A stretch of 64,000 nucleotides of DNA from Octopus sinensis (Eukaryota): NCBI RefSeq assembly GCF_006345805.1, contig NC_042997.1, forward strand, positions 142,786,001 through 142,850,000. The letters run 5' to 3'. The position numbers were made by a program, and so were the translations under genes. Below the pieces are notes generated by a model. It had not been told where the DNA came from, searched no databases, and saw only the letters and a list, made by a program, of their open reading frames with translations. This document shows positions 1-64,000 of the stretch, piece after piece. How positions within the stretch are numbered: the first letter of the stretch is position 1; each line of letters starts with the position of its first letter.

Positions 1-131
1 AGGATTAGTCAAGTTGATTACATCATAATGTTATCAGACATGTCAATATATCGACCCTGTTTTAATCCCCACAGCCCTTACAACCAGAAGATCTGTCCTT
101 CCTGTGATAAACACTTAGATCTTATATACAT

Positions 132-174
<43 letters not shown>

Positions 175-175
<1 letters not shown>

Positions 176-458
176 TATGTGAAATAGAAAGATGAATAAT
201 CTTGTAGTAGATTAATCAACAGTTTAACCGATACCTTAGTAGCAAAAATCACAGCAGTTCGATTTGTTTTTTGCTCCGCCTCTGTTCTGTTTTTGTTTTT
301 CCAACGGATTTCCTTTTTTCTTCCTGAAGAGAAAGACACAATATGGTCCCATTATTCAATCGGATTTTGGTAATTTGTGCCTTTCGAAACACGTGTAGAA
401 TGAAATAAAACGATTCCTGTTCAATCTGCGTTCAGCTCCATTTCTTCAATTCACCAAT

Positions 459-465
<7 letters not shown>
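175..465 (+). mobile_element. Penelope-like pLTR fragment in (TA)n
   Basis: Hammerhead plus polyA signal, loosely inverted ends, TA repeats on both sides. Confidence 0.55.
321..400 (+). ncRNA. Minimal type I hammerhead ribozyme (Penelope pLTR type)
   Basis: CTGAAGA at 324-330. Stem II 331-341/375-385 (10 of 11 pairs). GAAAC-ACGT-GTA at 386-397. Stem I TTC/GAA. AATAAA at 404-409. Confidence 0.8.
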
Positions 466-508
<43 letters not shown>

Positions 509-539
509 GTATATATGAATATATATGTGTGCCCATTCA

Positions 540-1232
540 AAGTACCCCGGATCCCAGAACGTCCCGCTGTGCTTGAGGAGACCTGTTGAGTCAAGTACAT
601 GAACATGAACGTCGAAATATATATCAATGGAAATAGTAGTTGTGATGCCTGTGCCGGTGGCACATAAAAAGCACTATCCAAACGTGGCCGATGCCAGCGC
701 CGCCCCAACTGGCTTCTGTGCCGGTGGCACATAAAAAGCACCATCCGAACGTGGCTGATGCCAGCACCGCCCCGACTGGCTCCTGTGTGCCGGTGGCACA
801 TAAAAAGCACTATCCGAACGTGGTCGATGCCAGTGCCGCCCCAACTGTCTTCTGTACCGATGGCACATAAAAAGCACCATCCGAACGTGGCCGATGCTAG
901 CGCTGCCCCGACTGGCTCCTGTGCCAGTGGCACATAAAAAGACCATCCGAACGTTGCCAGCTCCGCCTTGGCTGGCTTCCGTGCCGCTGGCACGTTAAAA
1001 GCTCCAACCAATCGTGACCGATGCCAGACCCCCCCTGGCACCTGTGCAGGTGGCACGTAAAAAGCACCCACTACACTCACGGAGTGGTTGGCGTTAGGAA
1101 GGGCATCCAGCCGTAGAAACTCTGCCAGATCAGACTGGAGCCTGGAGCAGCCGCTGGCTTCCCAGACCCCGGTCGAACCGTCCAACCCGTGCTAGCGCGG
1201 AAAGCGGACGTTAAACGATGATGATGATGATG
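540..1232 (+). mobile_element. Retroposon family C with internal ~67-bp tandem array and (GAT)n tail
   Basis: Ends GGACGTTAAAC(GAT)n. Related copies at about 23900-24250, 48260-48595, 55310-55460, 57000-57302 and 61806-61990. Confidence 0.8.
651..1070 (+). repeat. Tandem array of 7 GTGCC-NNN-GGCAC hairpin-headed units
   Basis: Unit starts at 651, 718, 787, 854, 921, 981 and 1044. Confidence 0.9.
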
Positions 1233-1246
1233 ATATATATATATAT

Positions 1247-1330
1247 ACATACATACATACATACATACATACATACATACATACATACATACATACATAC
1301 ATACATACATACATACATACATACATACAT

Positions 1331-1374
<44 letters not shown>
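1247..1374. repeat. (TACA)n/(CA)n microsatellite, one of many TA, CA, CT and AAT tracts
   Basis: Seen directly. Other tracts include 45446-45580, 48000-48259 and 61215-61394. Confidence 0.95.
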
Positions 1375-1967
1375 GTATATATGTGTATGTATATCTATGT
1401 ATGTGTATGTTTTATATATATATTATGGGTTTCAGCCAGAGGCTGTGGCCATGCTGATGCCCTGCCTTTACTACATCCGGGGATTTCTATATTTCTATAG
1501 TCAAATCAATATTTTATGCTTCCAAAATATGCCTATCAATTATTGCATACACATAACATTTCAACCAAGCTAAACAGTTTAGAATTCCATGCTAAAATGT
1601 CTCGTAAATCAGTAGCAGTTCCTTCCCAATTCATCTTGTTGTCTAAATGTCTTTACCGCTTGCTGCAAGATGTAACATATTTATCACCTGCTACATTATT
1701 GATTTACATATATATATATATATATATATATTATTTAGCAACAGTTTGATTTAGCTCCATGCAACTTAGTTTCGTGGGCTTGTTGAATGATCTTAGGTTG
1801 TCAGGTTTTGAGATCTCCAAATGTCTGACATGCCAAGCTCCTATTAACTGTATTGAGTGTCACTTTCTTTCACATGTCCACTTGTACATGTACACACACA
1901 CACACACACACATGTATATATATGGTAGTTGTATACTCCTTTTGCAGAGTTTGACCACCTCCTGTAC

Positions 1968-2250
1968 CTACACCTTAGGACCATCATGGCATCTAACATG
2001 GCTTTTTAAACCAGACAATATTTTGAAAAGATATCCACATAAATTGCATATCCGATTTGGACCACCAAGAGCTGAAGTTAAGTTCTGATCTTTGTGGATC
2101 TTAAAATGTCTTTTGAGGCCATCATTAGATTTGCAGACCTTCTGGCATACGTTGCATTGAAAGGTGTGCACTGACATTGGTGAAGATTCGTTTTCCATGA
2201 GTCCAGCAAAAGAAAGGCATGATTTGTCACAAACTGTACACACTAAAAGG
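1968..2250 (-). mobile_element. C2H2 zinc-finger coding fragment, probably a LINE ORF2 C-terminus
   Basis: CTVCDK..GL (broken), CNVCQKVCKSNDGLKRHFKIH and CNLCGYLFKILSGLKSHVRCH. No TGEKP linkers; starts at a TA tract. Confidence 0.55.
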
Positions 2251-2295
<45 letters not shown>

Positions 2296-2296
2296 C

Positions 2297-2327
<31 letters not shown>

Positions 2328-2343
2328 CACACATACAAACACA

Positions 2344-2425
<82 letters not shown>

Positions 2426-2628
2426 GAATATATATATACATACTTATATTCTCATACATTATTTATATATTGAAATTTTCCACCCAAGTTAACAAAGGAA
2501 AAACTAGATACACAACTAAAGTGTAAAATTTAGATTACTAAAAAATTTTTTAAATGATAAATCAAACTGATTAGAACTATCGGTGAAATCATTCTTTTTC
2601 TTTTTTTGAAATATATATATTCATATAT

Positions 2629-2726
2629 AGTGACCATTTGTTTCACACCTAGAAAGCACTTAACTGTATAGGCAACTTGTAACATATACAGCTAAGTGCT
2701 TTGTAGGTGCAGAACCAGTGGTCACT
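2629..2726. mobile_element. Short foldback/MITE
   Basis: AGTGACCA...AAAGCACTTA-CTGTATA mirrored by TATACAG-TAAGTGCTTT...TGGTCACT. Confidence 0.7.
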
Positions 2727-2794
2727 CTATGATTAACCATAACATTTAACACGCTTCTTTTTCAGACATATGAACTTCTGACGATATATTCATA

Positions 2795-2984
2795 TGTTGG
2801 CCTATGGCCTCTCTAAAATAGGGAGAAGGAAATGATTTTTCTTTTGTGGTTGAATTGTTCCATATGTAGAAATGGTCAGCTGGTCAGCTATTTGGTGGAG
2901 ACCATGTAAACACCATGAAAAACTCAGGCCAGCTAGCGGAAAAGATTGTTTTCCTCCATATTTTAAAGAGGCCATAGACCAACA
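2795..2984. mobile_element. MITE with ~30-bp imperfect TIRs
   Basis: TGTTGGCCTATGGCCTCTCTAAAATA vs TATTTTAAAGAGGCCATAGACCAACA. Confidence 0.7.
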
Positions 2985-3133
2985 GGTCTTGAGGTCTGGA
3001 GATATTTCATAAAGGTACCCTTTATGGAGTATCTTATGTCATTAAAAGACACACCCTACTGTCATTAAAAAGAAATCCAGGGTAACCCTATAAACCGGTC
3101 TTCACCAATAACAAATATATATATATATTTATC

Positions 3134-3197
<64 letters not shown>

Positions 3198-3323
3198 TAT
3201 CACTGTGACGTCACCGTGACCAACCAGGCTATCAGATGTTGCTACACATCGGTGGTCACAATGCGCTTCGCATTGTTTTAGCCTTCAAATGATACCACCC
3301 CGCTGGCTAAGCAAGCAGGCCAT

Positions 3324-3359
<36 letters not shown>

Positions 3360-6300
3360 GTATCTATACACACACACATCGTATATATGTGTGCATATAT
3401 ACATATGCGCATCATATATCTATATATTTGTGTGTATATATATATATATATGTGTGTGTGTCTGTATGTGTATATATGTATGTATATTTTATATTGGTCA
3501 TCTTTGTCATGTAACTTACTCTTCATGATGCACCTGACTGAATTTCATTTTGGGATATGTTCTTTTTTTTAGGGAGAGCTTAATACATAAATTACTTCAC
3601 AATCAATATCTTTCAACCCAGCATATTAGACACCACTCAGCCCATCCATTAGTATTCAATCTATTTGGTTGGCCAATATAGAGACTAAATTTAAGATCAA
3701 CACAAGAGCTCTATTTAAGTGTAACTCAATTCAAACAGGAAATTACTAAGTCAAGGCACAAAAATATTTTGATAATGCTTTGAATGATTGAGATTATCAT
3801 GACAATAGATATGTCAATGATAAAGAAGATAACTGCAGCTATAAATATGATGCTTGTGAAGACAATAACACTCTTAATAACTAACAGGAAACAACAACAC
3901 TATGAGGGAGCCTTTACATGGTTGCTCAACCTGTTAGGCTAGAAACAGCAGTCAAACCTCCTTCAAAATACACCTTACTAGCTTAAAGGGGAAAAGAAGT
4001 CAGATTTGATAATGGTGGTCTTAGTTATTCCTAAAGAAGTGTGGGATGATCCTAGTTGGGATGGGTTTTTTTTTCATAGGTCTCAATATGAGGGTAAGCA
4101 ATAACAACACTGACTACAAGTTACATAGGGACTCTTTATGTCGTCACTTGATCTATTAGAAAGAGTAGTCAAATATCTCTTAAACCACACCCCACTGTCG
4201 TTAAAAAGTAATAGATGTACTATGTAGTCCTAGATACAGTATATCTGAAATTGACCAAGGGATTATGACTAGATGACTTTTGACTGTAAGTCTGCTTGAT
4301 CAGACCTGACCTGGGGCTAAACAACACTATGATAAAAAATTGAAAATAATAATTATAAGGAAAACAATGTGATAAATAACTGAGAACAGTGATAATGACA
4401 TTATCACTGAGTGAAATATCACAAACAACAGCTTTATCATTATACTAAATATAATAATAATAGGTTACAGTTTGATGTTTATATATATATATATAGAATG
4501 GAAAAGATATATATGTCTACCAAGCAGTATATACTGTAAATTTGATTATTTGAAATCAGGCCATTACCCTATAATAGGAACTGCTCTAAAAAATAGTTTA
4601 AGGAGACTTCCTGTATTTGATCATCCTGATTATCATAGAATAATTGCATCAGGAACCACATGTAATATTTCAAAACTATGGAATTGAAAGCTGGTATTGA
4701 AAACTTTTCAAGTGTGAGCAAGAGTTTGATCACCGTTTATCAGGGCAATGTCACAAAAATTAGCATACAGTAATATCTTAGTTAACACTTTTCCATTTAG
4801 CATAGATTTTCTGTAGCAATCTGTTTTCCAAAAGACTATGTCTTCGGCAGAGCCTGTAGATGCTCCGTATTTCATATATTTTCTTACTTTTATTTAGATG
4901 CATTAATTTATATATAACATTGATTTATTATATTGAATATTTGTATGATGATGAACTAAACAATAGATTGAGGTTATTAATAAATAAAAGTAAATCATGC
5001 TATTGCTGTGTCAGAGGAGAACTAAATCATCTCTGAAATTGCCTTCTTGTTTGGACTTTTCTCAAATTAATCCTCACAGATTAAATTTTTGTGCACTAAC
5101 ATGCAGATACTGAATAAATCTGTTAGAATTGGTTAAGCATGTGTACTACGTATGAAATGTGGGGAATTCCAGAAAGTAATCTGCTATCAAAAATGTGTTA
5201 ATTCATTTCCCATATTTCAAGTGCACACACAGAGCACTGTGCATACTCAGTTTTCACACAGTTCTCACACAGTAAGGGTTAAGAAATTGCTCTTTATTCA
5301 TGCTTTCTCATTGATTCTTTTGTCAGTTCTTCCTCATATCCTGTCTACTGTTCTTCATTCATATTATTTAATAGCTGCTCTCTCTTTCAAAGTTGTCACA
5401 TATAATCTGCTCACTGTTCACCATTCATGAACTTTCTTCATATTTGTTGGCTTTCCCTTTTACACCAAAGGTATCTCATACATTCATGTTCAGTTGTGTT
5501 GGCTCTTTTTAGTTGATAGTTTTGTCTTAAACATTCTCTTATAACCTTTGTTCTTTCCTCATCCTTTAACTGTATCATTTCATTCTTCCTGTTGATGTTT
5601 CAAGTCTTCAGTTTTATTCCATATTCTGAAATGAGAATAAACTTTGTTCCAACACTCAGTGCTCTGAGTTCATATCTCACTGAGGTCAGCTTTATCTTTC
5701 ATTCTTTTGAGGTAATAAAAATGTATCAATCCAAGGAAATAGATTAGCAGATGTCTTGCATTCTAAGTTCAAATCCTGCCATAGCCTATTTGGGAAGTCG
5801 ATCTAATTGGTCAACTGATTTACCACCATCATTTGGCACTGTGGTTGCCTTTAGCAGAGTCCACTTTGTTGCAACTATTCAGGCCAGGTTTCTGGTTTAA
5901 AGATAGCTTCTCTTTCACCCATCTTGGCAGCCAGGTTATGGGCACTATCTTCATCATCATCATCAACCCATAGACATTACTATGTCAAGTCCTAAGGCTC
6001 ATAAGGCTGGTTACTCTGTTTCTGTTGTTTATCAGTGACTAAGATTACAACATTCCCTTCAAACAGGACACCAGTCCATCATAAGGATATTCATTTACAA
6101 CAGAATGGATTGGACCAGCATGAAATGAGGTGTTTTGCTCATGAACACAATATGCTCCTTGGTCTGGGAATTGAAATCATGATCTTGTGGTTGTGAGTGC
6201 AACACTCTAACCACCAGACCATGTTTCTTCATTGCCTCCCCTCTTGACTGAAGGATAAAGGAAATATTCTATAACATTAGACCCTATAACTTAATGTCAC

Positions 6301-7476
6301 AATGTATAACATTACATTGTGTGATGTTATTTAAAGTTAAGATTTTGGAGGATGTGAAAGTGAATAACTGAATGAATTTTTCAGCCTTTTGATGATATTT
6401 ATTACTTTCATTTGTGTTCGAATCACTGTTAAAAATAGCCTATCAAGCTTGTATCTCTATGCTATGTTATAATGACCTCGTATAGCACTGTATCTACAAA
6501 GCTATCCGAGGTATTAATATCCTTGGTATGTGGGAAGTAGTGAGGAAGCACAATATCAAGCAAGTTAAAAGCAACGAATGGAGAGATAGACAAAGAGGAA
6601 TAAAGCAAAATTTGATTTTTAGAAATGAGTTACTGTTAGGTGGTAAAAAATTTTATAGAAACTTGTTGAGGAAATAGTTTGTATTAACAACAACTAGTTG
6701 CTACAAGATATTTTTCTTTGAAGATTTTTTTTCCTCAGCATGGCCCAAAAATGTCTTGAGATGCAGATATTAAAACAGTTTGATCTTTTCATATTGGAAT
6801 CACATTTGCTTCTTATTTAATATTTAATTTAAAATAGAGATTATCTTTTCTACGTTATACGGTATATTGCCACATTATACTTTATATTGTTTTATTTCGT
6901 GTATTTCTATAATGTAAGTGTATTTTCGTAAAATAATACAGAATAACAACACTCTCATAAGTATGCTGTTTTCTTATTAAAATGTGCATTCTATATGAAT
7001 ATGTGAAACCAAGGAAAATATATTAAGGGTTGACTTACGGATATTAATGAAAGAGTATAGGTAACACTACATTACATTTAAGTAGTAGATTGGCAGAATC
7101 ATTAAAGCATCAGACAAAATTCTTGCAGCATTTAATTACAGCCTTTATGTTCTGAGTTCAGATCCCACAAAGGTCAGTTTTGTCCTTTTATCTTTCTACA
7201 GTCAATAAAATAAAGTACCAATCAAGTTCTGAGGTTTATTCAATATTCCTGCAATGTATCACAGATGTAAATAGAATTTTAATAAATGGCATTATCTTGA
7301 TAATTAAAAAGAAGTTTAAACGTCAAAAAAATTATGGTGGGTACATCTTTTAGAAATAGGATTTTAAAATAAATAATGCAATCTAAGGAATATATTATAT
7401 ATATATATATATATATCTGATGATTGCTAAATAAGGTACATTTCTTTCACCTGTTCATTGTCCTGCTTGGTTCTAG

Positions 7477-7512
7477 ACGTCGGCCCAGTATTGCCAGCAT
7501 TGGTGTTTCATT
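7477..7512 (+). CDS. SLC4A2: Probable 36-nt microexon of the SLC4 anion exchanger (xRRPSIASIGVS[L])
   Basis: Pyrimidine tract + TTCTAG acceptor and TT|GTAAGT donor. Phase 2-2 and open; TT joins the A starting exon 20498 to make Leu in frame. Confidence 0.7.
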
Positions 7513-8249
7513 GTAAGTACTGCATGTTCTTTCCCCTCTCTCGATATATAGAACTATTACTAACATCAACAACATATTAAATAATGTCATCAATAACATT
7601 CCCTTCTATTGGTGTTGTTTTTTTATTTACCATCCTTTCAAATTAGTCTTGGACAAATATTTGTTAGAATTTTTTTTTTTTTGGTATGGTTTTCATTTCT
7701 ATTTTTTGTGTTAGTTATAGATCAGAATAAATTACTACAACCCAAAAAAGAACCCCCATTTTTATTGGACTTTTATATCTAAAGAAAAAAAACAACTTTA
7801 AATAACAGATATCTGAGATGAATTCTTTATTCTGCTATTACTGCATTTAGTTAACCTCTGACTAGTCTAGACTCTCTCTTTCTCTGCACCAACTTTCATT
7901 TCTATCACCCTTGCCTTTCACCTGCATGTCATTCATTACAAAAATATATTCATAAACTCACCACCTCCTCTGTCTCATCTATATATATACTCTCTTTTCT
8001 CATTTCATTTGTTTACATGTGCTTCTGCAGTCATATTTCAATGATTTGTCATTGATTTTTGTTCAATCATGTTTGTTGAGCTGTCTAAATTCTTTCATAT
8101 CATTTTGCACACATTTAACTCCAAACTTTAAAATAAGCAACATTTTTTTTTTGTGTCTATCTCATTCAGTTTCTTTATTGTTATATAATTATAAATTGTG
8201 GAATATGTTCATATTACACACACACACATGTATATATACATACAGTTTG

Positions 8250-8328
<79 letters not shown>

Positions 8329-8346
8329 TTTATATTTATACTTATA

Positions 8347-8563
8347 TCATGTGTTCATGTGACCAACCAGGCTATCAAATGCTGTTACTCATCATTCCTC
8401 ACAATGCATTGTTTTAGCCTTCAAATGATGCCACCCTGCTGGCTAGGTGAGCAGGCCAACATTCCTCCCTGATCAGGGGTGTCATTTCAAGGTTAAAACA
8501 ATGCAAAAGTGCATTGTGACCAGCAATGAGTAACAACATCTAATAGCCTGATGATCACGTGAT
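8347..8563. mobile_element. Two inverted copies of a ~120-bp TA-microsatellite-associated repeat
   Basis: The same unit occurs singly at 3200-3322 (+) and 35883-36001 (-), each in (TA)n. Confidence 0.75.
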
Positions 8564-10679
8564 ATATAGTGTATATGCATGTGTTGTATGTGAATTATTG
8601 ATGCACATAGTTTAAAAAGTATCAATTTAATTGATGAATATATTGAAAAAAACTGATGGTTTGTATGCATATATTTTGCATTTGTGATAGATATTTTTGT
8701 CATCAGAGAATCCCATATTTACATTTTACCCATTTAGAAAAAATTATTACACCCAGAGATTTTGGTTTCAGAAGTTGCTTTTAAAAATACACATACATTT
8801 TCTTTTTGTTTTGTTTTAAGATTTACACTTTTCAGCAATTATTAAAAAAATTAGGAAGTTCTTTTTTTCTTCAAGCATTCTACAATATTTTAGAATGTTC
8901 AAGAATCTAGTTTGTTTTGAAATTTTTTTTTCTTTTCCTGTTTTTAATATAAAAGAGAAATGTGTGTTAATAATTCAATAATTTCTCTCTGTCAAATGTA
9001 TCAAAAGAACAAGTAGTCTAAACTAATTACTATTACTCTCCAAAAAAAGAAAATGAAAATTCAAAATCACTACTCTAATCTACAGAAGAGGTGGGTGACC
9101 ATTTTAGTACCAGGCACAAATGACAAATGCTTCAGAACCTCTTGGAAATGGGGCAGACATATGTACTGAGAAAACTAATGAATCTTTCAAGCAAAAATTA
9201 ACACTGGAAATGTTTTATTCCACACAGAAACTGCAGGAGCTATTCAAAGGTTTTGCAAACTTTTCTAAATCTATAGCAGTGTTGGAAACCATTCTGTATC
9301 ATTAGTAGGTATCTCAGGGTCACAAACATTTTGCCCCTTAGCCTCTACACTTTGCCTGAGTGAGACAGTGAGGACTGAATTAGTCTACATTTGTGGAAGG
9401 GTTCCACTTTAATTGTATCAAATCATAATAAGTATACAACTGAAATTTAATTACTGTTTTGGCCTTAAAGGTTAAATCAATATTTTTCTTTCTTTTATTG
9501 AGTTTTAGAGACTTACATCGGTAGACAGTTTTAAATTTGCATGAATGAAGGTTTCCCCACCCCTGTTCTACAGAAACAGAATTTCTTCAACACTTTAAAC
9601 TGTTTATTCAGAATAAAGAAGAACATGCCCAGACATAATAAAGAGAATTTTTAGATAATGAACTAGTGAGTGAGTCTCTATGCAATCACTCAAACTGCTA
9701 AAATTAACAGATAAATCTTCCTCAAATCATTATCCTACTGTCTTAAAATAAGAAAGACATTTGGTACACTGCACATTTGCATAGGCATCACGCTCTGGCA
9801 TGAATGACTTGGTGGCATGTACCATGCTTTCACTTATTGTTTTAAGTGCTTGTGTAGTCACAAATAGATATAAACATTCTCTTGGCCCTCCCAGCTTAGA
9901 TTCAATGCAATTGAGGATGTGACAGCTAGAGGGAAAGAGGGTTGCACCAGCATTCAGCTTATACTCAATTTTCGGCTGAGTTGACTGTAAAGTTGTGAAA
10001 TAAAGTACCTTGCTCAAAGACACAGGAATCAAACCCACAAGTGCAACATCTTAACCACTAGGTCATGTGCCTTCACATTAGGCACTCTACATCTTTCAGG
10101 AGGATTTTGTTTTTGCAGATAAGATATGTTCTGTCTGTAAAATAAAAAACAAAAAATGATACAGGATGGACATGGCCAAATTAGCTTAGGCCATGGGTCT
10201 GCTTGATTAGAACTAGTTAGGAGTTAAACAACAATTAAAATACTAGTTGTTTGCCAAGGATTAAAGGAATTGGGTTAGAAGATTGTGATGAGTAATTACC
10301 AAATCATTGAAGATCTTTAAAATGCAATGTGTATGTCCCACCAGTTGCTGCTTCATTAATTAGAGACTGATAAAGGGACAGTGGTATTTAATGAGGACAG
10401 TGCTTTTGCAATATATTGAAGGAGTGAAAGAGGTACATTGATAAAAGCAACACTATTTTAGTGATATTCATGAGGGAACATTTTAAAAGACAATTAATAC
10501 TAAGAAATCACTAGTATAGAAATATCATTAAGATGTTTTCCTTGCGATGTAGAACAATCAGAATTTAGAACCTTTATGATTAAGTTTAGTTTTTAAAACA
10601 TTGATTGATTATTGATTCTTTTTTATTATTATCATTATCATCATCATCACCATCAACATCACCACCAGTACCACCACCA

Positions 10680-11335
10680 TATCATGCATGGGTTGGACGT
10701 TGTCTTCTCCAGCATGGTGGTTCATCAGTTGTCATAATCACTCTCATCATCCCTTTTGAAGAAGCTCAACAACTTTAGACTCACTTTCACCACCTCTACC
10801 CATTTCTTCCTCAGCCTTTAACAACTGCCTATCCCAGTTAGTATAAGTCTCTAGGGCTTGTGTATTCACTTGATTGTTAAGTGTCCTTGTTGGTTTTCTA
10901 AATTTAATGTTGTAGTATAGTTAGGTCATTTGTGTCACTGAGCTCCAACAGCCTTGGACCCTCTCCTACTCATTCCTTGTTCCATATCCTTAACTTCCAT
11001 GTACTTTAGTGTTGCCCAGTATGTCCCTTAAAATCAGCAGCCTCTAAGAAGTTCTCATAGAAATGGGCTTTTGCTCATGATATTAATGAAATTATTATTT
11101 GTCAGTCCTGGTGTTATTTTATTGCCCATGATTCAGCTAAGCTTAATTATGCTGTCACATAATCTGGTTACCTCATTTATTTTATCTATCCATTTCTCTG
11201 TCAATAGAATACCTAATCCACCCACCCAAAGGGATTTAGATTTATGTTCCTTGCTTATGAAGCAACTGGCTAAAGCTTCTCCTCTACTACCTTCTAACCT
11301 CATACACATATCCAATCTCCCTACTCCGATACCTT
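10680..11335 (-). mobile_element. Decayed RTE-like LINE (AP-endonuclease fragment plus 3' end)
   Basis: LWVGGLGILLTEKWIDKINEVTRLCDSIIKL resembles the RTE endonuclease. 3' end GTCCAACCCATGC followed by a (GAT)-rich tail. Confidence 0.55.
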
Positions 11336-11656
11336 AATATCTCTATACCTACTTTTCATCATAACATTGATGATGGCAGCTCTGAAGTTTTGTATCTGAA
11401 AGAAAGAGATGAGGCTTTCCGCTGCTGGTTGGATTGTTGTTTCATGTGTATGTTCTGCATCTCAAAAAAATGGGGGTGTTTATGTTCTTTTTGCTCCAAG
11501 CTCTTCCATTGCTAGGAATTCAGTCACTCCAAACCAACCACCAGCACCCCTATGGCTCTTCAACCAGTCATATAAACTCGAACCCACCAGTCTTCTGTGA
11601 TCATCTTTCCTACTTCTCTACCTCCATCCATTTCTTTTGTAATATTTCTATATATT

Positions 11657-11848
11657 AAGGCAGCGAGCTGGCAGAAACGTTAGCATGCCGGATGAAATGC
11701 TTAGCAGTATTTCATCTGTCTTTATATTCTGAGTTCAAATTCCATCGAGGTCAACTTTACTTTTTATCTTTTATCCTTTCCGGGTTGATAAATTAAGTAC
11801 CAGTTGCAAACTGGGGTCAATCTAATCTACTGGTCTTTGTAGAAAAGA
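11657..11848 (+). mobile_element. tRNA-derived SINE family A with TSD
   Basis: GGCAGCGAGCTGGCAGAAACGTTAGC...GAGTTCAAATTCC head; TSD AATATTTCTATATA. Many copies, e.g. 17720-18300 (-), 28360-28555 (-), 41163-41560, 49752-49965, 51110-51342, 57843-58065. Confidence 0.85.
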
Positions 11849-13711
11849 ATATTTCTATATAATTTTCAGTATTCCTAGTTTTTACTTTGGTTCTTGCTTT
11901 TCATATCATTAAATGTTTTTAGATTAAAAAGTATAATTTGTGATCTCTATGTTCATAGATATATTCAACATATGAACAAATAATATACATGCAAATCAGC
12001 AATGGTTGGTTTCAATATATTCATCCACCCATTAATGCCTTTTACTCATTTTTAAAGTGACTCCCACATGCACACACACATTTCTCCCTCTGAAACACTG
12101 TATTTCATTTCTTTTGCACACTTTCATCTGTAATGTTTTTTTCATTTCATGTTTTCAAATCATTTGATGATTTTGAGGTTTTTCTATTAATTATTAATAC
12201 ATGAACTTTCTCACATATATATAAATGGAACAAAAATGCAATAGAGGGCATTAAAACATTCGGACAGATAGATGACACAAAGGCAGACAAGGGAAACAAC
12301 AATTAGAAGGACAGGCAAAAAAAGACGGGTCATTCTTGGCTTTCTTTCTTCAGTCAAGTACCAGAAGTCACGACCATTTCGGACAGTTGCACCTGAGATG
12401 GTTCAATCTGGTTGTTCCCAATAAAGTCTAAGCTAAGAGCTTTAGACCCCTTTGTAAGAAAGTTAGTGAATGTATATGGCAGTACATCCACATGTGTGAG
12501 TATAAAATACACCAAAATAATGCAATGGTACCCCTTAAGTAAGTTGGGGTTTTGTTAAAACAATTTATTCAGTTCCACACACTGTGTAAAAAGTTAGAAA
12601 TCTTTTCCCCTTTACAATTTATCTTTACACTTTAATTTTCTATAAAGTACAGACAACTGTGTTTGTTAAAATAAACTAAGTTAAAATGGGATCCTTTTTA
12701 AGCATTACATTAATTTAACAGTAACCTTTTCTGTCTTTTAATAACTTATTACACTCTTAATAATATTTATCAGTTTTTTTTTTTTAAATCAGTTTGACCA
12801 AACAAAAACCTAAAATCAAGTTTAGCTTAAGTTACACTATAAGATAAGTACTGTCAATATATGTTTTCATATTCTAGAACATTGATACCTAATATACAGA
12901 TACCTATTGAAGGATATTTGGTTCATTGTCAGCTGATAAATGGTAACGTTAGTTATAAATATGATCGTTAGTTCATAATTAATTTTTAGATGAGATATTT
13001 TATGATTAATTAGAGAAACATGAAAATATGTGACAGTTGATTTTTGACGGTTATGTCATCTAGTAGATGATATTTTGATAAATGCCTGACATTTCTCTCT
13101 TGCATATAACCACAGACTTTGATCATGGTTCACATATGTGTCTATAAAGTATTTAATGCAAAAAGTATTTTATGTGTTACAACATTTAGAAACTGTCAAC
13201 CTTCTTTCAGATTTTATTTTCCCAAGGTTGGAAGAATTTGTTTTTTTTTTTCTTCTCTTCTATTTCTTTCTTATTTTCATTCTCAGAATGATTTCTCACT
13301 GTTTCAGTTTGTCAATGTTTGGAATTTTCAAGTGAATGTGTTTTTTTATGTGTCTTACTTTTGTTGTGTTTTTTTTAAATTTTATTTTGATATTTTGTAT
13401 TTATTTTACTTTTTTACTTTTGTACATCAAAATAATCTTGACGCTGTGATTACAATGTGTTGCATGATATGTAATAATTTTACCATTGTTATTTTAGAAC
13501 TAAGAAATAATTCTTCTTTTTATTATTTTATTACTTTAACAATGTTTCTTCAATCTAGGAAAGATACACTGTAGTAGAACATTCATACTGAATTAATTAT
13601 AATAACTGATCTAATATTAATTGAAAGTAAATCGTTTACTTTGGTGCAAACTCAGTTTAGTACTTAGATTACTTTTCTTAATTTTTTTCAGAAAAAAAAT
13701 ATATATACATA

Positions 13712-13865
13712 GGCGCAGGAGTGGGTGTGTGGTAAGTAGCTTGCTTACCAGCCACATTGTTCCGGGTTCAGTCCCACTGCGTGGCACCTTAGGCAAGTGT
13801 CTTCTACTATAGCCTTGGGCTGACTAAAGCCTTGTGAGTGGATTTGGTAGACAGAAATTGAAGCC

Positions 13866-13914
<49 letters not shown>

Positions 13915-14130
13915 GTATATGTTTGTGCGTCTGTGTTTGTCCCCCCCCCCCTAACATCGTTTGATAACCGATGCTGATGTGTTTATGTCTCAATAACTTA
14001 GTGGTTCAGCAAAAGAGGCCAATAGAATAAGTACTAGGCTTACAAAGAATAAGTCCTATGGTCGATTTAATCGACTAAAGGTGGTGCTCCAGCATGGCCA
14101 CAGTCAAATGACTGAAACAAGTAAAAGAAT
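13712..14130 (+). mobile_element. tRNA-derived SINE family B (CORE-like segment, internal TA/TG tract)
   Basis: GGCGCAGGAGTGG..GGTTCAGTCCC head and CCAGCATGGCCACAGTCAAATGACTGAAAC tail. Copies at 22185-22590 (-), 35434-35832, 46243-46530 (-), 50046-50490, 60350-60710 and 62500-62885 (-). Confidence 0.85.
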
Positions 14131-14131
14131 A

Positions 14132-14172
<41 letters not shown>

Positions 14173-14519
14173 AAGAAAGTTAGGGGTTGTGGCTCCAACC
14201 CACTAAGGGATGATACTTATCCAATATACTGTTGGTATAATACCCAATTATTAATACACAAGTGTTTTTAATTGCAATGCAATAAACTTACTTATTGTAT
14301 TAAATGGATGAAGGTAAAGAAATATTTTACCATTAATTTATATTGCAAATAAGAAAATGGAGAAGCACATTAGTTGGTTCATCAACTTTAGGACATTAAA
14401 ATGTTGACTTATTTATTTATCAAAACGACAACCATAATAACATACATATAGTATATTATTCAATGCCTATGAGATAAGAATACAAGCAGTTATTAAAAAA
14501 CATGAATATAAATTATTAA

Positions 14520-14648
14520 AATCACTTACATCTGTTTCAGCCTATAGATAATAGCAACTCATCGTGCCTATATTAGTCAAGTGTATTGAGGTGATAGGCT
14601 GTTGAAAATGAGGTACTTATATATATCCCTAGGCCTCTTTAGAGATTA
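14520..14648 (-). ncRNA. Degenerate Penelope-type hammerhead
   Basis: Minus strand reads CTAAAGA-GGCCTA...TAGGCT-GAAAC-AGAT-GTA. Core G changed to A. Confidence 0.5.
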
Positions 14649-14762
14649 TAAAGTACAATCATAAAAATATAAATATATATATGAAACAAAATACATGCAC
14701 ATTTTAATATATATATATATATATGTGTATATATGTATATATATATGTATGTATATATATAT

Positions 14763-14798
<36 letters not shown>

Positions 14799-15754
14799 AA
14801 CATATACATATATGCCCAAAGTGCCATGCAGTAAGATTGAATTAAAAATCACGTGATTGAGAAGGAAAGAACTTCTTAACCACACATCCATGCCTGTGCC
14901 ACTAGAGATTTATAAATATATTTTATGCTTATTGAATATCTTTGTAAGTCATTAATATATCAACTGCAATAAACTTCATTCAGATGCACGTTTAATTGAC
15001 CAAATTTTCATTTAATAAGTGTTGAGTGAAAACCCTTTTCTAAAACAGTTATCCTTACACTGACTACTAGATCACATTATATTTTTTTTACTGACAGAAT
15101 TATTTTCAGATATTTCCAATTATCATTATTCATTATATATTCTATCTAAAGTTTAACCATATCCATTTTAGTATGTTAGACCTTGAGGTTTAAATATAAA
15201 TGTATTATTGTATGGGTTATGATTTTCACTCATTGCTCCTTCCCGGACTAAACAAGAAAGGATTTTCATCATTGCTCCATGCAATTACTTCATTAGATCT
15301 TAATGACTTTCAATTAAGAACACACACAAGTGAAGAAAATTGTTTTTCTTTTACATTTGTTTTTATTTTTTCTAATCAGAATTTTCCTCTTTCAAGGTAA
15401 AATAAAGCTGAAGTTTTATATCTCCTAACTGCCATTAAAAGCTTTCCTTTTAGTTTTTTCTATATTTTCGCAAGATATTGAAATATAAATAATCAATGTT
15501 GATATGTATTAATCGTACCTTGATATTTGTATTTTCCTAATTGCCATTCTTTAGTTTTCAGATAAAGAAACACGTGTGTTTGCTTAAAAATTTTTCTTTT
15601 ATTTTATTCATGATTGTAATTTCTTTTTAAAATAGATAAAAAAAATTTTTTAAATAAATTCTTTGTGAAGTAAGTATCTACCAACGCAAATTACTCTGCC
15701 TCAGTGTATTAATATACACACATATATGTGTGTTTGTGTATGTGTATGTATATA

Positions 15755-15806
<52 letters not shown>

Positions 15807-16906
15807 ATGTGTGTGTGTGTGTGTGTGTGTAACATTTTACTTTACAGATCTAAAAGAAATGTTTTTAGGCTCTTTTAGTTTTAAGGACACATAATGTTGC
15901 CTATGCAAAATCTACTGTCATGCGTGCATCCATCTTTTTAAATGCATTGTTTAGCTTGAAATACAAGTTTAGTTAAAGTAGTATAATTAGAACCAAGTAG
16001 TGTATTTTGTTTATCAGAATCCTCATCATCTTATACCCTTTCCATTATATTTGTTGTTCCATCTTATCTTATCCATAACACATCTTTCTCATTAGTTTCT
16101 CTTAAATCAGACTACTTTATGATACTTGTATATTTAGTTCACCACACAATTTCATCATCAAAATCTCTGTATTGCATGTCTTTTCTCAAAAATAATTTCT
16201 CATGTTTTTAATTACTATTGATCATATCAATTTATCTTCTAAACTCAGACTGTTTCTTGATAGCAGAATTTTTTAATAGTTTTTTTTTTGTCTCTATTTC
16301 TTTGTTGTTGTTTTGTTTTTTGTTTTTGTTTTTTGTTTTTGTTTTTTAACACCAGTTGTCTAACAAATGTTTTTACAATAATTCTTTAGATCTTCAGGTT
16401 ATGTTTACTTGCGGTCTGCAAAATAGCTAACCACATGACAAAAACTGTCTCTTAACTGATGGCTATCAGACACACTAATAAAGATAATATTAAATTTGCT
16501 AAGTATTTTTATTTCATAGAATAACACTATATAATAATAACAACACTATACTAATAATAAAATACATGGTATACAGGAGTATTGTCAATTAGTATTCAGA
16601 CACAATTTGATATGGTCAAATCATGATCTGATCTGAAGTTATGGCCTCAGAGAACTCTAACTTCAGAAGTTAATTAGATTTTGCTTTTAACTCTGCTAAC
16701 AAACCATTCCATTACTTTGTGGAATTTTTTTTTCAGGATTTAGCTACTATAGAAGTCATATATCTTAATAACTGCACTCTATTTCCTTCTCTCTTTCACT
16801 CTCTCTCTCTCTCTCTCTCCCTCTCTCTCTCCATATATATGTGTGTGTATACACATATATATATATATATGTATGTATATAATACACACACACACACACA
16901 CACACT

Positions 16907-16942
<36 letters not shown>

Positions 16943-18325
16943 TAGAGAGAGAAAGAAATAGATCAATGGACGGACACACATAATTACTATCAGATAACTT
17001 ACAAAGCCAGGCAGATAATCTACTGGAGCAGTTAGTGTGGCTTCACCTAGAAAAAAATGAGAAAAACAAAGTTTAATCATTAGAGAAAAAAATACAATCT
17101 GAGACCTAATGTTTTGTAGTTATTCCCAAGTTTATTACTGATGTTAATGAAGTGAAATACCTTCAACTAGGAATTGGTTTCCTGGGAGGATAAGGAAGAT
17201 AAAGCTACAGAAAGATTGATATACACATGGAAGAAGGAAAAACTAGCAGTACTAATAGTAGTAGTATTTCATGTATTCATTCTTTTTACTTCCATTTTTC
17301 CATGCTGGCATGGGTTGGACAGGTACTTTCTTAAGGTAGTATTTTTTGGCCAGATGCACTTATCTATTGAACAAGGGTCCTTTTTTTTATATTGTATAAC
17401 ACAAAGCTTCAAAATAGCTGAGCTACAGGATATATTGTTCCTTGGGAATTTAAATATGACATCACTGGCCTTTACTCAGACATGTGAAAAAACTAAAGTG
17501 AATGCACTCGTACACACAAACGTGTGCGAGCACTTACATATACATGTATGTTTGATGCTGTTTCTATCAGGTAATTGCACCCACAAGTTACTGGTTATCT
17601 CTAATCTGTAGCTGTTGCTTGTCCTATGTACAACATTGTTGGATTGAACTTGAGACTACATGGTTGTGAAGCAAGCTTCTTAACCATTCAGCCATGCCTG
17701 TGCCCAACAACAATAATAATTATTTGAAATTTTGGCACAAGATTAGTCATTTTGAGGGGAGAGGCGAGTCAATTACATTGACCCCAATACTTGACTGGTA
17801 CTTATTTTGTTGATTCTGAAAGGATGAAGGACAAAATTAACCTTGGCTGTATTTGAACTCAGAATGTGATGGCTCAGAACAAATACTGTGAAACATTTTT
17901 CCAACACTCTAATGTTTCTACCAGCTCACCATCTTAACACTGAAATTTTGAGGGGAGAGGTTAAGTCAGTTACATTGACCCCAGTACTCAACTGGTACTT
18001 AATTTATTGATGCCAAAAGGATGAAAGGCAAAATCAATCTCGGTGGAATTTGAACTCAGTACATAGCAATGGGAGAAATACCACTAAGCATTTTGCCCAG
18101 CATGCTAACGATTCTGCCAGCTCGCTGCCTTAACAACAACAACAATAATAATAATGATAATTCTTTCAATATAGGCACATGGTCTGAAACTTTGTGGGAG
18201 GAGATTAGTCAATTACAACAACCCTAGTGCTTCACTGATACTTATTTTATTGACCCTGGGTAGATAAAGGACAAAGTCAACCTAGGCAGAATCTGAACAT
18301 AACCAGTTGGAACCTTAATAATAAT

Positions 18326-18656
18326 AACGAGCACTCAGAGAGCACAAACCTCTGCCAAGGCAACACCAATGTCCTCTCAATGATTAGCCAGAGATGATTT
18401 TTAAAATGAGATTGCTCTCACAATTGAGAATACTAAAAATGAACCTGACAGCTCTCAAAAATTAAGTAAAAAAAAACCAGAAAAAAAATCTTGAATCCTT
18501 GTCTGGTACTGGATCGACCCCAAAATCTAATCAGTTTGTGCCAGTCACGAGGCCAAACATCCCTGAAAGTTTCATCCGAATCCATCCAGTGGTTCTTGAG
18601 ATAAACAAACAAACACAACTGTAAACAATACCGCCACCTTCGCTAAGGCAGAGGTA
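18326..18656. mobile_element. Non-autonomous Helentron/DINE-1-like element in (AAT)n
   Basis: Subterminal inverted motif ACCTCTGCC / GGCAGAGGT, internal (AAAC)n, AAT repeats on both sides. Family assigned from architecture only. Confidence 0.45.
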
Positions 18657-20497
18657 ATAATAATGATGATGATAATAATAATAATGATAATAATAATAAT
18701 AATAATGATAGGCTGGGGATGGAATGCAGTTGCAGTAGCAGCTATAACATCCATTTTGTGTCATTGAAGCATTTTTTTCTTTATTCGGCTAAAGTTGAAA
18801 TAAAATCACTATGAACTAGAGGCTGCAAGTCTGGGAAGACAGCATCTCGTGATGTGTTAATGCTATGATAGACTTAATTCCTTCATAGCAGTTCAAACTG
18901 CTATGAGGTGTAGGTAGCATCTTGTGTAAAAAGACAATTTCTCTCTTACTTAAATACACATAAATTGTCAAACTTGAGGGAGAAGATCCTATGATATCAG
19001 CCCTGGCGAAATCCTTAGGAAACATTATATTAGATTAAAACTCATTAAAATTAAACATTTAGATATACAAAACTATGCCTGTTGAGTACTGACCTTGCTA
19101 ACATTAACCAGATCTTGAGGTGCAAAAGTTAAGAGTACCACCTTTCCTCACAATTAAAATACGATAAAAGTCTGTGCTAATGCACGCAACAGTTATACTA
19201 GCAGTATTAGTAGAAGTAGTTGTAAAAGTACAGATACAGTTGTACTGGCAACTATAATACTGTAACATATTAATTTGCAAAAAAAAAGAAGAAAAATATC
19301 CTTTTTCTCTATCTCTAAGCTTATCAGTGGAATTGGTAAAAGTGAACAATTTTGTTAATCTAGTAGACATTTACATACACGCACACACACACACATATAT
19401 ACAAGTCAACCACATTTGTGTATGTATATATATACATACATACCTACATACATACATACGTATAATAATAAGGATCCTTGAGAGAATTGGGTACTTAAAT
19501 AATATGCACCAGGTAGGGTTGGATTAACCTGTGGTTACCACCCATGGTTGATTAAATATCCAGTAGAATGTTCAGGTTGTGCACACACAGAAAACCACTC
19601 CTATGAGTATTTAGTACCTAGGGGCTGGTCCAAAGCACATGTTGCATTGATCATACATTGTTTGGTATACTCTAGGGTGTCCGACATATCATGAATCTCT
19701 ATGGTGTAGTGTAAGTAAATGAATAATAACAGATGATGGATAAAGGTCAATATCCATCGTCTGTTATTCATTTGCTTATATATATATATAAATATATATA
19801 TATATGTGTGTGTGTGTTTATACATACATAAGCTCACTTATTTTATTCTCATTCCCAATGATATTTTACAAAATGTTAGCATGTTTTTTTTTTCTGTAAA
19901 ACAATAGTTTTTTTTTGTCTTGTTTTTTTTCCTTGAAAGTTGTTTTGGTATTAAAACATCCACTTAATTACAGTTGGAATCCAGAAGTATGGCTTCTCTG
20001 ATCCTGTGAACATATATATATACATTTACATATATATATGTGTGTGTATATATATATATGTGTGTGTTTGTATATAAACATATATATATATATAATACAA
20101 ATATATATATGTTTATATTCTGAAATTTTACATTGTCTTTGCATGCTAAACATTGAATTGCATGTTACTTTTAGTCTTAATTTTGATGTAGCAGAATGAA
20201 TAGGTCTTGAATTGGAAAATATAGTAGATTCACTAACATCATTTTCAATTATATACCTTAAATACATGTGTGTCTATGTTCATATATTATGTGTACATGT
20301 GTTTATACACATGTACTTATACATATATACATGTACACATATATACTAAACACACACACATACATACCCATATATACACACATACGCACAAACATACTCA
20401 AACAAGAACCACGCAATCATATATACATGCATACAAACATGCACACATATATATATAAATGTATTTTGTCTTATTTTTTTCCCTTGTATTCTTTCAG

Positions 20498-20750
20498 ACA
20501 TGTTACTCGAGAAAGGTCACTAATGAAAACCTTGTCATCAGCCAGTTTCACATCTGCTAGTTCTGTGACTAATTTAACTCGAGCTGGCCATCGTGGTAGT
20601 AATGCTGTACCAAATCTTCATGACCAGTCATCACACAATGTCCATACTCCTACAGGACTGACAGACATGAGTGGCTCTAAGCTTCCAGAAACATCTGTTG
20701 GGGAATATACAAAATTAGAAATGGCCAAAGTCGATATTGATAATAATATG
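20498..20750 (+). CDS. SLC4A2: SLC4 AE-like exon, Ser/Thr-rich cytoplasmic segment (HVTRERSL...VDIDNNM)
   Basis: TTTCAG acceptor and ATG|GTAAGA donor. 253 nt open; phase 0 end matches the next exon. Confidence 0.85.
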
Positions 20751-21068
20751 GTAAGAAATATTTTTCTTTATGTATTTGTTATTGTTTAGCACCAGGATTA
20801 CCTTTGATCCAGCATATCTATGATCAAAAATATTTCAGACATATATGTCTTGTGTGTGTGTGTTGTGGCAAGTGTCACTGACACTCCTGGCAGATTGGAG
20901 AATAGACTAGCCAAACTCTTATATAAGAGTAGAGGTTATTAGCAGTCAAGAGAGAACATCTTTGGTAGTCTCATGAAGTATGCCATAATTTATCTATACC
21001 AACCTGTGGCAGGATATAAAAGTTTGTGTTTCCTACATCATGGATTACCTTGTCCAATATATACACAC

Positions 21069-21385
21069 GTGGAGGCACAATGTCTCAGTGGTTAGGGCAG
21101 CAACTCGTGGACAGAGAATCTCTGTTTCGATTCCCAGACCGGGCGTTGTGTGTGTTTATTGAACGAAAACACCTAAAGCTCCACGAGGCTCCGGCAGGGG
21201 ATGGTGGCGACCCCTGTTGTTTTCTTTCGCCCCAACTTTCTCTCACTCTTTCTTCCTGTTTCTTGAGTAATGCTGCGATGGACTGGCATCCCGTCCAGCT
21301 GGGAGGAACACATATGTCATAGAAACCGGGAAACTGGACCCATGAGCCTGGCTAGGCTTGAAAAGGGCGCATAAATAAAAAAAAT
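21069..21385 (+). mobile_element. tRNA-derived SINE with GATGGACTGGCATCCCGTCCAG domain and A-rich tail
   Basis: A box TGTCTCAGTGG, B box GTTTCGATTCC. Confidence 0.7.
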
Positions 21386-22401
21386 ATATATATACGCACA
21401 CATTGTGGTGAGCTGGCAGAATTGTTAGCATGCCAGGGAAAACGCTTAGCATTCTTTCATCTATCTTTATGTTCTTGGTTTAAATGCTGCCAAGGTTGAC
21501 TTTGCCTTTCACCGTTACAAGGTCAATAAAATAAGTACTAGTTGAGCATTGTGGTCACCTAAACTGACTTAGCCCCTCTCTCAAAATTGCTGACCTTATG
21601 TCAAACTTTGAAACCAATATATATATATATATATATATATACTCACACAGACACACACACACACACACACACACGCATGTGTATACAAACGTATGTATGT
21701 ATCGTTATCATCATTTTAATATCCATGTCTCTGTAATTACATGGGTCGGACTGAGTTTATTGAAGAAAATTTTCTATGGCCAGGTGTTCGTCCTGTTGCC
21801 AGGACGAACACCTGGTCATAGAGATGTTTCCCAGCGAGATAATATTTTCCCATGACCAGATATGTCTTTCACATAATATTGGAAATAAATGACACTGCTT
21901 GTATTTCAATAACACTCATCTACAACTATCACAATGTCACGACAGGGAAATACAAACACACACATTCTCACACTCACACACTTAAACACACACACACACA
22001 CACAAATACTATGGGTTTCTTTCACTTTCCATTAACCAAATTCATTCACAAGGCTTTGGTCACTGTGGAAATATAGTAGAAAACACTTGCCTAAAGTGCC
22101 ATGCTGTAGAACTGAACCTGAAATTATATAGTTTGATGCAAACTTCTCAACCACATAGTCTGTGTATGTACATATATATATATTTACTCTTTTACTTGTT
22201 TCAGTCATTTGACTGCAGCCATGCTGGAGCACCACCTTTAATTGAACAAATCAACCCCAGAACTTATCCTTTGTAAGCCTAGTACTTATTCCATCACTCT
22301 CTTTTGCCAAACCGCCAGGTTATGGGGGTGTAAGCACACCAACATCTGTTGCCAAGCAATGGTGGGGGGGACAAACACAGACACACAAATACATACATAC
22401 A

Positions 22402-22432
<31 letters not shown>

Positions 22433-22786
22433 GACAGGATTCTTTCAGTTTCCATCTACCAAATCCACTCACAAGGCTTTGGTCAACCCGATACTATAGT
22501 AGAAGACACTTCCCCAAGGTGCCATGCAGTGGGACTGAAATTAGAACCATGTGGTTGGAAGCAAGCTTCTAACCACATATCCACACCTGTGCCTGTATGT
22601 ATGTATATATATATATAGATATAAAATTCTTAATGTCTACTTTAACATGCTTACATGGATCACATTAAAATGAGGAGTGGCTATATGGTAAGAAGCTTGC
22701 TTCCCAACAATATGGTTTCAGGTTCAGTCCCACTGTGTCTGTGTTCTCTATTACACTCACCTTCTTATACTTTGAGAGTACATTCT

Positions 22787-23682
22787 TCTTTCTTCTCTTC
22801 TTGTCTTGAGACAGCATTCACCCAGGGTGGGTTGAGCTGGATTCATTCATCCCCAATGCTGCATCTCTCACAAACACCGACCAGGCCTGGCGATTTGAGG
22901 CTAACGACTGAATGATTTCCAACCACTCTCTATTCCAGCAGCGAACGCCATAGAGATGAGGGCCTAGGTTGGGTTCCAGATCAGCCTTGACCGTCATCAG
23001 CCAGGTTTTTCGTTGTCCACCACATCGTTTTCGCCAGCTTTGAAGGGGAGCTGGGGCAATTGCTTCGTAGATGAATTCTCCTGGTTGACGACAGAGAGCA
23101 TGACCCAGCCAATGCAGATGTCTCGTTAGGATGACTTGTTGGTGGGAGGTGATTTTGCAATGGTGTCACACCAAATTGTTGGAGACAAAGTGATGCCATC
23201 GGACCCGAAGGATGTGGCATAGACAGAGATGATCGAAGGACTCTAGTTGCTTAATATCTTCCACCCTCATCGGCCATGACTCTCTGCCATAGAGGAGAAT
23301 CGTTCGCACTAGTGCTTGGTAGATCCGTACTTTGGTGGTGCGTCGGATCTCAGATCTTGACCAGAGTTGTGCATTGAGTTGGTTGAAGGCTTGGTGAGCG
23401 AGGTCGATTCATGTTTTAATGTCAGCCTCACCTTGACCTGTGGCTGTAATGATGGCACCAAGGTATTTGAAACTCTCAACCTCTTCAAGAATATTACCAT
23501 TGAGGACAATAGGTGTTTTGTCTGGTGGGGCGAAGCCGGTTGTGAGGATTTTGGTCTTCGAGGCATTGACTTTCATACCAATCTGCGATGCAACACACTG
23601 GAGCTCATTGATAGCAAATTGGACGTCAGCAAATGTTTCGCTGTTCACTACATTTACCATACCCCACTGACGAATCATTTGC
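22787..23682 (-). mobile_element. 5'-truncated RTE-like LINE, frameshifted
   Basis: IGMKVNASKTK..EEVESFKYLG..ILLYG motifs. (AAG)-rich tail. TSD TGAGAGTACA(T/C)TCT at 22773 and 23683. Confidence 0.85.
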
Positions 23683-25439
23683 TGAGAGTACACTCTGGCC
23701 CCTCATCACCACCATCTTTGTCTCTCTTTCCAGCTACTCTCACCAACCCTTATATAATGTGTAGTAGCCTGATCTCCTCTATAAGCAAACACCTCTTCCT
23801 CTACCTCTATCATACTTTAGCCTCTCACCACCTGGCATAAATCTACCTCCCTCTCTGTTACACCACCCCCACTCAGTTAAGAAGGCTTTTCTGTCTGATT
23901 AACTGCTTGGTGACCTCACTACTGCCAATGCCACAAAATAAAAAAACAACCAGTATCCTGTGTAATGTGGTTGGCATTAGGAAGAGTGGTAAAGATTGTT
24001 TGCCAACATAACATGGCAGTCCTGGTTTAGGACGAATGCTGACAAACAATCTTTACTACAAAGTACTGTTGCTGAATATCTCGTGTTGTAAGATTTAAGA
24101 ATAGTAATTTTTTAATTAGGAAGAGTATCCAGCTCTTAGAAACCATAGAAACCTTGCCCAAGCAAACATTGGTGCTCAATGCAACCCTCAGTCCTCTGGT
24201 TTGTCAGAGCCTGTTGAACCATCCAACACATGCTTGCAGATGCTAAACACCGTTGGTGGTGATACATGTTTGTGTATATGTGTAGCTACATACAAACATA
24301 CATATTTGCACAAACACAAACATGCATGCATAAGTATCTATGTACATACATATATGCAGGCATGCACATGCATACATACACACAATGAATCTAATGTATT
24401 CTTCTTCATTTAAAGTAGTAGCATGATTTGAAGGAAATTTGGCTGTTATTTCTAGTAGAGCTAACAACCAGATTGAGGCTCCCTTGTTAGCTCATGTTTT
24501 CTTTGTATTAATTGTTTTAAGAATCTTCATAGTTCTCTCTTTAATGTTTTGTTAATAAGTGTAGATATAAACTCTACGGTTATGCAGTTCTGGGGTTTGA
24601 TCCCACTGTACTGCACCTTGAACAAATATCTTCTGCTGTAGCCTTCTGTTGATCATGCTTTGTGAGCAGAATTTGGAAATTGTGTGGAAGCCTGTCATGT
24701 GTGTGCTTTTGTCTTTGTCTGAATGGGGATCGCTGTATTTGTGTATAAATCTGAAAAAAAACCTCTTTGGAACTGAGTGTGTCTCTTGACATGGAAAAGT
24801 GGTTTAATCATTCAATAGAATAGATTCCAGACTAAAATATGACCTGGGTCAAAATGATTGACTAAAACTTATTAAAATAGTACCCCAGTTTGGTCACAGT
24901 TGAATGAATGGAGCCAAAATACAAATTTATAACATTGAAGGTTGACTTTGGAATATTTGTTGACCTGTTATGATTTTTTTTCTTTCTTTTCTCTTTATCA
25001 CTAAATCTCACAAGGCTGGTTACCAGATTTCCATGATGCACAAGTGACTGAGATCCTAACATTCCCACTGAACAGGACACTAGTCACCTGCAGGGTTCAA
25101 AGCCAGCATTTTTTAGGGGATGGGGCAACTTTATTACTTGATTGGTACTTTATTTTATCAACCCTGAAGGAATGAAAAGCTTTGATGACTTCAGCAAGAT
25201 TTGAACTCAGAACGTAAAATACTGGAAATTATTAAATCAACCCTAGTACATGACTAGTACTTTATTTTATCATATCCCAAAGGATGAAAGGCAATCCTTG
25301 GTGGGATTTGAACTCCGTGTGTAAAGGTTCAGACTATATAACATGAGGCACTTTTTCTGATGCTCTAATGATTCTGCCAACTTCCACCCTTTAAAATATT
25401 TCTCTTTAATTTATGAACATGACCAAATAATTTTTTTTA

Positions 25440-26070
25440 AAGGAAAGTTACATTGATTGTGCCGACAATGTTATATGGTGCAGAGACGTAGCGGCTGAGG
25501 GAGGCAGAAAGGAGGTGATTAGATGTGTTTGAGATGAGATGTTTGAGGGCTATGGTTGGTGTAACACAGATGGACAGGATTAGGAATGAGGTGGGGCAAA
25601 GGCAAGCAGGAATGAGAGAAAAACTAACAACCAAAATGGATAGATGAATGTTGAGGTGGTTTGGCCACATGAATGAGAAGCAGATGGTAAGGAGGGTGAT
25701 GAAGGCTGAAGTGGTAAGCAGCAGAACCAGAAGCAGATCTCGGTTTGTGCTGATGGATGGTTGGAGTAAGGAATGCTTTGGTGGTTATAGGTGTTGAAAT
25801 GAGAGAGACAAGAGAGTTTATAAATGATAGGAAAGCTTGGAGAGTGTTTGTGGACGGATGAGTGAATTTGATGTTGCTCAAAGGGGTACAAAACTAGCAT
25901 GATGTGACAGGGGTAAACCAACATATGCTGTCGAGCCCTGCTACTGATATTGGGGGTTGTGTTCTATGCCTTGACCCAAACATAGAATGGGACTCATCTC
26001 TTTGAGTTGGGAAATAAATGGAATGCTTGGTGTGTGTCTTGTGACTACCCCTCCTATAAAAAATGGGGAA
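25440..26070 (+). mobile_element. RTE-like LINE 3' fragment with stops
   Basis: Translates LIVPTMLYGAET*RLREAERR*LDVFEMRCLRAMVGVTQMDRIRNE. Confidence 0.75.
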
Positions 26071-28597
26071 TAGGCCTTGGTATATATGATATGATATAAC
26101 ATTGATTCCAGTATTTGCTGGTATTTCATTTTATTGACCCTAGCAGGCTAAAGACAAAGTTAACATCAGCGAGATTTGAACTGAGAATATAAAGATCCAG
26201 AACAAATACTACTAGACATGTTTTCCGACACTCTAACAATTCTGCCAGCTCACTGCCTTCCATATATGATGAGTTTCCAAAAATAATGAGTTTGCCAATA
26301 TTTTCAATAGCGGGAACATGCTACATCACAGATTTTTTTACCACTAAGCTAAAATTAAGGCTGACTAACTCTAAGAAATATTGAAATAATCAAACCCACT
26401 TTTACATAACTTAAATGTGTATTTAGCAGTCCACTTTTTGTTTCAATTATCAATTAATTTCAGTTCTCTTTTTCATTCATTTTTATTTATTTATTATGTG
26501 CATCCATTCATGCAGGCATTTTGGGTTCAGTCCCACTGCATGGAATCTAGTGATGACCAAAACCTTGTGAGTAGATTTGCTTGACAGAAGCTGAAAGAAG
26601 CCAACTGTATATGCAATTAATCACTGTATATAATTGGTTTCAAATTTTGGCACAAAGTGAGCAATTTGTTGGGAGGAGTAAATCGATTATGTCAACCCTG
26701 GTCCTCAATTGGTACTTGTTTTATCAACTACAAAAGAACGGCAAAGTCAACCTTGGTAGAATTTGAACTCAGAGCATAAAGATAGATGAAATGCTACTGT
26801 GCATTTTGCCCAGCATGCTAACAATTCTGCCAACTCACCACCATATCACTGCATATAATTAATGTGTTTTTTGACATTATAAATAAAGGTTAATGTCTTC
26901 TGTTGACTATTACATAAACATGTTACTTAAAAGTGAAAGCGGGGAGAGAGAGAACAATGTTAAGACAAATAATGTGGAGCTTAAGTTGAATTTTGCTAGT
27001 CGTTTTTATAGCTGTTAACCATACTACTAGAATCTTTGACTAGACTTTTGGTGGAGAAATGTCTATTTCCTTTGAAGTTTTGCCATTTTCACCATAATAA
27101 GTCAGCCAGTACTGATCAGTTGTATTCACATTAACATCTTTCATGACTTGGAAAATCTGAAAGCTGTGGTTCAAATCTTAGCTGGGATTTTGCTACAAGA
27201 CAAAGGTTCACAGTTACCTCCCCTGCTTGCTTCACTAAATAATACTGGCTACTACTTGGTGGCTATTTGGCTACTTACTACTTGGTGTTTTGTCAATTGT
27301 CTGTATTGAACCTTAGTATCATTATTTCTGATATTGAAGACACTGGAAATCAGCAACCTTTTTTTTTTTCAAACTAACCTGTATTTTCTTCACATTTTGG
27401 CCTTACATGTTATTTAAGATGTGTATTGAAGTTGGAAGCTTATCAAATTCATTTATTCACCTTAGCAAAACATTTGATTAATTATAACAATGTTTATGAC
27501 TGTATTTTAGTAATAAAAAATTAAATAAAGACACATTAAGATATGTTTACATAACAGATACAAGAAAATATTGAAAAAAATTTACTAGATTCTCTCGTTC
27601 TCCGTTCTAGATTTGTTTTTGGTGATTTTTGTTGTTTTTCTTCGTTTTCTTTTTTTTTTTTCTCATGTAGAAAAACATTTGATATATGTTCTGTATACTT
27701 ACCTCCCTTGCTAACAGGCGTTCAGTTTAGAGTAATCTCCCTTGAGCTTTTCTGTTTCTTTTTGCATTACCGAAAATTCAATTTGTTATTTATGCTTACG
27801 ATAACCCTGTCAAACAAACCATAGCTAATGTAAGATCTTCGCCCCGTTCCAGTCGTGAACAGCCCATCATTTTCCTGTGTGGAACCCGAAGCTACATCCA
27901 AAGTGTTCTTTTCTAGGACAACAGGTTATGATTTAAAATAAAATAATAATAATAATGAAATTATTGTATACAGTGTTCAGGTGCACCACAACTTGTCAAA
28001 AGTGCGTATAAAGTATATTTGAGAAGATATAACTGCTATTTCTAGCAATTTTGAGCTACTACATTTAGAATCTCTTGGAGATTTGTTTTGCATCGAGTAC
28101 AAAAAGTGAGGATTATTAATTAAATTGTACATACTCTGTCAACTGGGGAGGGATGAAATTGACCTCGACAAGATTTCAAATCAAGCAATATGAAAAATAA
28201 ATAAAATACTCTTTTAGCCATCTCTTCAAAATAATTATAATGATTTCTTTATTTGCCCAAGGGCAACTGAAAAAGAGATATTATGCAGACAGTTTACTAA
28301 AAAAAATGGTTGTTAATGCAAAAATGATTATAGAAAACTGACATGGAGAATAATCCTTTCTGCTAAAAGCACAAGGCCTGAGATTTGTGGGGAGGGAATA
28401 CAGAAGATTACATTGACCCCAGTGTTTCACCGATACTTCATTTATCAACCCTGAAAGTATGAAAGGTAAAGTCAACCTTGGCAGAATTTGAACTCAGAAT
28501 CTACCAGCAGACGAAATACTGCTAAGCATTTCACCTGGTGTACTACCAATCCGCCATGGAGAATATTAACATATGAAATTATAAGGACCAGTAATGA

Positions 28598-28920
28598 AGG
28601 TGTGTGGCTTGGTGGTTAGAGTATTCAGCTCTGAATCATAAAGTCATGAGTTCAATTCCCAGTGGTGCATTGTGTCCTTGAGCAAGACACTTTATTTCAC
28701 ATTACTCCAGTCCACTCGGCTAATAAAAATGCGTTGTACCTGTAGTTCAAAGGGCTGACCTTCTCACGTTTGATGTGTTATTCTGAATCTCCATGGAGAT
28801 TATGTTAAGTGTATGCATGTTTGCAGAGTGCTCAATAATTTTGCTCGTATATTAACTTCATGAGCAGGCTGTTCCATTGTTTAAATCAACTGGTACACTT
28901 GTTGTAACCAACAGAGTACC
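28598..28920 (+). mobile_element. tRNA-derived SINE family D
   Basis: TGGCTTGGTGG..GAGTTCAATTCC, then CCTTGAGCAAGACACTT. Related at 50690-50830, 52538-52830, 62990-63110 and 63620-63970. Confidence 0.7.
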
Positions 28921-29653
28921 AGAGTACCACCTAAAACCCATAGATCCAAGATTATCCCAACCACCAGAGCAAATGCCTTATCTATCTGTGTTCTCCAGTC
29001 TACTGGTGTAGGCTGATTCACACAGGCCATTGTTGCCATTCTCTCTCACCTTTCATCAAATTACTTGAAGTCGATGAGAAAATAATTAAATTAATAACGA
29101 TGATGATGATGATTTTTGTTTTAGATTGTTTCTGAAACAACAAAATAACTAAATAAAGTCATATAAATACAAATAAAGAGAAACAATTTGATGCAAAAGA
29201 GGAAGTAAGTGGGATATTTTATACAGACCTAAAAGAGAAGGGGAAAACAAAATAGTTTCAGAGTGAGATGGTTAAGGTACTTACAGCTCTACCTTAAGCT
29301 CAACCAGTCCTGCTTATATTTGAAATTGATGAAGTTACCCAATTCAGCCCTATCATACTTACTACACTTGTATAGGTTTCATAGAATTTTTCTTAGGACA
29401 TTATTTGCCTGGTATTCTTTTTATTTAAATGATAACATTATTTCAGTCTGCCCTCACATTAGTCCAGGCTGAATGAAATGGAGGAAAAAAAATTTAGAAA
29501 AATAAAAAACAAAATTGAATGACATGCAATGTATTTTCAGATCTTTTTCTGAATTCAAGAGTCAATTTGATTATTTGTTAACATATTATATGACAATTGA
29601 TTTGATTATATGATAGAATAATAATTTCTCATTTACTTATTTATTGTTTCTAG

Positions 29654-29950
29654 CAGTCTGGTAATGCGCACATTCCTTTGATATCTCCGGAGTTACAAAA
29701 AAGACGAGTTCAGGACATTTTAAAAAGGATACCAATAGGATCTGAAGCTACAACAGTGATGGTTGGATGTGTTGACTTCCTTCAAAAACCTGCAATGGCT
29801 TTTGTTCGACTTTCAGAAGGTCAAATCATTAAAAACTTTACTGAGGTTCCTTTACCTACTCGTTTTGTATCTGTGCTACTTGGTCCAGATAATGGAGAGA
29901 TGGACTACCATGAAGTTGGCCGCTCACTGTCCACTCTTATGTCAAATCAG
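29654..29950 (+). CDS. SLC4A2: SLC4 AE-like exon, band-3 cytoplasmic domain (KRIPIGSEATTVMVGCVDFLQKPAMAFVRL...YHEVGRSLSTLMSNQ)
   Basis: Classic band-3 cytoplasmic motifs. TAGCAG acceptor, CAG|GTAAGG donor, 99 codons. Confidence 0.96.
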
Positions 29951-30358
29951 GTAAGGATTAACTTTTTACGAAAGAAATTATATATGTCTATGTGTAAGTG
30001 TATGTGCTAAAAGTGAGGTCTTAAAAGCATTATGCTTATGCCTATACACTCACTGGGCCATGTCTCTGCCAAGCTTTCCCCACCTCTCATTTTCCTAACA
30101 CCTATCCCTCCATAACTCTTCTAACTACAGCACTATTCAACTACTGTAATCATATGAGAAGAGAATCTGCGTGTATTTCATCTTCTTTTGTGTTACCAGT
30201 TATCACTCCCTCTCTTTGAGATCACTTCCTTTTAAAATCCTTCTTTCATTCTCAATATCATCCTTTCCTACTCTATTTTCCATTTATCACACCTTTCTCT
30301 GTTTCCTGTTATCTCTTCCTTTCTTCTGAGTTACATCTTAGGACTGCCATATTTCATC

Positions 30359-30520
30359 TTTAACACCCTCTCATATTTTCTATCAACCTCAACACCCTCT
30401 TATATCTGCTATCACTCTCAATACCCTCTTATATCTGCTATCACTCTCAATACCCTCTTATATTTGCTATCACTCTCAACACCTCATATCTGCTATCACT
30501 CACAACACCTTATCATATTT
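30359..30520. repeat. 29-bp minisatellite, about 5-6 copies
   Basis: Unit CTCAATACCCTCTTATATCTGCTATCACT. Confidence 0.9.
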
Positions 30521-31136
30521 GTCACCAATAGCCTCCCCCATCACCTTTGTTCCCCACTCACTACAACCACCTCTATGTACCTCTGACTTTCATCTATGTC
30601 ACTGTCTATCTTTCCCTCCACTCTCCCATCCCACTTACAATCTCCATGTTTTCTGATCTATCCACTGGCATTAATATAATGCTGCTCTCTATCCTTCCTG
30701 TGCCTCCTCTATCTCTCTCACCTTATCACCCCAACTGTACTGGTTTGACACAATGCAAACTACAGGGCTGCATCAACCTCAAGTGTTGCTTTGACATAGT
30801 TTCTTTGACTGGATGTCCTTCCTAAAGTCATATTTTGAGGAGAGAAAAGCAGAATATCTTATTAAAAAAAAAATCTAATTTTGCACAGATATTTATTATC
30901 ACTATTTTCTTGCACTGTCCTATCCAGTATGTATCTATTTTTAGATATTTGTATGGTCTGTCTGTGTTAATTTTTTATAGAAGTTATTAGAAAAATGTGA
31001 GGTTTTCCAACACATTGTTCATACTTTCTGTTTTCCCAATAAGTTGTGTTAAATCTTCTCTAATGGTCTTTGGATGTCTTTCAATGAATATAGAAGTTGT
31101 TGAATCTTCATCTTCAACAGTTTATTTCTTATTTAC

Positions 31137-31515
31137 ATTATTTACATTTGACGGTTATTTGTCCTCATCTTGTTTGTTGTTAAAATGTTTTGGCTGATAT
31201 ACCCTTCAGCCTTCATCAGGTGTCTTGAGGAAATTTCGAACATGGGTTCTCATTCCTAAGATGCCCGTGGGCATATGGCGTAGCGCTTAAGAGCATGGGC
31301 TACTATCGCCAAGATTCTAAGTTTGATTCCAGGCAGTGACCTGAATGATAATAATAATAATAATAATAATAATAACATTGAAAAATACCTTAGGAATGAG
31401 GACCCAGGTTCAAAATTTCCCCAAGACACCTGATGAAGGCTGGAGAGTATATCAGCCAAAACATTTTGTTAACAACAAACAAGATGAGGACAAATAACCG
31501 TCAAATGTAAATAAT
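31137..31515. mobile_element. Inverted ~125-bp hammerhead-like arms around a tRNA-like head and (AAT)n
   Basis: Arms at 31137-31260 and 31389-31515. CTGATGA-A-GGCTG..CAGCC-AAAAC in both arms. Confidence 0.75.
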
Positions 31516-32208
31516 ATACATAATTCCACATCTCTTAAAAAAAAAGTTTGTTCCTTGTTTATGCGTAGTACTCAACAGAGATTGGAACTGTTACATAGAT
31601 TATACGAATAAATGAAAGAAAGTAGCACTCAATACATGTAGGTGAGAATATCTGGATTTTCATTGTTTTCATTTAACTAATCACCTCTTCACTACTGTAA
31701 CCTATGGATCAGAAAGTTATTTCCTTTCCAATGACTGATGATTAATATCAATACCTAATAATTCTAGAAAAATAATAACATTCTGTTAGTAATTATTGAA
31801 GATGTCTGAGGAAAGTTAATCATACATTTCTTCACTGAAGTTTGTAAAAAAGAAAATGGTCCAAATGTAGTTCAGAAAGACTTTAAGATTGAGTATGAAA
31901 TGGTCTCGGTCAGCAATAGCCTTACACAAATGTTACAGGAAATTGGATTTGAAGAACTTGTTGCAGGTGATATTCAGGAGTTTTTCATTATGGTGAGACC
32001 CTCACCTATGAACACCTTAAAGTGTTACCAGAGCTACAGGTACACAATTCAGAAAACAAAGAAGAGACTCCTCTATAGGTGGTTTTAACAACAAAGATCT
32101 TTTCTAAGGTTTGAGTGAAATAATTCATGCTTTTTCAAAAACCTTCAGAAAATTATCCAAATTTTAAAAGAAGAATAAAAGTTAAAAGATTTATAATGAT
32201 GGTATTAA

Positions 32209-32429
32209 CCCATTTGATACCAACCCGGCTGAAACCACCTCTGGCTCTATAGTACAAATGTCTTGTTTTCATAAGTTCTGGATGAAAATCTTCCACCAAA
32301 CCTTAGTCACAATTTATGTTCCTAACACTAACTTAATGATAACTAAGTTATTTTAATAAATTCTTTGTTATATTTAAAGTAATTGAAAGAAACATAGAGC
32401 ATCTCAAAATAAATACAGTAGCGAAAGGG
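32209..32429 (+). mobile_element. piggyBac-type non-autonomous element
   Basis: TTAA|CCC...GGG|TTAA. Copies at 34533-34733 and 58716-58936 (-); degenerate copy near 62200-62415. Confidence 0.85.
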
Positions 32430-32579
32430 TTAAACTGTTTATTGGGAAGAATTAGATGTTTGTGAAACAGCAAAGCAGTCAACATTTGATACAATTTTTT
32501 ATAAATACAAAAAGAATCTAATGCAATCAGTATTATCATATTTTTTTGGTCTTTGGGACATTTTTCTTGTGGCAAAAAC

Positions 32580-32662
32580 TAAAGAAAGTTTATACTTTTT
32601 TGATTGAATTTATATAATAGAAAATTATATAAATTCAATCAAAAAAGTATAAACTTTCTTTA
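32580..32662. repeat. Perfect 39-bp inverted repeat with 5-nt loop
   Basis: 32580-32618 is the reverse complement of 32624-32662. Confidence 0.95.
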
Positions 32663-33014
32663 TGTGTGTGTGTGCATGTTTTTTTATTGAATTAAATGTA
32701 ATTTTTTTGTTGAAAGGATTTTTTCTGAAAGTAGGAGCATTGTAGGCCTACAGAAATTAAGTGGATATTTCTTTCAATAATTAAAAGATCTTTGTTTTAC
32801 TTTCTTCTCATGGAGAACTGGTGAAGTAAAGAACTGGAGCATTTAAAATTTTTTAATCAAGGCAGTGTGTGTGTGTGTGTGTAATATTTTCCCATAGCTA
32901 GACATGTTTTCCACTGAAGATTGGAAATAGACAGCTTTACTTGTATAATGATAATGCTCATTTACAAACATCACATGATGTCAAGACAATGTGTGTGTAT
33001 ATATATATATATAT

Positions 33015-33096
<82 letters not shown>

Positions 33097-33318
33097 CTAC
33101 CACTACTACTAGCAAAATTTACATTTGCATTCTATGTTGAACCAATACTCATATAAAAATTGGATGTAAAATGATAATGTATTATTGCTGCTCTTGATAT
33201 CCAATTTCTTGTGTGTTTACTTTATTTCCTTACATTTTTGCCTTCTTCTCTCAGTCTTAATATCACTTCTTCTATGCTAGATAATGGCTTTCACCATTAT
33301 TTCTTTATTAATTTTTAG

Positions 33319-33511
33319 AACTTCCATGATGTAGCTTACCAAGCTGAAAGTAGGGAAGAATTTCTACATGCCATCAATGACTTCTTGACGGAATCTATAG
33401 TGTTGCCACCTGGTGACTGGGACCATAAAACTCTACTACCCATCATGGATATGGCTAGGAAACGAGCAAACTTACGATTGCGAAAAAAACAGAAGCAGAT
33501 GGAAAAAGAGG
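33319..33511 (+). CDS. SLC4A2: SLC4 AE-like exon (NFHDVAYQAESREEFLHAINDFLTESIVLPPGDWD...KE)
   Basis: FHDVAY and VLPPG motifs. TTTTAG acceptor, G|GTACGT donor, phase 0-1. Missing from the + strand ORF track. Confidence 0.96.
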
Positions 33512-35009
33512 GTACGTACAACTGCTGCAGTTTGGTTAAGGAGTCACGAGCCCGGTAAGTCTTCTGGAATAATTTGGTGACAACTTGGCTGTCTTTGTCT
33601 TGTTACCACTCCAATGAATTCTTACCAAAACTCTTGTAGCTTTTTTCTCAAACTGCTTGATTTTTTTTGTTGTTTTTTATTTTTTTTTTTTTACAACTTC
33701 TAGCAATATAAAAGCACTGAGATTTGCTGAAGCTTATTGCTGTTCTGCTGTGGTTTCTTAAAATTACTTTCTTGTTTACATATTTTTTTTAATTGCACTG
33801 AAGTTCATAATTTTCTTTCTCACTGTTATTTTTATAACTTTAAGCCTCTTACTTCTCCTCTACAGCCTATCATCTCAGGAATATAATTGCTACTGCCTTA
33901 TTTTAAGCTAAGACACTTCTCTAAATTATAAGAAAATTCTTAACAGAATTGACTTTATCTATCATCCATCTGTTGGTCAATAAAACAATAGTAACAGGTC
34001 AGTAATAGTAATAGGTCAGTTAAATCAACTATACCCCTTTCACTACAAACATTGGTCTTGAACCTAATCAAAATCCATACTAGCAGTTCTGAACCCCAAT
34101 TTTTGCTATGGACCTTTTTTTGAGGTAGGAGACCAAAGAGTAGCCCAAGAACTAAATAGTTCAATAATATCCATAGTCTCAGTTGGCAATACTTGGGGAT
34201 CCAACAGAAAAATACAATGATGATTGTTTGTGACAGAGCCCTAGGGAGGAGGTGCCTGAGAAAATGGATGGATGGATGGTTGGTTGGACATCTTTTGAAG
34301 CAAAATCACTTCTTTGTGACCACCCCTTCATAGATACTATTAGTTGGTAAATTTTAATATTTGCAGTGTCTATGAATTGCAACTCTATCATGTAAAAACA
34401 AAGTACTTTTTAGTATCTAATGAAAATAATTATTTCTATGGAGATAAAATTGTGCATTAGCCAACAAAATTTTGTAAAGATATGAAGCAAAAAGGACCTC
34501 TAGAAATTAACTTCTTTTTCATTGCTTTTTAACCCTCTTGTTACCAACCCGGCTGAATCTGGCTCTGAGTACAAATATCTTGTTTTCATAAGTTTTGAAT
34601 TAAAATTTTCCATCAAACCTTAGTCACAATTTATGTTCCTAACACTAGCTGAATGATTACTAAGTTATTTGTTATATTTAAAGTAATTGAAAGAAACACA
34701 GAGCATCTCAAAATAAATACAGTAACGAAAGGGTTAATGTCCACTTTTCCACACTTGCATGAGTCAGGTGCAATTTGTTGAGGCTAATTTTCTATGCCAT
34801 AATGTGCTTTCTGTCACCGACTCTCACCTGTTTTTAAGTAAGGTAATATATTTGAATGACCATCATGGAAGACTGGAAAGGAAGGACCACCACTTGCACA
34901 ACAGTGGCACTCATTTGCAACTGCTACACAGTGTCGAAATAAGAATACGGTAAAAAACAATAATACACACATGCAAACATATACATGTATGTGTGCGTGT
35001 ATATACATA

Positions 35010-35424
35010 TTAGGTTGTCAAGAAAGTTCTTGTGGAATTTTAAATTTTAGTTTTAAATTATGTATTTTCAAATTAATTTTCATTAAATTACAACGCTCGG
35101 CCGCACGTCACACAACTGACCCTGCAGAAGTTGAATGAATTGGGCTATGAAACTCTGCCTCATCTGCCATACTCACCAGGCCTCTCGCCTACCGATTACC
35201 ACTTTTTCAAGTATCTCGACAACTTCCTGTGTGAGAAATGCTTCAAAAACCAAGACAATGCCAAACACATCTTCAACAACTTCATCATCACCAGATCGCA
35301 GGATTTTTATGTGCAAATTAATAAATTTTTGTTTATAATTTTGTTAATAAAGTTTTGTTTGAGCCGAGATATGTGCATCTGAATTTAAAGGTTAAAAACT
35401 GCAAGAACTTTCTTGACAACCTAA
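35010..35424 (+). mobile_element. Internally deleted mariner
   Basis: TIR TTAGGTTGTCAAGAAAGTTCTTG at both ends with TA TSD. Encodes LPHLPYSPGLSPTDYHFF (mariner YSPDL motif). Confidence 0.92.
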
Positions 35425-35828
35425 TATATAAATAGGCGCAGGAGTGGCTGTGTGAATAGGCACAGGAGCGGTTGTGTGGTAAGTAGCTTCCTTACCAACC
35501 ATATGGTTCCAGGTTCAGTCCCACTTTGTGGCACCTTGGGCAAGTGTCTTCTAATATAGCCTAAAGATGACCAAAGCCTTGTAAGTGAATTTGGTAGATG
35601 GAAACTGAAAGAAGCCTGTCATATATCTGTATGTGCTTGTGTGACTGTGTTTGTATCCCCCACCACCACCATCACCACCATTGCTTGACAACTGATGTTG
35701 GTGTGTTTACAACCCCATAACTTAACGGTTCAGCAAATGAGACCGATAGAATAAGTCCTGGGGTGAATTTGTTCAACTAAAGATGGTGCTCCAGTATGGC
35801 CACAGTCAAATGACTGAAACAAATAAAA

Positions 35829-35885
<57 letters not shown>

Positions 35886-35998
35886 CCTGCTCACTTAGCC
35901 AGCAGGGTGGCGTCGTTCAAAGGCTAAAACAATGCAAACGCATTGTGACCAGTGATGTGTAGCAACATCTGATGGTCTGGTCGGTCACGTGATCACGT

Positions 35999-36054
<56 letters not shown>

Positions 36055-36469
36055 GATATACACAATGGACTTTTTTCAGTTTCTGTCTAGCATATCTATT
36101 TTCAAGGATTTGGTTGGCCAGAGGCTATAGTAAAAGACTAGAAGGCTCTTGCCTAAAGTTCCATGCAGTGAAACTGGACCCAAAACCATGTGGTTGGGAA
36201 GCAAACATCTTACCACACAGCCATACCTAATGTACATTGAATTTGCCAGAAAAATTCTTAGAAACATAAAATCTTTAGTAATGGCAAAATATTCCTATGG
36301 TTGGCACTTTATTCAGCATGAGGCATGTAAGTGATGCAAACTTGGAAGTTTTTCAACATCACATTGCTGTTCTTGTCAAACAAGGACCACTTCACCTGAC
36401 AATATCAAGAAGGTTGTGAGCATTTAATAGTAAGTAATAATACAACACTCAGTTCTATTAATTTCAAGG

Positions 36470-38400
36470 CTAATGAAATGAATACTGAGTTAGAGATACA
36501 TGAAAGGGTTAAATGTGCAAAAACCTACATTTAAGGACTACAAACAAAATATCATTGATAATTTATCTTGTAAGTTAACAAATCTGACCAAAAATGAGTT
36601 GAGAATATTGAGTAAAATTATCTTAGACACTTTTATTTTTAGAATTAAACAAATGACTGATTTACCATTATGGAATAACAGCATTTACATTATCAATTGA
36701 TTCAATAATATTAGTAGCAAGCATCTATGTAAATTTTTCCAGTTTGAGTCTATAAATAATTGTTTGCTCCAAAAAGCATGATTTTATATTGAGAATTATA
36801 TTTCGTGATTTTCATATTGAATTAATCATGCATGCAAAATCATTGCTTGCTTTCCAAAATGATCTATGGGTGAAAACAAAAATTATGTTAATTCTTTTGA
36901 TGTAGTCATAGGCAGCCTAGACTCAGCAGAAATTTGTTAGCTTATGGTGTTTATGCCTTATATTTATTACATATCAAATTTAATCATTTTCAATGTGATA
37001 TACATCAAGATGATGGGATCACTATTATGTGGAATAGAAATGTTAACCTTTAACACACTGCATGTTCTCTAGAATTGTTTCCCCTGCCACTGTCCTGCAA
37101 CTACAGGGGAGAAAACTCTATGGTGACATAATGCGCCTGCAGTGTGATAAAGGTTAAAGACATTCAGAAAAGATCCAGTTAAGCAATTTAAAGACTTACA
37201 CCTAAAAATTACTAACACAAATTTACAAATAGTTAATATTTTTATAAATTACCTTCGGTTCAGAAATAAATATCTTTAGGAAACCAAATAGAAATTGGCA
37301 GTGCAATAAATATAATTTCAAACCATTCACTTGCCCTTATTAATAATTTGGTGATAATGTTAGAATGGTGTTTGGTGCCCCTGCATGGCTGGTAGTTTAA
37401 TAACTGAAACCAATAATAATAGTATTTCATACAGATTGTTGTTTTTCAACAAAGCAGCCCTTTATTATTATGAAGTATTTAAACAATAGTTTTACAGATA
37501 AAATTTATTATAAAACTAATATGAATATTAATACTAAGACACTAAGAACAATAGAGAATGTAAAATTGTTTAACTTGATGCTCCAATCAGTTTTAATGTA
37601 AAAGTACTTTCCAAAAATGCTCATAGATATTATATGATTTTTAAATGGAAATAAAGTCAAATTAAGTTATAGGTGTACAAGTAATTTTGCTACAGAAATA
37701 GCAAACATTTCGAATAGCTTTATACATCCAGTTATTCCCGTTACATAGTTGTTTCAAATTCTCATTAAATAATGTATTCCTTTGAACACAATAGTTTATT
37801 GAGTGAAAGTATATATAACACAAATTATTCAGTTTTTAAGGATTATATTGGGTTGACTGAAAATCATTTTAAACATACTTTCAGAAACCCAGTAACATCT
37901 TTGGACACACGTTTGTCAACCTACATCTGGTCTTCAAAATATAACTGTATCAAATGCTGCAAAATTATTTGGAAGATATTAGAACATGCCAGACCTAATA
38001 ATCAGAGTAACTGTGGCTATAATCTTTACATTTCAGAGAAATCAAATATATTGCTCCATAGGAATTCTATATAAAACATGTCACTTCAGAGATAATGTCT
38101 TTTTGTCAACATGAATCGAAATATCTATGGAAATATTCTAAAATTCCCAATGGTGCAATTCTTAATAATATTTATACCATATTTATACATGTTCCAAACA
38201 AATCAAACCTCTTTTATTGATATGCATCCAACAGTCAATATTGTTGTCAAATTTCGATTTTTTGGTTGAAATATTTCAAAATGGCTAACAAAACCAAATC
38301 AAAACATTTTCTGTCAATAACATTTATAATCAATAGCTTCATTACAAAATTGCTTGAGAACTGGCAAAACATGAAACTTAATTTATGAAGTTTCTGCTTA
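36470..38400 (+). mobile_element. Decayed Penelope-like retroelement (RT-proximal region plus GIY-YIG endonuclease)
   Basis: TFKDYKQN..NLTKNELRILSKIILD..LWNNS at 36500-36700. IY..YIGLTENHFK..LSTYIW..WKIL..NLYISEK at 37772-38074. Confidence 0.75.
37047..37153. mobile_element. Small TTAA-flanked MITE nested in the Penelope relic
   Basis: TTAA|CCTTTAACACACTGCA ... TGCAGTGTGATAAAGG|TTAA. Confidence 0.8.
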
Positions 38401-40182
38401 AAACACACACACACACACACACACACACATGAAACGTTTAATGAAGGCTGAACATTGTCTTATTCCAGTAATATGTAATACCCTGTTTAATGCTACATTA
38501 TTTAATACTAATTAGCCAAAGCATGCTTAATTCAATAAGACAATAATACATTATGATAATAAGTAGCAAAACTTGTAAAAATTTCACGTTATATAAATTT
38601 TCTTACTCTTAGTAAGATGCATAAATTTATGTATCTTCATAACATTCTTTCATTTGGAAGAATCGTTACCACGTCAAACAAAATGCTTTGCAACATTTCT
38701 GCCAGCTTTACATTCTGAGTTCAAATGTCACTGAGGTTGACTTTGCCTTTTGTCCTTTCAGGCTCTATAAAACAAATACCAGTTGAGCACTTGAGTTGAT
38801 ATGATTAACTAGCTCTTTCTCTTCAAAATTTCAGGCCTTGTGCTTCTAGTAGAAAGAATTATGTTAATTATTTTTATGATACTTAGCTGGATAACAGATT
38901 AAGGTTAAGGGGATAAAAAAAATCAACTTGTTCATTCAGATGTTGCACTGTAGGAGCACAGAATCATTTCTGATGCCTTCTTTGAATATTTCTCATAATA
39001 TTACACAACTGTTATACATTCATGTTTTCTTATCATATTCGGTTCCCCTCTCTGTATTCTCCTCACTGTTCTTTGTTCATATTATTTTATCACACTTCTT
39101 TATATATACAATCAGCTCATTGTTTCCATCCATGTTCTTTCTGGGTTTCTCTTGGCCTTCTCTTTGACACCTTGACCCATATATATCTCTTTGACATCTT
39201 AACCCTGGTTGTGTTTTCGCAATGCAAAACCTGCTCCTGCTTGTTTGGACATGATCTCACTGGGAAGCAACTGACTGAGCATATGAAATATTCAATAGGT
39301 AGACTCCTGTAGCTAACAGTTGAATATTGTCCTTTTCTTCCAGATTGTGAAAGCTTACCATAATGTTTAATCTAAATACAGTGAAATTTTAAGACCTCAT
39401 TGTTTTATGGGCATATTTGTGTTAAGGTATCTTACACAATGGTATTCATTCATGCAAACTCTTCTTATTTGTTGGTTTTGTCTTAAACTTTCTCTTGTTT
39501 CATATCTTTGTTCTCTTTTCCTTTAGCTGTATCATCTCATTAAAACAACACCGTAGGCCCAAGATACAGTATATATATCTGTTTATGGTTGAGCTGACCA
39601 TCCTGAAAAGGTATCCTCTAGGACAAGCATCAAACAGATATTATTAACTTGAGCATGATCCATATGTATATTAATCCAAGGACCTCACTCCTTGGGTCAC
39701 AAATGAAGCCTGTTTTTTCGAAAATTCTTCATCTCTGCATATTTAGCACATTTATGGATGTAGTCTTTGACATCAATGAATAACCAAGGCTATCATGCTT
39801 CAAGCTTAAGGCAGTTGCATGTAGCAGCCAATTGAAAAGCATGCACCAATAATAACATACCAATGACATCTTTACAACATATATTCATAGTAACAGTTTC
39901 TTACCTTGATATTATACTAATACTTTTACAAGGAGTTTATATTATTTCCTGATGTTAACATTATGTTTACCATCTCATTAATACTTTCTCTACCCGACAC
40001 TCTCTTCTAAGTCCCTGAAATCAGTTTAAAACATTTTCAACTTTACTCTAGATATTCCAGTCACCTTATGGGTGTTGCTCATCACAAGTCAGGATGCCCC
40101 TCTGAAATGATAATTTAAAACAACCTCACATATACACAGCAAACACTCTACCTATCTATCTATCTCTCTACCTATCTATCTA

Positions 40183-40236
<54 letters not shown>

Positions 40237-42319
40237 TCAAAGTAAATTATAACATTTGATTGAAAAAAAGCATGAGTGAGTGAGAAAAAAAAAGAAATGC
40301 AATTGTTTAAGTAACAGAGTTAGAGCTAAAGATTTTGGGCCAAAATTTTAGTAGAAAGTTATGTTTATATATATATATTCATGGCATTATGCATGCCATA
40401 CAAAAGTCATATAGGGATGCAAATTGCCCATTTCTGATTATTTCTACCATGTTTTCACATAACTACACAATTTTTATGAATGTTCTTGCATAATAAGCAT
40501 GAATTTCTGTTTTCTAATTTATTTGACTTTCTTTATACAAGTTTACTTTCTTTCTCAAATTCAATTCACAGCATAGTGCACTTACTCTTGATTTCAATTG
40601 TCCATCTTTCAGCCGTAAAATCATTGCTGTTTTCTTTTTTTTTTAAATTGGATTAATACACTAATAAATCTAACTAGTGGTAATTGTGGAAATTCCACAG
40701 TTGCTTTGAAAACTATAAGATTGTTGGATGTTTATAGACATCCATGAATCCTGTCATTTCTTATGTATTTTGCCTGAAGCGTTGGATTTTTGAGATGATG
40801 TAAATCCACATGTAGTACTGAAGGTCCTGACCATGGAAAGAGCATCTTTGAAAACTATACTCTTTGTTATACATTTCTCATCTGTTCTGTTTAGAGAGTT
40901 ACCTTATTATCTTTACATCAGGAAGTGAATGTTCTCTTCAAAGAGCAACACACAGCTGTCCATGAGGAAATACTGGTTCATTTCTTTTCACCTTTCCTTT
41001 GTGATATTGGTATTAAAAATATTGAAAATGTATTGAAAGAATGATATATATATAGCAAATGCTTTTTGAAGGTTTAATCTATATATAGTATTATTCTGTA
41101 ATGGTCCAACTACATTGATGGTTTCAATAAGTCTTAATATGTGGAACTATTTTCATATCAAAGAAGGTGGTGAGCTGGTAGAATCGTTAGCACGCCGGGT
41201 GAAATGCTTAGCGGTATTTTGTCTGCCGTTATGTTCTGAGTTCAAATTCTGCCGAGGTCGACTTTGCCTTTCATCCTTTCGGGGTCGATAAATTAAGTAC
41301 CAGTTACACACCGGGGTCGATGTAATCGACTTGATCTGTTTGTCTGTCCTTGTTTGTCCCTTCTGTGTTTAGCTCCTTGTGGGTAGTAAAGAAATAGGTA
41401 TTTTGTCTGTCTTTATGTTCTGAGTTCAAATTCCACCGAGGTCAACTTTGCCTTTCATCCTTTCAGGGTTGATAAATTAAGTGCCAGTTGTGTACTGGGG
41501 TTGATCTAATTGACTGGCCTCCCTCCCCCAAAATTTCAGGTCTTGTGCCTAAAGTAGAAAAAACTATTTTCATATCAAAGACAATTGAACATGGGGGAGC
41601 TTTGACCTACAGTACCAATTAACAAAGTATACTAGCTGCCCCACTAAACACTGGATTCTTTAAAAAGAATGAAAATACGAAGGGTGCAGTTATGATGGCA
41701 GTCAAATGTGATATATTTTATTTTTCTGTTAGCTGTGGACTGAGTCAGGGAAAGATACAAAATTTGTTGAAAAAATCCACTTTTAGCAGAACTTAAATAG
41801 ACAATTCTTTGCTAATGATCTTGCATAATTGTCATCTTTAGTGGATAGACAGCGGGACTCACTGGAATAAATTTAGAGAATTACAAGCTTGCCAGGAACC
41901 ATTAGAAATTACCTTATTTGATGGCACAGATAAACGTTTTTTGGGGGGTTTTTTTCAAAAAAAAAAATGTGTCAGAAAATCACCCTGAGTCCTTAATGCA
42001 AAATTTGGCCTCTCATAATCTAATTTTGTCCCTGACACTCGCTACTATTGGCTAATTTTAATCCATAACTTAATTCCTTAATTATGATATTTATTATTGT
42101 TGTTGTTTTACTACTCAGAGCACTCAGTTTTGTTTGCTCTGGTTGATTCTATGAGAGCAGACAGCAGCCTGTTGTCAGATGTCTCACAGAGTCTCTTTCT
42201 GCACATTATAAGATTTGATATTTGGTTGTTAATTATATTGGAAGACATTCAACATCGTCGTCGTCATCATCATCATCATCTTTATCATTATTATTATTAT
42301 TTCATATACACACAATGAA

Positions 42320-42512
42320 TTAGACTGTTGGAGAAGGAAATTCCTAACTTTGGGCTACAACAAGCAGCCTTAGATGCCAAGAACCTTACTAAATATCTTA
42401 GCTGTCCCTAGTAATGCTGTTTTCTGGAGCTGCACTAAACTAGGTTTTATGCGCTAAAAACATTTTTCATGAATATGTGCTGCTGACCCTGGGGTGCATC
42501 TAATATGCCCAT
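42320..42512 (-). mobile_element. R4/Dong-like LINE 3' fragment
   Basis: PSLVQLQKTALLGTAKIFSKVLGI*, next to an (ATT)/(CAT) tract. Confidence 0.65.
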
Positions 42513-45013
42513 ATGTTTTTTATACTATTAAATGTAGTTTTGGGTTGATGAAGAAGTGAGATGTCAAGGAAGCTCATTTCTCTTGAGATTGGTGTGGATA
42601 GAGTCAAGGTGGCTAGCAGTGACATCAGTGGCAGGCTACAAAAATAAAAAGTGCTTTCAAGTGACTATAGAGGAAGTAATCAGGAAGGGTAATTAATTAC
42701 TAAGAAAATGAAACTATTTATTTGAGAAGGGTGAATGAAAATGTATTTATTAAGAAGGGTGAATCCTCAGAGATCAAAAGAACAAGGAGTGGGTAAAAAT
42801 AAAATGTTAAAATAGCAGAGCGCTAGGCTTGAAGAGATGGGAAGAGGCCTGAAATTTAGATCATCGTAAATTATCTGTTATATTGCTATAACTCTCCTCT
42901 GAGTAAGTTAAACCTGTCATTAAGTAATATCAATTAGTGTTTACAGCACCAATTGCCATAACAGGGTGCATACCTTCAAAAGTTACTACAATAAGTATTA
43001 ACCTGGGTTGGTAGGTTGGCAGAACTGCTAAAGGAGCCAGGTAAGATGTTTTGTGATATCTATTCCCGCTCTTTATGTTCTGACAGCAATGTTTGCAGGG
43101 ACACTGGTACTGAGATGTATTAGTCTGAACCCAAACCAAGGGCCATTTCCTAGGATAAATATCAGCTGTATGATAAGGGGACACTTGTATATATATATAT
43201 ATGTACAACTGTCGGTCTTCTTCAAAATGTCTTGCATAAGCCTGCACATATATGTGCAAATATACAGTCAACTTTCACTGACAGAGGTCCCTAACATAAT
43301 ACACTAAGTACCAGAAATATATAGAGGTCAGCAATTTTAAAAGACTCCTCCAGTTTAATTATAAATTTACTTTGTACTTAAGACCAAAAAATTAGGCTCA
43401 CCTTTTGTCTTTTAAATTAGTCTTAAGAATCACTTTTGGTGTACTCACTATGTCATATCACTTCTAGACTCCAATTTTCTCACAATATTATGCTATATGA
43501 GAATTCATTGCAAGGGTGCCAAATTATAGTATTGTTACAGTTGTGATCGAATGTACGTATAGTGTCAATATAGTCTGTAACAGATGAGTTACAAGCATAT
43601 CAAACTGCAAGTTCTTAAACCAAATAGTCATACAAAGTGAACCCCTAATATTATTGGTATGAGACATTTCGACACGGCCATTTTGACACCACCTATTTGG
43701 TAGTGCTGTTTCGACAATTGACTTATTTGACCTCAGACATTTCAATGTTTCTCTTGTCCCCTCTCTTTCTCTCTCTCCCCTCCCTCTCTCTCTCTCCCTC
43801 CTTCTCTCTCTCTCTAGCTACCCACTTACCTACCTGTCTATCAAACAAGTACCAGAACATACTATCATACTGGTTGAATGTCCAGTCAGCCATGTCAAAT
43901 CATCAGCATCCACATAGCTGCACCCCTAATATTGTTGCTGTAATCATACCGGTTCATATTTTCAATTCATTAATTACTAGAGTTTCTGTATTACTATGAA
44001 AGGTTTCTCTATAGTTTTTTTTTTTTTTTCTTAAATTGAAAAAACAAATTATTTCGGCACATATTCCAGTTTCTATAGTACATTCTGATACAAGTGTTAT
44101 GTAAATAAAACTTTGAAGAAAGCATTAGTGAAACTATAGTAGAATATATGTAATAATTACCAAATATTTTGTAACTCTTTCTCACTCTACTCTGGCTTGC
44201 ATCACAGCTGAGATATTTTCATTTGTAAAATGGCATTTTGTTTTTTTGTTTTTCCTTCAAAAATGAAAAAATAGCATGTTACTACAAAAAGACAGTCACA
44301 TAAATTAGTCATAGAGTAATGAAGGCATTCAAAGAACTCAGCATGAATCACATATTCTATTCTACAAATAGCTGTTGGCATTAGGGACAATGATCATTAT
44401 TTAATATCCTCTTTTCCAAGCTTGCATGGATCAGATGGAATTTGTTGAGGTTGATTTTCTATGGTCAGATGCCTTTCCTGTTGCCAACCCTCACCTATCT
44501 CCAGGCAAGGTAATATTTCCCCATGGCCTTACATGTTTTTGAGGAAGATTGGAAATAAGCAACATTGTTTTTACAGCCATACTGTCAAGACAAAGGTACA
44601 CTCAAACATGCCCCCCCCCCCACATACAAACACACAGTGAGCTTCTTTCAGTTTCCATCTACCATAATCCACTCCCATGGTTTAGGTCGGCTTAGGGCTG
44701 TAATAGAAGACACGTGACCAAAGTGCCATGCAGAGGGACCGAACCTGCAACCACTTGATTTGAGAGCAAGCTTCTTAACCACAATGCCATGCCTACACTT
44801 CACAGCCAAGCCTAATAACAGACAAAATCCGGTATATAGATATAAACTATGAACCAAATCTACTAAAACTACTATAATACAAATTCAATTAGTCAATAGA
44901 TGAACAATTAATCAACCTTGTTATATATTTCTTAAATTACTTCAAATACTTAACAAAAACTCAATATGTTTTTATCTACTTGGTGTCTGACTACGGAATG
45001 CTTTCTATTTCAG

Positions 45014-45220
45014 CGCTATTAGAAACCAAGGGAAAAGTTATATTGGATCCACTTTTGAGGACTGGTCGTCCGTTCGGAGGGCTCATAAATGACATAAAGC
45101 GCCGTTATCCATATTACCGAAGTGATATAACAGATTCATTGAATTTACAATGTCTAGCCGCCTTTGTTTTTATATTCTTTGCATGTTTGTCACCATGTAT
45201 TGCCTTTGGGGGGTTGTTAG
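45014..45220 (+). CDS. SLC4A2: SLC4 AE-like exon, TM1 ([22 protein letters not shown]...[11 protein letters not shown])
   Basis: Hallmark RTGRxFGGL and FGGLL. TTTCAG acceptor, G|GTAAGT donor, phase 1-1. Confidence 0.97.
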
Positions 45221-45496
45221 GTAAGTCTCACTTCTTTATATCTTTTTACGTCCTTCAATTTGTCAACATATGTCATAAACAATAATTAGTTTTTGGACAA
45301 ACAATTCACTATTGTTAAATGTTTCTGGTTCTTTGGTATACTCTATTTTTTTTATACAGAACTTTTATTACAAAAACTAACTGACACCATTATTTTTGTT
45401 ATTATTATGCTTGGCTATGTGTGTGCTCATATGTTTATAAGTCTAAATAATAATAATAATAATAATTATTATTATTATTATTATTATTACTACTAC

Positions 45497-45557
<61 letters not shown>

Positions 45558-45581
45558 AATAATATTTATTATTATTATTAT

Positions 45582-45957
45582 TCTATGTTTGACTTTTGCT
45601 TTACATTTGTACAAGTTGGCTCCAAGTCTCACCCAGAGACCTCAAGAGACAACAAGTTGGAAGTTCATGTTGGTGTTATGCCTAGGGTGCCATATATTTG
45701 GTTTTGTACTTAGTGTTGTACTAGTGAATGTTTAAGAAACCATAAGAAAATTATGTTTGTTTTAAAACTTGAGATTACATAGAAAGTATTTTGTGTAGGA
45801 TATGAGCAGTTCCCATGGGCACTATCTTTTGAATTTCTGCCATTTTGGGGTTTCCTGGTATCTGAGCTAGGTAGCAATCAGCCCCTTTTGCTATCATTCC
45901 CAGGGCACCTATGACAACAGGTATTGTTTTAGTCTTCAGGTTCCACATTTTGCTAAT
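45582..45957 (-). mobile_element. R4/Dong-like LINE 3' end inserted in (TAA)n
   Basis: KMWNLKTKTIPVVIGALGMI...IQKIVPMGTAHILHKILSM* (stop at 45775-45777). TAA repeats on both sides. Confidence 0.8.
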
Positions 45958-46188
45958 ATTATTATTATTATTATTATTATTATTAAGGCAGAGTCATTAG
46001 CACACTGAACAAAATGCTTAGCAGCATGTCATCCTGCGCTATATTGTGAGTTCAAATTCCACCAAGGTCGACTTTGCCTTTTGGGGTTGATGAAATAAAT
46101 ACCAGTCAAGTATTGCGGGGAGGGGGGTCAATGTAATCAACTAGACTCCTCCCAACAAATTCCAGGCCTTTTACCTATAGTAGAAAGG

Positions 46189-46226
<38 letters not shown>

Positions 46227-46689
46227 CATCACCATTATTATTCATTTACTTGTTTCAGTCATTTGACTGCAGTCATGCTAGAACACCACCTTTAGTCAAG
46301 CAAATTGATCCCAGGTCTTATTCTTTGTGAGCCTAGTACTTATTCTATCAGTCTCTTTTGCCAAACCGCTAAGTTACAGAGACGTAAACACACCAGCATC
46401 GATTGTCAAGCGATGTTATGTTGGGGGGACAAACAAAGACACACAAATAGATACATATATATATACGATAGGCTTCTTTCAGTTACCAAATCCACTCACA
46501 AGGCTTTGGTCAGTCCGAGGCTATAGTAGAGATGCACATATCATCATCCACTAAGGGACATGGCTCAGCTGCTTACAGTCAAACAACTGACAAGCAAATT
46601 TGTGGTATTGAGCAGAATATTTGCTGTAGCCCATCTTTTATACCAAGACAAAACAATGTACACATAATACTTCCAGTCAGTTTTTATTA

Positions 46690-46720
<31 letters not shown>

Positions 46721-47294
46721 CATCAACAACAACAACCCAGACGTTTTCATAGCAGGCATCTTGATAGACATTTACTTATACTAATTTATTATTATTTTTA
46801 ACATTTACTATTGAAATTAACTCAAAAAAATTATATTTATGTGCATAATTATTTCCTGTTAGCTTTTTAATATTTCCTTCATTAAATATGTTTTTGGCAC
46901 TAAATGTATCAGCTGTTTTGCATGCAAATGGTGTCTTTGAATTATGCCATTTCTAATCAAATTATGTTTATACAACAAATGTGTATGTATCTACTAATTC
47001 TTTCATAACTACTCTGGTAAGTACAAAAAAGGCTTTGCTGATGAAGTCTGAATAAACCTGATCTACTCTTGGAGTTGTTTCCTGTACTTGTCAGAAAAAG
47101 AAAAATAACATTAATTGTTGACTAATATTTTTTTCTTACCATTATTATTTATAGCTCAATTTTTAATGCTTATTGCATAAATTCTTTAACCACTTATGAA
47201 ATTATATTTACATTTCATTACATCTATTTGCCACCATTGTCTTTTATTCTCCATAAAATAACCTGTAAATTAGTAAATATGTAATAAAAATACG

Positions 47295-47477
47295 TACCAT
47301 ATTTTAATGTGTATAAGGAACCCTTTTTTGTCAAAAATTAGGTTAAAAAAATATGGGAGTTTCTTATACAAGGATAGTATTATAATCCCTTACAAAACCT
47401 TTTTTCCAAATTTTAAGCCCCCAAAATTAAGGGGTTCCTTATACATGAGGGTTCTTTATATATGTTAAAATACAGTA
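47295..47477. mobile_element. Tc1/mariner-superfamily-like MITE
   Basis: TACCATATTTTAATGTGTATAAG ... CTTTATATATGTTAAAATACAGTA. A related, interrupted copy lies at about 58568-59012. Confidence 0.6.
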
Positions 47478-47998
47478 ATTTACAAGAAGTAATAATGCAG
47501 CTCACATTTTCACATTTACATGCTTGTTTCCTTTACACTTCAAAGGAAGAGGATCAACTGTCCATCCTGAACCATAGGTGACTCATAAGACCAGTTTCCT
47601 GGGTTCTATGGTGCATGTATTTTCCCCTGGGTGGAATGCTGGTCTGTTGCAGGATACTTATTTTTGCTAGCTGAGTGAAATGAAATGTTCTGCTCAAAAT
47701 CACATTGCATCACCCTGACTACTAAACCACACACCTCCACCCTTTGCACTTAAATACCTGATATTCAGAAATCTCAGTACAAATTCAAATAAAAATTCTG
47801 CTTTTCTACATCTAAATGTAGATGTATATGTGAAAACATGAGCTGCATCTCTATATACTCATTGCACATCACACATCTTCATTCAGTCACACACACACAC
47901 ACACACACATACACACACACATAATTGATAAAATTATTTTAGATATCAAACATATTTATCTTAATTGAAATCATTCATTCTTTATTAGAGATCTTAAG

Positions 47999-48031
<33 letters not shown>

Positions 48032-48083
48032 ATATTATATGTGTATATATATATGTATATATATATGTATGTATATATATATG

Positions 48084-48116
<33 letters not shown>

Positions 48117-48177
48117 GTATATATATATGTATGTATATATATATATGTATGTATATATATATGTATATATATATATT

Positions 48178-48260
<83 letters not shown>

Positions 48261-48880
48261 CCAGGATCCCTGGTCTGGTGGTACGTAAAAAGCACTATCC
48301 GACTCGTGGCCGATGCCAGCACCGCCTCGACTGGCTTCCGTGCCGGTGGCACATAAAATACACCAATCCGACCGTGGCCGTTGCCAGCCTCGCCTGGCAC
48401 CTGTGCAGGTGGCACGTAAAAAACACCCACTACACTCACGGAGTGGTTGGCATTAGGAAGGGCATCCAGCTGTAGAAACATTGCCAGATTAGACTGGAGC
48501 CTGGTGCAGCCTTCTGGCTTCCCAGAACCCCGGTCGAACCGTCCAACCCATGCTAGCATGGAGAACGGACGTTAAACGATGATGATGATGATGATATATA
48601 TATATACTTCTAAATTGCTACAATAATTGCAATAATTAATTAGTTTGATATCCTGATGAATATACACCAAAAGATGTCAAAAAGGCATTCACTTCGATTC
48701 TATCAATGATGTGTCTTTTGTTTCCTCTTCATTGATTCAAATATCCTGAGTTCAATATTAGATATTGTATTGAATATACACTTAGAGATATAAGATATTT
48801 GAAATTCTAATTTCTATTAATTATGTTTCATTATTGCATATGATTTACAAGTTTCTTGATATGAACTTGTGTATTGAAAC

Positions 48881-49168
48881 ATATTTTGTTGTATTTTTGG
48901 TGGTTCATTATGCCAATAATAAACACATGCACTGGTTTTGTTTCACTTCTTTATTTTTATCTATCAATTTGTTCAACCTTTAACTAATTAACTAATTGAT
49001 TGTCTGATAGCTGATTGATTGAGTGATTGACTGAACAATTAATCAAACAATCAATTAGTTAATGTTTAAATGGTTAATCAATTAGTTAATAAAAATAAAG
49101 AAGTGAAATAGAAACTGTGTATGTGTTTATTACTGGCATAATGACCCTCCCAAGATACTATAAAATAT
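48881..49168. repeat. ~290-bp imperfect foldback
   Basis: TCATTATGCCAATAATAAACACATGCAC..TTTCACTTCTTTATTTTTAT mirrored at 49088-49144. A single arm recurs at 61490-61545. Confidence 0.8.
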
Positions 49169-50242
49169 CAGTTGTGTGTTTTTCATTTCTTTACTATTGA
49201 TTCAAATAATAATTTTTGGTAACATTTAAACATGCTATTTGAAAACTTTCTAAATTGTCTTTACTGTTATGTTCTTATTCTCTGCACTTTGCTGTCCTTT
49301 CTTTTATTTTTCTCTTTTTAAAATTAATGAATGCTATTATTACATTTTGTTACTTTTCCTTTGTATACACTTTCTGAATGAAACAGAATTTCGATGTTGA
49401 TTTTTAAATTTTTTGCCTTTGCTGCAGTGACACTTATAACTCATGATATATAAATATATTTTCCAAAACACTTAAAAGCATTCTCTTCACATACATATTT
49501 ACTTACTTAATTAGTTATTTGTAACTATCCAAAGGGTTTTTTAACCTACTATTTGCACGCTTGTTTATAGCTTTACCTACTTCAAGTTTCACTTTTTAAA
49601 ACAAATTATTTCACGTCTCTCAAATTTTCTAAACTCTAATATCATATACAATATTTACATCAAAGTATTTTTAGCAGTATTCATTTTTAAGTTTAATGTG
49701 TTATGCCATGCATTAATATCTAAACAGTGATGCAATATTTATAGTTGATTCAAGGCGGCGAGCTGGTAGAAACGTTAGCATGCTGGGCGAAATGCTCGGC
49801 AGTATTTCGTTTGTTTTTATGTTCTGAGTTTGAATTCCACCAAGGTCAACTTTGCCTTTCATCCTTTCAGGGTCAATAAATTAAGTACCAGTTGCATACT
49901 GGGACTGATCTAATTGACTGGCTCCCTTCCAAAAATTTCAGGCCTTGTGCCTAGAGTAGAAAAGAATATTTACAGTTGATTTAATGATTCCAAATTAACT
50001 CACAAAACAGTAAGCTAAATATCAACATTAGAAACTCAGAAGTTTTGTGTGGCTGTATGGTAAGAAGCTTGCTTCGCAACCACATGGTTCCGGGTTCAGT
50101 ACCACTGCATTGCACCTTGAACAAATGTTTTCTACTATAGCCTCGGGCCGACCAAAGCCTTGTGAGTGGATTTGGTAGGCAGAAACTGAAAGAAGCCCAT
50201 CGTATATATATTATATATATATATATATATATAATATATATA

Positions 50243-50284
<42 letters not shown>

Positions 50285-51845
50285 GTGCGTGTCTGTGCTT
50301 GTCCCCCCATCATTGCTTGACAACTGCTGTCGGTGTGTATACATCCCCATAATTTAGCAGTTCGGCAAATGAGACCAATAGAATAAGTACTAGGCTTACA
50401 AAAATAAGTCCTGGGGTTGATTTGTTTGGCAAAAGTCGGTGCTCCAGCATGGTCACAGTCAAATGACTGAAACAAGTAAATGAATAAATGAATCCAGACA
50501 GCTTTTGAAAGAATTTAGGAGACTAAGATTCTTTTGCTAATAATTTAGCAATAGAATTAAAGATAATTAAGCATAAAACTTGTTTTTAAAAGAAAAAAGC
50601 TGACAGGTCACATTTGTAAGCCAATGTGACCCTTATCACTCATAGTTTTCCATCAGCAGGTTTGTCTCCTTTTTATAACAATTAAGCATATGACCAAGTG
50701 GTTAGGATATTGACCTCATAATAAGGTTGTTGATTCACTTCCTGGATTGAGTGGTTCATTGTGCTCTTGAGCAAGGCACTTCATTTCACATTTCTTCAGT
50801 TTACTCAGTTGAAAAATTAGTACCAGTTTAATGTTGGTGCTTTTTCTCTCACCAGCTGTCACATCCTCAATATTTCACTTGAGTTCAGGATGGGAAGACC
50901 AAGGGAGCATCTGTGTCTGCCCACACAACTACACAAGACCTTAAAACATTAAAGAAAGCATGGTGCTTATTACTAAGTTACTTGTGAATGATGACTATGC
51001 ATGCCTTGCATACTTTCTGTAACAATTAACAAGAACTCTGTTATTCTTGTCCTTTTGATGACATCTTGTACAACTTAATTCATTTCATTAGTAGCACTGT
51101 TTGCTCTTTAAGGCAGCAAGCTGGCAGAAACGTTAGCACGCCGGGCGAAATTCTTAGCAATATTTCGTCTGTCTTTACATTCTGAGTTCGAATTCTGCCA
51201 AAGTCAACTTTGCCTTTCATCTTTTTGGGGTCAATAAATTAAGTACCAGTTACGCACTGGGGTCAATGTAATCAACTTAATCCCTTTGTCTGTCCTTGTT
51301 TGTTCCCTCTATGATTAGCCCCTTGTGGGCAATAAAGAAATAAGTACTGTTTGCTCTGGAACTCTAAATATTCTTATCAAACAACAGAACATGATATCTT
51401 TGGAAATATATATCTATGTAGCTATCTAATTACTTTCCTGACATTTAGAATGCCAATTGGTTAATGAAGTTTCTCTTTTATAAAAAAAAATTGTTGCTTG
51501 TCTGACTTGCTAATCTGTGGATGCTACATATGTTTGAATTTGTATGGCTTTTTCTTCTAATTTTGTTCTGGTTGACATTAATGTCTAACCTTGTCAGGTC
51601 ACTAAAACAAATGCTAGTTACAAATCAAAGCTCCCTTCCTTTTTTCTCAGTACCACAGTCATGAAAACTTGTAAAAGAGACACCTACTATCTCCAGCTGG
51701 TAGCATTTAGCCTCCTGCACTGATATTTCTGTTTAAGGATCATCAGTCTGGATTAATTTCCAAGGTTCTTTTGCTCTGTCATTATTACCTCTAAGGTCTC
51801 ACTCAGAAACGTAAGTCATGTTTGTTAATTTTTTTCCTGTTTCAG

Positions 51846-51994
51846 CGGAAAAAACCAATGGACTTATGGGGGTAACAGAAACTGTACTGAGTACGTCGCT
51901 GTGTGGACTTATATTTGGCCTGTTCAGTGGACAGCCCCTTATGATCCTAGGAGCCACAGGGCCTGTTCTAGTATATGAGCAGTCTTTATACAAG
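51846..51994 (+). CDS. SLC4A2: SLC4 AE-like exon, TM2-3 (EKTNGLMGVTE...FSGQPLMILGATGPVLVYEQSLYK)
   Basis: GQPLxILGxTGP motif. CAG acceptor, AAG|GTAAAC donor, phase 1-0. Confidence 0.97.
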
Positions 51995-54330
51995 GTAAAC
52001 TACTTACAAAATATTTCAATATTTCTGTTTAGTATTCTTAACATTTTTTCTGTAAATATTTGTTTCTGTTTTTTGTGCAGGCATGGCTGTGTGGTAAGAT
52101 ATTTGCTTCCCAACTACATGGTTTTGGATTCAGTTCCACTGCATGTTACCTTGGGCAAGTGTCTTCTACTATAGCCCTAGGCCAACCAAAGCCTTGTGAG
52201 TAGATTTGGGAGACAGACTGAAAGAAGCCAATCATGCGTGTGTATGCCTGTGTCTATATGTATTTATATATACACACATGGCAAGCTTCTGTACAGTCTT
52301 TGTCTACTAGTTCTACTTGCAAAATATTGTTTAACCCAGGGCTATAGTACTGTGCTTATCAAAGTGGGTAGGATTACCGCCTGGGGTGGGAGAAATAGTA
52401 GAAAATTCTATATAGCTACTGGGAACAAATGAAGGCAGTTAGGGATGACATATACACCTCCTAGTTGCCCTAGTTTTCAAAAATATTTTAAATTTCATTG
52501 TGTGCAAATCATCAGGTAATATTAGAAGTTGGTGAAATAGCATGGCTCAGTGGTTAGAGCGTTGAGCTTACGATCGTGAGGTTCTGAGTTCGAACCCCAA
52601 ACCGAGCTGTGTTGTGTTCTTGAGCAAGATACTTTGTTTCACATTGCTCCAGTTCACTCAGCTGCAGAAATGAGTTGCAACGTCACAGGTGCCAAGCTGT
52701 ATCGGCCCCTTTGCCTTTCCCTTGGATAACACCAGTGGCATGGAGAAGGGACACTGGTATGCCTGGAAGGGTAACTTTCTAGGTGCAATAATCCCATGGT
52801 CAGTCATGACCGAAGGGGGTCTCAGCAGCAGCTCAGCATTAGAGGTTGAAATTTTGTTCCAACATTCCATTATCATATTGATGAAATGACTTATGTGCAA
52901 GTGCTCTTGATGGAATCAACCTGTTAGCAACAGTTTTTTCTTTTGTTTTTGTTTTTTTTTGTGGTGTATTTTTTTGTGTTTTTTTGGCTGAAAGGTAGCA
53001 CTGAGAGAAAGTCAGTAAATGAAAGAGGGTGATAGTTAAAAAAAGGTTATGGCTGTGTGGTTAAGAAGTCCACCTTGTAGCCATGTGGTAATTAAAACAA
53101 TTAATTAATGATGATACATTGCTAATTTTAATGAAATACAAGCAAAACATTCTGGGCACCCTAAGTGTGTATGTTCTATTAATGATAGATGTTGAATGTG
53201 AACCCAGTTGTAAACCACATTGATAAACACCAACTATGACCAATTTGTAGTAGTAGAAATATTTATGATACAGCTAGCATGGTAACAATGCCGGTAAATG
53301 GAGTTGGGACTGCCTTATATACAAATAAATACGATAAATGCTCATGCAGAGAAAAATCAAAATGTACTTTGATGAATCTCTGTGAGTACAAATTTTTATA
53401 TATAAATGTACCATGCACACAAGGGGAGGGTCCTATGTTTACATTGGGCAGACAGCTGATTCATTTAAGAATCGTTACTGTAATCCTATTGCCAGCTTTA
53501 AGACAATCAATAAGAGACATTCAACATCTTTGGCAGATTTTGTATGGTGACTGACAGAGGATAAAGTGAAGTGCAACATTAACTGATCCATAGTAAGGTA
53601 TGCAAAACCATACAATATAATTTCCAGGAGATGCCATCTCTGCTCCAAGGAATCCCTGTCTATTCTGTAGACTAATGAGAAGATAATTAATAGTATTTCT
53701 GAATGATTTTCGAGATGCCGACACACATATAAATGTACTTTCACACAATGCAGTGAGAATGAATTTTGAGTAACCGTTAACTTAATTTACTTTAAGGTAT
53801 GGATGACTTAAGTTTACTTTTAACCTCCCCATTCATGTAACCACCAAGTAGATAACTAACTCGCTTTGTGATCATGAGTGCACCAAACCTCACGTGTGTG
53901 TATGCTCACATTTTTGTGGATGCTTGTATGAGCGAGTGTACTCAGCCATGCAGCTTGTCCGAGGGTGTTTACACATCCATATTTGTTAACAATTATTTTT
54001 AATACTTTTCTCGCTGGATTGCATGTCCTTTTTTTTTTTGCCACCTGTGATTTTATTTTTGATCTTCTATATAAATGAAGATATTTCCTCCGTCTGGCTA
54101 CTTTTCTCTCAACAAAACGGTAAGTTACATTGCAGAACAGTCATTTTAATGAGTTGTATTTACTTATTACCCGACGAGATACATCTGCACTACCGGATGC
54201 TCCTGAACCAGTTGCTGAGTGTCCCACCCAATAGGAATCGATGCTAGATGTGTTGAAACAATTTGTCACGATTAATAATAAATTCTCATATATTCCATCT
54301 TCCGTCTTTCATTTGCCATATATCTGTGTG

Positions 54331-54361
<31 letters not shown>

Positions 54362-54779
54362 GAGTTTGTATGGATGTGTATGGAAGAATATATTAATCAA
54401 TGAAATTCTAACAGTCTGGTTTTCACTTTTTATTATTTTCAATTTTACAGTATTGAAATAAATTTGTACTTTCATGCATTACGCACTCATCAGGTTTATG
54501 AAGTGACAACTATGTCAATTGTGGAACACAACTGTCACCACATAAACCTGATGATTGCAAAATGCATGAAAGTACTAGTTTATTTCAATACTGTAAATAT
54601 CAAAACACACACACACACATATATATTACTTTTGATTCACCAATTCTATAGTTCATGTATGGAAATATAATTTTAAAATTTATAATATATACGTCATGGT
54701 GTTTGTGTTGGTTTTAAATTTATATTGATATTTTCTATTTTTCCATCTCTGTCACACATTCTCTCTCTCTCTCTTTCAG

Positions 54780-54974
54780 TTCTGTGAAAGCAATGATTTA
54801 GAATTCCTGCCTATGCGTTGTTGGATTGGATTCTGGGTTACTGTGATAGCCGCAGTAGTTGTGGCCTTAGAAGGCAGCTTTCTCGTGAAATTTGTTACCA
54901 GATTCACAGAGGAAATTTTTGCTATATTGATTTCTCTTATCTTTATCTATGAAGTCATTAAAAAATTAACAGAT
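54780..54974 (+). CDS. SLC4A2: SLC4 AE-like exon, TM4-5 (FCESNDLEFL...VTRFTEEIFAILISLIFIYE)
   Basis: TRFTEE and LISLIFIYE motifs. 65 codons with AG/GT borders. Confidence 0.97.
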
Positions 54975-55189
54975 GTAATTATGTTTACTTATTCTTATTT
55001 CTTTCTTTTCTTCTTCTTGCATTCACATCAGTATCACTTAAGAATTTTATAATTCCTTAGCTTGCAACTTCATTACAGTTTAATAGTATATTACTGATAT
55101 ATATATATATATAAATTAAATTAAATTAGAGATAAAACCACTATTAGGCAAATCAAACAATGAAAAACATAAACCAAAACATAAAAATA

Positions 55190-55296
55190 ATTAATATAAT
55201 ATACAAAATATATAAAATTTAAATTATTTAAATTTAAAATTATTAATTTATATTTATAAATTTTTAAATTTTATATATTTTGTATATTATATTAAT
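55190..55296. repeat. Perfect 34-bp AT-rich inverted repeat
   Basis: 55190-55223 is the reverse complement of 55263-55296. Confidence 0.9.
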
Positions 55297-55593
55297 GTTT
55301 CATAACTGACACGTATAAAGCACCCACTACACTCTTGGAGTTGTTGGCATTAGGAAGGGTACCATGCCAAATCAGATTGAAACCTGGTGCAGCTTACCAG
55401 TTTTGTGCCAAAAATTGTCCAATCCATGCCAGCATGTAAAATGGACAATAAATGATGATGTTACCTCCTATTAAGCTGGCACTGTTTGCTTGCTTCCAAA
55501 TGCTTTTATAGACTCATTGTGGTTGCTTTCTAACAAATCTCTATTGGTATCAACATTCTTTCTGCTTATACCCTGTCATAGATATATCCTAAT

Positions 55594-56495
55594 TAAGGTG
55601 CTGAGCTGGCAGAATTGTTAGCACACCATGAAGGTGGTGAGCTGGCAGAATTGTTAGCATGCCAAGCGAAATGCTTAGCGGTATTTCATCTGCCGCTACA
55701 TTCTGAGTTCAAATTCCACCGAGGTCGACTTTGCTTTTCATCCTTTCAGGGTCGATAAATTAAGTACCAGTTACACACTGGGGTCGATCTAATCAACTTA
55801 ATCCCTTTGTCCATCCTTGTTTGTCCCCTCTATGTTTAGCCCCTTGTGGACAATAAAGAAATAAGAATTGTTGGCACACCAGGCAAAATGCTTAGTGGCA
55901 TTTTGTCTGTCTTCACATTCTGAGTTCAGATTCCACTATGGTCAACTTTGCCTTTCATCATTTCGGGCTCAATAAAATAAGTACCAGTTGTGTACTGGGG
56001 TTGATGTAATCAATTATCTCCTCTCCTAAATTTCAGGCTTTGTGCCAGTAGTAGAAAGGATTATTATTGTTATTATTAAGGCAGCAAGCTGGCAGAATCG
56101 TTACCACACTGGACAAAATGCTTAGTAATACTTCACCTGTCACTACATTCTGAGTTCAAATTCTGCCAAAGTCGACTTTGCCCTTCATCCTTTGTGGGAG
56201 GGGTTCGATAAATTAAGTACCAGTGAAACACTGAGGTCAATATAATTGATTAGTTCTCTCCCTCAAATTTCCAGGCCTTGTGCCATTAGTAGAAAGGCAG
56301 TGGGTTGGGAGAAGCATTAGCATGCCTAGCAAAATTCTTGGCTCCATTTCATCCATTTTCACATTCTGCTTAAGTCAGCTTTGCCTTTTATCCTTTTAGG
56401 GTCAATAAAATAAGTACCAGTTGAACACTGGTATCAATGTAATAAACTTAACCCCCATCCACCAAACTTGCTGGCCTTGTGCCAAAATTTAAAAT
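55594..56495 (+). mobile_element. Cluster of nested and tandem family-A SINEs
   Basis: At least four heads in the same orientation. Inner copy flanked by AGAATTGTT(A/G)GCACACCA. Confidence 0.85.
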
Positions 56496-56531
56496 TATTA
56501 TTATTATTATTATTATGTTTTATTTTTACAG

Positions 56532-56855
56532 ATTTATCAAAAATACCCATTGATAGCTGATTGTGAATCCTGTTGTCCAAATATTGTTCTTCCAAGCTTC
56601 AATAGCAGTAATTCTTTAGAACCAGTGTCTGAAATACCATACACTCTATTTAATTCCTCCATGGGTGCCACAGCGGACCAAGCTCACATGACAACTGAGT
56701 CTGGGGTTGAGGAGAATTTAAAAGGTCAAAATCGTTACACAAAAAATTCTAATCAACCAAATACTGCACTGCTGTCAACAATTTTGGCTCTAGGAACATT
56801 TTTTATAGCATATTTCCTCAGAATATTCAGAAATAGCAAATTTCTTGGGAGAAGT
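56532..56855 (+). CDS. SLC4A2: SLC4 AE-like exon, extracellular loop 3 + TM6 (...QPNTALLS...FRNSKFLGRS)
   Basis: PNTALLS and FRNSKF motifs. TACAG acceptor, AGT|GTAAGT donor, 108 codons. Confidence 0.96.
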
Positions 56856-59402
56856 GTAAGTAAAACATCTAATTCTTGTTAACTCTCACTCTCTTTTTCT
56901 GCCTCTCTGTCACACTCTAATCTTTCATCATCTGACACAAGATCACCTCCTCCAATGCCCCCTCCCCTCTCAAAGACTCTTTGTTTTGCAAAGTCACTTG
57001 GTGACCCCACTAGTGCAGGTGCCACTTAAAAAGTACCCAGTCTACACTTTAAAGTGGTTGGCATTTGGTAGGACATCCAGCTGTAAAAACCATGCCAAAA
57101 CTGACCTCACCTGTGCAAATGCCATGTAAAAAACACTCAGCCCACTCTATGGACTGGTTGGTGTTAGGAAGGGCATCCAGATGTAAAAACCATGCCAAAA
57201 CACACTCAGGAGCATGGTGCAGGCTGCCGCCTGGTCAGCTCCTATCAAACCATCCAACCCATGCCATCTTGGAAGGAGAACATTAAACAATGATGATGAT
57301 GAGTTGTTTTTGCATCCCCTCCTCCTGCACCATCTCAACCCTGATCCAGCAGATCTATGACTGAAGGTGTTCCAAACATGACCATCCTCTCATTTATCCT
57401 GACATTGCATATCTAGGGTACATCATGTAAAATCCCCCTTCTTATTTTAAGACAATATATATTGTCTTATTTTAAGACATTATGGATCTCAGTGTCATTA
57501 AGGTGCTGGACAGAATACTTTGCAGTATTTATTTGTTTAAAATCTCAGCTTTCTTTCTACATTGTCTCTAATGATTAAGAAAATGGCACTGTTGCAAGGT
57601 AAACATCCAATTTTAAATAGGAGCAGGTATGAATGGTGTAATAGTTAGTTGCACAGCTGCTATAGTTATGATTTACAATCTGTTTCCATGTTCTGCTCTA
57701 TATTGTTAATAAGACTTACATTTTCAATACCAGGTAATGCTAAAATGTTTGCTTCTAAATAGAAGCAAGTTTAGCTCTTGTCTTCAAATGAAAGATTATG
57801 ACTGTAACCTACACCTATGTAGAGCCAGCACCAGGGTATTCAGTGCTGGCAGAAACGTTAGCACACCGGGTGAAATACCTAGCGGTATTTTGTCTGCCAC
57901 TATGTTCTGAGTTCAAATTCTGCCGAGGTCGACTTTGCCTTTCATCCTTTCGGGGTCGACTAAATAAGCACCAGTTACGCACTGGGGTCGATATAATCGA
58001 CTTAATCCGTTTGTCTGTCCTTGTTTGTCCTCTCTGTGTTTAGCCCCTTGTGGGTAGTAAACAAAAGGGCATTCAGTGCTTTAGGTTAGCCCTACAATAT
58101 ACGCCTCTTTCTCCTATCCCTCTAGTGTGTACCTCCAAACCCTACACTGTGTGACCCTTTCCCTGTTCCTACAATGTCTACTCCCTTCACCCAACACTAC
58201 AAGGTACATCCATTTCTCTCAGCCCTATAATGAGCACTCTCTCATCCCAGTCCTACAACATACATCCTCTTCTCCCTGCTGTACAATGTGTACCCCTTCT
58301 CTCAGCCGTACGTTATGCACTTCTATCACACAACCCTATAATATATGCCACTTCTACATTTTTTCTACAACTTTTTCCACTTATCACCCTTTTTACTCCA
58401 GTTGAAAAATGCAATCAAAATATCATGAATATGATAATATATATTCTTGAATAAATCCATTATCTAACAAAATTTCAAATTTTCGCAACACCATACAACC
58501 CTCTTCTCACCTGCCCTCCATCCTTCACTGTACTTGGAGTGATCTCACCTGTTCTGTTTTGTGTTTATACTGTATTTGACAGCATAATAAGATGCATTTT
58601 TTTCCAAAAAATATCTCAAAAACTTCATCCTAAAACCTATATGCAAAGTTGGGCCTACATATAACCCATGCCAGCATGAAAGTCATTAAATGATGATGTA
58701 TATTACATGCTTTAACCCTTTCATTACCGTATTTATTTTGAGATGTTCTATAGTTCTTTCAATTACTTTAAATATAACAATGAATTTAGTAAAATAACTT
58801 AGTTATCATTCAGCTAGTGTTAGGAACATAAATTGTGACTGAGGTTTGGTGGCAGATTTTAATTCAGAACTTTTGAAAACAAGACATTTGTACTACAGAG
58901 TCAGAGGCGGTTTCAGCCAAGTTGGTATTGAAAGGGTTAATGCACTAAAAACTTTTTCACCAGAATATGTAATGCCGAAATTAGGATGTCTTTTATACCA
59001 TTAAATATAGTAGTTCAATTTAGAAATTATGTATAAATTTTTCAGAATTTAATTGATATGCTAAAGTTTTAGCTCCCTAGGTGATCACTTTGTCTGTTGA
59101 GCATGTAGCACTAACCCTACACTAACATTAATATAATATTAAGAAAGTTAGGATCCTATGAGTTTAACCTGTCTGATTTAGGCCTTAAAGTTCCTAAACA
59201 GATGGATCTCTTTTTTATGAAAAGAGATAAAAATGTCCCTGGGTGGTTGGTTCTATGCATATCTTTTTTTCTTTTCCTATTTTAGATTTTAAAGTGTCTT
59301 ATTTAATTTAGTCTAATGTTTATGAAGAAAAATCTCTTCTTTTACAACATATTCTGTGTTTATTTCTGAACAGTGGATGATTTTTACTTATTTTATTTAC
59401 AG

Positions 59403-59492
59403 GCGCGGAGAGCACTTGGTGATTTTGGAATTCTAATAGCTCTTGTAGTTATGGTGCTGCTAGATGTGTTAATAAAAGACACCTGTACACAG
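59403..59492 (+). CDS. SLC4A2: SLC4 AE-like exon, TM7 (ARRALGDFGILIALVVMVLLDVLIKDTCTQ)
   Basis: RRxxGDFG motif. TACAG acceptor, CAG|GTAGGC donor, 30 codons. Confidence 0.96.
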
Positions 59493-59620
59493 GTAGGCAT
59501 ATTATCACAAATTAGCTTTTACAACTGTTTATAGCTAGCATGTTACAAGTCTTACCTTTTTCTCTTTTGTTTTTTTTTACTTTGTATTTAATTTTCTTTT
59601 TCTTTCTTTCATCTTTTCAG

Positions 59621-59787
59621 AAACTTGAGGTATCGGATGAATTTGCACCTACAGCACCAAGCAAACGTGGCTGGTTCATTAATCCAATGGGAATGAAAAA
59701 AACATTTGAAGTTTGGTTAATCTTTGCTTCAATTATTCCGGCTTTCCTTATATTTATACTTCTATTCATGGAAGTACAAATCACTGA
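59621..59787 (+). CDS. SLC4A2: SLC4 AE-like exon, TM8 (KLEV...RGWFINPMG...FMEVQIT)
   Basis: RGWxIxP motif and FMEVQIT (AE1 FLESQIT). Phase 0-2, GA|GTAAGT donor. Confidence 0.97.
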
Positions 59788-60769
59788 GTAAGTCTGAAAC
59801 CTTTTTTTATGTTGTTGTTGTTATTGTTGTGATTGTTGTTCTTCTTTTTCTAGTAGACATCCCTCGGTGAACTAGTTGGTATAAAAATCAATTCTAATTG
59901 TCAATAACTTGGCAAAGTTTACCTTTAAGTAGTTATAAAACTCTGTTAATTCTTGAGCTAATTTAAGTTATTTATCTTTATCTTTTATCCTTCTACTGTT
60001 TTCAGTCATTGGGCTATGGCCATGCTGGGGCACTGCTTTGAAGGGCTTTGTCAAACAAATTGATCCCTGTTCTTCTTTTTAAGTCTGGTACTTGAACTGT
60101 TGGCCTCTTTTCCTGAACTGTTTAAGTAATTTAAAGAGATGTAAACAAACCATTGTTTTTGTTGAGTGACACACACACATGCACACACATATACACATGC
60201 ACATACACAGTGGGCTTCCACTTAGTTTCCATCTATCAAGTTCACTCACAAGGCAGAAGACACTTCAGTAAGGTGCCACGCATCAGGACAAAACCAGAAA
60301 CCACATGGTTTTAAAGTGAGCCTTTCCTAGACTGTGATATTGAATGGAAACGGCTATGTGGTAAGTAGCTTGTTTACTAACCAAATGCTTCTGGGTTCAG
60401 TCCCACTGCGTGGCATCTTGGGCAAGTGTCTTCTACTATAGCCTCGGGCTGACCAAAGCCTTGTGAGTGGATTTGGTAGACGGAAATTGAAAGAAGCCCA
60501 GTATGTGTGTGTGTGTTTGACGCCCCCCCCACCTTCACTTGACACCTGATGTTGGTGTGTTTACATCCCCGTAACTTAGCGGTTCAGCAAGAGAGACCAA
60601 TAGAATAAGTAGTAGGCTTACAAAGAATAAGTCCTGGAGTCAATTTGTTCGACTAAAGGCAGTGCACCAGCATGGCCACAGTCAAACGACTGAAACAAAT
60701 AAAAGAATAAATACTTGCAATTCTTTTCATTTGTAGAACTAAATATTTGTTTTGTTTTTTTTTTTCCAG

Positions 60770-61014
60770 AACCATAATGGACAAAAAAATGAGGAAAGGT
60801 TCGGGTTACCATTTGGATATGATGCTAGTTGGCGTACTGGTTAGTATTTGTGGATTACTTGGTTTACCATGGATGTGTGCTGCAACAGTACGGTCAGTGG
60901 CACATAAATCAGCCCTTAGTGTATTCAGCCGAACACATGCTCCAGGTGAAAAACCAAAATTATTATACGTCCAAGAGCAGCGTCTCACAAGTATATTGGT
61001 CAGTATTTTGATAG
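60770..61014 (+). CDS. SLC4A2: SLC4 AE-like exon, TM9-11 (KGSGYHLD...LPWMCAATVRSVAH...EQRLT)
   Basis: KGSGxHLD, ATVRS and EQR motifs. Phase 2-1, G|GTATGT donor. Gene continues beyond the window. Confidence 0.97.
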
Positions 61015-61210
61015 GTATGTTTCAGTTTCTTATTTATATTTATTTGCTCCTCATCCTGTGTTTTATTTCATTCCTTTGTATTTTTTGGCTATTTAAACCC
61101 TCTTTTGTTTTTGTTGCTGTTGCTGCTGTAGAACTTATGTCAGCATGTTGTTTTTATTTCTGTACTTCGGTGTGTTGCATGTCTTTGAATAATAACTGTT
61201 TTTGTTTTCC

Positions 61211-61397
<187 letters not shown>

Positions 61398-63720
61398 CAT
61401 GGTTTAGTTCTGAATACTAGTTTCTGTTTCTGTTATGTTAAAATCTATTTTACCCCCATTTGGCATGTTTCTTGTTTTGTTGTACGTTAGGAGGGTCATT
61501 ATGCCAATAATAAACATCTGCACTGGTTCTGTTTCACTTCTTTGTTTCATATTTTTATACATTATTGACATTACATCTCATCTTTTCCTTTTCTGTCCAG
61601 CACTATTATCACAAGAGGGGACTTCATTTCCTTTTGGATTTTATTAATTTTTTTTACTTGAATAAAACACATGCAAGGGAAAACTGAAAAGCACAAAGCA
61701 ATTATATATTTTTTTATAAATTCTGTATCAGTGCTAATAGCTTTGATATATATATGTATGTGTGTATATATGTATGCATGAATATGTGTATGTTTAAATG
61801 TGTGTATGGCATGTAAAAAGCACCCACTACACTCTCAGAGTGGTTGGCATTAGGAAGGGCATCCAGCTGTAGAAACTCTGCCAGATCAAGATTGGAGCCT
61901 GGTGCAGCCATCTGGCTTGCCAGCCCTCAGTCAAAATCGTCCAACCCATGCTAGCATGGAAAGCAGACATTAAACGATGATGATGATGATATATATACAT
62001 ATATATATATATATGAAATAAAGTGTCTTGCTCAAGGACACAACACAGCTGATCCTGGAATGAAACTCACTACCTCATGATTGTGAGCCATGGACACTAC
62101 CTATAATAAACCACAAAATAGAATAGCATGTATTCCTTGCTTAGGGGTCAAAGATGAACTTGGCCAACAAAGTGTAGTTTCAAATACAATGCTCTAATGT
62201 TAACATTTTTGATTCTCCTGAGACCACTCCTGGTTCTATGATATAAATACCCTGTTTTAAAGTGATCTAAATTTAAATTTTCCATCAAAATTTTGTGTTA
62301 ATTTATGTTCTCAACGCCAATGCAATAATGACAGTTATTTAACTAAATTCTTAAGTATTTTTAAAATTGAAACAAAGGAAGTGTATTTCAATGGAAATAA
62401 GGTAACATGGGTTAAGAGAACATAACCACACAAGAGGAAAACCTGTGTGATTAAATATTCCCTTATTCAGAGCAATAACTGTCGTGTCAAAGTATCTTTT
62501 ATCCTCTGTTTTACTTTTATGCAGTCATTTGACTGTGGCCATGCTGGGTTATCACCTTCAAGGTTTAGTCAAAGAAATCAACTCCGGGACTTACTTTTCA
62601 AGTCTGGTACCTAATTTATTATTCCCTTATGCCAAATTTCTAAGTTACATGGATATAAACAAACCAACACCAGTTGTAAAGTGTGAAAGGGAATAGACAC
62701 AAAGACACATGCTCGCACACACATATACAATGGGCTTCAACACAGTTTCTATCAGATCCTCTCATAGGGCATTGATCAGCCTGTGGTTATATTTGAAGAT
62801 ACTTGCTTAAGGTGCCACACAGAGGGACTGAACCCAAGACCATATGGCTGCAAAGCATTCTTCTTTTCCACATAGCTGTGCCTGGACCTATGTTCACTTT
62901 TAGTAGACAGTTTACACTGGTCATTACAAAAATGCATGGTAATTAAATGGGATTTGTGTGTTGAGTTAAAGGTGTATTATCAACTCATTAAGGCACATGG
63001 TTTAGTGGTCAGGGTATTCAGCTCATGACTCTAAGGTCTTGTGTTCAATTCCCAGTGGCGTGTTGTATCCTTGAGCAAGACACTTTATTTCATGTTGCTC
63101 TAGTCCAGAGGTGGGGAAACATTTTAGTGTGGTGAGCAAATATTTACAAAGAAAAAAGTCTGTGGGTGGATCACAAGTTCTAACTCTGTGTAGATCTTGT
63201 ATATATCTATGTATAATTCGATATACATTAATAAAGATAAGTTTAGCACATTAAATTAATGCGTAACATCCTCATTAACACCACCACTGAATTTAGGACA
63301 TCTATATTACTTATGAGGTTTCTATATTTTTCAGCTAGAGTGCTATTGGGTCTCAAGGGGGTGGTACAAACCTAGCATTATATGTTTTATAGTGAAAACA
63401 AAATTTCCATTCAAATGGCTGTTACCGGACAAGTTTCTGTTCTAGTTTAATTGTTTTATGTCGTAGTGGAAACATGACCTATGTCACAAATAGGCATATG
63501 AATACTGTATAAATTTTATAATTGCAAAATTTACTATATTTTGTACATTACAAGTATATCAGCCTGTGGGCAAAATAAAATGGGCAATCGTGCCCATAGG
63601 TGCCCCCCCCCCCCCCGCTCTACTCACTTAGCTGGCAAAAATGAGTTGTACCTGTATTTCAAAGGGCCAGCCTTGTCATACTCTGTCACACTGAATCTCC
63701 CTGAGAACTATGTTAAGGGT

Positions 63721-63792
63721 ATACATGTGGTCTAGTGGTTAGGATTCCTGGCTTTCACCCAGGTGGCCCGGGTTCGATTCCCGGCATGGGAA
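63721..63792 (+). pseudogene. tRNA-Glu(TTC)-derived retrocopy with a broken acceptor stem
   Basis: D, anticodon (CCTGG-CTTTCAC-CCAGG) and T arms intact. 5' end reads ATAC where TCCC is needed to pair with GGGA. Confidence 0.85.
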
Positions 63793-64000
63793 CGGCATTT
63801 CTGTTTAATTGTGGTGCCCCAGCATGGCCGCAGCTCGTGAACTGAAACTAGATAAAATGATAAAATGATGTCTGTGGAGTGCTCGACCACTTGCATGTTA
63901 ATTTCACAAGCAGGCTGTTCCATTGACCAGATCAACTGGAACACTCATTGTCATAACCAACGGAGTGCTTATAATTATCAATACATGCACTCAAGTGTTA

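What the first reader, a model, noticed from the sequence alone, without database searches (positions are those of the whole stretch)
7441..7564. 36-nt microexon adding an RRPS PKA site, with UGC, RBFOX and QKI motifs
Seen: symmetric phase-2 exon with a GTAAGT donor, encoding RRPSIAS. TGC at 7464-7466 just upstream of the acceptor; TGCATG at 7521-7526; ACTAAC at 7559-7564. Known: R-R-x-S is the PKA consensus; upstream UGC marks SRRM4/eMIC-dependent neural microexons; downstream UGCAUG (RBFOX) and ACUAAY (QKI/How) promote inclusion. Inference: a tissue-specific splice switch that puts the exchanger under cAMP control.
Basis: partly seen in the sequence, partly recalled or inferred. Interest (0 to 1): 0.75.

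Follow-up and report, generated by a model that had tools for sequence, protein, structure and literature searches.

The report
Triple kinase-site mini-exons, octopus exchanger
An octopus chloride/bicarbonate exchanger gene carries three copied 36-base optional exons, two of them seen spliced together, each encoding a predicted protein kinase A site in a likely floppy loop, so splicing would set how many such sites the transporter has; tissue control and any effect on transport are untested.

Summary
The exon at 7477-7512 is real, but it is not alone. It is the third (E3) of three paralogous 36-nt, phase-2 exons in a 108-kb interval of an octopus AE2-like SLC4 gene; E1 and E2 lie 20.6 and 11.4 kb upstream, outside the window. 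They encode RKSSIASIGAS, RKSSISSLGAS and RRPSIASIGVS, keep identical GTAAGTA donors, differ mostly at third codon positions (8 of 12 versus 6 of 24) and have unrelated flanks, which points to old, selected copies. Contigs of 2 of 4 runs laid (two studies) join E2 to E3 across the 11.4-kb intron, so the acceptor is used and the copies are not mutually exclusive. The proposed 7512-to-20498 junction was not seen: both contigs run on into the intron. None of 50 mollusc proteins fetched holds the motif; cephalopod isoforms skip all three. Each copy fits [R/K][R/K]xS-hydrophobic and sits in the variable loop that is a known SLC4 splicing hot spot. PKA control and tissue specificity are untested. Verdict: new variant of known kinds, moderate interest.

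The parts
7477..7512 (+). E3: 36-nt phase-2 exon, third of three paralogous copies; encodes RRPSIASIGVS plus split codons. Its partners lie upstream, outside the window, all on the + strand of G000:C1: E2 142782040-142782075 (L003:6040-6075; RKSSISSLGAS), E1 142772824-142772859 (L004:6824-6859; RKSSIASIGAS), cassette B 142742383-142742433 (51 nt), cassette A 142721005-142721085 (81 nt), and constitutive exon U ending at 142698519 in phase 2
   Evidence: acceptor used, joined to E2, in contigs of X3 and X8; E1, E2 (no transcript evidence for E1); A, B and U
7441..7476 (+). Weak acceptor region of E3: pyrimidine tract, TGC at 7464-7466, AG at 7475-7476; AG-free zone 39 nt
   Evidence: (5.5 bits versus median about 12 for the 18 sites the matrix was trained on)
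7513..7519 (+). Donor GTAAGTA, identical in E1, E2 and E3; read through, it gives Leu then a TAA stop
   Evidence: use of this donor not observed
7521..7526 (+). TGCATG (RBFOX-type element), +9 from the donor
   Evidence: unchanged in organism B contig; binding untested
7559..7585 (+). ACTAAC with a TAAY half-site within 20 nt (QKI-type bipartite element; the bipartite form is recalled)
   Evidence: binding untested
7576..7731 (+). ATTAAA (7576) and AATAAA (7726), possible intronic poly(A) signals; bear on the terminal-exon rival
   Evidence: such hexamers occur 1.0 and 1.3 per kb in this interval
20498..20750 (+). Exon D: constitutive phase-2 exon that closes the cassette cluster
29654..61014 (+). 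Further exons of the AE2-like SLC4 gene in the window (rest of the cytoplasmic domain and most of the membrane domain)

Best explanation
The 36-nt exon is the last of three duplicated, frame-preserving exons of an octopus AE2-like anion exchanger gene, shown spliced to its neighbour copy and likely also to the next constitutive exon, so that transcripts would carry none to three 12-residue modules, each a predicted PKA-type phosphorylation site, in a likely disordered cytoplasmic loop. Shown: three homologous exons of equal length and phase; E2-to-E3 splicing; skipping of all three in the isoforms on record; the insertion point at the break between the two conserved halves of the N-terminal domain. 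Inferred: the E3 donor is used (it is identical to the used E2 donor while the flanks have diverged); the motif is selected as a basophilic kinase site (R, S and the +1 Ile are invariant, the Lys/Arg swap kept the charge, the one radical change fell on the free position); inclusion is likely tissue-regulated, most plausibly in excitable cells, with E3 under its own RBFOX/QKI/eMIC-type elements; phosphorylation would tune trafficking, partner binding or the coupling of the N-terminal domain to the membrane domain, not the transport core. My odds by step: exon real 0.95; internal cassette 0.8; selected kinase site 0.6; neural or muscle bias 0.55; measurable PKA effect on exchange 0.35.
For: Paralogy: 30/36, 25/36, 23/36 nt identity; leave-one-out rank 1 for each of the 3 copies; a pattern made from the copies matches 3 places in 2.7 Gb, these three, reversed control 0. 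Selection: variable columns 8 of 12 third positions versus 6 of 24 first and second, Fisher p = 0.02; 300-nt flanks no more alike than random intron pairs in 6 of 6 comparisons. Splicing: contigs in X3 and X8 (two studies) start at 7477 with a loose end equal to the last 30 nt of E2. Skipping: 0 of 50 fetched proteins hold the motif; among 11 cephalopod proteins that span the junction, 4 go U to D, 5 include A only, 1 B only, 1 A plus B plus five residues. Position: alignment to human AE2 breaks at 431 and resumes at 504; this matches, by inference, the variable region Nt-VR2, largely invisible in AE1 crystals and host to NBCe1 cassette I (passages of PMC4664831); Drosophila AE also skips an exon between two conserved zones (passages of PMC2901199). 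Motif: consensus [R/K][R/K]xS-hydrophobic (passages of 10.1101/091231). Regulation: GCATG within 50 nt of the donor at 3 of 5 cassettes versus 1 of 18 constitutive donors, p = 0.02, post hoc; an SRRM_C (eMIC-type) exon and 4 STAR-dimer matches are in the genome.
Against: No E3-to-D junction was seen; both junction-bearing contigs, and the two others, continue unbroken past 7512 into the intron. The junction rests on one contig per run at depth 3.15 and 3.69. No transcript evidence for E1. No evidence of the copies outside octopods: two protein searches with the motif profile found nothing (68 candidates, none scored; 0 of 1.84 billion), both weak for a 12-residue motif. E1 has no, and E2 only a distant (-27), upstream TGC, and neither has TGCATG within 200 nt. 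A consensus site already exists in a constitutive exon. In vertebrate SLC4s, cAMP effects have been reported without a change in transporter phosphorylation, and cassettes in this region often have no known effect (passages of PMC4464172 and PMC4664831). RBFOX presence was not shown (control silent).
Confidence: 0.55

Rival explanations
1. E3 acts mainly as a composite terminal exon: the acceptor is used, the donor is read through to an immediate stop, and the RNA is polyadenylated in the intron, giving a short N-terminal-only protein or a dead-end transcript that lowers exchanger output.
For: Both E2-E3 contigs read through the donor with no branch to D. Read-through gives Leu-stop. ATTAAA at 7576 and AATAAA at 7726 follow E3, and neither E1 nor E2 has such a hexamer within 500 nt. 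N-terminal-only products are reported for NBCn1, NBCn2 and NDCBE (passages of PMC4507446).
Against: The donor is identical to the used E2 donor although flanks diverged. The two hexamers together occur about 2.3 per kb here, so one or two in 500 nt are expected. The runs were found by words that are mostly intronic, which selects for unfinished RNA; X1 is unspliced on both sides and X1 and X3 also cover the intron at about 7790-7900. A cut in this loop would lose the second half of the intertwined core (PMC4664831 passages).
Confidence: 0.15
2. The three exons are a real in-frame insert but are used as one block, and serve as a basic, serine-rich spacer or binding surface, or as a site for another basophilic kinase (PKG, CaMKII, PKC, RSK; recalled overlap of preferences), not as a countable PKA switch.
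For: The only junction seen joins two copies; no partial combination was observed. Residues beyond the kinase consensus (S7, G9, S11, L12) are also invariant. An earlier AI note on another gene of this genome found duplicated microexons mostly used together (e1-8669018; not tested here).
Against: The copies differ in cis-elements and acceptor strength (-2.3, 3.2, 5.5 bits), which suggests separate control. The substitution pattern fits the PKA consensus position by position.
Confidence: 0.25
3. The exon is a cryptic or decaying element picked up at low level by noisy splicing, without function.
For: Low contig depth; absent from all 50 proteins; splice signals rank only 30 of 490.
Against: Three copies that kept length, phase, donors and peptide while flanks diverged, with a third-position bias; the same junction in two studies.
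Confidence: 0.04

Closest known systems
SLC4 N-terminal optional cassettes (NBCe1 cassette I/alpha in Nt-VR2; NBCn1 cassettes I, II, IV; NBCn2 cassette A; the 67-codon skipped exon of Drosophila AE/CG8177)
   Same: Optional in-frame pieces in a variable part of the SLC4 cytoplasmic domain; NBCn1 cassette II binds calcineurin, so signalling modules in such cassettes have precedent (passages of PMC4664831 and PMC2901199).
   Different: The review passages seen report no such cassette for vertebrate AE1-3; here there are at least five cassettes at one junction, three of them copies of one kinase-site module. No sequence homology to the vertebrate or fly cassettes was tested.
Tandem duplicated exons (mutually exclusive substitution events)
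   Same: Adjacent homologous exons of equal length and phase, old, in one gene (abstract start and passages of PMC9741552).
   Different: Not mutually exclusive: E2 splices to E3, the copies are 9.2 and 11.4 kb apart and add up instead of substituting.
eMIC (SRRM3/4, Srrm234)-dependent neural microexons
   Same: Short, symmetric, weak acceptor with a nearby UGC; Drosophila targets have a median of 31 nt (section 10 of PMC8797185); an SRRM_C-type exon is in this genome.
   Different: 36 nt exceeds 3-27 nt; the flanking introns are long, unlike fly targets; the AG-free zone is ordinary; only E3 has a close UGC; neural inclusion is not shown.
Multi-cluster graded phosphorylation (Ci/Gli clusters; CFTR R domain, recalled)
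   Same: Several similar kinase modules in a flexible region whose number can grade an output (abstract start and passages of PMC9445324).
   Different: There the number of sites is fixed in the protein and occupancy varies; here the number itself would be set by splicing. An analogy only, no homology.

Membership tests
SLC4 Na-independent anion exchanger (AE1-3 type) gene | Band_3_cyto plus HCO3_cotransp domains, closer to AE2/AE3 than to Na-coupled members | tested here: met
   PF07565 and PF00955 above cut-off; best PDB sequence match human AE2, 854 bits, versus 617 for NBCe1
SLC4 Na-independent anion exchanger (AE1-3 type) gene | Cl-/HCO3- exchange activity | not testable with these tools
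   needs expression and flux assay
Alternative internal cassette exon | Acceptor used in spliced RNA | tested here: met
   E2-to-E3 junction in 2 of 4 runs
Alternative internal cassette exon | Donor used to a downstream exon | tested here: inconclusive
   4 of 4 runs read through 7512; runs were selected by mostly intronic words, and contigs show presence, not absence
Alternative internal cassette exon | Skipping isoforms exist and frame is kept | tested here: met
   11 of 11 cephalopod proteins spanning the junction lack it; U, A, B, E1-E3 and D are all phase 2
Tandem duplicated exons | Homologous adjacent exons, same length and phase | tested here: met
Mutually exclusive tandem exons | Only one copy per transcript | tested here: not met
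   E2 joined to E3
eMIC/SRRM4-dependent neural microexon | Length 3-27 nt | tested here: not met
   36 nt; definition from the search listing of PMC7935315; fly targets have a median of 31 nt, so regulation by eMIC stays possible
eMIC/SRRM4-dependent neural microexon | UGC close to a weak acceptor | tested here: met
   TGC at -13, acceptor 5.5 bits; 1 of 17 constitutive acceptors but 63 of 350 pseudo-acceptors have such a TGC
eMIC/SRRM4-dependent neural microexon | Long AG exclusion zone | tested here: inconclusive
   39 nt versus a median of 36 for 17 constitutive acceptors
eMIC/SRRM4-dependent neural microexon | Neural-specific inclusion that depends on the eMIC protein | not testable with these tools
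   tissue and library of the runs are not on record; regulator exon present
RBFOX- or QKI-enhanced exon | UGCAUG and ACUAAY(+half-site) just downstream of the donor | tested here: met
   +9 and +47; 0 of 18 constitutive donors have TGCATG within 50 nt or ACTAAY within 100 nt
RBFOX- or QKI-enhanced exon | Regulator present, binds, and changes inclusion | tested here: inconclusive
   4 STAR_dimer matches; Fox-1_C no match with a silent control; binding not testable
PKA substrate site | [R/K][R/K]xS followed by a hydrophobic residue | tested here: met
   3 of 3 copies (consensus)
PKA substrate site | Phosphorylated by PKA in cells, with an effect | not testable with these tools
   needs kinase assay or phosphoproteomics

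The most novel reading that the evidence does not exclude
Octopus built a splice-counted phosphorylation dial by exon duplication: each of three independently regulated mini-exons adds one PKA-primed, CK1-extended module (S-x-x-S spacing is in all three; CK1 priming is recalled) to the exchanger's regulatory loop, so cell types choose zero to three modules and thereby how strongly cAMP moves their chloride and pH set points.
Probability: 0.2. Interest if true: 0.7.

Novelty: new variant of a known kind. Interest (0 to 1): 0.45.

Why it matters
AE-type exchangers set intracellular pH and chloride, and how cAMP reaches SLC4 transporters is incompletely understood (passages of PMC4464172). A natural series of isoforms with zero to three near-identical kinase modules at one spot would give a clean test of whether this loop regulates SLC4 transport and whether site number grades the response. 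It is also an example of short-exon duplication used additively, not as either-or substitution, and of exons absent from the protein models that could be fetched here. If only a block-included spacer, it is an annotation fix.

Tried and rejected
Run search: no RNA holder listed; 9 holders are only guessed to be RNA. Only 4 of 24 listed runs were laid. The second laying, aimed at the start of exon D, gave no data, so what joins D in these runs stays open. Organism B contig (X9): 0 differences in 7484-7512, 3 substitutions and 2 deletions listed in 7513-7682; too few to show exon-specific constraint. Protein searches for the motif: nothing; the query profile held intron-derived positions and a 12-residue motif has little power, so this is no evidence of absence. 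RefSeq isoforms of octopus species did not turn up in the clusters listed, so the exons may already be annotated there. A 15-nt exon matching the five extra squid residues was not found by pattern. A scan for further cassettes by splice-site score was not discriminating: known cassettes ranked 30, 56, 67, 119 and E1 fell below the cut-off; one training acceptor was probably mis-picked. No duplicated block larger than the exons was found around the copies. Mutually exclusive splicing rejected. A CT-rich tract after all three donors was noted but 2 of 18 constitutive donors reach similar values. Paper searches listed no paper on these exons; the library lacks most subscription journals, and no supplements were read, where cephalopod exon tables could list them. 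Earlier-finding look-ups near, by words, by sequence and in relatives were empty. No structure or complex prediction was run: a 12-residue insert in a variable loop would not be informative.

Full report
Observation. The window is G000:C1:142786001-142850000. The exon at 20498 translates to a stretch identical to an Octopus vulgaris AE2-like protein. These proteins carry PF07565 and PF00955, match human AE2 best among solved structures and map exon by exon along the window.

The cassette cluster. I fetched 110 kb upstream and mapped the gene. The constitutive exon U ends in phase 2 about 87.5 kb before the window; exon D starts in phase 2 at 20498, 108 kb later. Between them lie cassette A (81 nt) and cassette B (51 nt), both phase 2 and both known from proteins. 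Of 11 cephalopod proteins that span this junction, 4 go straight from U to D, 5 include A only (one of them a model that then ends without D), 1 includes B only and 1 (squid) includes A, B and five more residues. Cassette A is present or absent among isoforms of gastropods and bivalves as well (26 proteins span the site).

Transcript evidence. Four of 24 listed runs were laid on 7300-7900. In X3 and X8, from two studies, one contig each begins exactly at 7477 with a loose end that is not the intron. The 30 letters shown of that loose end equal, letter for letter, the last 30 nt of a previously unnoticed exon 11,401 nt upstream. So the acceptor is used. This is what partly spliced RNA looks like, and the runs were selected by mostly intronic words, but it also fits a terminal exon. 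Depth is low (3.15, 3.69), and tissue and library are not on record. A second laying at exon D gave no data.

Three copies. A matrix from any two ranks the third first among 347,928 positions (42.7, 38.7 and 26.3 bits versus at most 16.0). A pattern drawn from them matches only these three places in the genome. Variable columns fall at 8 of 12 third positions and 6 of 24 first and second positions (p = 0.02), and the flanks are no more alike than random intron. I infer old duplications kept by selection on both peptide and splice sites. Because E2 joins E3, they are additive, not mutually exclusive. E1 has no transcript support here.

The peptide. PKA prefers [R/K][R/K]xS followed by a hydrophobic residue (passages of 10.1101/091231). 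All three copies fit. The changes between copies respect it: Lys to Arg at -2, Ser to Pro at the free -1 position, serine and the +1 Ile invariant. A second serine three places on is also invariant, a spacing I recall as CK1 priming; this is untested. The insertion point lies where the alignment to human AE2 breaks, between residues 431 and 504. I infer that this is Nt-VR2, described as largely invisible in AE1 crystals and as host to NBCe1 cassette I (passages of PMC4664831). An AE2 residue of the interlock between the cytoplasmic and membrane domains, E508, lies just after that gap (passages of PMC11271275), which offers a route from loop phosphorylation to transport, by inference only. Against a simple on/off story: a consensus site (RRMSF) is already in a constitutive exon, and cAMP effects on NBCn1 and NBCe1-B were reported without a change in phosphorylation (passages of PMC4464172).

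The splicing motifs. All five cassettes have weak acceptors (-2.3 to 5.5 bits versus a median near 12 for the 18 training sites, which inflates the contrast). The TGC is weak evidence: 63 of 350 pseudo-acceptors have one, though only 1 of 17 constitutive acceptors does; a UGC is found in about three quarters of SRRM4 targets and is not strictly required (passages of 10.1101/2024.09.17.613571). TGCATG so close to a donor has a 1.3% background, and GCATG within 50 nt occurs at A, B and E3 but at 1 of 18 constitutive donors (p = 0.02, post hoc). ACTAAC with a half-site occurs at E3 alone. E1 and E2 lack this set, so the copies may be controlled separately. At 36 nt E3 fails the 3-27 nt definition (search listing of PMC7935315) but is near the 31-nt median of fly eMIC targets (section 10 of PMC8797185). 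The genome holds an SRRM_C-type exon and STAR-dimer matches; the RBFOX search was uninformative.

How it most likely works. The transcripts on record skip the cluster or take A or B. In some cell types, likely excitable ones, splicing would add up to three 12-residue basic, serine-rich modules to the loop, each a predicted PKA-type site, and phosphorylation would tune trafficking, partners or domain coupling (confidence 0.55). Rivals: block inclusion as spacer or other-kinase site (0.25), terminal exon with intronic polyadenylation (0.15), noise (0.04).

Relation to what is known. It works like known SLC4 N-terminal cassettes and belongs to the tandem-duplicated exons, but not to their mutually exclusive class (abstract start and passages of PMC9741552). 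It resembles an eMIC target without passing the strict size test. Eight paper searches listed nothing on these exons, and two motif searches of protein collections were blank; both have limited reach, octopus RefSeq models were not seen and no supplements were read. Other papers seen only as passages: PMC2901199, PMC4507446, PMC9445324 (analogy only), PMC6713507 (not relied on). I rate it a new variant of known kinds, interest 0.45; the splice-counted dial has probability 0.2 and would merit 0.7.

Noticed in passing
proteins P0024, P0040, P0042, P0044, P0045 versus P0037, P0038, P0041, P0046, P0047: Oyster isoforms differ by a two-residue insert at the same U junction, a possible 6-nt microexon or shifted splice site.
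   Followed up: no
P0009, between cassette B and exon D: The squid protein has five extra residues (KSLPR) there; no matching 15-nt exon was found by pattern in the octopus interval.
   Followed up: partly
window 29651-29656: Tandem acceptor (TAG then CAG): P0002 has an extra Gln that P0001 and P0004 lack.
   Followed up: partly
window 45014-45220: This exon, the start of the membrane domain, is missing from models P0001 and P0004 but present in P0002, P0003 and P0009; likely a model error.
   Followed up: partly
G000:C1:142721005-142721085, G000:C1:142742383-142742433 and window 20498: Cassettes A and B and exon D all begin with codons for His-Val after the split codon, perhaps traces of older acceptor or exon duplications.
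   Followed up: no
L014 (G000:C11337:11167-11301, minus strand): An exon matching SRRM_C above the Pfam cut-off, on a high-numbered contig; likely part of the octopus Srrm234 gene.
   Followed up: partly
window 22818-23702, minus strand: Open frames that look like pieces of a LINE reverse transcriptase (resemblance recalled, not searched).
   Followed up: no
proteins P0020, P0031, P0034, P0035: Snail isoforms carry optional inserts after the end of exon D, a second variable junction in the same loop; the matching octopus intron (20751-29653) was not scanned.
   Followed up: no
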